From positions 1 through 46,149 of the forward strand of contig JANOHV010000188.1 of NCBI GenBank assembly GCA_031406795.1: DNA of 46,149 nucleotides. The letters run 5' to 3'. Position 1 is the first letter of the stretch; the number at the start of each line of letters is the position of its first letter. Below are positions 1 to 46,149 of the stretch, piece by piece. The translations under genes were made by a program, and so were the position numbers. Source of the DNA: Candidatus Rokuibacteriota bacterium (GTDB taxonomy: Bacteria > JAUVQV01 > DATDCY01). Under the pieces are notes generated by a model, which was not told where the DNA came from, ran no database searches, and saw only the letters and a list, made by a program, of their open reading frames with translations.

Positions 1-3000
1 CATCGAGGTCTTGTTGCTCTGCGCCGCGTGGCAGTTGCCGCAGTCGTTCGGCACCCAGAGGCTGGCGTCGTGCTTGGTGTGCCGCGCACCGTCGAGGCCG
101 GTCGAAGGCGGAGCCGCGTGGCAGATCGTGCAGTCCGCGGAAACCACTCCCCAGCCCGGTGAGACGACCGCGGTTCCCTTGCCGTTGGCGTGGCAGCTCG
201 TCGTCGTGCAGGTGCCGAACGGCGCCCCGTACGGGATCGCCACCGTGCCGCTGTAGGTCAGAGCAGTCATGTTCACCAGGTTCACCGACCCGCTCATGTG
301 ACCGTAGTTGGAACCCGTCGCCCAGTCCGGGTGGCAACTCGTGCAGGCGATCGTGGTGATGCCGAAGAGCGTCGCCGCATTCATGTGCGTCGCGTGGCTC
401 CCGGTCGCCGGCCCCGGGCTCGCCGCCGCGTGGCAGAGCGTGCAGCTCGCGCTCGCCGTCCCCCACGCCGGGCTCACGTACGCCCCGGCCGAGGGGTTGT
501 GGCAGCGGTTCGCGCAGACGTTCGTGGCGTCGGTCCAGTCCGGTGCGATGGTTGACGCGAACCAGGTGCCGCCGACCGTCCCGGGGACCAGCGCCGTGTC
601 CTGCACCGGCACCGCCTTCGGCGTCAGCACCTGGGCGTCGGTCCCGACCCCCGGGGTCAGGTGCGAGAGGCCGATCGTGCTCGAGGCCGCGCCCGCCGTG
701 TCGGTCGTGTTGTCGGCGTGGCAGTCCGTGCACGACCAAATCCGGCCGGTCGCGTCGAAGTGCCCGTCGTGCGCCGCCGTCTTGGAGATCTGCCGGAACG
801 TCGTCCCCGTGCTGTTGCCCGCGCTCGTGGGGTTGCCCGCCAGGTTGAAGTAGTGGCAGGCGTCGCAATTGAGCACCGGGTCGTTCCAGCGCCCGTCCGC
901 CGCCGCCGAGCTGTGGCAGGTGTTCGCCGAGCAATACCCGTCGACATTGAGCGGCGGCGCAGATCCTGCCCACGTCAGCAGCACGTTGGTCGTGCCGTCC
1001 GCGTGCGCCGCCACGATCGGGCTCGCCGCGTCGATCAGCTGCACGCTCGTGTGACACAGGTTGCAGTCCGTCCGGTCCGTCGCCTGGTTGTTCGTCACGT
1101 GCAGCGTGTGCGCGCCGGTGGCCGGCACGTCGGCGTGGCAGCCCGTGCAGGTCAGCCGCGCCGGGTCCGCAATGCCCCAGGTCGGGCTCCCCGTCCCCGT
1201 CCAGTCCGTCTGGCTCGTCGTGTTGTCGCCGTGGCAGTACAAATTCGCGCAGACGCCGTTGTGCGTCGCGCTCGCCCCCGTGCCCGCGTCCGCGTCGCCG
1301 CCGGCGTAGGTCAGGTTCGTCCCCGGGTTGCGCGCCGGGTCGAACCGCACGTTGATGTTCGCGATCGGCACGTTCGTGTCGTTCCAGGTCCCGCCGTTGA
1401 AGTAGTTGCTCTGATTGTGGTTGTAGCCGAAGTGGCAGACCGTGCACGCGTACGCGTACCCCGTCGTCGCGTTGACGTGCATGGTGTGCACGCCGCTGAG
1501 CGTGTGGTCCGACGGACCCGCCAGCCCCGGGTAGCTGTGGCACGAGTCGCACGACTGGGGCATGAACCCGTCCGCCGTGCCGGCCGCGTTGTTGTCGTAA
1601 TTGTGCACGTGGCAGGCGGCGCAGTTCTTCCCCGTGTCCACCCCCTGGTAGCCGCCGGCGTTGCCCGTGTGGTCCCCGCCGACCGTCCGCAGCGCCGTGC
1701 CCGAACCGGGGCGGCTCGCGTTGGTGTGGCAGGTCAGGCAGAGGTTGTCCGCCGTCGTCAGGCCGTCGTCCAGCGAGTCGACCCCGGAGACCCGCTCGAA
1801 CCGGATATTCGCGATCGTCGTCGCGTCCGCGCCGCCTGGCAGCGACGTAAACGAACTGCCCACCCCGACCGACGCCTTGATCATGTAGATGTTCGCCCAA
1901 CTCGCGCCGTTGGTCATCCCGTGCACGTTGTGGCAGGCGTTGCAGTTGTACGCGAACGCCTCCGCGTTCGCGTCGCGCAGCGGCGCCACGAACGCACCGT
2001 TCTGGTTCCCGTGCGTCGACACCTGGCTCGACGCCGGCGTGCCCGACCCCGTCGCGTGGCAGGCGTTGCAGGCGCCGGTCACCGTCGAGATCGCCGCCAC
2101 CCCGTTGATCGTCGCCAGCAGCCGCTGCCCGGCGTACGTCGTGTCGTTCACCCCGTTGATGTGCGCCGTCGTCTTGTCGTGGCACGCGTCGCACAGCTTC
2201 GCCGCCGGCGGGTTCGTCACCACCGCCGCCGCGTCCGTGTAGTTGCCCGACGCCAGCGAGCGGTTGTGCCCCCGGATCTCGGCGCCGTAGCTGCTGTCGT
2301 TGCCCAGCTCGTCCGGCGCCCCGATTCCCGTCCCATCCGCGTTCTGTGTCGCCGCGTCCGCCCCGTTGTGACAGCTCAGGCACGGTAGCTCGTAGGCCGC
2401 CGTGTCCCAGTTGCTCTTCGCCAGCACCGTGCCGACGCCGGTCACCGTCCCCGGCCCCGTCACGTTCGCCGTCACCGACGTCGTCGAGTGGCAGTGGTTG
2501 CACCTATCCGTGCTCGTCCCATCCGGCGCTCCCGCCGGCGCCGTCAGGCCCAGCACCGCGTCCACCGAGGTCCCGGTCAGCACGTTGGCGAACTGTACCG
2601 AACCGTCGATGTGCTTGGGCCGCAGGTTCATCGACGTGTTGTTCGCGTTCGCCACGTGGCAGGCGCCGCAGTTCGTATTGAAGTTCGGCCCGTACGCAGC
2701 CGAGAGGTGGTCCGTGTGGTTGCCGCTCGTCGGCGTCTGCAGGTGGCAGACCGCGCAGCTCGGCTCGGCGATCGGCGTGCCCCAACTCGAGCTGGCGACC
2801 GCCGTGCCGTTGCCGTCCTGGTGGCACGACGTCGTCGTGCAGGTCCCGAAGGGCGCCCCGTAGGGGATCGTCAGCGTGCCGCTGTAGGTCAGCGCGGTCA
2901 TGTTCGCCAGGTTCACCGCCCCGGACATGTGGCCGTCGTTGCCGACGTTGTTCTGGTGGCAGCTCGTGCAAGCAATCGTCAGCCCGTACGTCGCCGTCGC

Positions 3001-5330
3001 GCCGATATGCGCGACGTGGCTGCCGGTGGCCGGCGCCGCCGCGGTGTTGTGGCAGAACTCGCAGCCGGTGCTCGCCGTGCCCCACGCCGTGCTCAGCTTG
3101 GCCGCCGCCGAGGGGTTGTGGCACTTGTTCGCGCAGGTGTTCGCCGCGTCGACCCAGTCGGCCGGCGCGTTCCACCACAGCGCCACCACCGTCGTGTCGA
3201 TCGCCGCGTTGTCCTGCGACGGGATCGCCCGGCCCTGCACGATCGCCGCGTCGGTGCCGGCTCCCGGCGTCACGTGCGCCAGCGGGCTGGTGTCCAGCGC
3301 GTTGTTCGGGTGGCAGTCGTTGCAGCTCCAGGTCCGTCCCGTCGCCGCAAAGTGCCCGTCGTGGCTCGACTCCGAGATCGGCCGGTACGTCGTCCCGACC
3401 GAGTTAGTCGCCGCGGACGGGTTCCCCACCGTGTTGTAGTAGTGGCACGCGTCGCAGTTCAGCGCCGTGTCAGTCCAGGAGCCGTCCCCGGGCGCTGCCG
3501 CCGAAGCGTGGCAGGCCCCGGTGCAGTACCCATCGGAGAACAGCGGCCCGGTCGCGCCCGCGTAGCCCATCGCGCCCAAAACCGCCGTCGTCCCGTCCGC
3601 GTGCGAGGAGACGATCGGACTGGCCGCGTCGATCAGCTGCACGTTGGTGTGGCACAGGTTGCAGTCCGTTCGGTCCGTCGCGCCGTTGTTCACCACGTGC
3701 AGCGGGTGCGCGCCCGTCGTCGGCACGTCGCCGTGGCAGCCGCTGCAGGCCAGCCGCAGCGGGTCCGCCGTGCCCCAGGATGGGCTGCCCGTCCCGGTCC
3801 AGTCCGTCTGGCTCGACGTGTTGTCGCCGTGGCAGTACAGGTTCGCGCAGACGCCGTTGTGCGTCGCGCTCGCCCCCGTGCCCGCGTCCGCGTCGCCGCC
3901 GGCGTAGGTCAGGTTCGTCCCCGGGTTGCGCGCCGGGTCGAACCGCACGTTGATGTTCGCCACCGGCACGCTCGTGTCGTTCCAGGTCCCGCCCTTGAGG
4001 TAGCCGCTCTGGTTGTGGTTGTAGTTCAAGTGGCAGGTCGTGCAGGCATACGCGTACCCGGTGGTCGCGTTGACGTGCATCGCGTGCACGCCGCTGAGCG
4101 GGTGGTCCGACGGGCCCGCAAGCCCCGGATAGCTGTGGCACGCATCGCAGGGCTGCGGCATGAAACCGTCCACCGTGCCCGCCGCGTTGCTGTCGTAGTC
4201 GTGCGTGTGACAGCTGATGCAGTTCTTGCCCTGCTCGTTCCCGTTGAAGCCGGCCGCCCACTCGGAGTGATTCCCGTCCGTGTTGGTCAGTGCCGACGCG
4301 GCACCCGGCCGGTTGGCGTTCGCGTGACAGCTCACGCAGACGTCGTCCGCCGGCGTCGCCGTCGTGTCGTTGAACGAGTCGGTCCCCGTCAGCCGCAAAA
4401 AGCGCACCGGCGTCGTCTGCGCCCCGGCGCCCCCGGGGGTGCTCGTGAACGAGGTGCCGACCCCGACCGCCGCCTTGACCATGAAGATGTTCGCGTACCC
4501 GGCGCCGTTGGTCATCCCGTGCGGCTCGTGGCAGGCCTCGCAGCGGTACGCGAAGTCCTGCGCCCCGGCGGCGTCGTGCTGCGCCGTCGCCTTGAACGCC
4601 GCGTTCGTGTTCCCGTGCGTCGACACGCGGCTGGTCGCCGGCGTCGTCCCCCCGGGCGTGTGACAGGCGTTGCAGGCCCCGGTCACCGTCGCCCCGGTCA
4701 CCACCCCGTTGATCGTCGCCAGCAGCCGCTGCCCGGCGTACGTGGTGTCTTCCACGCCGTTGAAGTGCGTTGCCGCCGTGTCGTGGCACGCGTTGCAGAG
4801 CCGGGCCGCCGGCGGATTGGTCGTCGTTCCGTTGGCATCAGTGTAGCTCCCGTCGGCAAGGGAGCGATTGTGCCCGCGGACCTCGGCGCCGTAGCCGCCG
4901 GCCACGTCGCTGCCGAGCATGTCGGGGGCCATCCTGCCGCTGTGCGTCGCGTCGGCCGCGCCGTACGCCCCGGGATCCGTGCCGTTGTGGCAGCTCACGC
5001 AGGGCAGGCTGTAACCGGCCGTGTTCCAGTTCTGCTTCGCGAGCACCGTCCCGACCCCCGTCACCGTCGCCGGGCCCGCGATGTTCGCCGTCACCGACGC
5101 GGTGGAGTGGCAGTGCGAGCAGCGGTCGGTGCTGGATGCCGCCGGGTCCAGCGTCGGCGCCGTGGCCCCGAGGACCGAGGTGGCGTTCGGCGTGGTGTCG
5201 ACATTGAGGAAGTCCTTCTGGTTGTTCACGTGGGTGGCCGTGAAGTACGCCGGGTGGCAGGCGACGCAGGCCGTCACGTTGTCTGAACCGTACTGCGGCC
5301 CGAAGGCTGCCGTCAGGTGCGTGGTGTGCT
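1..5330 (-). repeat. Intragenic tandem duplication of a ~2.6 kb (~870 aa, 21-heme) module
   Basis: Same motif order in both copies (CxHCH, CxSCH ... CANLYCH ... CTTTSCH). 1244-1362 is identical to 3842-3960 (119 bp, offset 2598). 160-300 matches 2790-2930 and 2401-2500 matches 5020-5120. Confidence 0.92.
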
Positions 5331-8300
5331 TGCCGGTCGCGATAACCGTCGGGGTCGTGTCGGCATTCCCGGTGTCGTGGCAGGTGCCGCAGTCGGCCGT
5401 CGCGGTGACGTTCCAGGTCGGGGTGAGGTCGCTGCCGGCAGCCCCGGTCAGATCCGCCCCGTGGCAGTAAAAGTTGTTGCAGGTTGCGTACCCGGCGCCG
5501 AGGCCGAACTTGACCGCAAGATCGCTGCCGCTCTGAGTGGCGGCGACGCCGCCGGGCTCGCCGAGCGCCGTCAGGAAACTCAACTCCACCGAGCCGTTCT
5601 GATGGCTCATGTTGACCCCGTGGCTCGGGTGACAGTACGTGCAGGGGAAGTCGTACCCGGAATCGACGCGCTCATCGACGTGAATCAGGTGAGCGTTGAA
5701 CAGCGCGCCGGGGCCGCCGGAGTTGTAGGTCGCGTCTCCCTGGTGGCAGTTGGCGCACGTCGCTACCGCCCCCGGGTGGTACCAGCCGTCGCCGTCGGGG
5801 GGCGCCCCGGGAGCCGTCGGCGTCGTCGCCCGGTAGTGGCAGTCGACGTTCGAGCAGTCCTTGCCGCCGACGCCAGCGGCGTTGTCGTACGTGTCGGTTG
5901 CCACGCTGTTCGCGACGTTCGCGATGCTCCTGAAGGACGTCCCGCCGTTCTGCGGATCGCCGTGCACGTCGGCCGTGTTCGCGAGCGACCCGACCGTGTT
6001 GATCTCGTGGCCGCCGACGCCGGCGTTCGGGTGGCACCAGGTGCAGGTCTGGTTCTTCTTCTCCGTCGGGGTCAAGCCCGTGAGCGTCGCGGCGTTGACC
6101 GCGTAGATCGCGTCGATGTGCTGCTGGTGATCGCCGGGACGGTTCGGGTACGCGGTCCCGTGCTCCAGCGTTCCGTCGGGCCAGGAGTTCCCGGCCACGG
6201 AGTTGCCGTGGCAGCGCGTGCAACTGCCGACGAAGCTCCGGGTGTGGTCGTGGCAGACCATGCAGGAATCACCGGTCCCGCCCTGGTTGTGGTTGCCGGA
6301 GTGCGTCGTGTCGGGGTGCGGCGGGTTGGCCCCCGCCAGGTGGCAGGCATCGCAGACGCCGGTCTGTCCGGCGCCGGTCCCCGGGGCCGGATCGAGCTGG
6401 GTCAGGTCCAGGCCCCCGGACGCAAAATTCGTCACCGCGACCGGGTTGCTGACGCCGCCGAGGTTGCCGTCGAGGGTCGCCCTGATCATCGCGATCTTGC
6501 CGGTGCCGTGCGGGTCGTGGCAGGCGTCGCACTGGTACCCGGGGTTCGCGGCATAGTCGGCGCCGTTGCCGAAGGCATTCCCGGCGACCGCGGATGGCGC
6601 GTACCTCCCGGTCACGCCGCCCGAGTGGACCGAGGCCTGGGCCACGGCGTTGACGCCGAGGAGTCCGGGCGAGGACGGCCCGTGGCAGTCGAGACAGAAT
6701 TCGCTCTTGGCGGTCGTGTAGGCCAGCAGATCGGTGTTCGCATTCTCGAGGCGGTCCTGGCCGAGAGCGCCGCTGACGTGCGCAGAGTTCTCCGTGTGGC
6801 AGGTGGCGCAGGCGAATCCCGGTCCGCTGGCACCGTGCAGCGTGGCGGTGCCGAAGGAACCGGCGTTCCCGTGGCCGTTCGCGGTGTAGTAGGTGTCCTT
6901 CGACGGCGCGGCCACGCCGCCGGTCGCGGCGCGGCTGACGGCCGGCGAGGCCGTATTGTGGCAGAGCAGGCAGCTGGTGATCCGGGTCGCCGCGCCCCAG
7001 TTGGCCTTGGCGACCGTGGCGCCGACCTGGCCGCCGACGTTCGCGGTGGAGTGGCAGCGGCTGCAGATGTCGGTGGTCGCGAGCGGCGCGACCGTGCCGG
7101 AGCTCGTCGGGCTGGTGTAGAGGTCCGACATCGCGTCGCTCCAGCCCCGGTTCTGGTTCTCGAAGTCGACCTGGAAATCCGTTTCGATCGTGCCGTTCAC
7201 GTGGTTGCGCGAGGGCTCCCAGACATAGCCGGCGTCGTAGGCGCCGCCGGGCATGGGCGTGCCCGGGTTCAGAGCGTGGCAGTTCGTGGTGCAACCCGCG
7301 GGGGTGCCGACCGTGCCGTCGTCCTTCCACCCGTGACAGACCTGGCAGCGGCTCGAGTGGGAGTTGAGCCCCGGGCCCCACGCGATCAGGCTCTTGCCCG
7401 CCATGTGGGTGCCGTGGGCCCCCTGGGTCAACTGCTGCCCAAAGACGTTGCCGGCCTCGGTGTCGATGTCGTGGCAGGTCCCGCAGGTCCCGGTGGTGTG
7501 ATCGTTCCAGACCGGGGTGATGTCGGTGCCGCGGGTCCCGCCCGTGCCGTTGGCAGCGCCGCTGAAGTCCGCGCCGTGGCAGTACATGTTGGTGCAGGTC
7601 GTATTGGCCGCGACGCCGTACTTCAAGTTGCTCGTCGTCGGGGTGATGACTTCATCGGCAGGATCGAGATCCTTGTTGATCGTCGGGTTGCCGAGCGGGC
7701 TCAGGTCGATGGTGCCGTTGAGATGCGCGGTGTTGTTGAGCACGGTGTGACAGTAGGAGCACGCGTAGGTCTTGCTGGCGTTGACGTTCGGCGAGGCGAT
7801 CCCGGCGACGTGGGCCAGGTGGGAGTCCGGGAGGTCGCCGTTCACGAAGGTCGGCGCGGTGCCGACGACATAGGTGCGCCCGACTGTCGGATACGTGGTC
7901 GCGCCGACGAGGCCGCGGGTGTAGTGGCAGGTTTCGCAGTTCGGCACGTTGGTGTCGCCGCCCTCCCATCCGAGCGTCCCGGCGGCCGGCCCATAGGCGG
8001 GCGTCGGCTTTTCGTAGTGGCAGTCGGCGTTTGCACAGGCCAGCGTCGCGTTGTTGTAGGTTCCCAGCGTGTGCGTGTCGAGGGACGCGGCCCCGTCGAG
8101 AAGATTGTCGATGCGGCCGAAGGTGCCGACGTTGGCGGCAATCCCATCGTTGATGACGTCCACCCGGTTGAGGAGGCTGCCTCCGGTGTCGGTCCGGTGG
8201 TTCGCGCTGCCGGGTGCAGGATGGCAGTAGGCGCACATCTCGATCTGGTCGGCCTGGCTCAGCGTGAACCCTTCCTTGGCCCGCAGCGCGGCGATGTGCT

Positions 8301-11300
8301 CGGGGTGGGAGCCTTTGTCGCTGTCGTAATAATGGCCGGCGCTGTTCGTGCCGTCGGGCCAGATCTGGCCCAGGTTGGTCGTCTCGCGGTCGCCGTGGCA
8401 GAGCGCACAGCCGTAGGGCTGACCCCAGACCGCCGCGGGGTGGCAGCCGGAGGCGATGGTCATGTTGCCGCAGGAGCCGCCGATATACGAAAAGCCCTGG
8501 TCGGTACCGGCAGTCCCCACGCGGGTGTAGGGCGCGGTGTCGATCAGCGCGAGCATCGCCGCGTCGGCGCGGGGCGAAGCCTGGGCCGGCATCTGGGCGT
8601 GGAGGGAGCGATCCGCGCCGGTGTTCAGATGGCAGGTCACGCAGGAAAGCGTGTTGTGGGTGGTGCCGGTGTGGCGGCCGCCGCTGGCCGGGCTGTTCGG
8701 GCGCCCGGTCCCGTCGCCGGCCGTGCCGTGGCACATGTCGCAGCCGACCGGATTGGCCGACGCGGCGCCGGTGGCCTTCACGCGCAGGATGCCGTCGTCC
8801 CAGTCCGGCACGTCGAGCGAGCCGGTGCCGTGGCAGTAGGTCGCATCGCAGGTGTTGTCGTCGCCGGTGCCGCCGGTGGGTCCGACCCGGTCGAAGGTGC
8901 CGCCGGCGAGGAAATTGCCCGCGAAGGTGACATTCGAACTCTTGTCCATCGCCTCGTGAGTCACGCTATTATCCGGGTGGCACCGCGAGCAGTTGTAGGC
9001 GTAGTACGTCGGCTGAGCGCCGGCGTGAACCTGGTGCTCGCCCTGCGAGGGCCAGGCGTTAGTGAGTGCACCGTTGTTGGTACCGTTGTTGTGGCAGTGC
9101 GTGCAGCTGGTTGTGGCGACGCTCCAGGTGATCGTCGCGGCGGCGAACTGCCGGCCGCTGTGACAGCTCAGCGCGGAGCAGGTCTTGTCGTCGCCGTTGC
9201 CGGGAGTGTTGTCCGGCCCGTCGGCGTCCCAGGTGAAGCTCACTGCCTGGGGGTTGACCACCGGATAGGTGCCGCCGCCGACGACGTCCTTCTCGCGATC
9301 GACGTGCTGGCCGTTGCCGACGAGGATGCTCGTGCCGTTCGCGGTCGTGGTGGCATGGCAGTTCTGGCAGCCGACGTTCTTCGCGACGTGGCGGGCGTGG
9401 TTCCCGGCCGCGTCGGCTGGGTAGCTCTGGCCGGCGCCGTTGTTGTGGCAGGAGGTGCAGGGCAGATTGATCGACGCATAGTTCGGCGTCGTCAGCCCGG
9501 TCATCCAGATTGCGGAGCCGGCAAGGTTCACGGCGTTTACCGAAGAGCCGTTGGAGTGGCAGTAGAGGTTCGAACACTCGTTCGTCGCCACGTTGTAGTC
9601 GGGCGTCGCCTGCGGCACGGCACCGCCGGGAAAGAGCGTCGCGTTGACGTTGAACGTCTTGTCGAACCAGATCGACTCGTAGGTCGGCGGCGTGGTGCCG
9701 TGGGTCGCCCCGTCGTTCGTCTGGCTGTGGCACATTTTGCACGAGAAGCCGTAGCCCCCGAGGGCGGTGGAGTTGGCGTGGCGGGCGTGCGGCGTCATGG
9801 ACTCGAAGTGGTCGATGTAGTCGGCGTTCTGCGTAGCGAGACTGTTCGGCGGCTGGCCGTGGCAGGACGTGCAGATCCCGGCCGCGCCCCACGAACCCGA
9901 CGTGTCGTTGTGCTTGTGGCAGGTGCCGCAGTCGACCAGCGCGGTGGGGATGTTGCCGCCGGTGTGGTGGTTCCCCGCCATCAGGCCCGAGAGCGGGGAG
10001 AGAGGCACCGGGGGGGTACCCGCCGTCAGACCGGCGTGACAGATGCCGTTGTCACAGATGCCGCCGGCGACGATGTGCGGGGCGGTGCCGTCGTTGATGT
10101 AATAGTCGAAGTCGGCGCCGGCCGCGTGCTCAAAGACGGTGGCCTCCCGGCCGCCTGGTTCGCTCGCGGTCCGGTTCGGCAACTGCTGCGGGATCATGTA
10201 AATGTTGCTGGTCGTCCCGGAGCCCTCGGCGTGTTCGTCGTGGCAGTCGAGGCAGCCGACCGTCCCCTGGTGGGCCTTCATCGTCCCGTGGCAGGTGTAG
10301 CAGATCGAGGTCAGCGATTTGGTCGGGGTCAGCGACGAAAAGAGAGGATCCGGGGTGGCGGCGAACATCTTGCCGGTGGTGAACCGGGTGTCGGGCGCCA
10401 CGTACGGGGAATCGTGCCTCGCATTGACGGTGTGGCAGTTCGTGCAGTTGAAGTTCAGCGCGTTGCCCTTGCTCGAGGTGTTCATGCCGTGGCCGTGCCG
10501 CTCGAAGTTGTCCGCCGCGTCCCCGTTATAGTGGCAGACCGACGTGCAGTCCGTCGTCACGTCGAAGCCGGTGTCCCCCTCGTGCCCGTCGTTGAAGAGC
10601 CTCTGATTGCCGGAATAGTGCGTGTCGTGGCAGACGCGGCACTGGTTGTTGCCGCCGGCGAAGGCCGGTTTGAGCAGCGTGCCGTCGGACTCCGCGATCG
10701 CACCGCTGCCCCCGCCGCCGGTCACCCCGTCGCTGTGGGGGGAGGTCGCCGTGAGCTGAACATTGTGATCCGAGTCGTTGATGCCGTTGACCGGTGACGC
10801 TGCGTTGCCGTGACAGACGCGGCAAAGGTTGTCGTATTCGCCCGCGACGGTGACGCTCCGGAGCATGAAAGGGTTGGCGACCGGCGGAATGCCGTGCTCC
10901 GGGTAGCCGGGACCGGGGCCGACGGTCACGTCGTGGCAGTCCACGCAATCGAGCTCGTTCGGCGACGCCGAGCCCCAGGTCGAGAGGTACTCCCCCGCGG
11001 TGTTCGCGTTGGCGGCGAAATCCCGCCCGACCGGGTGCATCGAGGTTTTCCCGGTGAAGTGAGAGAGCACCCCGCGCATCTTGCTGTTGCCGGTGTTGTT
11101 GTGGCAGTAGGTGCAGCCGAACTGGGGGGGAGGGGCCGGGGTCGCCGGGTTGAACGCCGACTTCATCGCCGACATCGTCCGCGACGCCTTGTTGATGTAG
11201 CTCGTGCCGGTCTCTCCCTCATCGGTGTCCAGGGTGTGGCAGGAGTAGCACCCGGAACCGCCGGGCTCGGCGGCGAAGAAATGGAGCGCGGCGGCCGGAC

Positions 11301-11415
11301 GCACGTCTCCCAGGAGGACCGCAGCGAAGACGAGCGCCAGCACCCCGGTGAGCGTCGGGAGGGGACTGCGGTAGCGGTTCCCGCCACCTGTCTGCTGCGG
11401 TCGTCTTTGCGTCAT
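1..11415 (-). CDS. Giant secreted multiheme cytochrome c (CxxxxCH/CxxCH repeat type), 3'-partial, at least 3805 aa, about 89 heme motifs
   Basis: Manual translation of the minus frame from ATG at 11415 (GAGGAGG RBS at 11422-11428) found no stop down to position 1. N-terminus MTQRRPQQ...LTGVLALVFAAVLLGDVRPAAA is signal-peptide-like. About 70 CxxCH, 13 CxxxxCH, 5 CxxxCH and 1 Cx8CH motifs, from CYSCH (~11240) to CGNCH (28-42). Absent from the ORF track, probably because it has no stop in the window. Confidence 0.93.
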   Translation of the reverse strand, partial: MTQRRPQQTGGGNRYRSPLPTLTGVLALVFAAVLLGDVRPAAALHFFAAEPGGSGCYSCHTLDTDEGETGTSYINKASRTMSAMKSAFNPATPAPPPQFGCTYCHNNTGNSKMRGVLSHFTGKTSMHPVGRDFAANANTAGEYLSTWGSASPNELDCVDCHDVTVGPGPGYPEHGIPPVANPFMLRSVTVAGEYDNLCRVCHGNAASPVNGINDSDHNVQLTATSPHSDGVTGGGGSGAIAESDGTLLKPAFAGGNNQCRVCHDTHYSGNQRLFNDGHEGDTGFDVTTDCTSVCHYNGDAADNFERHGHGMNTSSKGNALNFNCTNCHTVNARHDSPYVAPDTRFTTGKMFAATPDPLFSSLTPTKSLTSICYTCHGTMKAHQGTVGCLDCHDEHAEGSGTTSNIYMIPQQLPNRTASEPGGREATVFEHAAGADFDYYINDGTAPHIVAGGICDNGICHAGLTAGTPPVPLSPLSGLMAGNHHTGGNIPTALVDCGTCHKHNDTSGSWGAAGICTSCHGQPPNSLATQNADYIDHFESMTPHARHANSTALGGYGFSCKMCHSQTNDGATHGTTPPTYESIWFDKTFNVNATLFPGGAVPQATPDYNVATNECSNLYCHSNGSSVNAVNLAGSAIWMTGLTTPNYASINLPCTSCHNNGAGQSYPADAAGNHARHVAKNVGCQNCHATTTANGTSILVGNGQHVDREKDVVGGGTYPVVNPQAVSFTWDADGPDNTPGNGDDKTCSALSCHSGRQFAAATITWSVATTSCTHCHNNGTNNGALTNAWPSQGEHQVHAGAQPTYYAYNCSRCHPDNSVTHEAMDKSSNVTFAGNFLAGGTFDRVGPTGGTGDDNTCDATYCHGTGSLDVPDWDDGILRVKATGAASANPVGCDMCHGTAGDGTGRPNSPASGGRHTGTTHNTLSCVTCHLNTGADRSLHAQMPAQASPRADAAMLALIDTAPYTRVGTAGTDQGFSYIGGSCGNMTIASGCHPAAVWGQPYGCALCHGDRETTNLGQIWPDGTNSAGHYYDSDKGSHPEHIAALRAKEGFTLSQADQIEMCAYCHPAPGSANHRTDTGGSLLNRVDVINDGIAANVGTFGRIDNLLDGAASLDTHTLGTYNNATLACANADCHYEKPTPAYGPAAGTLGWEGGDTNVPNCETCHYTRGLVGATTYPTVGRTYVVGTAPTFVNGDLPDSHLAHVAGIASPNVNASKTYACSYCHTVLNNTAHLNGTIDLSPLGNPTINKDLDPADEVITPTTSNLKYGVAANTTCTNMYCHGADFSGAANGTGGTRGTDITPVWNDHTTGTCGTCHDIDTEAGNVFGQQLTQGAHGTHMAGKSLIAWGPGLNSHSSRCQVCHGWKDDGTVGTPAGCTTNCHALNPGTPMPGGAYDAGYVWEPSRNHVNGTIETDFQVDFENQNRGWSDAMSDLYTSPTSSGTVAPLATTDICSRCHSTANVGGQVGATVAKANWGAATRITSCLLCHNTASPAVSRAATGGVAAPSKDTYYTANGHGNAGSFGTATLHGASGPGFACATCHTENSAHVSGALGQDRLENANTDLLAYTTAKSEFCLDCHGPSSPGLLGVNAVAQASVHSGGVTGRYAPSAVAGNAFGNGADYAANPGYQCDACHDPHGTGKIAMIRATLDGNLGGVSNPVAVTNFASGGLDLTQLDPAPGTGAGQTGVCDACHLAGANPPHPDTTHSGNHNQGGTGDSCMVCHDHTRSFVGSCTRCHGNSVAGNSWPDGTLEHGTAYPNRPGDHQQHIDAIYAVNAATLTGLTPTEKKNQTCTWCHPNAGVGGHEINTVGSLANTADVHGDPQNGGTSFRSIANVANSVATDTYDNAAGVGGKDCSNVDCHYRATTPTAPGAPPDGDGWYHPGAVATCANCHQGDATYNSGGPGALFNAHLIHVDERVDSGYDFPCTYCHPSHGVNMSHQNGSVELSFLTALGEPGGVAATQSGSDLAVKFGLGAGYATCNNFYCHGADLTGAAGSDLTPTWNVTATADCGTCHDTGNADTTPTVIATGKHTTHLTAAFGPQYGSDNVTACVACHPAYFTATHVNNQKDFLNVDTTPNATSVLGATAPTLDPAASSTDRCSHCHSTASVTANIAGPATVTGVGTVLAKQNWNTAGYSLPCVSCHNGTDPGAYGAADATHSGRMAPDMLGSDVAGGYGAEVRGHNRSLADGSYTDANGTTTNPPAARLCNACHDTAATHFNGVEDTTYAGQRLLATINGVVTGATVTGACNACHTPGGTTPATSRVSTHGNTNAAFKATAQHDAAGAQDFAYRCEACHEPHGMTNGAGYANIFMVKAAVGVGTSFTSTPGGAGAQTTPVRFLRLTGTDSFNDTTATPADDVCVSCHANANRPGAASALTNTDGNHSEWAAGFNGNEQGKNCISCHTHDYDSNAAGTVDGFMPQPCDACHSYPGLAGPSDHPLSGVHAMHVNATTGYAYACTTCHLNYNHNQSGYLKGGTWNDTSVPVANINVRFDPARNPGTNLTYAGGDADAGTGASATHNGVCANLYCHGDNTSSQTDWTGTGSPSWGTADPLRLACSGCHGDVPTTGAHPLHVVNNGATDRTDCNLCHTNVQLIDAASPIVSSHADGTTAVLGAMGYAGATGPLFSDGYCTGACHASAAAPGDGSWTDTALNCDACHYYNTVGNPSAATNSVGTTYRPISESSHDGHFAATGRTWSCNDCHPNNALDTSPLAHVTPGAGTDAAIVQGRAIPSQDNAAIDTTVVALWWNAPADWVDAANTCANKCHNPSAAAKLSTAWGTASTGCEFCHNTAAAPATGSHVAHIGATATYGLTIACTSCHQNNVGNDGHMSGAVNLANMTALTYSGTLTIPYGAPFGTCTTTSCHQDGNGTAVASSSWGTPIAEPSCAVCHLQTPTSGNHTDHLSAAYGPNFNTNCGACHVANANNTSMNLRPKHIDGSVQFANVLTGTSVDAVLGLTAPAGAPDGTSTDRCNHCHSTTSVTANVTGPGTVTGVGTVLAKSNWDTAAYELPCLSCHNGADAATQNADGTGIGAPDELGNDSSYGAEIRGHNRSLASGNYTDAAAVVTNPPAAKLCDACHDKTTAHINGVNDTTYAGQRLLATINGVAAISTVTGACNACHATGSGTPASSQVSTHGNQNGAFVAPLRDANAEAFAYNCNACHNVHGMTNGASWANIYMIKASVGVGSSFTSLPGGADATTIANIRFERVSGVDSLDDGLTTADNLCLTCHTNASRPGSGTALRTVGGDHTGNAGGYQGVDTGKNCAACHVHNYDNNAAGTADGFMPQSCDSCHSYPGLAGPSDHTLSGVHTMHVNATTGYAYACTVCHFGYNHNQSNYFNGGTWNDTNVPIANINVRFDPARNPGTNLTYAGGDADAGTGASATHNGVCANLYCHGDNTTSQTDWTGTGSPTWGIADPARLTCTGCHADVPATGAHTLHVTNNQATDRTDCNLCHTSVQLIDAASPIVAAHADGTTNVLLTWAGSAPPLNVDGYCSANTCHSSAAADGRWNDPVLNCDACHYFNLAGNPTSAGNSTGTTFRQISKTAAHDGHFDATGRIWSCTDCHADNTTDTAGAASSTIGLSHLTPGVGTDAQVLTPKAVPVQDTALVPGTVGGTWFASTIAPDWTDATNVCANRCHNPSAGAYVSPAWGTASASCTLCHAAASPGPATGSHATHMNAATLFGITTIACTSCHPDWATGSNYGHMSGSVNLVNMTALTYSGTVAIPYGAPFGTCTTTSCHANGKGTAVVSPGWGVVSADCTICHAAPPSTGLDGARHTKHDASLWVPNDCGNCHAAQSNKTSM

Positions 11416-11443
11416 ACTCATCCTCCTCAGTGCAAAAATACCT

Positions 11444-11463
11444 GACGCGTCCCGGGACGCGTC
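11444..11463. terminator. Perfect 20-bp palindrome (hairpin) between the two giant cytochrome genes; possible attenuator or mRNA-stability element
   Basis: GACGCGTCCCGGGACGCGTC is self-complementary. On the minus strand it is followed by AGGTATTTTT and then the RBS of the giant gene. Confidence 0.45.
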
Positions 11464-11492
11464 TGACTCGTCCTTCCCATGCCGCCCCATGC

Positions 11493-14400
11493 TCAGATGT
11501 GGCAGACCAGACACAGCGTGCTCTGCTCCTGGAACTTGTCCCGCATCATCCTGTTGGTATTCTTCCCGGACTCGGTGACCGCCGTCCCGTGCGGATTGTG
11601 GCAGGAGATGCACGGGGTGAAATCGTCCGGCGCAGTGCTGCCGAGTGTGGAGATGTCGCTGTCAACCGGGTATGCGATGCTCTCGCCGTCGGCGACGGTC
11701 GCCTTGTCGCCGAAGCGCACCGCGTTGAGCACGTTGTTGAGGTTGTTCGCGGCCACACCCTCGGCCTTTGCGTGTCGCATGTTGCTCACGCCGGCGGGCT
11801 GGTGGCACCGCATGTAGCAGGCGAGGTCGAAACCGACCTGAACGTCCCAGGCGTTGCTCCCCGCCACAATGAAGGGGTAGGTGCCGTCGGTCAACAGGTG
11901 GTAGTTGTTCACGTGCCGGACCGCGTTGCCCCGTCCCGTGACGCCGTCGATAACCCCGTTGAGGTGATGGCTCAGGAGGGAGTGGCAATCGGTACAAGCC
12001 TTGTCCGGGGTGAGCGCGGTCGTTGGAGCGTTCGGCGCTGAACCGTTTGAGCCGTGACCGTTGACGTTGTACCCCCACGCGCCGTCGTCGTAGGGCTTGG
12101 GTGTGGTGCCGACGCCGTTGAAGTTCGTCCCCGGGCCCATGACGTTCGGTCCCGGGCCGTCAAAGTCGTGGCAATTCTCGCAGTCGCCGGCACCGAAGTC
12201 GCCGTAGTTGACCGGCCAGCCGCTGTTGGTGTTGAGAACCAAGGTCGCGGCGTGACAGGCCTTTGCGCAGCCGCCCGCATTGGTGCCGACGTTGATGTAC
12301 CCGGCTCCGGTGGTCGGCTCCGGGCCGTTCATCGTGATCGAGCCGTCCCCGTGAGCGGGCGCGGTGCCGTTCCAGCCACGATCGTAGTTGGCGTGCCCCC
12401 AGCCGTGGCAGGTCTGGCAGACGCTGTGCCGGTCCATCTTGTCGCCGGTGTTCCCGCCGTACGGGTCGGTGTGGTCCGTCGTCGTGGCGTCGGCCTCGAC
12501 GAGATTCCACGTGGCGAGCGTTCCGGTGCCGTCACCATGACAGTTGTCGCAGACATCTGCGCCCGGATTGTCCGTGGCGACGGGCTTGGCGTCCATCGCG
12601 CCAACCCACCTGCGCTTCCAGGGGCTGGGAGTGACCGGGACCGAGTCGACGACCGGGTAGTCGGTGTGGCAGGTCGCCTGACAGAAGGTCCGAGGCGGGA
12701 CCAAAACGTATCCGGTATTGTCATACGAGATCGGCCGATTGAGGTCGGTCGTGTTCCAGTTGTACGTGGTCCCTGGCACGGTCGAGTTTTGGGTGGTGCC
12801 GTCCAGGTGCGTGGTCGACGGGGCGGTGGCCAAGTGGCAACTCGGACAGAAGTCGTGCCTCAGCGCGGTGGTTGCGGCGTGCAGGCCCGAGGCCGGCGCG
12901 GGGCCGATATGCGTGGCGCTGTGGCAATCGGTGCAGGCCAGCGGGTCGGCGTCGACCCAGTCGCCATCGGTGGCAACCGTGACCAGGTGGCAGGAGTTCG
13001 AGCAGCTCCCGTCGGCGGGGTTATACGCGTAGACGGTGGCGTTGCCGCCCATGTCCACGCTGCCGTTGACGTGCGTCGCCGTGTGTCCGGTCATGTCGGT
13101 CTTGTTGTTGTTGGCGGTATGGCAGGAGCCGCACTTGAGCGGGACCAGGACGCCGTTGGCGTCGTGCGCCAGGTGCCGGCCATCCGGAGGCGGAGCGGCG
13201 TGGCAGGTGGTGCAGGCGAGCGGAGTGGCGGCGAGGTTCCAGACCGGGGACTTGACGTTCGGCGTGTTGCCGCTCCCGCCCCAGTCCGGCGTGTAGGTTG
13301 CGTTGTTGTCGCCGCCGTGACAGTAGACGCGGTAGCAGGACCGGGCGTACGTCGCATCGGCCGCCGCAGCGCCGCCGGTCTTGTAGGTGAAGCCCGTGTC
13401 GGTAGGCGCCGGGTCTGCCGTTGTATTGTTGTTCTTGTCGTAGTACCCGTTGCTCCCGTGCGCGGCCTCGAGCGACCCCGCGTTGTCCCACTTCATGTCG
13501 ACCTCGCCGTTGCCGTGAGCCAGCGGTATCGGGTTGGTCCCGCTCACGGTGTAGTTGTCCGCGTGACACTCGGTGCACGCGAAGCGTATCGGCGCGCCGT
13601 CCACATGCGTGTCGTGCGCGATCGTGTACGTCGTCACGGCATGGCAGGCGAGGTTCGAGCAGGTTGTGTTGGGAAGGGTTGACTCAACCCAGACTGGCGG
13701 GGTATTCCAGAAGGGCGTCGTGGTCTGGTTGTGGCAGACCAGGTTGCCGCACGTTCCCTGGTTCACGGCGCCGGGGACGTATGCTGCACCGGTGGTGTCC
13801 TCGACCGGCGCGACCGGCGGCAGCGGCTCGGCCCCGACCGAGAACCGGCCGAAGTAGTTGCCGGGGCCCGAGGCGGTGTAGAGATCGACCCGCGAGTCGC
13901 CGCTGTTGGTACTGTGGCCCCCGCCACCGGGATTCGGGTGACAGTACCGGCAGATCTGCCTCTGCTTCGTAGAGGAGTTGGCGTCGAGGAGCAGCTGGGC
14001 AGCCGTCTGGCCGAAGACCCTCCGACTGATGGCCTCGACGTGGTTCTGGTGGGCGCCCGCGTTGTCGTCGGCGTATAATGGAGTGCCTCCCGCACCGTCC
14101 GGCCAGTACTGGTTTGTCGGCGGAGGTACCCCGTGACAACCGCTGCACCCCGAGGGCATGAAGGCGTCGCTCGTGGTCGTAATGTTGTCGTAGTCGTGGT
14201 CGTGACACGTCATGCAGTCCTGCCCGCGCAATTCGCCGATCCCCGCCGTTGAGCCCGAGTGGTTGCCGCCCCCCGTCCCCGCGCCGCCGCCGGTGGCCGG
14301 TACGTGGCAGGCTGCGCAGATGTCGTCATTGTCCGCAGCTCCGGTCTGGTCGTAGACGCCGTCGTTTTCGTCGAAGGAGTCCGGGCCCGTGGTCGCCGTG

Positions 14401-16541
14401 AAGACCACGGCATCGTCGGCGGTGGTGATTGCGGCGAGGGTCAGGTTGCCGGGGGTGGGGCTGGAGTCGACATAGGCCCTCTCCGTTGCGTCGGGGTTGC
14501 CGTCGCTGTCGACGTCGATCCACTTGCCAATCATGTAGAGGTTGCGCCCGGCACCGTTGAAGTTGGCCCCGTGCACGTTGTGGCACTGGCGGCAGGCGCG
14601 CGTGAACGAACCTTCCAGCGGAACGTAGCCACCGGCGGTATTGCTGTGGTGCGATTGGTCGAGGCCGTCCGCCACGGTGTCGACCCCGTTCTGGTGGCAG
14701 GCGTTGCAGGCCTGGTCGGGACCGGTGGGGTAGGTTGTCGAGGTGCCGATGCCCCCGCCGTTGATGGTGCTCTCCAGGCGCTTCGCGTCGCGAGGGTCGG
14801 TCGGCGCACTGTGGATCGACGGGAAGTGCATGCGCTCCGCGACGCCGGCGACGTATCTCGTGTTGTGGCAGACGATGCAATCCTTGGCGGCGCCGGCAGC
14901 ATTGTCGGGCGCGCCGGCGGTGCCGGGGGTCCCTACGGCGCCCCGGTCGTACACCGCTTTCACCGCACCAGGGAGGCCGACGCCGTGGCCGTTGACCTCG
15001 GCGCCGAAGCCGACCGCTGTCGACAAGCCGTTGCCCATCGCGTTGGGGGCGTACACGGTGCCGGCGACCGTCAAATCGGGGTCGATCTCGGAGGGCGTCG
15101 CGTCGTGGCACCACTTGCAGATCCTGATGTCGGCCGCGGCCGGGTTGTCGTAGGGGGTGTCGCCGTCGACCATGTCGGCTGTCCAGGTCAGGTCGCCGGC
15201 GTTGTCCGGTGGATCTCCGTGGCAGGCGAAATTCGCGCAGCGCTGGTCGCCGCCGCCCTTGGCCTTGAACTCGTATCCCGCCGGGAGCGTCTCGGAGCTG
15301 GCGGCTCCGGTGTACCTGGGGGCGCTTGCGCCGCTCCGTGTGTTGGTCGGGTCCCAGTAGGCGCCATCGCCCATGACGTCGACGTTCTGCCCTGGGTTGG
15401 TGCCCGGGAAGGTCCCGGCACCCTGGTTGTGCCAGGCCGCCGACCCCGCGTCGGGGCCGTGGCAGATTTCGCACTGGAAGATCGCGTCGCCGAGGGCGTC
15501 CTTGTGCCGCTGGTGGGCTCCAGCGCCGCCAGTGTAGTTCTCGACATCGGGACGCAGGACCCTGTCGAAAGAATTACCGCTGGCCTGGGCGATCGTCCGC
15601 AGCGGCGGGAACCCGTGACAATCCTCGCACGAGACGCTGATGCCGTTGTGCCGGTGGCATTGTGTGCAGGCGGTGGTCTTGGTGGAGAGGTGAGCTGAAA
15701 TCCTCGTGGTCGGCTTCGCGATGGTGGCGCTCCCGTAGGATGGCTTGACGGCGCTGAATGTCACCGCCTTATATGTCGTCTGCTCGGACGTCCCATGACA
15801 GGCGATGCAGAATTTTCTCGACTCGGCATCGTTCCGATCGTCGCTGGGGTCGGTATAGGCCATTCGCGTGCTGGCCCTCGTACCCGCGGGCACTTGCGGC
15901 GTCCCGGGCAAGTCTTCACGGATAAAGGCCTGGTACTTGGTGCGATGAGGATCGTGGCAGTCGGAGCAGGGGAGCTTGTCCCCTTGCGCGATCGACCCTG
16001 CCCCGGGGTTATTCTTGACATAGTGGCCGCTCTCGTAGGTCGAGGTGCCGCGCACCGTGCCCGAAGGAATGTTTTCGTAGTAGCCGGGTTTATCGTCGTT
16101 GTTCAACCCGTCACGGGGGTTGGTGGTCTCCATGTCGTCATCGAAGGCGACATCCTGAGGCGGTCGGGAGGTGTTGGGAAAGGTGTTGTCGGGAGGGTCG
16201 TTGTCTACTGTCGAATGGTTGTCGTGACAGTCGAAGCAGGCGATCGTGAATCCCCGCGCGTAGTTCGGATTCGACGTTTGGTCAAAAATGTCGTCTTCTT
16301 GTCCCAACCCCTTGAGTCCACGGGACCAGAGGACGTAGTCACTTTCCGCGGCGTGCGAAACATGGCAAGCGCCACAGGTGCCGCCCTTCGCCACGGTGCC
16401 GCCGCCCGAGAAGTCGTGCTTCGAGCCGGACACCGCGGTATCCGCCGCCATCGCGGCGCCTAGCCTCAGAAACACAAATACGGCGAGGCACAACGCGAGT
16501 GGCGCCCCCCGCCGAACAAAGTAAAACGGGGTTTTCATCAT
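11493..16541 (-). CDS. Large secreted multiheme cytochrome c, 34 heme motifs (CxxCH/CxxxCH/CxxxxCH)
   Basis: ORF track 1692 aa. Likely start MMKTPF at 16541 or 16538 after GGAGA; signal peptide ending ...LGAAMAA. 34 motifs counted from CGACH to terminal CLVCHI. OmcE-like N-terminus (GSKHDFS...CGACHVSH...LW...CFDCHD). Confidence 0.95.
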   Translation of the reverse strand: MMKTPFYFVRRGAPLALCLAVFVFLRLGAAMAADTAVSGSKHDFSGGGTVAKGGTCGACHVSHAAESDYVLWSRGLKGLGQEDDIFDQTSNPNYARGFTIACFDCHDNHSTVDNDPPDNTFPNTSRPPQDVAFDDDMETTNPRDGLNNDDKPGYYENIPSGTVRGTSTYESGHYVKNNPGAGSIAQGDKLPCSDCHDPHRTKYQAFIREDLPGTPQVPAGTRASTRMAYTDPSDDRNDAESRKFCIACHGTSEQTTYKAVTFSAVKPSYGSATIAKPTTRISAHLSTKTTACTQCHRHNGISVSCEDCHGFPPLRTIAQASGNSFDRVLRPDVENYTGGAGAHQRHKDALGDAIFQCEICHGPDAGSAAWHNQGAGTFPGTNPGQNVDVMGDGAYWDPTNTRSGASAPRYTGAASSETLPAGYEFKAKGGGDQRCANFACHGDPPDNAGDLTWTADMVDGDTPYDNPAAADIRICKWCHDATPSEIDPDLTVAGTVYAPNAMGNGLSTAVGFGAEVNGHGVGLPGAVKAVYDRGAVGTPGTAGAPDNAAGAAKDCIVCHNTRYVAGVAERMHFPSIHSAPTDPRDAKRLESTINGGGIGTSTTYPTGPDQACNACHQNGVDTVADGLDQSHHSNTAGGYVPLEGSFTRACRQCHNVHGANFNGAGRNLYMIGKWIDVDSDGNPDATERAYVDSSPTPGNLTLAAITTADDAVVFTATTGPDSFDENDGVYDQTGAADNDDICAACHVPATGGGAGTGGGNHSGSTAGIGELRGQDCMTCHDHDYDNITTTSDAFMPSGCSGCHGVPPPTNQYWPDGAGGTPLYADDNAGAHQNHVEAISRRVFGQTAAQLLLDANSSTKQRQICRYCHPNPGGGGHSTNSGDSRVDLYTASGPGNYFGRFSVGAEPLPPVAPVEDTTGAAYVPGAVNQGTCGNLVCHNQTTTPFWNTPPVWVESTLPNTTCSNLACHAVTTYTIAHDTHVDGAPIRFACTECHADNYTVSGTNPIPLAHGNGEVDMKWDNAGSLEAAHGSNGYYDKNNNTTADPAPTDTGFTYKTGGAAAADATYARSCYRVYCHGGDNNATYTPDWGGSGNTPNVKSPVWNLAATPLACTTCHAAPPPDGRHLAHDANGVLVPLKCGSCHTANNNKTDMTGHTATHVNGSVDMGGNATVYAYNPADGSCSNSCHLVTVATDGDWVDADPLACTDCHSATHIGPAPASGLHAATTALRHDFCPSCHLATAPSTTHLDGTTQNSTVPGTTYNWNTTDLNRPISYDNTGYVLVPPRTFCQATCHTDYPVVDSVPVTPSPWKRRWVGAMDAKPVATDNPGADVCDNCHGDGTGTLATWNLVEADATTTDHTDPYGGNTGDKMDRHSVCQTCHGWGHANYDRGWNGTAPAHGDGSITMNGPEPTTGAGYINVGTNAGGCAKACHAATLVLNTNSGWPVNYGDFGAGDCENCHDFDGPGPNVMGPGTNFNGVGTTPKPYDDGAWGYNVNGHGSNGSAPNAPTTALTPDKACTDCHSLLSHHLNGVIDGVTGRGNAVRHVNNYHLLTDGTYPFIVAGSNAWDVQVGFDLACYMRCHQPAGVSNMRHAKAEGVAANNLNNVLNAVRFGDKATVADGESIAYPVDSDISTLGSTAPDDFTPCISCHNPHGTAVTESGKNTNRMMRDKFQEQSTLCLVCHI

Positions 16542-16590
16542 CCGATCTCCCCTATGGGCATGGACTTGCAATCATAAAGAATCACGCCAC

Positions 16591-17184
16591 CTAAGGGAAT
16601 AGCATTCTGCGGGTCGATCCCATGCTCTCCCCTGACTGGAACGCACCGACGAGGATGGCACGTGCCTGTTCGGGTGTCCGTCCCGCTTCGAGAGCCGCCG
16701 CCAGGTCGGGGAGCAACTCGTCCCGGTCGTCAACAGGAAAACCTTGTATAACCAGCGAGTTGAGAATGGATTTCGCCTTGTTGAACATCAGAGCCCGACG
16801 CTCGGCCACCTGGACGACGCGGTCCGCCGGAATCCGCTTCGAAACCCCCTCCTCGACCTTGGCGATGAACCCCTCGACCGGGAGCTTCTCCAACGCCATC
16901 TGCGCGACGATCGAGAGCACCCGCAGGGTCTGCGCCGCGTCGAACTCCCCTTCCACGCCGGCCTGGACGAGCGCCAGGGCATCGCGCTCCTCTACCCCCG
17001 CCTGTCGCGCGGTCGCAAAGGCCCGCTGCAGCCGGGCGCCCTCCTCGGCGCTGAACATCCCCTTCACGACGATCCGCTCCAGGGAACGGTTGGTGGTCTC
17101 GCCCGCCGCCGGGGAGCAGAGCACCCCGGCAAGCAGGGCAGTGGCGACAAGAGCCGTGCACAATCCTCGGAGTCTCGCTGTCAT
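16591..17184 (-). CDS. Exported hypothetical protein, third gene of the ECF module
   Basis: 197-aa ORF with signal-peptide-like N-terminus and GGAGA RBS; helical composition; lies 12 bp downstream of the anti-sigma gene. Confidence 0.75.
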   Translation of the reverse strand: MTARLRGLCTALVATALLAGVLCSPAAGETTNRSLERIVVKGMFSAEEGARLQRAFATARQAGVEERDALALVQAGVEGEFDAAQTLRVLSIVAQMALEKLPVEGFIAKVEEGVSKRIPADRVVQVAERRALMFNKAKSILNSLVIQGFPVDDRDELLPDLAAALEAGRTPEQARAILVGAFQSGESMGSTRRMLFP

Positions 17185-17196
17185 CTGATGATTCTC

Positions 17197-17808
17197 CTAT
17201 CCGTCGACGATGATGACCGAGTTCTCGCCCCCGAACCCGTCGGCGAGCAGGGTCTTCGCCGTCGGGTCGCTGACCCAGTTGCTGCCGTCGAGCACGAAAC
17301 TGTACTGGTAGACGCCGGGCGCGAGCTTGAGGCGCGCCCGCCAGAGCCCCTCGTGGCTGGAACGAACCAACTGCGTGCGCTGCGGGTCCCAGCCGTTGAA
17401 ATCGCCGACGATCGTCACCGAGGCCGCCTGCGGCGCCGTGAAGACGACCTCGACATCGCGCGCTGCGAACCGGTCCTGCAGCTGGAGCCTGCCCCTGGCG
17501 AGGAATCCGGCCACGATCAGCAGGACCGCGAGAGCCGGGATGCCCCCCCAGGAGAGCGCCCGGCGCAGCGGCGACGGACCGTACGCCTGCGCCGGGAGCG
17601 CGGCGAGGATGGAGTGCGAGAGCCCCGCCGGAACTTCGACATCGTCGAGACCGTCGAGGCGACTGTCCAGCCTCGTCAGCCCGGCGACGAGCGTCCGACA
17701 CTCGCCACAGCCCCGGACGTGGGCCTCGAGAATCTCGCGCTGACTGGGCAACAGGTACCCGCTGAGGTAGTCCTGAAGCATCAGCTCCACATCTTCGCAA
17801 AACAGCAT
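17197..17808 (-). CDS. Zinc-binding anti-sigma factor (zf-HC2/ZAS) with TM helix and C-terminal CBM48/AMPK-beta-like (isoamylase early set) domain
   Basis: HVRGCGEC (HxxxCxxC), hydrophobic segment IPALAVLLIVAGFLA, then VTIVGDFNGW...GVYQYSFVLDG.NWVSDP...DGFGGENSVI, typical of glycogen-binding early-set domains. AGGAG RBS. Confidence 0.88.
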   Translation of the reverse strand: MLFCEDVELMLQDYLSGYLLPSQREILEAHVRGCGECRTLVAGLTRLDSRLDGLDDVEVPAGLSHSILAALPAQAYGPSPLRRALSWGGIPALAVLLIVAGFLARGRLQLQDRFAARDVEVVFTAPQAASVTIVGDFNGWDPQRTQLVRSSHEGLWRARLKLAPGVYQYSFVLDGSNWVSDPTAKTLLADGFGGENSVIIVDG

Positions 17809-17870
17809 CTCGCAAACTCCTAAGTTTTCAATAACGTTTGCCCCGTACTACCTGACGGACGCCGAAATGG

Positions 17871-18479
17871 TTACCCGTCATCCGGAAGCGGCGCCCCCCC
17901 CACGCCCCCGATCTCGTGCCACTTCTCGAGCAGAATCTTTTTCGCGCGGAAGATCCTGATCTTGACCGTGCTCACCGGCAAGCCGAGGGTCTCGCCGATC
18001 TCCTGGTAGGAAAGCCCTTGAAAATAATGAAGGAGCAGGACGGTGCGGGCCGTGTCCGGCAGCTCCTGGAGGGCTTCGAGAAGCTTGAAATCTTCCTCGC
18101 GGCGGATGCACTGCGCCCGCGCGTTGTGGTCGATCGCACCCTCGATGTCCTTGGCGTCGACCGCCGACAGCACGTCGTCCAGGGGGACCTCGTGCGCGGA
18201 GCGCTGCTTCTTGAGCTCATCGATGCACAGGTTCTTCGCCACGGTGTAGAGCCAGGTCGAAAACTTGCGTTCCGGGTCATAGCTCTTGAGAAACTGATAG
18301 CAGCGCAGGAAAGTCTCCTGGGTCAGCTCCTGCGCCAGCTCGTAATTGCCGTAGAAGCGGTAGATGAAGTTGAAGATCGGTTTCTGATAGCGTTCCACGA
18401 GCACGCCGAACGCCTCCTGCTTGCCGCGCAGGACCTGGCGGACGACCTGGGCGTCTTCGAGGACGTCTGGCGTGTCCAT
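17871..18479 (-). CDS. ECF-family RNA polymerase sigma-70 factor
   Basis: Region 2 (AFGVLVERYQ...AQELTQETFL...FSTWLYTVAKNLCID) and region 4 (LSYQEIGETLGLPVSTVKIRIFRAK) motifs. Confidence 0.95.
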   Translation of the reverse strand: MDTPDVLEDAQVVRQVLRGKQEAFGVLVERYQKPIFNFIYRFYGNYELAQELTQETFLRCYQFLKSYDPERKFSTWLYTVAKNLCIDELKKQRSAHEVPLDDVLSAVDAKDIEGAIDHNARAQCIRREEDFKLLEALQELPDTARTVLLLHYFQGLSYQEIGETLGLPVSTVKIRIFRAKKILLEKWHEIGGVGGAPLPDDG

Positions 18480-18481
18480 GC

Positions 18482-20407
18482 TCAGTACTTCTCGCGCGGG
18501 TGGCAGGAGTAGCAGGTCGAGGTGTAATTGATGGCGGGGTGGATGGCCTTGGGGTCTTTGTTCGTGCTTTCAACGAGTTCGAGGATGTAATACCCGCTCC
18601 CGGTCCGGGCCTCGTGAGCCCGGTGGCAGGAATCGCAGTTGATGTGCCCCGCTGGGGTCGCGGTGATCGGCGGCGCGGGCTCTCGCCCCAGGGTCGCGAC
18701 CCGGGCAGTCATCAGCGGATGCGTGTGGCCCTTCGGCCCCGCCCCGGTCCCGGGCGCCTCGCCGTGGCAGCCGGTGCAGAGGTAGGCCCCCTCGTCGTCC
18801 GCCCACTCCACGGAATTGCCGGACCGGGCCACGAGGAAGCGGCTTTTCCCGTCGTCGCCGGAGGCGACCGACCCGGAGCGGAAGGCGTGGCAGGAGAGGC
18901 AGATCATGACTTGGCCCTTCTCTCCGCCGTAGACGGAGAGGAGCTTGGACCCGGGCCAGGGCATCAGCCGCAAGGGGGGGGTGGCATCCTGGTAGGTCTC
19001 GGAAAGGGTCGGATCGCCGAGAAAGTGGCTGGCCCGGTACTCCGGCCGCTCCCCGCAGGTCGGGTTGTCCGCCGGGTGACAGCGCAGGCACAGATCGTCG
19101 CTCAGAAGCGAGTCCCGCAGCAGAGGGACGTAGTCCTTCTCCCGCTCCGCTCCGAAACCAGCGTTGTGCGCCCGGTGACAGTAATCACAGGTGCGACGCA
19201 TGCCGGTGACCGGGTCGTTCAGCGCTGCCTGGTCCGCGCAGGCACCCGCGCCCTTTTCGACGAGGGGGTGGTGATACGCCAGGGGCAGGCGCTCGTGGCA
19301 CACCTCGCAGAACCCCAGCTCGGCCGGCGGCGGGCGCAAGATCGATGTGCGCTCCCTGGCTCCGTGGGCGCGGTGACACGTCGAGCAGAGAATCGGGTTT
19401 CCGGCCGCCGCTCCCAGCGGCCACCCTTCCGGATTGCGCGTTTCGACGATGCTCCCTGCACCGTTGGACAGATCGTTGTCCGCAGGGTGGTAGGTCCGAC
19501 CCGTCGTCGTCCCGCCCGGGTTCGGACGCAGAGGATCCTTCTGGCCATCCCCCCGCTCTCCCGTGTGGCAACCCTCACAGAAAAGGTCGGCCTCCTGGCG
19601 CACCGGGTCGGCGGCGAGCAACCCCGCCGAGGCGCGCGGGGGTGCCTCCTCGTCCCCGTGAACGGCGTGGCACGTCACGCAGCCGATCGTTCCCGTCCCC
19701 CCCGACGAGAGGTGCCCCCCCAGGTCCCAATGAGTCCCGACGCTCGCGCGACCGCCAGCCAGGGGGTAGGATGCGGGGAACGGCGTCATGAACGCCGGCG
19801 CGACCTTGAGCGGGACATCGTTGCGGGCAAGGGTGGCCGGATTCGCACCCTGGGGATGGTTGCCGGTGGCGTTCTGATCGGCGAGGCCGAACTCGCTCTG
19901 CGCGGAGTGGCAGCTCAGGCAGATCTCGCCGATGTCGGCGCGCAGCATCGGCCGGTGGCCGCTGTCGTGAGGATCGTGACAGGTGACGCAATCCATGCGC
20001 TTGCCGTCCAGGAATGGCAATCCGGCAGTGTCGTTATCCCCGAGCAGCCCCTCGTACCCCGTCAGGTCCGATCCGTGCGACGCCGGGTGGAATGCGGTCC
20101 GGCTGGCATCGACCTCGGGGCTGACGATGGTCGTGCCGTCGTGACAGGAGAAACAGACAAGACTCGAGGCGCTGTAGGAAAACTCCAGGATCGGCGGGAC
20201 CGCGCGGAAAAAATCCTGTTGGGCCGGCGACGTTGAGATGTGGCAGCGGCGGCAACGCTCCTGGAGCGGCGAGGCCTTGGCCACGTCGTACCCCTGCGCG
20301 ATCAGGTCGTGCGGGCTGCCTTCGATCGCCCCGCGCGCCGGCGCCCCGACGAGAACGAGTATGAGTACGAGCAGACGGGCCTTTTTCAGCGGCCGGCTAG
20401 GGCGCAT
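18482..20407 (-). CDS. 14-heme cytochrome c (doubled-CXXCH type), paralogue 1
   Basis: Signal peptide; AIEGSPHDL start; 14 CxxCH from CRRCH to CYSCH, mostly as CxxCHxxH...LCxxCH pairs. Confidence 0.93.
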   Translation of the reverse strand: MRPSRPLKKARLLVLILVLVGAPARGAIEGSPHDLIAQGYDVAKASPLQERCRRCHISTSPAQQDFFRAVPPILEFSYSASSLVCFSCHDGTTIVSPEVDASRTAFHPASHGSDLTGYEGLLGDNDTAGLPFLDGKRMDCVTCHDPHDSGHRPMLRADIGEICLSCHSAQSEFGLADQNATGNHPQGANPATLARNDVPLKVAPAFMTPFPASYPLAGGRASVGTHWDLGGHLSSGGTGTIGCVTCHAVHGDEEAPPRASAGLLAADPVRQEADLFCEGCHTGERGDGQKDPLRPNPGGTTTGRTYHPADNDLSNGAGSIVETRNPEGWPLGAAAGNPILCSTCHRAHGARERTSILRPPPAELGFCEVCHERLPLAYHHPLVEKGAGACADQAALNDPVTGMRRTCDYCHRAHNAGFGAEREKDYVPLLRDSLLSDDLCLRCHPADNPTCGERPEYRASHFLGDPTLSETYQDATPPLRLMPWPGSKLLSVYGGEKGQVMICLSCHAFRSGSVASGDDGKSRFLVARSGNSVEWADDEGAYLCTGCHGEAPGTGAGPKGHTHPLMTARVATLGREPAPPITATPAGHINCDSCHRAHEARTGSGYYILELVESTNKDPKAIHPAINYTSTCYSCHPREKY

Positions 20408-22001
20408 CGATCAACTCCCGGATCTGGAGGCGGGACGCGAGCCGCTCGGCGACATAGATGCGGTTGTCCGCCCCGAGCGCCACCCCGTTGGGCGAGCCAA
20501 GATCGAGCGGGCGGCCGGTTTCGTCGCCGAGAACCGCGACAAACCGCCCCTCGGCGTCGAAGACCTGGATCGTGTTGAACCAGGAATCGGCGACGTAGAT
20601 CTCCCCGGCGGCGCTGACGGCGACCCCTTTGGGTCGGCCGAAACCGCCGGGCCCGCGCTCGGCGCGGCCAAATGCCCGCACGAACTCCCCCGCTCCGGAG
20701 AAGACCTGAATCCGGGCGTTCAGGCAGTCGGCGACGACAAGGCGCCCGGCGGCATCGACTGAGCAGAATGTCGGTGACGAAAACTCCCCGCCCTGTGCGC
20801 CGGCCTGGCCGAACGTTTGCGGTGCGCCCTCGCCACCGACGATCGACACCTGGTTGTTGTAGTTGTCGATCACATAGAGGCGGCCATCCGGCCCGAGTGC
20901 GACGTCGATCAGGCCGGTGGCGGCGAGGTGCCCCTTTCCGGAAAGCTGGACGCGGCGGCCGGGCCGCCCCTGGGAGTTGAAAACCTGGACGGCGCCGGCC
21001 CCGGCGTCAGCGACATAGAGGTTTTCGTCCCGGTCCGTCGCCAGACCCAGGACCTTCTTGAAAATGCTCCCGCCGCCCTGGCCGCCCCCGATGGTGCGCT
21101 GGAAGACGCCGCCGGAGGTGTACACGAAGACCAGATTGCGCCCCGAGTCGGCGAGGTAGACGTTCTTGCTCACCGGCCCGACCGTCACGTCCGCCGGCCT
21201 TTCCAGCGCGAGCCCCCCGCCCTGGCCGACGACAGCGACCAGCCGGGTTCGCCGCACACGCCAGGCGCTCGCGGGCCGCTGCGCCTCGGGCAGGGGGACC
21301 GCACGCGCGAACGTCACGGAAAGCTCCTGCGAGTAAGCGGTTTCGCGGAACGCCGAGTCCAACGCCGTGAGCACGTAGACGTACGACCGGCCCGGCTCAA
21401 CACCTGCGTCGTGATAGCTCTTCCCGCGCGAAGAACCGACGATCCGGAACTCGGTTTCGGGGGGGCTCTTGCGGTAGATGTTCCAGGCGATCACGTCTTC
21501 GCCCTCGCGCTCAGACCACTTGAGGCCGACGCCGTCGTCAACCACCAGGTAGCCTTCCCAATCCGGAGGCGCTGGGGAGCGCAGGGTCACGACGCCGATC
21601 CGGACGACAAGTTCGGACGAGGATCGTCCTTCCCTGCCGTCCGGGCCGACGCCCATCAGCCGGTAGTAGTAGGTCCGCCCCGGCGTGACCGTGTCGTCGA
21701 CCCAGACGTTCTCCCTCGTCTCGCCCACCATCCGAAACGGGACCTGCGGCGCGTCTTCCCGCCGAAAGACTCGCACCATCGGCAGAGTCGGGGAGCGTAT
21801 CCAGACAAGTTGGGCTTTTCCGCGCGCGTCCGTGCCGCCGACCCACTGGGGCGCCGCAAGCACCTGAGCAACGGGCGCAGGCGACACCCTGCCTCCAGAC
21901 GCGACCTCGCCACCAAGCGCGCCGATCGGCACAGACCCGGCGATAATGACGAGTCCGAGCAGCCAGGAAACGACTCGTTCGTACCGGAACATTCCTCTCA
22001 T
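20397..22001 (-). CDS. Fibronectin-III + NHL-repeat beta-propeller protein, paralogue 1
   Basis: Two FN3-like repeats (DDTVTPGRTYYYRL; DAGVEPGRSYVYVL) followed by NHL repeats (RPADV..NVYLADSGRN; GRPKGVAVS..EIYVADS). Start uncertain (22001 or 21992). Confidence 0.88.
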   Translation of the reverse strand: MRGMFRYERVVSWLLGLVIIAGSVPIGALGGEVASGGRVSPAPVAQVLAAPQWVGGTDARGKAQLVWIRSPTLPMVRVFRREDAPQVPFRMVGETRENVWVDDTVTPGRTYYYRLMGVGPDGREGRSSSELVVRIGVVTLRSPAPPDWEGYLVVDDGVGLKWSEREGEDVIAWNIYRKSPPETEFRIVGSSRGKSYHDAGVEPGRSYVYVLTALDSAFRETAYSQELSVTFARAVPLPEAQRPASAWRVRRTRLVAVVGQGGGLALERPADVTVGPVSKNVYLADSGRNLVFVYTSGGVFQRTIGGGQGGGSIFKKVLGLATDRDENLYVADAGAGAVQVFNSQGRPGRRVQLSGKGHLAATGLIDVALGPDGRLYVIDNYNNQVSIVGGEGAPQTFGQAGAQGGEFSSPTFCSVDAAGRLVVADCLNARIQVFSGAGEFVRAFGRAERGPGGFGRPKGVAVSAAGEIYVADSWFNTIQVFDAEGRFVAVLGDETGRPLDLGSPNGVALGADNRIYVAERLASRLQIRELIDAP

Positions 22002-22078
22002 TGTTGCACGCCACCACAAGCGCCGCAAGCGCTCGTTATCCAGCCCTTCAGTCGAGCCACGCGAGCGTGCCGTGAACC

Positions 22079-22107
22079 TTGACAACGGGTGACGTTGTCT
22101 ATATGTT
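22079..22107 (+). promoter_or_regulatory. Sigma70-type promoter overlapped by an inverted repeat
   Basis: TTGACA-17 nt-TATGTT. GACAACG-N5-CGTTGTC lies within it, flanked by GTGAAC/GTTCAC. Confidence 0.6.
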
Positions 22108-22165
22108 CACAAAGTTAGGGCAGGTACGCCCATGGCGCAGAACCAGCCGGGAAGGACGGAGAACA

Positions 22166-22699
22166 ATGTCAAAACTCAAAATGCTTCCGGCCACAGCATC
22201 CCTTCTCGGCGCGCTCCTGCTCGGGATGGTTGTCTGGCCGGGGGACGCAGCCGCCCTCAAGGAAGGCGAGACCTTCCCCCACTTCGCCGGTCAGGATCTC
22301 AACGGCGTTGCTGTGGACACCAAAACCTTCGCAAAGAAGCTGCTGCTGATCGACTTCTGGTCGGTCTACTGCTCGAGCTGCATCCAGGAGATGCCCCACA
22401 TCGTCGCGCTGTACACGAAATACAAGGACCAGGGCCTGCAGTGTATCGGTATCGACCTCGACCCGATGATGCCGCCGGCGAAGGTCAGGAAATTCCTCGA
22501 GGGGCAAAGCTTCCCGATGCCCTACCCGAACATCCAGGACAACAAGCGCCAGATCATGAGCCTGCTCGGGGTGAGCATGCTGCCGACGACCATACTCGTC
22601 GATCCGGCGGGCACGGTGCGTCTCTTCCACGTCGGCTACAAACCGGGATTCGAGAAAGAACTCGAAGCGATCGTCAAAAAGCTCCTCCCGGCGAAGTAG
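22166..22699 (+). CDS. TlpA/ResA-like thioredoxin-fold protein (CSSC)
   Basis: Signal peptide; LLIDFWSVYCSSC...EMP; cis-Pro motif MLPTTILVD; GGAGA RBS before ATG 22166. Confidence 0.9.
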   Translation: MSKLKMLPATASLLGALLLGMVVWPGDAAALKEGETFPHFAGQDLNGVAVDTKTFAKKLLLIDFWSVYCSSCIQEMPHIVALYTKYKDQGLQCIGIDLDPMMPPAKVRKFLEGQSFPMPYPNIQDNKRQIMSLLGVSMLPTTILVDPAGTVRLFHVGYKPGFEKELEAIVKKLLPAK

Positions 22700-22719
22700 G
22701 GGCGACCGGCGGTCGCCCC
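22696..22719. repeat. GTAG-type REP-like palindrome
   Basis: GTAGGGGCGACCGGCGGTCGCCCC: a GTAG end (overlapping the TAG stop) followed by a 9-bp stem and 3-nt loop. Confidence 0.55.
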
Positions 22720-22746
22720 GGCATTCACAGAAGAAAGGACCCACGC

Positions 22747-23274
22747 ATGAGAACCACACTCCGTAGTCTCGCCGCTGCTCTCGTCGGCGCCGCTCTGCTG
22801 TTCGCGGCGGCTCCGCTCCACGCCGTCGATGCGGATCTGCTGCCGGTCGGCTCGCTGGCGCCGGGCATCGAGGCGGTCGACACCGACGGAAAGGCCTTCA
22901 CGCTGGCCGAGGCGATCAAGGAGAAGCCGGTGCTGCTGGTCTTCTGGTCGCTGTTCTGCGGCACCTGCCGCGACGAACTGCCGATCCTTGAGCAGGAGCA
23001 GCCGAAGTACGCGGATAAGGTGCAGATCGTCACCATCAACCTCGACGAAGCGCCGCGCGCGAAGACCGTGAAAGGCTTCGCCAAGCAGCAGGGGTTCACC
23101 TTCAGGATGCTGCTCAACAAGATCGACGGCAAGGAGTTCCTGATCGACCAGAGCTACCAGATCAAGGCCACGCCGGCGCTCTATCTTGTGAAGAAGGACG
23201 GCACGATCGCCTACGGCCACTACGGCGCGCTCAACCCCGAGGAACTGGCCGACGTCATCGCGAAGGCGAACTAG
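22747..23274 (+). CDS. TlpA/ResA-like thioredoxin-fold protein (CGTC)
   Basis: AAAGGA RBS, MRTTLRSL signal peptide, VLLVFWSLFCGTC..ELP, KATPALYLV. The ORF track over-extends the 5' end to 22132. Confidence 0.9.
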   Translation: MRTTLRSLAAALVGAALLFAAAPLHAVDADLLPVGSLAPGIEAVDTDGKAFTLAEAIKEKPVLLVFWSLFCGTCRDELPILEQEQPKYADKVQIVTINLDEAPRAKTVKGFAKQQGFTFRMLLNKIDGKEFLIDQSYQIKATPALYLVKKDGTIAYGHYGALNPEELADVIAKAN

Positions 23275-23277
23275 CGA

Positions 23278-23811
23278 ATGGGTTCCAGCTCAACGGCGGG
23301 CTGCCGCCGGCGCGGCATGACGGCAGCCCTCGCCGGGTTCGCGGCGATCCTGCTGCTTGCAGTCCCCGTGCCGGCCGCGCTGCACGCCGACGAGTTGAGC
23401 AGCGTCGACCAGGAAATCGTCGATGCGCTGCGCGAGAGCATCATCGCCGGATACCAGGAGTGCAACGCCGAGAAGGTCCTGTACCTGTACGACGCCGAGG
23501 CCCAGATCGCCACGTTCACCCGCGGCGTGCTCGACAAGGGCTCCTTCGGCTCCCTGCTGCGGGAAACCATCGCGCAGAACACCGCGATGGCGGCGACCCT
23601 CGAAGTCGGCGCGGCGACCATCGAGGGGGACGAGGCGCTCGTGCCGCTGCACCTGATCCTCGAGGGCACGGACGCCGGCGGGAACCGCAGAGTCACGAAG
23701 GACCGGCTGTTCTGCCGCCTCAGGAATCGGGGCACCTGGAAGATCCTGATGCAGACGTATCGCAGGGATTTCACCCTGCCCCCTGTCGCACCCCCCGGCG
23801 TTCATCACTAG
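23278..23811 (+). CDS. Exported NTF2/SnoaL-like (DUF4440-type) protein
   Basis: Signal-like segment, then helix...LY..EA.I...beta strands ending GTWKI, the typical NTF2-fold pattern. Start may be 23317. Confidence 0.6.
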   Translation: MGSSSTAGCRRRGMTAALAGFAAILLLAVPVPAALHADELSSVDQEIVDALRESIIAGYQECNAEKVLYLYDAEAQIATFTRGVLDKGSFGSLLRETIAQNTAMAATLEVGAATIEGDEALVPLHLILEGTDAGGNRRVTKDRLFCRLRNRGTWKILMQTYRRDFTLPPVAPPGVHH

Positions 23812-23835
23812 CCAGGTCTCGGGATCCGTGCCTCT

Positions 23836-25020
23836 TCAGAGGCGACGCTTGATGATCTTGAGCTTATCCTGAATCCAGCCCGCTTCCTTCTCCGCGTGGC
23901 AGCGCTGGCAGTTCTGCTCGAGCGTCAGGGGCTTGGGGAACTTCACCTTTTCGAACGTCCAGGCGTGCGTGGGCGTCTTCGTGAGCCGCTCGTCGCCGGG
24001 CTCGTGGCACTCGCCGCAGGCGACTTCGGGCTGCGAAAAATCAAATTGGTGGTCGTGGATCGTGTAGCGCGTGCCGTCCGCGACGGTCTGCGTCTGGTGG
24101 CAATCGTCGCACTTCACGGTCCCCGGCGCGTGCTTCGCGTGCTTCTCGATCTCCTTGTCGTACTTGTAGTGGCAGGTCGCGCAGTACTCGTCCTTCGTGT
24201 AGTAGCCTTCCTCCGCATCCTGCGGAGCCGCGACCCCTCAGACGCCGCACGCTCGTTTTTTCGAGTAGAACTCCGCCTGGTAGAACATGAACATCCGGTG
24301 GCGGTCCTCGTAGGTCGAGTTACCCTTGTACCACTTCTTCGAGCCGGGTTTCGGCAGGAAGAAGTCGGTGTAGTACTTCTCGATCGGCTGGCCGGGCTGG
24401 AAGCCGGCGGCGAAGGGGAACATCCCGTCGACCAGGTCGTTGCCGTCCGTGTGGCAGGACTCGCAGATGTTGTCCGCCAGCCGCTTGGCGATCTTCGCCG
24501 GGTTCACGATGTCCGCCGGGTCCTGGCTCCCCGCGTGCTTCTGCCCCGGGCCGTGGCAGGCCTCGCAGCCGATCGAGTCCTCGGCCATGGTCTTGCTCAC
24601 CGGGTCGAAGCCGACGGTGTGGCAGCCGTAGCAGTTGAGCGAGTACGGCTTGTTGCGCCAGTTGAAGATCGAGTACGGCTCCCAGTCGCCCTTGGTGAAG
24701 CTCCAGTACTTCGGCAGGACGTAGAACTGGCCGTCGATCACCGTCAGGTACTTCTGCAGCCAGTGCGAGCCGATCGTGTGCGTGATGTCCTTCTTGCGGA
24801 ACGGGATCTCGGGGCTGAACTTCTCGGCGGCGATCGCGTCCGGGTGCTCCTTGACGTCGCGCAGCATGCGGGCGTGCGGCGACATGCTCCACTGCTTCCA
24901 GAGCTGGGGGTGGCACTCCTGGCACGCTTTGGAGCCGGCGTAGCCGGGCAACCCGGCAGCAGCGGCGGCGGCGGGAGAAGCAAGGGCGAGGAGAATCGCC
25001 AGGGAGCCGGCGACGTTCAC
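23836..25020 (-). CDS. Probable selenocysteine-containing 8-heme cytochrome c (c554/c552-like N-terminal domain), 394 aa, Sec261
   Basis: GTG start overlaps the upstream TGA (GTGA). ORF-track pieces 24238-25521 and 23836-24117 share one frame, joined across a single TGA at 24238-24240 (RACGV-U-GVAAPQ...YCATCH). Four CxxCH lie before and four after the TGA, and a SECIS-like hairpin follows it. Confidence 0.8.
24211..24240 (-). promoter_or_regulatory. In-frame UGA plus bacterial SECIS-like stem-loop
   Basis: UGA GGGGUCGCGG CUCCGCA-GGA-UGCGGAG: a perfect 7-bp stem with a G-containing apical loop beginning 17 nt after the UGA. Confidence 0.72.
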
Positions 25021-25580
25021 TTCTTCTTTGCGGGCTGGGCTTCGAGCAGCTGGTCGAAGACGTCCACAATCTCCGGGGGATAGTCCACGTAGTCCCCGAC
25101 GTGGTCGTAGACGATGATGCCCGACAGGTCGATGACCACCTTGTAGGGGATCGGCCCCGAGAGCTGATAGATCTCGGTGGCGACCTTGGTGTCCTTGTCG
25201 ACGAGGATCGGATAGGTCACGCCCTTCTCCCGGACGACCTTCTTGATCCCGGCGATGTTCTCGTCGAGGGCGATCCCGAAGAACTCGACGCCCTTGCCCT
25301 GGTACTCCTGGTAGACCTTCTGGAGGATGGGCATCTCGCGCTTGCAGATGTTGCACCAGGTGGCCCAGAAGTCGATCATCACGATCTTCTTGCCCTTGAG
25401 GTCCGAGAGCTTCCAGGTCTTGCCGTCGAGATCCTGCAGCGTGAAGTCGGGGGCCGGCTGGCCCTTCTTGAGCTTGGAGCCGTCGAGCAGCGCCGAGGCC
25501 GGCGTCGCGACCGCAAGGCACAGCGCGAGCACGAAGGCCGCGAGGCCCGCTGACCGACGGGTGAGCGCTTGTATCGCCAT
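25017..25580 (-). CDS. TlpA/ResA-like thioredoxin-fold protein (CNIC)
   Basis: APDFTLQDLDGK...IDFWATWCNICKREMP; signal peptide from MAIQAL at 25580. Confidence 0.92.
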   Translation of the reverse strand: MAIQALTRRSAGLAAFVLALCLAVATPASALLDGSKLKKGQPAPDFTLQDLDGKTWKLSDLKGKKIVMIDFWATWCNICKREMPILQKVYQEYQGKGVEFFGIALDENIAGIKKVVREKGVTYPILVDKDTKVATEIYQLSGPIPYKVVIDLSGIIVYDHVGDYVDYPPEIVDVFDQLLEAQPAKKK

Positions 25581-25620
25581 GCTCGACTCAGACACCGCGC
25601 ACGTCGCCTGGTTCCCGGGT

Positions 25621-26175
25621 CTAGCTGCCCAGTGCCGCCTTGACGGCGTTCTCATACGCTTTTTCGGTGCCCTTCTCGAAGCCGGTGTGGATGTAGGTGA
25701 TCACGCCCTTCTTGTCGATCACGATGGTCAGCGGCACCAGGAAGTTCGTGTATGTGTCGGTGATCGCGAAGTCCGGGTCGGTCATCAGCGGGTACGTGAC
25801 GTTGACCTGGACCTCCTTGAGGGTGTCGATGACCGTTTGGGCGTCGACGCCGTCGGTGTCGATCCCGAGGACCGCGAGGCCCTTGCCGGCATAATCCTTG
25901 GCGATCGTCTCGAGGTACGGCATCTCCTCGAGGCAGGCACCGCAGCGCAGCCCCCAGAAGTTCAGCAGCACGACCTTCTTGCCCGCGAACGAGGAGAGCT
26001 TGATCTCCTTGCCGGCCAGGTCCTTGGCGACAAACTCGGGAGCCTTGTCCCCGGGCTTGAACTTCTGATCGCCCATGCCTTCAGCGGCGAGGGGCGACGG
26101 CGCTCCCGCGACAAGGAGGGCAAACAGCAGCGAGAAACCCGCGAGCCGGTACCGGAAACGATGTCCTCCGAGCAT
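25621..26175 (-). CDS. TlpA/ResA-like thioredoxin-fold protein (CGAC)
   Basis: GAGGAGG RBS; APEF...VVLLNFWGLRCGACLEEMP; LVPLTIVIDKKG. Confidence 0.92.
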   Translation of the reverse strand: MLGGHRFRYRLAGFSLLFALLVAGAPSPLAAEGMGDQKFKPGDKAPEFVAKDLAGKEIKLSSFAGKKVVLLNFWGLRCGACLEEMPYLETIAKDYAGKGLAVLGIDTDGVDAQTVIDTLKEVQVNVTYPLMTDPDFAITDTYTNFLVPLTIVIDKKGVITYIHTGFEKGTEKAYENAVKAALGS

Positions 26176-26218
26176 GCACCCCTCCTCGATTCAGATCGTC
26201 CGCGCCAATGCGTGAGTG

Positions 26219-26247
26219 ATACTGCTCACATGGCAGTCCATTGTCAA
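26219..26247 (-). promoter_or_regulatory. Possible sigma70 promoter of the redoxin-redoxin-selenocytochrome operon
   Basis: TTGACA-17 nt-CAGTAT on the minus strand; perfect -35 but weak -10. Confidence 0.4.
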
Positions 26248-26285
26248 GAGGCAACAGCCCGTTCGCGTGGGGCCGAAGTCCCGGT

Positions 26286-27293
26286 TCACGGGGCGTTTCG
26301 CGCCACCCGGAAGCCGATGAAGTCGCTCTTGTTCTGGCGGTAGTACGAAGTAGCGCTCGCGACCTGGGCATTATCGGCGACGGATTGCCACGAGCCGCCG
26401 CGCAGGGCGTAGGTGGCGCCGCTCGATTCCCGCCAAGAGGTAGAGGTCCACTCCAGGACGTTTCCGGTCATGTCGAAAAGACCGAGCCCGTCCGGCTCAT
26501 AGCTGCCGACGGGCGCCGTGTGCTGGTGTCCGTCGTCGTGCCCGGCGAGGAGCCCAACCCCTCCCCAACCGAAAATGCCTTGGACCTCTTCGCCGGCGAG
26601 GTTCCCCGATCGTTTCCCCTCCGGCGCCCCGCTGCCCCAACTGAAGGTCGCCCACCGTGCGCCGTTTCCGGCGGCTAACTCCCACTCCGCCTCGGTGGGC
26701 AGCCGCACGCCCGCCCACGCGCAGAATTCCTGGACGTCGTCCCAGGAGACACAGACCACCGGATGGTCGTCCCTCTGCGGGAAGCCCGGGTCCCGCCACG
26801 TCACGCCTCCTCGGGCCTCCCAATAGCCGGCCTTCTGAAGTTGACGGCACCCCCCGGCCCTCTCGGCATCGGTCCGGTACCCCGTAGCCTCGACGAACGA
26901 GCGAAATTGTCCTACGGTGACCTCGTGCCGCCCGAGGAAAAATCCCGCCACCCGTTCGGGGTGCTGGTCGACCACGCCCCCCCTGGTCTGCATCTCGAAC
27001 TCACCGCCCGGGATGGAGACAAATTCCAGGCCGATCCGCTGCCAGAGCGCTGCGAGACGCCGCCGCTGCTGCTCGGCGCTCTCCGGGGCCACGGAAGGCT
27101 TCGTTGCCACCCCCCCCGCGTCCTTTGAGGCCGTCGCTCGAACAGCAGTCGCTGGCAACTTGCCGGAGTCCACGCTGGATCCGGCAACGCCGGGCTGGTC
27201 AGTGGCACACCCGGCACCGAGTCCCAGCGCCAATACTATCGCGCACAACGTCCCCCCAGCCGCCGCCCCGCCGCGTCCCCGTTGACTTCTCAT
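26286..27293 (-). CDS. Formylglycine-generating-enzyme family (SUMF1/EgtB/PvdO fold) lipoprotein
   Basis: Lipobox LGAGC; HEVTVGQF, HPVVCVSWDD, RLPTEAEWE, GLFDMTGNVLEW, RGGSW and GFRVAR motifs. Confidence 0.9.
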   Translation of the reverse strand: MRSQRGRGGAAAGGTLCAIVLALGLGAGCATDQPGVAGSSVDSGKLPATAVRATASKDAGGVATKPSVAPESAEQQRRRLAALWQRIGLEFVSIPGGEFEMQTRGGVVDQHPERVAGFFLGRHEVTVGQFRSFVEATGYRTDAERAGGCRQLQKAGYWEARGGVTWRDPGFPQRDDHPVVCVSWDDVQEFCAWAGVRLPTEAEWELAAGNGARWATFSWGSGAPEGKRSGNLAGEEVQGIFGWGGVGLLAGHDDGHQHTAPVGSYEPDGLGLFDMTGNVLEWTSTSWRESSGATYALRGGSWQSVADNAQVASATSYYRQNKSDFIGFRVARNAP

Positions 27294-27395
27294 CGTCGCA
27301 CCGCCTTTCCGTCCATCTCAAACAGTTTAGGAACCCGACAGGAGACAGAGTCTCCTAGTTTACAATCCTGCTCGACGGACCCGGGAGGGGAACCT

Positions 27396-28885
27396 CTATT
27401 TCTGGGCCTTGAACGCGAGAAGGGCCCCAACCGCCCGATGCAGGTGGCCTTCGACCGGGGCTCTGTCGTCAGTGAACGTGTCGAACCTCCGGTCGGGGAC
27501 GTACTCCCGGACGCCTCTCGCGAAGCCGGCGGCGAAAGGGTACAAGAGCGGTTCGTCGACCTGGGCGAGCTTCCTGCCGATCTCCCCCCGGGTGGTCTCT
27601 CTCGCCATTGCGACAAACAGGGTGTTCTCGACGCCGAGACTGTACTGGAACACCGTGGGAAACACCGAGGCGACCGTGTTGCCGACGGATACGACAAGCC
27701 CCTCCATCTCCTTCATCTCTTTAACCCCGAGCACGTTCATCATCATGATGCCGCGGTCGGTCAATCGTTCCCGCACCAGCCTGAAAAATTCCTCGGTGAC
27801 CACATAAGAAGGGATGTTCGGCCCTCCCTGGAAAAGATCGACCTCGATGAAGTCGTATTTCTTCCCGGTTCTCGCGAGGAAACTGCGGGCGTCATCGATG
27901 TGTATGCGCAGCGACCCTGACTCCCGGGTTCCAAAGTACTTCTCCGCCACCTCCACGACTTTCGGGTCGATCTCCACGGCGTCGATGCTCATGTCGGTGA
28001 AGCGGAGCTTTTGCTGCACCGAAGCGCCGGCGCTCATGCCCAGCACCAGGGCCGTCGAGACTTCCGTCAGGTAGGGCGCCAGATTGAAGTATTCCCGATA
28101 GGTGTGCAGCAGGTTTCCGCGCAGCGGCATGTAGGATTCCATCCAGACCGGATCGTTGAAAGCCAGCCAGCGCGCATCTGCGTCCTCGTACACATAGAGC
28201 ACGCTGTAAAGCGAGTCCGTCTGATAGATGATCCGCGGGTCCTGCACGGTGGCGGGCGACGCCAGAAGTGGCAGGGACACGGCCATGAGCCCCAGGTTCT
28301 TGCGTCTTCGCAGGGAGAGGCCGCCCACCGCAACGGTCACGGTCACGAGAATGGCGAGAAGGAATGTCGCCTTCGACCCGAGACGCGGTATCAAGTAAAA
28401 CGTCGAGAGGAAGCTGCCGAGTATGCTCCCCACGGTCGAGAGCGAAAAGATCGCCCCGGAGGTCACGCCGAGCCCTGTTCGGTGCCGAGGAGCCGGATCA
28501 GACTGGGGGAGACCATGCTGAGCAGAAGCATGGGGACGCCGAAGATCACCAGGGCCGCCAGGAGGGCCCCGTACACCATGCCATATCCCTGGAAATGCTC
28601 CAGGATGGGGCGGGAGCGGAGGTAGCAGGGGACCATGTAGATTCCGGCCGCGAGAATGCTGCCGTAGAGCAGATCGACCCTCGGATACCGATCGGCAAAT
28701 TCGCCTCCCAGGTAGTAGCCGACGGAGAGCGCGCCGAGGACGACCCCGATCAGGCTCCCGGTCACATAGACGGAGCTGCCGAAGTAGGGGGCGAACAGAC
28801 GGAATCCCAGGATTTCCAGCACCAGGATGACAAAGCCCGTGCTGAAGCAGGTGAAATATAGATAATAACTGTCCAGCCTTTTCAT
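27396..28885 (-). pseudogene. Fused MFS-like membrane domain / spermidine synthase-like methyltransferase, frameshifted near 28474
   Basis: The N-terminal part (MKRLDS...LEILGFRLFAPYFGSS...LIRLLGTEQG) stops at 28463. The C-terminal part (LGVTSGAIFSLSTVGSILG...VEIDPKVVEVA...DDAR...FTDDRAP) continues in another frame. Adding one G to CAGGGCTC restores the frame. Confidence 0.75.
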
Positions 28886-29007
28886 GCGCCAACTTCGGCA
28901 GGGACGCTCTTGTCCAGAGGAACGGCACATCATCGCTGAAGAGTACCACAAGTAATGAATCGCCCGCATTGACAAAGCGCCACCGTGCCCGGAGAATCGC
29001 CGCCATC

Positions 29008-30555
29008 ATGCGAGATGGCTACACAGGGGCCTCGCTTTTCCGGCAGGGCCTCCCGTGGGTCATGGCGGTGTCCCTCCTCCTTGCAACCGCGGTCATGTAC
29101 CGAAGTGTCGGGGAATTCCAGTTCGTCAACTACGACGACGACTCCTACGTCTATCGCAATCCCGTGGTGCTTCGGGGACTGGAGGCCGCTGGTGTCCGCT
29201 GGGCGTTTTTCGGCGCTCACGCCGCAAATTATCACCCGGTCACCTGGCTATCACACATGCTCGACGCGGAGTTGTTCGGGAAGGACCCCGGTCCGCAGCA
29301 CCTGGTCAACCTCCTGTTCCACCTCGCGAACACCGCGGTGCTGTTCCTGCTCCTGCGGCGCATGACCGGGGCCGCGTGGCGGAGCTATTTCGCCGCCGCC
29401 CTCTTCGCCCTTCACCCGTTGCACGTGGAGTCGGTTGCCTGGATCTCCGAGCGAAAAGACGTCCTGAGCGGCCTGTTTTTCCTGACGGGCATCTGGGCGT
29501 ACGCCTGGTGGACGGCCAGACGCAGTGCCGCGCGGTACCTGCTGCTCGTCCTGCTCTTCACCCTGGGTTTGATGGCCAAACCCACGCTGGTCACCCTGCC
29601 TTTGCTGCTGCTGCTCCTGGACGGGTGGCCGCTCGGCCGCTGGACGGCGGGGCCATACCGGCTGCTGCTCGAGAAAGCGCCGCTGTTCCTGATCTCCGCT
29701 GTCTTTTCGGTGATCACCTATCTCGTCCACCGGGGAGCCATCGCGCCGTTGTCGCAAGTCCCCCTGCCGGACAGGCTGGCGAATGCGGTCGTGGTGTACG
29801 GCGCGTATCTCCGAAAAACCCTCTGGCCGAACGACCTTGCCGTGTTCTACCCCTATCCCACGACCATCGCGTGGGGCACGCTGGCGGTTTCAGCAGTCGC
29901 GCTCCTCGTCATCAGCGCCGCGGTGGCGCTCCGGGGGGGCAGGAGCGGCTTCCTGACGACCGGCTGGCTCTGGTACCTCGTCATGCTGGTGCCGATGCAG
30001 GGGTTGGTCCAGGTCGGGGCCCAGTCCATGGCCGATCGCTACACGTACCTCTCGCTGGTGGGGGTCTTCGTCGCGGTGGTGTGGGGGACGGCGGAACTCT
30101 CGCGGGGCTGGCCCTGGCGGCGGGGGATCCTGGCGGCGGCGGCCGGCATTGTTTTCACCGGACTGACCGTAGTCGGCAACCGCCAGGTCGGTTTCTGGCG
30201 TGACTCCGGGACCTTGTTTTCCCGTGCGCTGGCGGTCACCAGCGAGAACCTGGTGGCACACGTCAACCTCGGCATTCATCTCAAGGGAAACGGCAGGCTC
30301 GAGGAGGCCATCGCGCAGTACCGCAAGGCCGTACGGATCAATCCGTACCATCCGAATGTGCACTACAACCTGGCCAATGCCCTGGTGGCGGTCGGGAGAT
30401 TCGAGGAGTCGGTGGAGCCGTACCGGCAAGCCGCTCAGCTCGCCCCCGACGACCCGGATGCCCCGGGAAACCTGGCGGGCGTCCTGAACCGCCTGGGCAG
30501 ATACCGGGAGGCCGACCGGTATGCCGCCGAATCCCAACGGCGGCGGAACCCCTGA
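29008..30555 (+). CDS. TMTC-like GT-C membrane glycosyltransferase with C-terminal TPRs, copy 1
   Basis: FVNYDD, NYHPVTWLSH, LFALHPLHVESVAWISERKDVL, MADRYTY, multiple TM helices, TPR repeats. Start uncertain (29008 or 29062). Confidence 0.82.
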   Translation: MRDGYTGASLFRQGLPWVMAVSLLLATAVMYRSVGEFQFVNYDDDSYVYRNPVVLRGLEAAGVRWAFFGAHAANYHPVTWLSHMLDAELFGKDPGPQHLVNLLFHLANTAVLFLLLRRMTGAAWRSYFAAALFALHPLHVESVAWISERKDVLSGLFFLTGIWAYAWWTARRSAARYLLLVLLFTLGLMAKPTLVTLPLLLLLLDGWPLGRWTAGPYRLLLEKAPLFLISAVFSVITYLVHRGAIAPLSQVPLPDRLANAVVVYGAYLRKTLWPNDLAVFYPYPTTIAWGTLAVSAVALLVISAAVALRGGRSGFLTTGWLWYLVMLVPMQGLVQVGAQSMADRYTYLSLVGVFVAVVWGTAELSRGWPWRRGILAAAAGIVFTGLTVVGNRQVGFWRDSGTLFSRALAVTSENLVAHVNLGIHLKGNGRLEEAIAQYRKAVRINPYHPNVHYNLANALVAVGRFEESVEPYRQAAQLAPDDPDAPGNLAGVLNRLGRYREADRYAAESQRRRNP

Positions 30556-32396
30556 TGTCGTTGAGCGCGCGGCTCCGATCTCCGGCCCTCAGGCTTGGGA
30601 CACTCCTGCTCGTTGTCACGGCAACCGCATATTCGTCGGTTTTGAGCCACGGTTTCGTATGGGATGACGGTGATTACATCCTTCGCAACCGGCACGTGGC
30701 CACGGGGCTCTCCTTAGAGAACATCCGGTGGGCTTTCACGTCGTTTTCCAACTTCAACTGGCACCCGCTGACCTGGATTACGCACCAGGCCGACGTCACG
30801 CTCTTCGGGCTCAAGCCCGCGGGGCACCACCTGGTCAACCTTCTTCTCCACCTTGCGAACACGGCGCTCCTGCTGCTTGCCCTGCGTGGTCTTACCGGCC
30901 ACCTCGGGCGCAGTTTCTTCGTCGCAGCCCTCTTCGCGGTGCATCCCATGCACGTGGAGTCGGTTGCCTGGGTGGCGGAAAGAAAGGATGTCCTGAGCGC
31001 CTTTTTCTGGATGCTCACGCTTCTCTCCTACCTGCGTTATGTGCGGAAGCCGAATCTCAGCCGATACCTCCCAGTCCTCTTCAGTTTTGCCGCCGGCCTG
31101 ATGGCCAAGCCGATGCTGGTGACACTGCCCTTTGTGCTCCTGCTTCTCGACGCCTGGCCCCTTGACCGCGCCCACCGCCGCCCGGCCGGCACCGGACCCG
31201 GGCATAAAACGCCTTTTTCCCCATGGACACGTCTTGCGGCCGAGAAGGCGCCGCTGTTCGCCCTCTCTGCAATTTCCTGCCTGATAACCTATTTCGCCCA
31301 GGCGAGGGGCGGGGCAGTGGCCGCACTGGAGATCCTCTCCTTCGGATCCCGCCTGGCCAACGCTTCCGTCTCGTACGTGAAGTACCTGGGGGCGATGATC
31401 TGGCCCACACGGCTGACGTTCTTCTACCCCTACCCCACGGCCGGGATCCCCGCCTGGACAGTCGCGGGGTCGGTCTTCCTGCTCGCGTGCTTCGCCGCGC
31501 TGGCCGTCTTCTTGCGCCGGCGTCACCCGGCAGTCGCTACCGGGTGGCTCTGGTACCTCGGGACCCTGGTGCCCGTCATCGGCATCGTCCAGATCGGGTT
31601 CCAGGCGATGGCCGACCGCTACACCTATCTCCCCTTTATCGGGTCATTCATGGCCGCGGCCTGGGGACTGCCTGCGCTGTTGCCGCGCCGGTTGCGGCGG
31701 CGCTCCGTGGCGGTTCTTGCCGCAGGGGCGCTCATTGCGACCTGTGCGATTCTCACCTGGCGACAGGTCCAGCACTGGCGCTCGAACTTTGACTTGTACA
31801 CCCATGCCCTCGCCGTGGACCCGGAGAATTACCTCGCCCACACCAACCTGGCAGTCGCCCTCAACAAGGAACGGAGGACCGTGGAAGCAATCCGCCACCT
31901 GCAAGAAGCTATCCGCAGCAGGCCCACGTTCCCGGCCGCGCACCTCAATCTGGGATTGGCCCTGCATGGCGAGGGCCGCCCCACGGAGGCCCTCGCCCAT
32001 CTCAACCAGGCGCTCCTTCTGCAGCCCGACCTGGACGCCGCCCGCGTCGCCATCGGCCTGACCCTGGCGAGGCTGGGAAAGTCGGCGGAGGCCCTCGCCC
32101 AATACCGCGAGGTCCTGGGCAGAAGGCCGGACTACGGCCTGGTCCACCTCTATGCGGCGAACATCCTCGACGACCAGGGGGAGTTCGAGACGGCGCTCCC
32201 CCACTACGTCGCGGCGCAACGCTTCGAACCGGAGAACGAACAGGCGTACTACGATCTGGGCGTGGCGCTGGAGCGGCGGGGTCGCCGTGCAGAGGCCGCC
32301 GAACAGTACCAACTGGCGCTGCGTGCCAAGCCTGATTTTTACGATGCCCGGTTCCGCCTCGGCATCGTGCGCTCACAGCTAGCCGCTCCACGCTGA
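30555..32396 (+). CDS. TMTC-like GT-C membrane glycosyltransferase with C-terminal TPRs, copy 2
   Basis: TGATG overlap with copy 1; FVWDD, NWHPLTW, HPMHVESVAWVAERKDVL, MADRYTY; longer TPR array. Confidence 0.85.
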   Translation: MSLSARLRSPALRLGTLLLVVTATAYSSVLSHGFVWDDGDYILRNRHVATGLSLENIRWAFTSFSNFNWHPLTWITHQADVTLFGLKPAGHHLVNLLLHLANTALLLLALRGLTGHLGRSFFVAALFAVHPMHVESVAWVAERKDVLSAFFWMLTLLSYLRYVRKPNLSRYLPVLFSFAAGLMAKPMLVTLPFVLLLLDAWPLDRAHRRPAGTGPGHKTPFSPWTRLAAEKAPLFALSAISCLITYFAQARGGAVAALEILSFGSRLANASVSYVKYLGAMIWPTRLTFFYPYPTAGIPAWTVAGSVFLLACFAALAVFLRRRHPAVATGWLWYLGTLVPVIGIVQIGFQAMADRYTYLPFIGSFMAAAWGLPALLPRRLRRRSVAVLAAGALIATCAILTWRQVQHWRSNFDLYTHALAVDPENYLAHTNLAVALNKERRTVEAIRHLQEAIRSRPTFPAAHLNLGLALHGEGRPTEALAHLNQALLLQPDLDAARVAIGLTLARLGKSAEALAQYREVLGRRPDYGLVHLYAANILDDQGEFETALPHYVAAQRFEPENEQAYYDLGVALERRGRRAEAAEQYQLALRAKPDFYDARFRLGIVRSQLAAPR

Positions 32397-32440
32397 GCGT
32401 CGTGACTTTGATTCGCTCCAGACATCCGGCCGTGAAACGG

Positions 32441-32469
32441 TTGACAAAGATAACGCCGCTTCCTAATAT
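32441..32469 (+). promoter_or_regulatory. Sigma70-type promoter
   Basis: TTGACA-17 nt-TAATAT upstream of the 15-heme cytochrome gene. Confidence 0.65.
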
Positions 32470-32511
32470 GAAAAGTGAAAAAAATGGCAGGGGCAATCGG
32501 AGGACAGGGGA

Positions 32512-34152
32512 ATGGGTAACATGTCGGGGTCTGACGCGCATCACGCGCGCGTGCGCATGACGGTCGGCGGTATCGTTGCTGCCTTGGTCCTCTGCCTCGC
32601 CGCCGCACCGCTCGCCGCACAGGGGCTCAAACTCGACACCGCCAAGGAGAAGGAAACCGACATCTACGACAGGAGCAACCCCCACAGCGACCTGGAATGC
32701 ACCGAGTGCCACGAGGGGACGCCCCCCGACGGCGCAACCGCCGCGACCGTGAAGTTCAAGAACGGCGAGAAGGGGAACGTGGATCTCTGCTTGACCTGCC
32801 ACGACGCCTCGGACAACGTGCACCCGATCAACGTCGATCCCGCGAAGGTCACCCCGAAGATCGACGTCCTGCCGATGTTCCCGCTGGAGCAGACCGGGGC
32901 GCTCAAGGGGACGGTCGTCTGCTCGACTTGCCATTTTATCCACACCAAGACGGCCGGGCTGAAGCTGCTGCGCGGCTTTCCGGCCTCGTCGGACCCCGAG
33001 GACATCGCGAAGGCGAAGTTCAAGGACCGGCGCGACCTCTGCCGCGCCTGCCACGGCGACGGCCTCAAGGACAAGAGCCCGCACAAGGGCAAGGGCGGCG
33101 CCGACGGCGTGAAGAAGAGCTGCTCCTTCTGCCACGGCAAGGAGCCGAAGGAGGGGGAGAAGGTCAAGTTCACCAAGAACCCCGTCGAGCTGTGCGACTT
33201 CTGCCACGCTGCCACGCGCGGCGGGCACTTCCTGCTCGTGAACCCCTTCGCCGACCCCAACCTCAAGGACGAGATCGCGAAGGCGGACCTGCCGATGATC
33301 GGTGGGGACTTCACCTGCGTCTCCTGCCACAACCCGCACGGCAGCACTGGCGAGGAGAAGTTCCTGCGCAAGGAGTTCGTGGCGCTGGCGCTCAAGTCGG
33401 CCCGCGTGCGGCCGCACTTCATGAAAGCCTTCTGCGAAGCCTGCCACAAGGTGCGCCCGAAGTTCGCCAAGGGCGAGCCCGGGGCGCAGCCGCTTTCGGA
33501 GATTCCGCTGCGCAACGAGGACCCGAACGAGCTGTGCAACCGCTGCCACGAGTCCGGGCTCTCGAAGTCCAACGCCCACCCGATCAAGGAGGTCACGGGC
33601 ATCTACAAGGACCGCATCCCGAAGGACTGGCCGCTGTACAAGGGGGTGCTGACCTGTCTGAGCTGCCACACGGGCGGCGACTCGCCGGTCTACGATCGCG
33701 AGAACCCGAACTTCCTGCGCGGCGCGCCCTACAAGACCCGCAACGAGATCTGCTGGAAGTGCCACGTCCAGACGGAGTTCTCCTCCCTCAACCCGCACGA
33801 GAAGATCAACAACCTCGAGGGGTGCGAGTTCTGCCACCAGACCAAGCCGGACATCGCGAAGCTCAAGGCGGGGATCACCCAGCAGGTCAAGTTCAAGGGC
33901 GACATCGTGCTGCTCTGCATCCGCTGCCACGAGTCGTTCCCCCACCCCTCGAGCGTCGACCACACCGGCAAGCCGGACGCCGACATCATGGAAGCCAAGA
34001 AGATCAAGATCCCTAAGGACCTGCCCCTGGACATCCTCGGCCGCGTGACCTGCGCGACCTGCCACAACCCGCACGCCACGGGGGAGTTGCGTGGTGTCGC
34101 CGGCGGGATGTCGATGTCGATGATGCTCTGCTCGAAGTGCCACCCATTCTAG
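32512..34152 (+). CDS. 15-heme cytochrome c, Lys-rich, probably periplasmic
   Basis: Signal peptide (...LAAAPLAAQ); 15 CxxCH from CTECH to CSKCHPF. Exact start uncertain (32512, 32521 or 32557). Confidence 0.93.
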   Translation: MGNMSGSDAHHARVRMTVGGIVAALVLCLAAAPLAAQGLKLDTAKEKETDIYDRSNPHSDLECTECHEGTPPDGATAATVKFKNGEKGNVDLCLTCHDASDNVHPINVDPAKVTPKIDVLPMFPLEQTGALKGTVVCSTCHFIHTKTAGLKLLRGFPASSDPEDIAKAKFKDRRDLCRACHGDGLKDKSPHKGKGGADGVKKSCSFCHGKEPKEGEKVKFTKNPVELCDFCHAATRGGHFLLVNPFADPNLKDEIAKADLPMIGGDFTCVSCHNPHGSTGEEKFLRKEFVALALKSARVRPHFMKAFCEACHKVRPKFAKGEPGAQPLSEIPLRNEDPNELCNRCHESGLSKSNAHPIKEVTGIYKDRIPKDWPLYKGVLTCLSCHTGGDSPVYDRENPNFLRGAPYKTRNEICWKCHVQTEFSSLNPHEKINNLEGCEFCHQTKPDIAKLKAGITQQVKFKGDIVLLCIRCHESFPHPSSVDHTGKPDADIMEAKKIKIPKDLPLDILGRVTCATCHNPHATGELRGVAGGMSMSMMLCSKCHPF

Positions 34153-34176
34153 CCTAGCGAGACCTCTCGGGGATTG

Positions 34177-34219
34177 AACCCCCTTTTTCCTCCTTTCAAA
34201 GGGAGGAGAAAGGGGGTTT
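34177..34219. terminator. Long hairpin between convergent genes (bidirectional terminator or REP-like)
   Basis: AACCCCCTTTTTCCTCCTTT-CA-AAGGGAGGAGAAAGGGGGTT imperfect inverted repeat. Confidence 0.55.
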
Positions 34220-34221
34220 GG

Positions 34222-34279
34222 CTTTGTCGAAGGGTGAACGGTTACACCATGCATGCTTCGACCAGCTCAGCACGAACGG
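34222..34279. repeat. Degenerate REP-like doublet (TGTCGAAG / CTTCGACxAGCTCAGCACGAACGG type)
   Basis: TTGTCGAAGGGTGAACGG ... GCTTCGACCAGCTCAGCACGAACGG in inverted arrangement; recognised from memory as a common extragenic repeat type. Confidence 0.45.
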
Positions 34280-34333
34280 CTTCGGTGAACCCTATCGGGC
34301 TCAGCCTTACTGCAGAGGGAGAAGAGGGACCAT

Positions 34334-36517
34334 TTATTTGGTATGGCACTGCACGCAGAGGGCCTGGTAGTCGAAGCTGGTCCCATCGGCGTCTGGCACC
34401 TGCCACTCCCCGTAGAGGGTCGTCGTCGGCAGGATCCCGACCGGCTTGATCGCAGCCGGCCAGACCTCGAGGATCAACGTCGACCCCGACGCGTCGTGAG
34501 TCTGGTGGCAGGAATCGCAGGTCATCGCGTTCTCGCGCGGGTAGGTGGCGGGCCCGGTCGGGGCCCCGGGCGTATTTGCGCCGGTCCCGTCCGGGTTCTC
34601 CGGGATGCGGAACTCGCCGCCTCCGGTCTTCAACGTCTGCAGGGTGCGCCCGGAATCGACAGCGAAGGAGACCAGCTCGCCGGTCATCGGGTGGTTCCCC
34701 CCTTTCATGACACCCTTGACGTGGCAGGCGGTGCAGAACACGTTGGTGTCGACGATCTCCCCGTCGGCGTGCGTCTCGAGCAGCTGCGGCGAGCCCGGGG
34801 CTATGCCCGTCGGCTTCAGGTCGTGGCACGACTCGCAGACGAGGACCGGCTCCTCAGGCGTTCCGGCGTACCGGGAGTACCCCCCGCGCGGCCAGAGGCC
34901 GGTCTTCACCCCTTCCGGTTTCGTCTTTCCGAGGAAGTGGCTGCCGTCCCCCAGAGCCTGGTACTGCGCATTTATCCGGCGCCCGCCGGCTTTGCCCCTG
35001 GTCGGGGTGAACCGCTCCCCCGAGTTGGTGTGGCAACGGAAGCACTCGAGCGACCGCTGCTCGGTGAACCTGACCCCCTTCAACTCCCCGATCCGGCCGT
35101 TGTCCGACGGCTGTCCGGGCGCCAGGGAGCTGTCCTTCGGCCGCCAGTCGGGGTCGAGGCCCGGGAGCCCCTGAACCGGCCAGTTGTGGGCGCCGCCGGG
35201 AAGGTGGCAGTCCTCGCAGGTCAGGTCGTCGTCCTGGTTGCCGATGAAGGAGTCCCGAAACCTCCCTGATCCCATCAGCCCCGGACCGACCGGGTGGTGC
35301 GCGCCGAAACCGGCCTTGTGGCAGTCGGCGCAGATCGCGGTTATCTCGTCGCGCAGCAGCGGCGTCCCTACGCCGTCGCCCCGCGGGGGGGCCTCCGGCT
35401 GCGCGACGAACGCCGCGAGCGGGTGCGCGAGGTGGCAGGAGCCGCAGATCAGGTTCGGCCGCATCACGGCCGTGGGGTTCGACCCGGCCGGCCAGCCCGC
35501 TGGCAGTTCCGTGACGCCCTTGTCCCTTGAAGAGTCGTAGTCGTCGACGGGGTGGGTGAAGGAGAGGGATCCCGGGTTTGGCCAGGCCGCACCGGCATAC
35601 CCCTGCGGCCGCGGCCCGCGGTGGCAGCTCTCGCACAGGGCACTTGCCGTGCCTCCCTCCCCGTTCGCGTGCCCGGAGGCAGAGCTGCCCTGGGCGATCG
35701 CGAGCAAGTCCTCGCCCGGGGGGGTCTCCGCCCCCCCTTCCGGGTACGTCCCGTGGACCGCGTGGCAGGTGTTGCAGCCGATGCCCGCCTTCGCTCCCGG
35801 CGCGCCGCCGCCGATGAGGTGCGGCCCGAGGTTGTGCGTCCCCGGGAGGCCCCCGTCCCACGGGAGCAGCCCGAGACCGGCGAGCGCCGGGTCGATCGGG
35901 GCGGAGTCCCGCCGCGTCCCGAAGACGTCGGTCCCGACCGGGTGGGTGCCGGGGTTCTTTTCACCGGAGAACGCACCCCACTCCCCGACGTCCGCGGCGG
36001 GCGCGCCGCCGACGAAATTCCGCCGCGGGTGGCAGCGCAGGCAGAGCCGGTCGATCGTGTCCCAGAGGAATGGCCGGTAGGCGTCGTCGTGCACATTGTG
36101 GCAGGTGGTGCACTCGAAAGTTCCGGCCCCGGCCGCGGCGACGTACGGAAGGGTGGCGTCGACCGCCGCCGCCCCGTCGGGGCTCCTGGCGGCATTCAGG
36201 CCGTGCGAGTGCTCGTGCCAGACGTTCCCGAGATTCGACGACACGATTCCCGAGCCGCCGGCGTCTCCCGGCCCGTGGCAGTAGTAGCAGAGGGCGCCGA
36301 TGCCGCCGTAGCGGTTGGCGCCGCTCATGTCCGTCGGCCAGAGCTTGTCCCCGGCGGCCTTGTGCGGCAGGTGGCACACGGCGCAGACCCCCCCGCTCTC
36401 GGCGCCGATCTCGTGCGCTGTCCCGACCACGCCGGCGCTGGCAGGAAGGGCGGCGAGGCAGGCCAACCCGACGACGGCAGCGAGGATTCCGGCCGCCGCT
36501 GCCGCCACCTGTCTCAT
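34334..36517 (-). CDS. 14-heme cytochrome c (doubled-CXXCH type), paralogue 2
   Basis: Signal peptide; GVVGTAHE...CAVCHLPH...KLWP...LCYYCH; 14 CxxCH ending LCVQCHTK; ATGA overlap with the upstream gene. Confidence 0.93.
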   Translation of the reverse strand: MRQVAAAAAGILAAVVGLACLAALPASAGVVGTAHEIGAESGGVCAVCHLPHKAAGDKLWPTDMSGANRYGGIGALCYYCHGPGDAGGSGIVSSNLGNVWHEHSHGLNAARSPDGAAAVDATLPYVAAAGAGTFECTTCHNVHDDAYRPFLWDTIDRLCLRCHPRRNFVGGAPAADVGEWGAFSGEKNPGTHPVGTDVFGTRRDSAPIDPALAGLGLLPWDGGLPGTHNLGPHLIGGGAPGAKAGIGCNTCHAVHGTYPEGGAETPPGEDLLAIAQGSSASGHANGEGGTASALCESCHRGPRPQGYAGAAWPNPGSLSFTHPVDDYDSSRDKGVTELPAGWPAGSNPTAVMRPNLICGSCHLAHPLAAFVAQPEAPPRGDGVGTPLLRDEITAICADCHKAGFGAHHPVGPGLMGSGRFRDSFIGNQDDDLTCEDCHLPGGAHNWPVQGLPGLDPDWRPKDSSLAPGQPSDNGRIGELKGVRFTEQRSLECFRCHTNSGERFTPTRGKAGGRRINAQYQALGDGSHFLGKTKPEGVKTGLWPRGGYSRYAGTPEEPVLVCESCHDLKPTGIAPGSPQLLETHADGEIVDTNVFCTACHVKGVMKGGNHPMTGELVSFAVDSGRTLQTLKTGGGEFRIPENPDGTGANTPGAPTGPATYPRENAMTCDSCHQTHDASGSTLILEVWPAAIKPVGILPTTTLYGEWQVPDADGTSFDYQALCVQCHTK

Positions 36518-38172
36518 GGGGGCGCTGCGCCGCTCGCGGGAAGGAACTCCCGGACGGACAGCGCGTGTGCCATCGGCATCCCGATCCAGAGCCGCCCCGT
36601 TCCCGGTTCGAACGCGAGACCGGCCGGGGTGACCACGTCCCAGAGCGGGCGCATTCCGCCGGCGGCCACCGCCCCGTCCTCCCTGCCGACGTGGTACCGG
36701 TACGCGCCGGTGCCCCGGTCGAACGCCTGAATCGTCGCCATCGGCGAGTCGGCGACCAGGACCGATCCGTCGGCGCCCCAGGCGATCCCCGAGGGACCGA
36801 TGAACCCCCCGACCATCGTCGGGGAGCGCCCGATCTCGAAGAGGAAGGAACCCGCCCCGTCGAAGGCCTGCACGCGCCGGTTCTGGGCGTCGAGCACGAA
36901 GATCTTCCCCTCGGGGTCGACCGCGAGTTTCGACGGCCGGTTGAACTCGCCCGGCTTGTCCCCGGGGAGGCCGAACTCCCTGACCAGGGCCCCGCCGCGG
37001 CCGAGCACGCAGACTCTCCCGAACGTGTTGTCGGTGACCACCATCTCCCCCCCGGGGAGGAAGTCCACATCGAGAGCGAACGGCCGCTCTCCCCGGGCGC
37101 GGGGGGTGAGCCGCTCCAACGCCTCGGGGCGCGCCGGCGCGTCGAACGTGACGGTCTCGAGCACCCTCCCGGTCGCGGGGTCGAAGGCCACGATCACCGA
37201 GCGCTCGCGGCGATCGGTGACCCAGACCCGCCCCTGCGCGTCCAGCGCGATTCCGTACGGCTGGCGCAGCGGCCGTTCAGCGCCGACGCCCGGCCCCCCG
37301 AGCACACGCAGCAGCGCGCCACCCGGCGCGAAGACGAACACGCCCGGCACCTGGTTGTCGAGGACGAAGATCGTGCCGTCGTCTCCCGCCACCAGGTCGA
37401 CCGGAGCCTTGAGCGGCTGCCGCGGGTCGCCCCGGAGCACGAACGCCTCGCGGCTGGGCCGCACCCGGAGCCCCGGCCCGGCCTCGCGCGCGGGCCTTGC
37501 CGCGGCGGGCGCGGCCAGCACCACCGCCCGGACTTCCGAGAACTGCCCCTCCACCCCGGTCTTGCTGACGGCGCCCAGGCGGTACTCGTAGCGCGCGCCC
37601 GCGCTGACGTCGGTGTCGGCGAAGCGGCTTTCCCGGACATTGGCGCGCAGCTGAAACTCCCCGGCGGGCTCGCCCGCCGAGCGCCGGTACACGTTGTACG
37701 AGACGGCGCCGGGCGCCGACGCCCAGAGCAGACGTGCGACCGCCCCCTCCGTCACATCCGTGCCGGGATCCAGGTCGGTCCAGCGCGGCGGGGGCGGTGG
37801 GACCAGTTCCGGCGCCTGCGCCAGCACTTCCGCCTCGGCCGAAAGCGGCCCCGTGCCTCCGGCCCCCTCTGCGCGGACGGCGTACCGGTAGCGAACGCCG
37901 CGGGCGACGGCGGTGTCGAGGAACTGCAGCCCAGGAGTCGCCGCAATCTGGCGTGCCTCTCCCTCGCCTTCAGCGCGCCGCAAGATGAGGTACTTCGTGG
38001 CGCCGGGGACAGCCGTCCAAGCCAGGCCGACGGCCGACCGCTCGGCGATGAAACGCTGGGCCACCCAGCGGGGGGCTTCCAGCCCGGCCGCGCCGCTCGC
38101 GCCGGCGAACGAACAGATGATCAGCGCGGCGGCGCGTACGAACGTCGTTCGTACCGCGCCGCGCAGCCTCAT
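36514..38172 (-). CDS. Fibronectin-III + NHL-repeat beta-propeller protein, paralogue 2
   Basis: Signal peptide, APRWV, two FN3-like repeats (DTAVARGVRYRYAV; DTDVSAGARYEYRL), NHL repeats (QPYGIALD; FNRPSKLAVD; GPSGIAW). Confidence 0.9.
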   Translation of the reverse strand: MRLRGAVRTTFVRAAALIICSFAGASGAAGLEAPRWVAQRFIAERSAVGLAWTAVPGATKYLILRRAEGEGEARQIAATPGLQFLDTAVARGVRYRYAVRAEGAGGTGPLSAEAEVLAQAPELVPPPPPRWTDLDPGTDVTEGAVARLLWASAPGAVSYNVYRRSAGEPAGEFQLRANVRESRFADTDVSAGARYEYRLGAVSKTGVEGQFSEVRAVVLAAPAAARPAREAGPGLRVRPSREAFVLRGDPRQPLKAPVDLVAGDDGTIFVLDNQVPGVFVFAPGGALLRVLGGPGVGAERPLRQPYGIALDAQGRVWVTDRRERSVIVAFDPATGRVLETVTFDAPARPEALERLTPRARGERPFALDVDFLPGGEMVVTDNTFGRVCVLGRGGALVREFGLPGDKPGEFNRPSKLAVDPEGKIFVLDAQNRRVQAFDGAGSFLFEIGRSPTMVGGFIGPSGIAWGADGSVLVADSPMATIQAFDRGTGAYRYHVGREDGAVAAGGMRPLWDVVTPAGLAFEPGTGRLWIGMPMAHALSVREFLPASGAAPP

Positions 38173-39251
38173 TTTCCGAGGCTCTCGAGCAGCGGCTGGT
38201 CCACGGAGACTTTGGCGGCGGCGCGCAGCCGCCCCACGAGCGCCGCGCGCTGTTTCAGCTTCGCATCGCGCTCGGCGTCGGCCTTGACCTTCCCCCTGGC
38301 CTTGTCGAAGGGCAGCGGCGCATCGGCGGACCCGTACCGGCCGGGATTGGCGCCGTAGTAGGCCCGCAGCTGCTCCTCCCCGAGGCTCGCGCTCACGTCT
38401 ACCTCGAGCGCGAGCAGGCGCCGCGTCACGGACGTCCTGACGAGTCGCTCCCGGGTGCGTTCGAAATCCCCGCGGAACGAGGGGAGGGCCGCCTCAGCCT
38501 CCCGATATAGTAGTTTTTTCCCGGCGAAAGCAGTGATCGCCCGTATGAAGCGCATCGCCGTCAAACCCTGGAGCGGCGGGTCGAGCCCCTGGACGGAACG
38601 CTCCGCAGCCTCGACCTCGGCCCAGAGGATCCCCTCCCCGTTGAGGCGGGCCACGACGAGCTGTCCGCGCGGGGTGTCCGGGGGTTTCGCCCCCTGGTAG
38701 ACCTCCGGCAGCAAGACCAGTTCGGCGCGCTCCCCCGCCTCCTTCTCGAGCTTGATGACCAGATCCCCGAGCTGGGCCGCCTCCGACATCACGCCGCCGT
38801 GCTTGCCGCTCATCTGGCTCCCGGTGTGGAATGATCCCGGGTCCTTCGCGGAGATCTCGCCGCGATGCAGGGAGAGCACGTATTGCTCGACGAGCAGGGT
38901 CTTCGTGTCGCGGGCGACGGCTGCGGCCACCTCGGGATCCAGGCCGAGGCCCCGGCGCACCGCCTCAGCGTAGAGGAGCTGGCTCTCGATCGCGAGATCG
39001 AGCGCCGCCACGGACCCCTTCGGACCCGCCCCGGTGACCCGCATGATCTCGCGCACCTGGCCGACGATGAGCGCCGCGCCGTCGACGCTGGCGATGACCG
39101 CGGCGTCGGCGGGAGGCACGCCGGTAACCAGCACCCCGGCGGGGCCCGCATCGCCTGCGAAGAGCCCGGCGGGCCAGAGCAGCAGCAGCAGCCCCGCGAG
39201 GGCGACCGCGCTACCGAGCCGCGGCCGCAAGAAGTTCGATCTGCGCTTCAT
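38169..39251 (-). CDS. SurA/PrsA-like periplasmic chaperone (parvulin-associated, PPIase domain largely missing)
   Basis: Signal peptide; VIASVDG..., LLYAEAVRRGL..DPEV, VVARLNGE.I, LRAYYGANP.RY, PF..ARGKV, LRAAAKVSVD pattern. Confidence 0.65.
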   Translation of the reverse strand: MKRRSNFLRPRLGSAVALAGLLLLLWPAGLFAGDAGPAGVLVTGVPPADAAVIASVDGAALIVGQVREIMRVTGAGPKGSVAALDLAIESQLLYAEAVRRGLGLDPEVAAAVARDTKTLLVEQYVLSLHRGEISAKDPGSFHTGSQMSGKHGGVMSEAAQLGDLVIKLEKEAGERAELVLLPEVYQGAKPPDTPRGQLVVARLNGEGILWAEVEAAERSVQGLDPPLQGLTAMRFIRAITAFAGKKLLYREAEAALPSFRGDFERTRERLVRTSVTRRLLALEVDVSASLGEEQLRAYYGANPGRYGSADAPLPFDKARGKVKADAERDAKLKQRAALVGRLRAAAKVSVDQPLLESLGK

Positions 39252-40857
39252 CAAGGGTCACCCGCTCTTCCTTCTGCTTGCGGTCGAGGAACTCCTGCCA
39301 GGAGGAGGTCCGCTTGGAAAGCAGCGCCCGGGACCGCGCGCGCTCCCGGACCTGATCGTACGGGATCAGCTGCGGCTCGGTCCGCGCCTCGAGCTTGATC
39401 AGATAGTAATTCCTCGACACCTCGATCGGGATGGAGACCTCGCCGGGGCGCAACGCCTCGACGTACCGCCGGGACTCTTCGCGGATGTTGTCCTCGGGCA
39501 TCCACCCCTGGTCGCCGCCGGTCTCGGCGCTGCCCCGGTCAATGGACACGCGCCTCGCCAGCTCCTCGAACTCCGCCCGGCCCGCGAGCAAATCGGCCCG
39601 GTAGCGCCCGGCAAGGTAGGCGCTGTCGAGGACGATCTGTCTCAGCCGCACCATGGCCTTGGTCTTGAACAGGTCGGGGTTCCTCTCGTAATATTCCAGC
39701 ACCTCGCCCTCGTCGACCTGGAACCCCTGGAAGACCCGCTCGCGGTACAATTCGTGGAGCAGATCGAGCGTGTAGTCCCCAATGCGTTCCGCCCACTGCG
39801 GATCCCGCGCCTCCAGCCCGAGCCGGCGCGCCTCCTGCGCCGCGAGCAGCTCGTCGATCTGCTTGTCGAGCTGCTTGCGCAGCAGCTTCTCCATCTCGCT
39901 GTGCTGCGGCACGCCGTGCATTCCCTGCGGCGCGAAGACCACCGCCTCGCCGTTGACCTCGGCAACCCTGGCGCGCGCGCCGGGGTCGGCGAGCGCCTTC
40001 TCGTCGACGCTGATCACGGCCTTCGCGCGCAGCGCCGCCGCCGCCGCGGCGAGCGCCTTCTCCCGCGCGCTCCTGAGCACGTCCGGGCGCAGCCGCTCGC
40101 GCTCAGCCGCGCGCTCCTTCGCGGGGTCGCCACGTTCGACGCCCATGACCACGTACCAGCCGATCGGCTCGCGCAGCGGCCCTGCCACTTCGCCGACCGC
40201 CAGCGCGAGGATCTTCGTCTGCGACGCGGCGGAGAAGTGGCTCTCCCCGTTGGCGCTCAGGCGCGTCTCGCCGATCATGGCGTCCGGAAGACCGGCGACG
40301 CGGGCGGCCGCGGGGAAATCCGAACCGGCGCGCAGAGCGGCGGCGAAGCGCACGGCCTCCTCCTCGCCGGGGAACGACGCCCAGTTCGCAAACACGGACT
40401 GCGCCTGCTCCGGAATCATCCGCTCCAGCGCCGCGTCGTCGACCGTGACTTCATCCTGGATCTTCCTGCGCCAGAGCCGCGCGAGCATTTCGTTCTCGTG
40501 CTGCCGGAGCCGCTCCTTGAAGCCGGCGCTCTCGCGCAGGCCAGCCTCCCCCGCGAGACCGGCGACGACCTCGAACAGCGCCAGGCGCAGCACGGCAGCG
40601 CGCAGCCCCCCGCGTTCCTTGAGAAGGTCGCGGTACCCCTCCGCGCCGAGCTTGCGCGTCTGGTACCCTTCGAACTCGGCGCGGCTGACGGCCCCGCCGC
40701 GGTAGGTTGCCAGCGACGCACCGGCCGGGCCGGCTGCTGACGCGACGGAGGACGATGCGAAAAAGAGCGCGGCCGCGGCTATCGTCGCCGCGGCCCGCCC
40801 CGGTGAAAAATGCGGTCGGCGGACAACCGCCGTCCGCCGACCACGCGTTCCTGTCAT
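39211..40857 (-). CDS. PpiC/parvulin-type peptidyl-prolyl isomerase / SurA-like chaperone (duplicated architecture)
   Basis: VRLRQIV...FEELARRVSIDRGSAETGGDQGW...LRPGEVSIPIE...YYLIKL parvulin motif, plus a second degenerate N-terminal copy. Confidence 0.85.
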   Translation of the reverse strand: MTGTRGRRTAVVRRPHFSPGRAAATIAAAALFFASSSVASAAGPAGASLATYRGGAVSRAEFEGYQTRKLGAEGYRDLLKERGGLRAAVLRLALFEVVAGLAGEAGLRESAGFKERLRQHENEMLARLWRRKIQDEVTVDDAALERMIPEQAQSVFANWASFPGEEEAVRFAAALRAGSDFPAAARVAGLPDAMIGETRLSANGESHFSAASQTKILALAVGEVAGPLREPIGWYVVMGVERGDPAKERAAERERLRPDVLRSAREKALAAAAAALRAKAVISVDEKALADPGARARVAEVNGEAVVFAPQGMHGVPQHSEMEKLLRKQLDKQIDELLAAQEARRLGLEARDPQWAERIGDYTLDLLHELYRERVFQGFQVDEGEVLEYYERNPDLFKTKAMVRLRQIVLDSAYLAGRYRADLLAGRAEFEELARRVSIDRGSAETGGDQGWMPEDNIREESRRYVEALRPGEVSIPIEVSRNYYLIKLEARTEPQLIPYDQVRERARSRALLSKRTSSWQEFLDRKQKEERVTLDEAQIELLAAAAR

Positions 40858-40879
40858 GTTCGACCGAGCCTCGCGGGGG

Positions 40880-41458
40880 CTACTTCGTATTGGCGAGAGC
40901 CTCGAGGAGCGCCTTGCTTTCGCCAGCCTGGAAACCGCTGCTCTTGAAGGCGATATTCCCGTCCCTGCCGATGACGAGCGTCGCCGGGGTCGCGCGGAAG
41001 CCGTACTTCAGCGCGGACGCGAAGTCTTTGTCGTGGAGCATCGTGAAGTCCGGGTGGCTGTACGAGTCGTTGTAGTTCTGGAGATTGTTTTCGTTGAAGT
41101 CGATGCTCACGACGTAGACCGCCGTGTCCTTGATCGAACCCTCGGTCTGGGCCTTCTTCAGCTCGGTGATCTCGGCCAGGCAGGAGGAGCAGCTCGAGGA
41201 GAGCCAGACGAAGAGCAGCTTCTTCTTCTTGAGCTCGGCGGAGAGAACGAAGTCCTTCTTGTCCTCGAAGTTCTTGATGGTGAAGTCGAGCGCCGGCTGC
41301 CCGATCTCAAAAGGCTTCACGGCCTTGACGGCGGGTGCCGCCGCTGCAGGTGCCGGGGCTGCAGGTGCCGCGGCGGGCGGGGCCTGCGCAAACGCAATCT
41401 GGGCGGACAGAAGACCGATCGCGGCGGTACAGGTAACAACGTTCTTCCAGGCGTTCAT
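40880..41458 (-). CDS. TlpA/ResA-like thioredoxin-fold protein (CSSC)
   Basis: Signal peptide, Pro/Ala linker, ALDFTI...LFVWLSSSCSSC, RATPATLVIGRDG. Confidence 0.88.
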   Translation of the reverse strand: MNAWKNVVTCTAAIGLLSAQIAFAQAPPAAAPAAPAPAAAAPAVKAVKPFEIGQPALDFTIKNFEDKKDFVLSAELKKKKLLFVWLSSSCSSCLAEITELKKAQTEGSIKDTAVYVVSIDFNENNLQNYNDSYSHPDFTMLHDKDFASALKYGFRATPATLVIGRDGNIAFKSSGFQAGESKALLEALANTK

Positions 41459-41490
41459 TCGGTACCCCCCTGTTGATGGTTGACTGCCTC

Positions 41491-41499
41491 ATCATAGCA
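41491..41499 (-). promoter_or_regulatory. Possible extended -10 promoter for the redoxin-chaperone-NHL-cytochrome run
   Basis: TG-C-TATGAT on the minus strand, 33 nt upstream of ATG 41458. Confidence 0.4.
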
Positions 41500-41550
41500 G
41501 AACCGGGGAGGGGCTGTTCGCCCCCCCCCGTCACGGTGACTTTCTTAGAG

Positions 41551-41575
41551 CCAGGGGGGCAACGTGCCCCCCTGG
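41551..41575 (-). terminator. GC-rich hairpin downstream of 14-heme paralogue 3
   Basis: CCAGGGGGGC-AACGT-GCCCCCCTGG, a 10-bp stem 15 nt after the stop; poor U-tract on the coding strand. Confidence 0.6.
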
Positions 41576-41590
41576 TTTCAAGCGTGAATC

Positions 41591-43816
41591 CTAGTAGTTG
41601 TGGCAGTTAACGCAGAGGGTGGGCGAGTAGCCCGCGCCGGCGTTGGCCTCCTCGAGGATGAAGTCGACACCCTTCACGATGGTGTTGGCGGAGTAGGTGG
41701 GTGTCGAAGGGGTGATCGTGCCGCTCGGCGCCGCATCGTGCGGCCGGTGGCAGGAGTCGCAGTCCATCTGGTTGTCTGCCGGGTACGATGCAGTGTTCGG
41801 GGTACCCGCCGCGTCGGCGTAGGAACCGGCGCCGGTGATCAGGGTCGTGGTGGGGCGCTGATTGTCAGCCGCGGCGGTGATCACCTGGCCGGTGATCTGG
41901 TGCGTCCCCGGAGGTCCGGTCGTCCCCGCGGTGGCGCCGTAGTGGCATTCCATGCAGAAGCGCGAGCCGACCGCTGCGCCGCCTGCCCCGGCCCGGTTGC
42001 CGGTCCCGTCGTCCTGATAGTTCATCAGCAGCAGGTTGTTCTGCCAGCCGGCCTTGCCGAGGGGAACAACGTTATAGCCGATGTTGCCGATGATGTTGTG
42101 GCAGGACTCGCAGGTCAGCGCCGCAGTGGCCGTGGATGTCGCGGCAGCGAGACCGTAGCGCGAGAGGTTGTCGGCAAAGCCGTCGATGCTGCCGCCCACC
42201 GGGTTCGCCGCGGGCGCGGGCCAGGCGGCGGTCCGGGGTACCGTCACAACGACGTTCTGGGGACCGAACGTGAAGACACCATCGGTACCGAGGACGTGGC
42301 TGGACTCGCCGCGGTCGACGCCGTGACCCCTCGGGAAGCGCTCGTGCAGACCGCCGTCCATGCCGGTGATGGTGGCGACGGCGGCTTGTGCGACCGACCC
42401 CTCGAGGTCGGTCGGGTTCGAGTTGTGGCAGTAGTTGCACCACACGCCGGAGGCCGCGTGGTTCAAGCCGCCGCCGGCGCCGTCGAAGTCGAGGGTCGCG
42501 AAGAAGGTGGTCGGGGTGTTGTGTGCGAAGGCCGAGTGGCAGTCTTCGCAGCCGAGGACCGAGGTCATGTTGTCGCCCTGCGCAACGGCCAGGTTCTGTT
42601 CGTGCGAGTGGTGATTGTTCGGGGAGGCGTTGCCGTGGCAGCTGTAGCACCAGTTGGTGGCGTTGCCCATGGTCCGGCGCAGGCGGCCGGTCTGGACGTT
42701 ACCCTGGTTCGTGCTGGCGTCGGCCGGCAGGCCGCCGTGCGCGTCGTGGCAGCTCGAGCAGACCGCAGTGTTATTTGCAGCGGTGCCTGCTGGCCACGGG
42801 GACAGAGCGGAACCGTGGTTCGGGCCGCCGTTGGTGGGGAAGTTGACCGTGTAGGCGCCGGTGTTGGTGTCGATCGGGTGGTCGCCGCCGAGAGTAACAA
42901 CCGGGCGGTTATGGCAGCCGTTGCAGAGGGCGGAGGTGGCGTAGTTGGTCGGGAAGTTGTTGATGGCGAGGATGTAAAGACCCTGGCCGCCACTGCCCGC
43001 GGTCTCGTCCCCGTGCACAGCGTGGCAGGTGTTGCAGTCCAGCACGCCGGTGGCGCCGCCGGCGTCTGTCTTGCCACCCAGGTTCCAGGTCCAGGAACCG
43101 GCGGCCGGGACCGGATTGCCCATGTTCGGGCTGCCTGCAGAGGAGACCGCGAGCGCCGCGACCATGCTCGCGCCCTGGGTCGGGACGGTGGCGGCAATCT
43201 GGATGGGGTGGAGCGAGATGTTGACGTTGTAGCCGGCGGCCTCGTTGTTGTCGCCCTGCTCGGCCGCCGTGTCGATCTCGCCGCGCATGTGGCAGCGCTC
43301 GCAGAGGTCGCCGCGGTAGCCGGCCGCGCCGGTGCCCGTGCGCAGATAGGGGCGCTTCGAGTCGGTTTCGTCGTGCACGAAGTGGCAGGAGGTGCACTGG
43401 ATCGCCCGGCCGCCCGACTGCGTCAGCGGGTTGGTGGCGTTGCTGTAGGGGAGCGTGCTGGCGTTGAGGGCGGTCGCGCCGGGAGTAGCGGATGCGGCAG
43501 GGCCGTCCGGCTCGGCGGGGATCGCCGCGAAGCTGGGGCCGTGGGAGGCGTTGTCGTAGGCGTAGTTGGCCATGTTCGAGCCGCCGGAGGTTCCGTCGTG
43601 GCAGGAGTAGCAGAGCTGGCCGATCTTGTTTGCGCCCCAATTGCCGACACCGGACGGGACATCGATCCAGAGGCGGTCGCCGCCGGCGGCGTGGGGGATG
43701 TGACAGTTGTTGCACGTGAACGTCGCGTGCGGCCCACCGAGCGCGAACACTTGCGCCGGAACGGCCATCAGGCCGGCCGCGAGCAGCGTCACTGCTACGA
43801 GCAATCCTTTTTTCAT
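41591..43816 (-). CDS. 14-heme cytochrome c (doubled-CXXCH type), paralogue 3; Asn/Thr/Gly/Ala-rich, candidate filament subunit
   Basis: GGAGGG RBS, MKKGLL...VFA signal peptide; 14 CxxCH from CNNCH to CVNCHNY. Confidence 0.95.
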   Translation of the reverse strand: MKKGLLVAVTLLAAGLMAVPAQVFALGGPHATFTCNNCHIPHAAGGDRLWIDVPSGVGNWGANKIGQLCYSCHDGTSGGSNMANYAYDNASHGPSFAAIPAEPDGPAASATPGATALNASTLPYSNATNPLTQSGGRAIQCTSCHFVHDETDSKRPYLRTGTGAAGYRGDLCERCHMRGEIDTAAEQGDNNEAAGYNVNISLHPIQIAATVPTQGASMVAALAVSSAGSPNMGNPVPAAGSWTWNLGGKTDAGGATGVLDCNTCHAVHGDETAGSGGQGLYILAINNFPTNYATSALCNGCHNRPVVTLGGDHPIDTNTGAYTVNFPTNGGPNHGSALSPWPAGTAANNTAVCSSCHDAHGGLPADASTNQGNVQTGRLRRTMGNATNWCYSCHGNASPNNHHSHEQNLAVAQGDNMTSVLGCEDCHSAFAHNTPTTFFATLDFDGAGGGLNHAASGVWCNYCHNSNPTDLEGSVAQAAVATITGMDGGLHERFPRGHGVDRGESSHVLGTDGVFTFGPQNVVVTVPRTAAWPAPAANPVGGSIDGFADNLSRYGLAAATSTATAALTCESCHNIIGNIGYNVVPLGKAGWQNNLLLMNYQDDGTGNRAGAGGAAVGSRFCMECHYGATAGTTGPPGTHQITGQVITAAADNQRPTTTLITGAGSYADAAGTPNTASYPADNQMDCDSCHRPHDAAPSGTITPSTPTYSANTIVKGVDFILEEANAGAGYSPTLCVNCHNY

Positions 43817-43957
43817 CGTTCCCTCCCAGTTTACCCGGTTTACCCGTCTTGCCATGTCTGCCTTAAACCTTCCGCCGCCGTGCGCGGCGGCACCAAACCC
43901 CGGCTCACCTCCCCTCCTCCACCACCTCCTTGCGTTCCCAAAACTCCCTGTTAACCG

Positions 43958-45583
43958 CTACTGCTCCGGGACGAACGGCGGCGGAGACTTGTCCCAGAGC
44001 AGCTGCCTGATGCTGTACTGCTTGGCGATGTTCTCGACCACGTAGAAACGGTCGCCGACGATGTGGGCGCCGTTGGGGTTCGAGAGGCCCGGCGCCCCCT
44101 TGCCGTCCTCGTTCGAGAGCATATACTTGAAGCCCCCGTTCCCGTCGAAGATCTGTGCGGTGTTCACGGTCTTGTCGACCGCGAAGAACCAGTCGCGCTT
44201 GACGTCGTGGGCCATCCCGTTGAGATACATGAAGGTGCCGACGCCGGCGCCACGCTCACCGAGCTGCTCGACCTTGGTGCCGGTGTCGTCGTAGAAGGTG
44301 ACGTGCGCCTCGCCGTCGACGACCACGATCCGGCTGCCGTCGTTGCTGACCTCGATCCCGATAGGGAACTTGAGCTCCAGCGGCTCGATCGCCTTGCCGG
44401 CGTCGTCGTACTTGGTGCCGAAAGCGAACTCGAACTTCAGTTTCTCGTCGTAGACCTGGACCTGGTGGTTGATCTGGTCGGTGACGTAGAAGCGCCCCAG
44501 CTTCGGGTCGTGCGCGATCCCCCAGGGTTGGGTGGGCGGCAGCTTCGGGTTCTGGTAGGCCGGCACCGACCTCACGAACTTGCCGTCCGGCCGGAGGATG
44601 TGGATGTACGGCCCGGTCTGATCCGTGACGTAGAGGTCGTCGTCGACGATGACGATGCCGCTCGGGGTGTCGAGTTTCCCCTCGCCGCGGCCCGGTACGC
44701 CGTAGTGCGCGACGAACTGGTTGTCCTTGTCGAAGACCGCGATCCTGTGGCCGGCGCCGTCCGCGATGTAAATCATGCCGTTGTCGGCTACGGTGATGTC
44801 GCGCGGCTGCTTGAGCAGATCGAGCTTGTTGTCGAGCGTGAAGAGGTTCTTGGAGTGCAGCGGGACGGAAGTGAGCTTCTTCTTCTTCTTGGTGGTGTCT
44901 TTTGCAGCCGCCGCGATCGTCACGCTCTTCTCGGCGGAGTAGCCGGACTCCTGGAACGAGTCGTCGAGGGTGGTCAGGACGTAGTGGTAGGTCTTGCCGA
45001 GCTCGACCTTCGCATCGATGAAGGAGGTCTCGGCCGAGGAGTTGATGCTCTGGTAGTCCTTCCCGGAGGTTTCGCTCCGGTAGAGATTGTAGGCGATCGC
45101 CTTGCCGGACTTCGGGGAATTCCAGGAGAGCCCGACCCGGTAGTTGGTCTTGCCAAACTCGGTGCTGGCGTCGGCCTTGATTGCCACCCACTCCGGCGCG
45201 ACGGTGAGCACCTTCTTGGACCCGGGGATCGCGATGGCGCGCTCATCGCCGTTGGGGCTGAGCTCGGCGCCGGCGACGGCCTGCAGGACGTAGAAATAGT
45301 TTTCACCCGGCAGGACGGTCGCGTCGAAGTACTGCGGCTGCGCCGGGGCGGCGATTTCGACGTGTCCCGAGCCCGCCTTGTCGCTGCGCAGGACCTTGTA
45401 GCCGCTGGCCCCCGGCACCGGCGTCCATCGCAGGCCGACCGAGCGCTGCGCGTCAACATAGAGGACGGCGACCCACTTGGGCGCATCGATTGCGGCGGCG
45501 CTGCCGACCATGGCGAACAGCATGGTACACGCGCAGATCAACCCCGCCGCGACGGACCACAGACCTGACCTTGTTCTCATCAT
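43958..45583 (-). CDS. Fibronectin-III + NHL-repeat beta-propeller protein, paralogue 3
   Basis: GGAGG RBS (45596-45600), signal peptide, APKWV, two FN3-like repeats, NHL repeats (QPRDITVAD; TPSGIV; QPWGIA; FPIGIEV). Start 45586 or 45583. Confidence 0.92.
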   Translation of the reverse strand: MMRTRSGLWSVAAGLICACTMLFAMVGSAAAIDAPKWVAVLYVDAQRSVGLRWTPVPGASGYKVLRSDKAGSGHVEIAAPAQPQYFDATVLPGENYFYVLQAVAGAELSPNGDERAIAIPGSKKVLTVAPEWVAIKADASTEFGKTNYRVGLSWNSPKSGKAIAYNLYRSETSGKDYQSINSSAETSFIDAKVELGKTYHYVLTTLDDSFQESGYSAEKSVTIAAAAKDTTKKKKKLTSVPLHSKNLFTLDNKLDLLKQPRDITVADNGMIYIADGAGHRIAVFDKDNQFVAHYGVPGRGEGKLDTPSGIVIVDDDLYVTDQTGPYIHILRPDGKFVRSVPAYQNPKLPPTQPWGIAHDPKLGRFYVTDQINHQVQVYDEKLKFEFAFGTKYDDAGKAIEPLELKFPIGIEVSNDGSRIVVVDGEAHVTFYDDTGTKVEQLGERGAGVGTFMYLNGMAHDVKRDWFFAVDKTVNTAQIFDGNGGFKYMLSNEDGKGAPGLSNPNGAHIVGDRFYVVENIAKQYSIRQLLWDKSPPPFVPEQ

Positions 45584-45649
45584 CACAGCCTCGTTCCTCC
45601 CTCTGCCCGCGCTGTACGGGCCATTAGTGAACTGCAAGCGTAGGGAGGC

Positions 45650-45678
45650 AGTGTAAAATCCCCGTCTGTTCGTGTCAA
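45650..45678 (-). promoter_or_regulatory. Sigma70-type promoter
   Basis: TTGACA-17 nt-TACACT on the minus strand. Confidence 0.6.
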
Positions 45679-45724
45679 GAGACCGTTCTTCAATCACGTT
45701 TTGTCCTCCGTCGCTTCCTTAGTA

Positions 45725-45741
45725 AGCATAATCGGTGCCAG
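45725..45741 (-). promoter_or_regulatory. Sigma54 (RpoN) -24/-12 promoter
   Basis: CTGGCACCGATTATGCT matches TGGCAC-N5-TTGCW with exact GG/GC spacing; AT-rich tract upstream (45770-45825). Confidence 0.6.
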
Positions 45742-45912
45742 AGTGCGAGGCGCCGGCAGGCTAGGCGCCGAATAAATGCTTCTCTGAAAAAACAGTGCCT
45801 TACAGAGTTGTTTCAGTAACCAATGCTCGTCGTGCCCACCCCGTGTCCCTGGTTGGCCCAGGAAAAGAGGCATATGCCCCACCCGCGCGAATTTACACGC
45901 ACCGCCCGCCCC

Positions 45913-46149
45913 TCAGTCCATAGCCCGCAGGTACTCATCGCGGAAATGTTCGATGGCCTCCTGGCGCATCCCCTGGGCGACGATCACGAGGGTGATCGCC
46001 GCCCGGTTGAAGCTCTCGTCGAGGTTCGCCGAGACGGTGCGCCAGCGCGTGGGGATCGGCTGGACGAAGCGCTCCTTGAGGGCCAGCCTCAGCGCCGCCT
46101 CGCGCAGAGCGTCAGCGGGGCGCTCCCAGGAGGCGCGGATCTCGCTGAG
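45913..46149 (-). CDS. Hypothetical protein, 5'-partial (C-terminal 78 aa)
   Basis: Open frame from the window end (LSEIRASWERP...EYLRAMD) to TGA at 45913-45915, with GC3-rich codons. Confidence 0.65.
   Translation of the reverse strand, partial: LSEIRASWERPADALREAALRLALKERFVQPIPTRWRTVSANLDESFNRAAITLVIVAQGMRQEAIEHFRDEYLRAMD

Follow-up and report, generated by a model that had tools for sequence, protein, structure and literature searches.

The window that we analysed is a whole contig of 46,149 nucleotides from a Candidatus Rokuibacteriota bacterium, and its left end is occupied by a single minus-strand reading frame that continues for 3871 codons without a stop (1..11613) and runs off the left edge (Table 1). 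We looked for the in-frame stop or frameshift that might have been missed when this frame was first described, and found none in these codons. Proteins of the window are recorded on a longest contig of 46,149 bases, equal to the window in length, so that its left edge coincides with the contig end and the gene is truncated there by the assembly. Thus, the original prediction of a gene still open at the window edge is right about the frame, but the edge is that of the contig and not merely of the window. The predicted continuous frame with ribosome-binding site and its length were also confirmed: a Shine-Dalgarno-like AGGAGG precedes the ATG at 11415, and a start at this codon yields exactly 3805 visible residues. 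An alternative ATG at 11421 adjoins the AGGAGG and is a less likely start. Its three codon positions have GC contents of 0.58/0.57/0.92, the pattern that coding DNA of ~69% GC should show, and both the composition and the GC3 of 0.92 are uniform along the frame. The frame is missing from the default ORF list because ORFs that run off their source are not listed by default. The ORFs listed in its place were rejected as genes, since none of the six largest matched a Pfam family, in line with their earlier description as antisense shadows and off-frame fragments. Across the whole window, no Rfam family reached its gathering score.

Table 1 Features of the giant cytochrome gene and of its upstream neighbours.
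Feature	Position	Strand	Details
Giant multiheme c-type cytochrome CDS	1..11415	minus	5' complete, 3' cut by contig end; 3805 residues, 89 heme-binding motifs
Last visible 78 residues (3728-3805)	1..234	minus	3 motifs; resembles start of repeat unit
Internal repeat unit, copy 2 (residues ~2852-3727)	235..2862	minus	21 heme motifs
Internal repeat unit, copy 1 (residues ~1972-2851)	2863..5502	minus	21 heme motifs
Signal-peptide-like N-terminus (residues 1-43)	11287..11415	minus	From translation and hydrophobicity
Shine-Dalgarno-like AGGAGG	11422..11427	minus	6 nt 5' of the ATG at 11415; read directly from the sequence
Terminator-like perfect 20-nt palindrome with T-run	11444..11463	minus	Between stop of upstream cytochrome (11493) and ribosome-binding site of giant gene
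Upstream paralogous cytochrome, 1681 residues	11493..16538	minus	34 heme motifs; TIGR01904 45 bits
Anti-sigma factor with zf-HC2 and CBM48-like domains	17197..17808	minus	Family-model matches
ECF sigma factor	17871..18479	minus	Family-model matches

The N-terminus of the encoded protein consists of a basic n-region, ~15 hydrophobic residues and an Ala-Ala-Ala that precedes the predicted cut. It harbors the one 19-residue window in the whole visible protein with a Kyte-Doolittle mean above 1.6, which agrees with the signal peptide proposed earlier. The first cysteine does not occur before residue 56, and the lack of cysteines in the signal region indicates that this is not a lipoprotein signal. 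Upstream of the gene, the palindrome lies 13 nt before the ribosome-binding site, and judging from its position, expression of the giant gene may depend on read-through. Palindromes of this type occur at 6 sites in 7.5 kb where 4.3 are expected, which makes the element weak on its own.

The visible protein contains 70 CX2CH, 5 CX3CH, 13 CX4CH and one CX8CH motif. The predicted figures of about 89 hemes and roughly one per 43 residues are thereby matched by 89 motifs at one per 42.8 residues, bearing in mind that motif counts are not heme counts. All 178 cysteines of the protein are used by these motifs, and in 500 shuffles of the same residues CxxCH occurred 0.44 times on average and at most 3 times. 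Each of the 13 CX4CH motifs is followed by a CX2CH motif 22-42 residues further on. Motif positions are kept in 45 of 46 cases in the relative P0002 (52% identity over 2013 residues) and in 4 of 4 cases in P0216, and the CX8CH site is a CX6CH in P0002 and a CX2CH in P0006. A further 116 histidines, including HxxH pairs that are conserved in an alignment of the relatives, provide candidate heme ligands. The largest motif-free gap spans 71 residues, and all 18 overlapping 400-residue pieces of the protein match multiheme-cytochrome Pfam families only. Hence, the visible part holds no large non-heme domain, as had been proposed.

Profile searches assigned the protein to a named family. The CxxxxCH/CxxCH-domain model TIGR01904 scored 126.4 bits (cut-off 27) over 11 stretches, PF09698 37.7 bits (cut-off 21.7) over 3 stretches and PF22113 213.3 bits over 7 stretches; together with PF14522 and PF14537, both Pfam models lie above their cut-offs. 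All 47 size-matched relatives carry the same mix of multiheme-cytochrome Pfam families, most of them including PF09698, and wherever a source name is given among them it reads 'CxxxxCH/CxxCH domain' or 'CxxxxCH...CXXCH cytochrome family'. The nearest cluster in the ESM Atlas bears the same CxxxxCH/CxxCH name (score 0.95). Judging from these matches, the giant protein is a member of the CxxxxCH/CxxCH-domain cytochrome family (TIGR01904/PF09698), large but not new in kind. Its exact translation, from any of three candidate starts, is absent from a collection of 15 billion proteins that does include the 1681-residue cytochrome encoded next to it on the contig. The protein was therefore rightly called unannotated as far as its own sequence is concerned, but its family is named and annotated in many records.

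Giant CxxxxCH/CxxCH cytochromes are known from Thermodesulfobacteriota, Myxococcota and Acidobacteriota (e.g. P0002, P0005, P0011 and P0034). They share with the present protein a signal-peptide-like N-terminus and the use of nearly every cysteine in a motif, and their 35-57 residues per motif bracket its value of 42.8. Differences are seen in overall sequence, where the best relative in the full-length range reaches only 52% identity at 53% query coverage, and in the tandem duplication described below, which is specific to this protein among the relatives compared. At least 89 motifs were found in 4 of the 194 relatives counted, so that the 89 visible motifs rank fifth. We set aside an alignment of 47 sequences because of its raggedness (2855 columns, 9% mean identity).

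Within the giant protein, a chunked self-BLAST revealed matches at offsets of 864-878 residues with 52-86% identity between two consecutive repeat copies, in which all 21 of 21 motif positions are common to both. In the DNA, the repeat families are spaced by 2592-2631 nt and are 73-88% identical over at most 300 nt. Older duplications appear at offsets of ~700-730 residues. At the level of sequence, these comparisons show that the gene was enlarged by tandem duplication of a unit of ~870 residues and 21 putative hemes. Such a modular build, with two 21-heme units and the older duplications, would also suit a precursor from which smaller cytochromes are released by cleavage, either polymerising or separate, such that the chain of 440 kDa is not the working form. 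In Geobacter, at least one nanowire cytochrome is known to be processed. We consider such cleavage improbable here, because the protein shows no linker, protease-site repeat or non-heme spacer (the maximum gap again being 71 residues), family models found no protease gene in the window, and the relatives keep collinear frames of several thousand residues.

Internal repeats also raise the question of an assembly artefact, in which the frame would be chimeric or the repeats would have been assembled in the wrong number. The contig ends in repeat-like sequence, a typical break point of metagenome assemblies, and the absence of the translation from the protein collection points in the same direction. 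However, the repeat copies are too diverged in their DNA for an easy collapse or mis-join, and neither the uniform composition and GC3 nor the unbroken frame betrays a junction. Furthermore, the protein is collinear with P0002 over residues 3-2013, with P0005 over residues 2423-3805 and with P0006 over residues 2753-3805. An artefact thus appears extremely unlikely.

The sequence at the contig end gives an indication of how the protein continues. Residues 3728-3805 are 50-54% identical to residues 2851-2929 and also align with the N-terminal portions of two C-terminal fragments, P0216 (80%) and P0150 (64%). The 80%-identical P0216 overlaps the last 128 residues of the giant protein and then extends beyond them by 544 residues and 12 motifs, which agrees with the original expectation that the gene continues leftwards and that the true heme number is higher. 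Extrapolation from P0216 suggests a full protein of ~4350 residues with ~101 hemes. A near-identical longer protein was not found with an 1800-residue query against proteins of 3151-5000 residues, and a scan of genome contigs matched two distant loci (35% and 29% identity), with the source genome not among the matches. Alternatively, further ~870-residue, 21-heme units might follow beyond the contig end in place of a P0216-like ending after ~544 residues. The break in the assembly at this point would be accounted for by additional near-identical copies, yet we regard this continuation as very improbable. If true, two more units would place the protein above the published 113-heme record as the largest cytochrome known, and as a single-chain conductor it would reach well over 100 nm.

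The giant gene is part of a cytochrome island. Besides the giant protein, the window encodes six multiheme cytochromes, which together carry 95 motifs, as well as three NHL-propeller proteins, four thioredoxin/ResA-like proteins and a PPIase. The paralogous cytochrome encoded directly upstream is 29% identical to the giant protein over 563 residues. Uet-type electron-transfer clusters are described as combining NHL, PPIase and multiheme cytochrome genes (PMC10734462). Genes for an ECF sigma factor and its anti-sigma factor (17197..18479) lie directly upstream on the same strand. An in-frame TGA in a neighbouring cytochrome gene was considered as a possible selenocysteine codon; Rfam gave no SECIS match, and the hairpin did not fold better than shuffles (z = -0.5). 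Porin-cytochrome conduits (Mtr, Pcc, PCC3, Uet) have a beta-barrel porin gene next to their cytochrome genes. None of the 27 ORFs scanned in the 46 kb matched a porin, secretion or anchor family in Pfam, a result to be read with the facts that three small ORFs had no family, that distant porins often escape Pfam and that the contig ends at the giant gene.

Structure prediction gave no usable shape. AlphaFold2 models of the 873-residue repeat unit (12 sequences) and of a 396-residue piece (33 sequences) reached pLDDT values of only 32 and 48, respectively, and linear heme stacking is accordingly not demonstrated by them. A Foldseek search of the PDB returned 0 matches, a void comparison given the poor input model. 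Among PDB chains, phmmer with the giant protein also gave 0 matches, and no match of a 3-sequence profile fell below E 0.18. A 33-sequence profile of the repeat region reached HmcA, GSU1996, UndA, MtrA, OcwA, MtrF and MtrC, with motif-biased E-values of 6e-11 to 1e-4 for the UndA, MtrF and MtrC chains. As the matches fall at profile positions 472-676, for the most part beyond the stretch contributed by the giant protein, and are dominated by CxxCH spacing, we take these matches as generic multiheme likeness only.

With moderate confidence, we favour a Sec-exported giant multiheme cytochrome that acts as an extended electron conduit within the cytochrome island. The protein would be built from MtrC/MtrF-like and c7/c3-like heme modules, be exported by Sec and then receive heme covalently at its motifs. 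Given such occupancy, its hemes, mostly bis-His and close to one another, would most likely line up in an extended chain. Through this chain, electrons would travel tens of nanometres from the cell envelope to an acceptor outside, or to the envelope from an external donor. The ECF sigma/anti-sigma pair may regulate the island. The gene, its motifs, its family, the duplication and the cut at the contig end are established by the sequence; we infer the heme occupancy, the extended shape, the extracellular location and the direction and partner of electron flow.

The protein might also serve mainly as an electron store (capacitor) or periplasmic buffer and not as a directional wire, its ~90-100 hemes holding charge when external acceptors are scarce. 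Storage has been put forward as one of two reasons why the distribution of heme numbers has a long tail (PMC11492766, PMC10734462), and it would fit the window, where Pfam found no porin or secretion gene and the Sec-type N-terminus is the only localisation signal seen. On the other hand, 89 hemes at ~13 Å each would span ~115 nm if extended, by extrapolation from the data given in PMC11492766, which is far beyond the periplasm width of 170 Å cited there. Storage as the main role therefore seems rather unlikely to us, although storage and conduction are not mutually exclusive.

Taken together, the protein is among the largest multiheme cytochromes on record, with at least 3805 residues and at least 89 predicted heme sites. 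Single polypeptides with ~100 hemes represent the extreme end of biological electron-transfer design, and to our knowledge none has been purified or structurally solved. The present gene is a well-supported added example with a start, a signal and 89 conserved sites, it stems from a lineage other than Geobacter and Methanoperedens, which supply the usual examples, and its tandem duplication of a 21-heme unit illustrates a route by which such proteins grow. Since giant genes that extend past a contig end drop out of protein sets, surveys of heme maxima undercount them. The overall picture is unchanged: the family is named, larger relatives are public, and the ideas of wire and capacitor have both been published.

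The exceptional status implied by the original prediction is not supported by a comparison with the largest counterparts. Public relatives with 108-110 motifs exist, proteins with 87 and 116 motifs appear in the literature, and a 113-heme protein has been reported from Methanoperedens manganireducens (Leu et al. 2020, PMC7082337). The latter resembles the giant protein as a single polypeptide with ~100 heme motifs proposed for extracellular electron transfer. It differs in being archaeal and, by its description, fused to an S-layer domain, whereas visible non-heme stretches of the giant protein do not exceed 71 residues.

The decaheme cytochromes MtrC, OmcA, MtrF and UndA of the Shewanella outer surface resemble the giant protein in PF22113, which represents the pentaheme domains II/IV of MtrC/MtrF and is the only model of this group that matches. 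In contrast to the OmcA/MtrC decahemes, the giant protein has no lipoprotein cysteine and a 9-10 times higher heme number. Its scores of 40 bits for the OmcA/MtrC family TIGR03507 (cut-off 209.3) and 23.6 bits for the DmsE/MtrA family TIGR03508 (cut-off 192.2) fall well below threshold, and unlike in Mtr systems, Pfam detected neither an MtrAB-type porin nor genes for periplasmic partners in the window.

Long single chains with mostly linear models, discussed as wires or capacitors, also include the extracellular and periplasmic PCC3 cytochromes of Gallionellaceae with 10-35 hemes (PMC10734462) and the 27-heme 'nanowire-like' cytochromes of Desulfuromonadia (PMC11492766). Both have three to nine times fewer hemes than the giant protein, and PCC3 genes adjoin a porin gene, of which Pfam found none near the giant gene. 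The 27-heme model is given as 350 Å long with iron-iron distances below 15 Å (PMC11492766). The wire reading of long single-chain cytochromes is hence already in print (PMC11492766, PMC10734462); the idea of a molecular wire is not new, and our analysis leaves the predicted 'pre-assembled molecular wire' a plausible reading of this protein. No filament cytochrome is named among the 60 PDB chains listed of the 94 matched by the 33-sequence profile. The Geobacter filament cytochromes OmcS, OmcE and OmcZ share with the giant protein the proposed continuous heme chain for long-range extracellular transfer, but they are filaments of 4-8-heme subunits, whereas the giant protein would offer ~90-100 hemes in one chain of fixed length.

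In the ORF list, with open ends allowed, the minus-strand frame 1..11613 runs through 3871 codons without a stop up to the window end. Near its 5' end, this giant multiheme cytochrome gene has three Met codons; the ATG at 11421 directly abuts a Shine-Dalgarno-like AGGAGG box, while the ATG at 11415 is suitably spaced from it and gives exactly 3805 visible residues, the start, RBS and length originally proposed. A missed in-frame stop, named beforehand as a refutation, was looked for, and the translation is stop-free. The local DNA has a GC content of 66-71%, and GC at codon positions 1/2/3 of the frame is 0.58/0.57/0.92, as expected of genuine coding sequence in DNA this rich in GC. The antisense and off-frame ORFs listed over the gene had been dismissed as non-genes, and indeed Pfam families were found in 0/6 of the largest. 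In residues 1-43 a basic region is joined by some 15 hydrophobic residues and an Ala-Ala-Ala site, and all of the top ten 19-residue hydropathy windows fall within this segment, which resembles the suggested signal peptide. The computed mass is ~384 kDa for the apoprotein minus signal and ~439 kDa with 89 hemes. The giant is a real gene, and we are very nearly certain of its identity as read.

The visible protein contains 89 heme motifs (70 CX2CH, 5 CX3CH, 13 CX4CH and one CX8CH), which take up all 178 of its cysteines; shuffled versions (n=500) gave a mean of 0.44 CxxCH and a maximum of 3. The density is one motif per 42.8 residues, matching the predicted 89 hemes at about one per 43 residues. 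Likewise, no large non-heme domain was found in the visible part, where no gap between motifs exceeds 71 residues and 18/18 overlapping 400-residue pieces match multiheme-cytochrome Pfam families only. All 13 CX4CH motifs have a CX2CH motif 22-42 residues further along the chain. Beyond the motifs there are 116 His, with conserved HxxH pairs among them in the alignment; judged from sequence, these would be enough for bis-His ligation.

Family models assign the giant to a named, experimentally unstudied family, of which it is a very large representative. It matches NCBIfam TIGR01904 (CxxxxCH/CxxCH domain c-type cytochrome) in 11 stretches with 126.4 bits (cut-off 27), and PF22113 (MtrC/MtrF domains II/IV; 213 bits, 7 stretches), PF14522, PF14537 and PF09698 are all above cut-off. 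The OmcA/MtrC and DmsE decaheme models stay far under theirs (40 vs 209 and 24 vs 192 bits). Searching among proteins of 2092-6659 residues yielded 47 relatives, all with the same Pfam mix and, where a source name was given, the CxxxxCH/CxxCH family name. The best relative, P0002, is 52% identical and collinear with residues 3-2013, conserving 45 of 46 motif positions. The single CX8CH motif (8440-8472, minus strand, residues 982-992) has an eight-residue spacer, a spacing that the accessible text of PMC11492766 does not include among known ones. The aligned site is CX6CH in P0002 and CX2CH in the relative P0006, so loop length drifts here with both Cys and the His kept. ESM Atlas look-alikes are same-family clusters from Thermodesulfobacteriota, Myxococcota, Acidobacteriota and Rhodothermota. 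The one pointer to the host is that the window's 546-residue cytochrome shares a 90%-identity cluster with a protein named as coming from an Acidobacteriota MAG.

Chunked self-comparison aligned residues ~1972-2851 with ~2852-3727 at offsets of 864-878 residues and 52-86% identity, each copy of this ~870-residue unit carrying 21 motifs at positions in common (21/21). Offsets of ~700-730 residues mark older duplications. The giant frame could be an assembly artefact; at the DNA level, identity between the copies (spaced 2592-2631 nt) is 73-88% in stretches no longer than 300 nt, which is too diverged for easy collapse and makes such an event unlikely. The giant is of value mainly for this clear 21-heme tandem duplication, for a probable non-Geobacter host and as a reminder that such genes go missing from protein catalogues where contigs end. 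A full HMMER pass with one repeat unit over 1.84 billion cluster representatives returned 309 matches at E <= 1e-3 and 71 at E <= 1e-30.

The open left end is the contig end, where the gene is cut by assembly. Translations from 11415, 11421 and 11613 had no exact match in a 15-billion-protein collection, and the giant was apparently never deposited as a protein; by exact look-up, the public collection contains 6 of 8 neighbouring proteins of the window, each listed with a longest contig of 46149 bases, equal in length to the window, as well as the 1681-residue cytochrome immediately upstream. The label 'unannotated' thus stands as to absence from the collection, but this absence is a by-product of truncation. 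Genes running off contig ends drop out of protein catalogues, and since the giant is absent where most neighbours are present, genes of its size cut in this way are likely undercounted in surveys of heme-number maxima. A genome_contigs scan found two distant loci only (35% and 29% identity). The last 78 visible residues resemble the repeat-unit start (50-54% identity) and match the start of the fragments P0216 and P0150 better. Residues 1-127 of P0216 (671 residues) share 80% identity with residues 3678-3805 of the giant; for P0150 (648 residues) the figure in the equivalent part is 64%. Past the overlap, P0216 adds 544 residues and 12 motifs with a final CxxCH at its end, an ending shared by P0150, P0172 and several giant relatives. 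By this homology the complete giant probably has ~4350 residues and ~101 hemes, in line with the expectation that it continues leftwards with a higher heme number; extra repeat units may lie beyond the contig end.

The C-termini of the giant relatives fall into a few recurring types (P0002-P0052, P0150, P0172, P0216): a Gly-Trp-Asn-Lys-Val-x-Pro-Trp-like tail in 12/51, a CH-Thr-x-Leu-Pro-Lys ending in 11/51 and an Asn-Arg-Met-Leu-Arg...CxxCH ending in several others. No classical anchor or sorting signal occurs at any of the C-termini examined; the recurring tails might act as signals for docking or export.

Features around the giant gene on the contig
Feature	Position	Strand	Basis or remark
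Shine-Dalgarno-like AGGAGG	11422-11427	minus	6 nt upstream of ATG at 11415
Perfect 20-nt palindrome, then T-run	11444-11463	minus	between 34-heme gene stop and giant RBS, 13 nt before RBS
34-motif paralogue	11493-16538	minus	29% identical to giant over 563 residues
Small secreted protein, no family	16591-17184	minus	family scan
Anti-sigma factor, zf-HC2 + CBM48-like domains	17197-17808	minus	family models
ECF sigma factor	17871-18479	minus	family models
14-heme cytochrome	18482-20407	minus	family models
NHL propeller protein	20397-22085	minus	family models
Split multiheme cytochrome	23836-24990	minus	in-frame TGA at 24238-24240

The genes from the paralogue to the NHL protein lie upstream of the giant in the tabulated order. 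Elsewhere on the contig are two further pairs of NHL and 14-heme-cytochrome genes (each of the three NHL-propeller genes thus adjoins a 14-heme cytochrome), one 15-heme cytochrome, the split cytochrome, four thioredoxin/ResA-like genes, a PPIase gene adjoined by a SurA-like gene, TPR proteins and an FGE-sulfatase-like gene. Seven cytochrome ORFs were counted, with 184 motifs altogether, and the whole contig (11493-45697) is a cytochrome island. Pfam detected no porin, secretion system or anchor in the window ORFs. The palindrome could be a putative terminator/attenuator limiting giant expression or a putative protein-binding site; a scan found 6 sites of this type in 7.5 kb vs 4.3 expected. 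The part of the split cytochrome upstream of its TGA begins like a signal peptide and has 4 CxxCH motifs; the 133 same-frame codons past the TGA have 4 more, and a 6-bp hairpin begins 12 nt after it. The in-frame TGA might encode selenocysteine or be read through, or it might mark a pseudogene or an error of sequencing.

Functionally, the giant would be exported by Sec, receive c-type hemes at no fewer than 89 sites and serve as an extended chain of hemes that exchanges electrons over long distances with something extracellular, a sequence of steps that we consider moderately probable as a whole. Extrapolated from a 27-heme cytochrome model of 350 Angstrom (accessible text of PMC11492766), 89 hemes would span ~115 nm if fully extended. 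Two AlphaFold2 models had pLDDT values of just 32 and 48, too low to be usable for shape, and Foldseek with the low-confidence model gave 0 matches. PDB searches gave 0 matches with the giant sequence and nothing under E 0.18 with a 3-sequence profile; a 33-sequence profile retrieved HmcA, GSU1996, UndA, MtrA, OcwA, MtrF and MtrC, as motif-biased matches only. The giant might instead be a charge store or a precursor that is processed. The idea of a wire is a reasonable one, still unproven, and is in print for shorter relatives already.

Motif counts over 194 relatives reach at least 89 in 4 and at least 70 in 33. Among the 47 size-matched relatives, P0005 carries 110 motifs and, being without a signal-like N-terminus, looks like a fragment; P0011 and P0034 have 108 each. 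In the portions of the literature available, a 113-heme 'Ca. Methanoperedens' protein is called the highest recorded (PMC7082337; preprint 10.1101/2020.02.06.936641), the Desulfuromonadia tail extends up to 87 motifs in a paper that gives 113 as the record (PMC11492766), and peat metagenomes, with motifs defined more loosely, span 3 to 116 of them (preprint 10.64898/2026.05.27.727921). Given these counts, the giant is close to the top of the known heme-number range, not past it. As for its surroundings, published Uet clusters, as described in the accessible part of PMC10734462, combine NHL, PPIase and multiheme cytochrome genes, and the giant's contig does likewise, a likeness by gene content alone.

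Follow-up and report, generated by a model that had tools for sequence, protein, structure and literature searches.

Within the window analysed here (the whole stretch of DNA, 46,149 nucleotides), a reverse-strand frame for a multiheme cytochrome is interrupted by a single in-frame TGA, which raises two questions: whether the two pieces are one selenoprotein gene, and, if they are, what a Cys-x-x-Sec pair may do at a place where a heme motif would be expected.

A cytochrome frame read through an in-frame UGA

Translation of 23836-25020 (-) gives a single frame of 394 codons with a GTG start and a TGA stop, in which the TGA at codon 261 (24238-24240, (-)) is the sole internal stop. The surrounding residues read ...SKKRACGV-U-GVAAPQDAEEGYY..., so that the motif is C258-G-V-U261-G, and the read-through protein carries, besides this one CxxU, eight CxxCH motifs beginning at residues 33, 130, 152, 186, 280, 304, 335 and 371. 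Its N-terminus is predicted to be signal-like and its Pfam matches are Cytochrom_c3_2, Cytochrome_C7 and Cytochrome_C554. Table-11 ORF listing divides the gene into two pieces, 24238..25521(-) and 23836..24117(-); as the second does not begin until a GTG 41 codons past the TGA, the CATCH motif at 280-284 is found in neither. The first-pass annotation of this locus had described the split frame with its C258-G-V-U261-G context, the eight heme motifs, the CATCH motif outside both ORF pieces and a perfect hairpin 10 nt past the UGA, and all of these were recovered. It had also named TGC, TGT or TGG in the raw reads as evidence against a selenocysteine; contigs from three runs, one of DNA and two of RNA libraries, bridge the codon, and no letter other than those of TGA is listed for them. 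Run X2 (share 0.97) contains short unrelated pieces only and is thus uninformative on the TGA codon. A scan of the whole window for in-frame TGA codons with a high-GC3 coding signal on both sides returned this site and one antisense artefact. The features of the gene and its UGA region are as follows.

23836..25020, (-): whole gene, 394 codons plus TGA stop, eight CxxCH, one CxxU
24238..24240, (-): in-frame UGA, predicted to be read as selenocysteine 261; 17 loci with TGA at this column and 36 with TGC/TGT
24198..24240, (-): candidate bacterial SECIS, lower stem including the UGA plus upper hairpin, from MFE structures
24211..24227, (-): 17-nt upper hairpin CUCCGCA-GGA-UGCGGAG with a G in its apical loop, starting 10 nt past the UGA

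Homologous loci bear on the identity of codon 261, at which the first-pass annotation had proposed to look for Cys or TGA. Amongst 70 loci examined, the codon is TGA in 17 and TGC or TGT in 36, the site being not reached or unmatched in the remaining 17. The 17 TGA loci are independent, and all of them share the hairpin as well as the frame downstream of it. Among the 120 database proteins listed, 105 are full-length, all with Cys at the Sec column, and 15 are shorter than 300 aa, 13 of which end exactly before that column; 13 database clusters are annotated as shortened proteins of 250-277 residues. In the nine complete Sec forms (9/9), the 133 codons past the UGA are equal in length, free of indels and retain all four CxxCH motifs, with changes mostly at third positions. 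An orthologue from the same genus (genome G003, 78% identity) has TGA at the site, and one from the same class (G005, 59% identity) has TGC. The selA gene of G005 is found in five pieces in different frames; as that assembly consists of 10 contigs and the same pattern is seen in G001, we attribute the pieces to indel error rather than to a lost Sec trait. In the tree, the 12 full-length sequences with predicted Sec form a single clade (support 0.992) that lies within an otherwise Cys-type family.

The genome also has the machinery for selenocysteine insertion, the presence of which had been named as a check: selA (541 bits), selD (351 bits), a tRNA-Sec (selC; 69 bits, anticodon TCA) and selB, which is split by a contig end and seen as a C-terminal part with SelB winged-helix domains at a contig start, covering the C-terminal 423 model positions only. 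The selD gene has its own in-frame TGA and two true MccSep/ExtKL genes lie elsewhere in the same genome, which suggests that the organism uses UGA for Sec at other genes too.

The hairpin, spanning 24227-24211, occupies the same place in 17/17 TGA loci, in one of them (locus L056) by way of an alternative 8-bp stem with two synonymous changes. Its loop GGA begins 17 nt past the UGA in 16 of the 17, and the apical loop of bacterial SECIS elements lies at a distance of 16-37 nt. The mean MFE over 48 nt is -17.7 kcal/mol in Sec loci against -12.8 in 35 Cys loci, and all 17 Sec genes use GAT for the Asp at the loop-closing position, a codon that is rare (32/369) among the other Asp codons of those genes. 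The 60-nt fold is not exceptional for such a G+C content (-16.8 kcal/mol, z = -0.65), as 47 of 200 shuffles fold equally well or better. Across 11 distinct sequences of the candidate SECIS, 92.1% of cells are paired, 0 pairs are changed on both sides and shuffling reproduces the observed values; at synonymous sites, the 14 codons past the UGA (0.866) are no more conserved than the rest of the gene. The z-score, covariation and synonymous-site tests give no support on their own; with 93% column identity, there is too little variation among the sequences. A scan of 23700-25200 against Rfam at E <= 10 gave no SECIS family and one chance sRNA match. The hairpin alone is within chance; the whole arrangement of TGA, hairpin and downstream frame in 17 loci is beyond chance.

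A UGA inside conserved coding sequence, Cys homologues, a 3' stem-loop and selA, selB, selC and selD, by which bacterial selenoproteins are recognised, were thus all found. Together with the pairing of Sec and Cys at one column and the hairpin fixed in 17/17 TGA loci, they bear out the selenoprotein reading first proposed and establish 23836..25020, on comparative sequence evidence, as one predicted selenoprotein gene.

A probable former heme site in a family related to OcwA

The closest solved relative of the predicted protein is OcwA of Thermincola potens (6I5B), a nonaheme cell-surface reductase. The family profile matches OcwA with an E-value of 8.4e-28, heme motifs 1-4 and 6-9 aligning one to one and the CxxC/U falling at the heme-5 motif. 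The same placement was obtained by phmmer against 6I5B and by profile-profile comparison with hhalign (probability 100), and an hmmalign alignment of 79 superfamily loci has CxxCH at the CxxC/U column in 52 of them. The four alignments agree with the earlier proposal that the CxxU occupies the position of the relatives' CxxCH. The family forms one cluster at 50% identity, with 218 superfamily representatives at E <= 1e-30.

An AlphaFold2 model of a Cys form, built without hemes, has a pLDDT of 86.9 (67-79 locally around the CxxC) and finds its best match in OcwA (VIA Z 16.5, rmsd 2.6 over 208 residues; Foldseek E 1.4e-12), followed by OmhA (VIA Z 9.5), MccA (5.7) and NrfA (2.9). Sequence and fold similarity to OcwA place the family in the clade of OcwA, OmhA, MccA and c554; the nine CxxCH of an OcwA-type nonaheme protein, heme 5 included, are not present, the heme-5 motif being CxxC-G or CxxU-G. 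The initial label 'c554/c552-like' can be sharpened to OcwA/MccA-like. The motifs and conserved residues, with their counterparts in OcwA, are listed below.

24910..24924, (-): heme motif CQECH (33-37), aligning with OcwA heme 1
24619..24633, (-): heme motif CYGCH (130-134), aligning with OcwA heme 2
24553..24567, (-): heme motif CEACH (152-156), aligning with OcwA heme 3
24451..24465, (-): heme motif CESCH (186-190), aligning with OcwA heme 4
24292..24306, (-): conserved D-R-H-R-M (239-243), invariant or near-invariant columns; H241 aligns with OcwA H281 of the distal pocket of heme 2, by a numbering offset derived from the 6i5b alignment and a passage of the OcwA paper
24238..24249, (-): C258-G-V-U261 motif, corresponding to the family's invariant R-A-C-[ED]-V-C-G and aligning with the OcwA heme 5 CxxCH
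24169..24183, (-): heme motif CATCH (280-284), aligning with OcwA heme 6; lost by table-11 ORF calling
24097..24111, (-): heme motif CDDCH (304-308), aligning with OcwA heme 7
24046..24060, (-): I-H-D-H-Q (321-325); invariant H322 aligns with OcwA H381, a non-ligating His over heme 5 in the available text of the OcwA paper
24004..24018, (-): heme motif CGECH (335-339), aligning with OcwA heme 8
23896..23910, (-): heme motif CQRCH (371-375), aligning with OcwA heme 9

These comparisons establish the product as a member of an uncharacterised family of ~400-residue, predicted periplasmic multiheme c-type cytochromes related to nonaheme OcwA. They likewise establish, at the level of aligned residues, that the heme-5 motif has lost its His family-wide and kept both cysteines, the second of which is a predicted Sec in one clade. 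Column conservation reveals no other conserved Cys outside the heme motifs and eight conserved non-motif His (H49, H86, H162, H241, H294, H297, H322 and H324). In the accessible text of the OcwA paper, heme 5 is the penta-coordinated catalytic heme, as is heme 1 of NrfA; the heme 2 position is described there and in the accessible part of PMC9250108 as a penta-coordinated active-site heme in OcwA, c554 and MccA. The occurrence of Sec at the second cysteine of the former heme motif suggests that this cysteine is chemically active, which argues for a thiol-based active site across the Cys-type family, where relatives have a heme.

Redoxin neighbours and the possible role of the Cys/Sec pair

Four redoxin genes, belonging to distinct conserved subgroups (A-D), flank the cytochrome gene.

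25017..25655, (-): group A TlpA/ResA-like redoxin, motif WATWCNICKRE; Pfam AhpC-TSA and Redoxin; its stop codon runs into the cytochrome start codon
25621..26175, (-): redoxin of group B with motif GLRCGACLEE, located upstream of the group A gene (Pfam and synteny comparison)
22079..22699, (+): redoxin of group C with motif SVYCSSCIQE, facing the cytochrome gene in convergent orientation (Pfam and synteny comparison)
22747..23274, (+): group D redoxin, motif SLFCGTCRDE; the likely start is the ATG at 22747

The group A gene, which scores 121.9 bits with the NCBIfam ResA subfamily (under its cut-off of 170), is translationally coupled to the cytochrome gene, its TGA stop overlapping the GTG start in GTGA at 25020-25017. 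Coupling to CxxC redoxin genes had been pointed out at the outset, and it extends well beyond this contig: 33 of 36 loci have a thioredoxin-like (TlpA-type) gene immediately upstream and 3 have none, and group A orthologues hold that place in 10/10 Sec-form loci whose flank is long enough and in the majority of Cys-form loci. A redoxin ORF was found within 3 kb in 7 of 14 CxxC-without-His loci from genomes as against 2 of 52 loci that keep CxxCH. To judge from gene order, the redoxin link is conserved synteny and not a local accident, and is specific to the His-less relatives; as these relatives are not independent, it may reflect inheritance within one clade.

Absence of DsbD/CcdA, which could have supported a replacement pathway, is ruled out by four DsbD_TM/CcdA-type matches in the genome; a conventional reductant for the redoxins thus exists. 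TlpA-type proteins are, besides, known to serve as maturation factors of atypical heme sites (SirH is an example, PMC6976685), and the window is packed with multiheme cytochromes in need of them; these points weigh against a role of the redoxins as electron partners. Downstream of the Cys forms lies a 635-aa membrane protein with several hydrophobic stretches, after which glycosyltransferase genes come next; it was considered as a heme lyase and rejected, having no Pfam match and no conserved Cys motif.

We lean towards a reading in which the protein would contain a heme-fed selenylsulfide centre that trades electrons with periplasmic redoxins or with sulfur/selenium substrates. No heme would be attached at the CxxC/U motif, to judge from the missing His alone, and Cys258 and Sec261 may form a redox-active selenylsulfide in the former catalytic pocket, which would retain the invariant His322, counterpart of the distal His381 of OcwA. 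Single electrons passing through the neighbouring hemes of the C-terminal tetraheme module could reduce or oxidise this bond, and exchange with the group A redoxin and its paralogues, by way of their CxxC motifs, would link a periplasmic heme network to thiol-disulfide chemistry. A more far-reaching form of this proposal is tentative and somewhat less likely than not: the NrfA-type catalytic heme of an ancestral nonaheme protein would have been replaced by Cys-x-x-Cys, and in one clade by Cys-x-x-Sec, fed directly by the remaining heme chain and forming, with four to five dedicated TlpA-like redoxins, a periplasmic path by which the respiratory heme network would reach the thiols and disulfides of proteins or of low-molecular-weight compounds independently of DsbD/CcdA. 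The change from heme motif to CxxU, taken with the redoxin genes, points to an undescribed electron route between heme and sulfur/selenium.

The Cys/Sec pair might instead turn over a small compound of sulfur or selenium (such as polysulfide, tetrathionate, thiosulfate or selenite) in the manner of MccSep. Either Cys258 or Sec261 could then be an axial ligand to a neighbouring heme, and the redoxins would be accessory rather than substrates. We regard this as unlikely, although the presence of two MccSep genes suggests that the genome is invested in Sec-dependent sulfur chemistry, and the Arg-His-Arg-Met kept at the position of the OcwA heme-2 pocket could bind anions. The eight conserved non-motif His would suffice to ligate eight hemes without a Cys, the close and specific association with redoxins of several subgroups would have no explanation, and no rhodanese or sulfur-carrier gene was found beside the cytochrome in the window.

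That the pair binds a metal (for example Cu(I), which MccA binds, or an Fe-S cluster shared by two subunits) appears improbable. Sec is a metal ligand in [NiFeSe] hydrogenase and formate dehydrogenase, which lends this reading some credit. MccA, a member of the same clade that is also without heme 5, holds an active-site Cu(I) with two cysteines in the available text of PMC9250108; according to the same text these residues, C399 and C495, are ~100 residues apart and lie at heme 2, a different site. The match to MccA is moreover weak (E 0.0027-0.014 over ~45 residues), the family offers no further conserved Cys as a ligand, and a metal site would leave the redoxin synteny unexplained.

More improbable still is an atypical heme attachment without His, comparable to CxxCK in NrfA or CX15CH in SirA/MccA, with the redoxins as its dedicated maturation factors. 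No heme bound through a selenoether is known to us. In favour are the homology of the site to a heme motif and, in the accessible part of PMC6976685, the TlpA-like SirH, which accompanies an atypical heme site as a maturation factor; against this, no CcmF/NrfE-type heme lyase was found beside the cytochrome in 15 annotated loci, the 635-aa downstream protein has neither a Pfam match nor a conserved Cys motif, and four to five redoxin subgroups exceed the needs of maturation.

An ordinary stop at the TGA, dividing a 260-residue tetraheme protein from a small C-terminal cytochrome or marking a decaying gene, retains hardly any probability: table-11 calling does split the gene, as for the 13 database entries, and the hairpin is not significant by itself, but the first start past the TGA would cut off a conserved heme motif, 17 loci conserve the reading frame between the two pieces, every full-length relative listed has Cys at the TGA column, the 133 downstream codons keep a coding pattern in 9/9 forms, and UGA probably encodes Sec elsewhere in this organism.

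Relation to known multiheme and selenocysteine systems

To our knowledge, MccSep (published 2026) is the sole multiheme cytochrome selenoprotein characterised, and the protein described here would be a second beside it, differing from it in fold relationship and in Sec context. If the tentative proposal of a replaced catalytic heme is true, it would be the first case in which a chalcogen redox centre has taken over a heme site, and the protein would represent another class of multiheme selenoenzyme, unrelated to the first. Standard annotation hides the gene and has shortened 13 clusters, so that such cases are easily missed. The fixed pairing with TlpA-type redoxins may offer a handle on whether periplasmic thiol-disulfide systems can be wired to multiheme chains, which is relevant to sediment and groundwater bacteria with very large cytochrome sets. 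Our literature search found no account of the family as a selenoprotein, although it could be listed in tables supplementing PMC13510729 or the review PMC13188914 (2026).

Other selenoprotein families were considered and rejected. The UshA-like (seleno)protein model NF041198 reaches 64.5 bits against a cut-off of 275, only its multiheme tail being matched. TIGR04315 (OTR octaheme), NF041027 (GSU2204) and NF049981 (UshA-like 2), cytochrome-type selenoprotein families listed in the accessible part of PMC13188914, are absent among the 7 NCBIfam families matched at E <= 0.01. Thioredoxin-fold CxxU/UxxC selenoproteins, such as the ResA-like WAxxUGC family NF041054, share the CxxU redox motif, Cys homologues and a periplasmic thiol-disulfide setting; in these, however, Sec resides in a thioredoxin fold, whereas here it would reside in a multiheme cytochrome whose thioredoxin-fold neighbours are all CxxC.

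Amongst structurally known relatives, OcwA shares the position of its distal His381 with invariant H322; it differs in binding heme 5 via CLKCH, in having no Sec, in its length (526 residues against ~400) and in its location at a Gram-positive cell wall. The octaheme sulfite reductase MccA/SirA (4RKM), also with active-site cysteines, has the same heme complement, the OcwA heme-5 position being empty in the heme table published in PMC9250108 as far as that source is available. It is a protein of ~700 residues with a CX15CH motif, not found here, and Cu-binding cysteines at heme 2 in the available text; the sequence similarity is weak, a short N-terminal match, and VIA Z is 5.7. For the pentaheme nitrite reductase NrfA, the match covers its four C-terminal hemes (profile E 6.4e-09 to 1e-05), and the CxxC/U would stand at the place of catalytic heme 1 by way of the accessible OcwA description; that heme is bound via CxxCK, and VIA Z is only 2.9.

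MccSep/ExtKL of Geobacter sulfurreducens (GSU2937-2936; NF040886; PDB 9wt8 and related) is a further close parallel. The two are not the same protein, as the first-pass annotation had held: the NF040886 score is 22.7 bits (24.4 in the genome search) against a cut-off of 250, the true ExtKL/MccSep genes sit elsewhere in the genome, and the phmmer match to 9wt8 has an E-value of 0.012 over 36 residues. In the available text of PMC13510729, MccSep has five hemes (five CxxCH) and an Ig-like domain with Sec in a C-terminal P-D-G-U / D-G-U-P loop, whereas eight CxxCH and C-G-V-U-G are found here; in that text the Cys forms arose inside Sec clades, whereas here a Sec clade lies inside Cys forms. Both are periplasmic multiheme c-type cytochromes, as predicted in our case, with a UGA for Sec followed by a hairpin, both families include Sec-type and Cys-type homologues, and in both Sec lies beside a heme chain together with a cysteine, an arrangement inferred here from sequence. 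The heme-ligating Cys and the Sec of MccSep reduce polysulfide and selenite according to the accessible part of PMC13510729, which favours the small-substrate alternative discussed above and also makes MccSep a precedent for coupling a heme chain to Sec/Cys chalcogen chemistry.

The in-frame TGA and the selenocysteine machinery

When its internal TGA is read through, the cytochrome gene (23836-25020, minus strand) translates into 394 residues followed by a terminal TGA. The single internal TGA is codon 261 (24238-24240; context ...FYSKKRACGV-U-GVAAPQDAEEGYYTKDEYCATCH...). Translation most likely begins with the GTG at 25020, which shares bases with the upstream gene's TGA stop (GTGA). Under the table-11 ORF listing the gene appears as two pieces, 24238..25521 and 23836..24117 (both minus strand), and because the second starts at a GTG 41 codons past the TGA, a conserved CATCH motif falls in neither. 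The first-pass annotation had described such a frame split by one TGA, with a perfect hairpin 10 nt beyond it and translational coupling to a CxxC redoxin gene; the translation, the ORF listing, the hairpin and the GTGA overlap confirm this observation as a whole. A window-wide scan for TGA codons lying in frame and flanked on either side by strong third-position G+C gave 24238-24240 and one other, an antisense artefact within the giant gene at 1-11613.

Motifs of the cytochrome and hairpin of its gene
Residues 33, 130, 152, 186, 280, 304, 335 and 371, minus strand: eight CxxCH motifs, from the sequence
C258-x-x-U261, minus strand: one CxxU motif, from the sequence
24227-24211, minus strand: hairpin CUCCGCA-GGA-UGCGGAG, beginning 10 nt past the UGA

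The TGA is present at this column in 17 separate assemblies. It is bridged by contigs of X6, a DNA run from another study (piece 24230-24331), and of the RNA-library runs X15 (24055-24426) and X16 (24164-24292 and 24210-24288); since an RNA library can contain DNA, the latter are no proof of transcription. The first-pass annotation had proposed a look at the reads and at the selenocysteine genes. Among the best-supported differences listed for the bridging runs, which include 24235, 24257 and 24258, none lies at 24238-24240. The organism uses selenocysteine: its genome (278 contigs, 99.9% complete) contains selA (541 bits; contig C93, at its end), the C-terminal part of selB (423 model positions; contig C88, at its start; SelB winged-helix and beta-barrel domains), selD (351 bits, with its own in-frame TGA, context TCG-U-AAKL) and tRNA-Sec (69 bits, anticodon TCA). 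Two genes for the known multiheme selenoprotein ExtKL (MccSep) are also found, each with one in-frame TGA (context AGHRIPDG-U) and then a hairpin.

ExtKL/MccSep genes of the genome, both above the curated cut-off
C271:2837-4048, plus strand: 458 bits
C153:2664-3773, minus strand: 364 bits

Split genes were seen in two other genomes of the phylum. The selA gene of G005 is broken into five pieces in differing frames (C7:192371-193572), and in G001 both selA and a cytochrome paralogue are split, the paralogue with one TGA too (C15:1268775-1269726). As these are assemblies of few contigs and low completeness, indel errors are the likely cause.

Selenocysteine and cysteine forms of the family

Within the phylum, sampled by only six genomes in the collection, an orthologue from the same genus (G003, 78% identity) has TGA at the same codon, and one from the same class (G005, 59%) has TGC; G001 (78% complete), G002 (88%) and G004 (92%) gave paralogue-level matches alone (38-41%). 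The protein database search yielded 236 proteins at E <= 1e-10 among 8000 scored candidates. Cys occupies the Sec column in 105 of the 120 matches listed (R-A-C-[ED]-V-C-G-F-D-R-G), and the remaining 15 have fewer than 300 residues. Of these short proteins, 13 terminate with ...R-[AS]-C-[GN]-[VI], so that the Sec column would be the very next residue; of the other two, P0099 is apparently frameshifted and P0112 ends earlier. Clustering at 50% identity puts the family into a single cluster, represented by P0067, with a truncated Sec form (P0078) as a further representative. Superfamily representatives number 218 when E <= 1e-30 is required and 10,466 when the limit is E <= 0.001.

Homologues with Cys or TGA at position 261, for which the first-pass annotation had suggested a search, are at hand among the database proteins, and also at the nucleotide level. 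Across 70 sources (66 loci from one metagenome scan, the window, L023, L024 and L043) the codon is TGA in 17 and TGC or TGT in 36, while in 17 the site was not reached or the search pattern was unmatched. All 17 TGA loci continue with G-V-A-A-P-Q-D-A, where Cys loci instead have G-F-D-R-G or variants. The 133 codons past the UGA are equal in length and keep their four CxxCH motifs in nine of nine complete Sec forms, and differences from the window are mostly third-position (for example 28, 28 and 47 at positions 1, 2 and 3 in L023). The gene product is almost certainly a selenoprotein.

A FastTree phylogeny, with paralogues and distant forms as its root, covered 114 sequences and took in Sec loci with a complete C-terminus and database proteins of 370-450 residues. 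The 12 full-length Sec forms make up one clade (support 0.992). Seven Cys forms, that of G005 among them, are its sister (0.985), and the two groups together fall within the Cys forms. Since the Sec clade is single and nested in this way, Sec arose from Cys once in the family.

The hairpin alone is weak evidence for a selenoprotein. The 60-nt fold of its region has z = -0.65; covariation over 11 distinct sequences gave 92.1% of cells pairing, with no pair changed on both sides and shuffles equal to the observed; synonymous conservation over the 14 codons past the UGA is not above the rest of the gene, and an Rfam search of the region gave no match. Its apical loop starts 17 nt past the UGA, against about 20-23 nt in the selD and ExtKL/MccSep genes of the same genome. 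Position, stability and codon choice nevertheless argue for selection on the RNA. The hairpin lies in the same place in all 17 TGA loci, with L056 as a variant in which the synonymous pair CCU/GCU disrupts the usual register and gives an 8-bp stem, CUCCUCAG-GAUG-CUGAGGAG, at that position. Mean 48-nt MFE is -17.7 kcal/mol for Sec loci and -12.8 for 35 Cys loci. The Asp codon with the loop-closing U is GAT in 17 of 17, against 32 of 369 Asp codons elsewhere in the same genes, with CCG used for Pro in 16 of 17 Sec genes; as the Sec loci are related, these counts are not independent events.

The probable former heme site and the neighbouring genes

Pfam assigned general multiheme families only, and no NCBIfam model reached its cut-off (UshA-like 64.5 against 275 bits, GSU2203 58.9 against 325, ExtKL 22.7 against 250), in keeping with the first-pass view that the protein is not ExtKL. 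Among solved structures the best match is the nonaheme cytochrome OcwA of Thermincola potens (6I5B; phmmer E 2.4e-11; family profile E 8.4e-28, profile positions 27-396). In both alignments OcwA hemes 1-4 and 6-9 pair with the eight CxxCH motifs; the OcwA heme 5 motif C-L-K-C-H pairs with the family's C258-x-x-C/U261-G. An AlphaFold2 model of Cys form P0002 with 87 relatives (pLDDT 86.9, pTM 0.81) resembles OcwA (Foldseek E 1.4e-12; VIA Z 16.5, rmsd 2.6 over 208 residues), OmhA (6QVM, Z 9.5), MccA (4RKM, Z 5.7) and NrfA (2J7A, Z 2.9).

OcwA, OmhA, MccA and c554 form one clade, MccA and c554 having no equivalent of OcwA heme 5 (PMC9250108, available portion). According to the available text of PMC6703420, OcwA heme 5 is penta-coordinated, superimposes on the NrfA catalytic heme and has His380/His381 above its distal face, and its authors suggested that octaheme cytochromes came about when heme 2 or heme 5 was lost. 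With a numbering offset of 29, derived from the alignment and that text, profile alignment equates OcwA H381 with the family's invariant H322 (I-H-D-H-K), and the heme-2 pocket (H281/H282) with the conserved E-R-H-R-M (239-243).

Wider relatives were collected with a Cys-only alignment against the genome collection (80 loci kept at 22-72% identity, 79 matching the family profile). The equivalent of the Sec column is CxxCH in 52 of the 79, CxxC followed by G, K, Q, L or a gap in 14 (of which L185 and L191 are probably misaligned CxxCH), and other in 13; the CxxC-without-His loci are closest to the cytochrome family. By hhalign of the family profile against 20 heme-retaining relatives, C-E-V-C-G falls on C-x-x-C-H (probability 100, E 1.4e-78), and the heptaheme paralogue of the same operons has R-x-R-C-E-V-C-G-I-H at the equivalent place. 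These alignments together put CxxU at the site of the relatives' CxxCH, as the first-pass annotation had it. The motif very probably descended from a heme motif, in the order CxxCH, then CxxC, then CxxU.

Redoxin genes around the cytochrome gene, each with CxxC
25621-26175: group B, TlpA/ResA-like, upstream
25017-25655: group A, TlpA/ResA-like, upstream
22079-22699: group C, facing the cytochrome gene
22747-23274: group D, facing the cytochrome gene

These subgroups recur at Sec and Cys loci (WATWC[ND]ICKRE, GLRCGACLEE, S[VI]YC[SA]SC, S[LIF]FCG[TP]CR), and a fifth group (TTACSAC) occurs in Cys-type operons. Upstream sequence of 700 nt or more was available for 36 loci, and in 33 of them a redoxin ORF on the same strand ends no more than 1.5 kb away (Sec 10/10, Cys 23/26); the Cys forms L083, L091 and L092 have none in that range. 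For the loci sampled from the genome collection, the ~3-kb flanks contain a redoxin ORF at 7/14 CxxC-without-His loci, 2/52 CxxCH loci and 1/13 others. Since the redoxin groups follow phylogeny, the pattern is synteny conserved in one clade that spans several phyla and does not amount to independent co-evolution.

Further members of the Cys-type operons are a NapC/NirT-like cytochrome (L058:1367-2194, E 3.3e-07) and the heptaheme paralogue. The paralogue is encoded two or three genes upstream from the octaheme gene and adjoins a redoxin gene of its own. Directly 3' of Cys-type genes lies a membrane protein gene, followed by glycosyltransferase genes; the protein has no Pfam match and no counterpart in the window at E <= 1e-3, and an ORF downstream of the G005 orthologue is weakly similar to it.

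Genes recurring in Cys-type operons
L058:2751-3869, L071:2748-3884, L099:1511-2635; also L061, L067, L089: heptaheme paralogue, seven CxxCH
L058:6180-8087, L061:6174-8084, L067:4531-6441, L071:6195-8102, L099:4948-6855: 635-aa polytopic membrane protein

Other genes were observed in the surroundings. A 177-aa ORF with a signal-like N-terminus (23278-23811, plus strand), between the group D redoxin gene and the cytochrome 3' end, has no Pfam or NCBIfam match. An FGE-sulfatase (formylglycine-generating-enzyme-like) gene (26286-27293, minus strand, E 1e-51) adjoins the redoxin cluster, as it does in a 77%-identical Sec-form locus (L043:1129-2157). Two giant multiheme cytochrome frames occupy 1-11613 (minus strand; at least 3871 aa, cut by the window start, 70 CxxCH and 13 CxxxxCH) and 11493-16571 (minus strand; 1692 aa, 26 CxxCH). 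A 14-CxxCH cytochrome paired with an NHL-repeat beta-propeller protein is repeated three times (18482-22085, 34334-38172, 41591-45697), a pairing also seen in L043 and L089, and a 15-heme cytochrome lies at 32512-34152.

Further genes within the cytochrome island
17871-18479, minus strand: ECF sigma factor
39211-40857, minus strand: PPIC-type peptidyl-prolyl isomerase
40880-41458, minus strand: fifth, more distant redoxin

Proposed role and comparison with known selenoproteins

A change from Cys to Sec marks a residue doing redox or nucleophilic chemistry. Here that residue is the second Cys of a motif without the His needed for heme attachment. Neither cysteine of the motif varies across more than 100 sequences or among the paralogues, and thioredoxin-fold CxxC proteins are fixed neighbours of forms without His only. 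The heme-5 site is where a branch ends in a terminal catalytic heme, whose loss leaves the heme chain uncut (PMC6703420, available text). From these features together we infer a selenylsulfide centre, or a disulfide in Cys forms. Electrons would enter or leave this centre by way of adjacent hemes in the NrfA-like module, and its exchange partners would be the group A redoxin and the paralogues of that redoxin. The chances that a heme-fed selenylsulfide works with the neighbouring redoxins are about even or marginally better; we infer the heme loss, how near the centre lies to other hemes, its partner and which way electrons flow. As conventional DsbD/CcdA-type proteins are present in the genome, such a pathway would exist beside them instead of replacing them.

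The chief competing reading is an MccSep-like enzyme that reduces small sulfur or selenium compounds. The conserved Arg-His-Arg-Met at the heme-2 pocket leaves room for a second, heme-based active site. TlpA-like proteins can also serve as maturation factors for an atypical heme site, as SirH does (PMC6976685, available portion), although none of the 15 loci annotated has a heme lyase gene beside the cytochrome gene.

In the accessible part of a 2026 review (PMC13188914), the cytochrome-related selenoprotein families are ExtKL, the GSU2204 family, two UshA-like families and an OTR-family octaheme cytochrome; models of these families gave nothing above their own cut-offs against the cytochrome, three being without a match at E <= 0.01. 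Literature on selenocysteine or selenoproteins with multiheme or octaheme cytochromes yielded no other family, though supplementary tables could list the present one. We file the gene as a new selenoprotein family and as a second, unrelated type of multiheme cytochrome selenoprotein. MccSep shows that a heme chain can drive Se-S/S-S chemistry; it uses a His/Cys-ligated heme and the Sec of another domain (PMC13510729, available portion). The distinctive feature of the new family is a heme motif turned into a CxxU centre.
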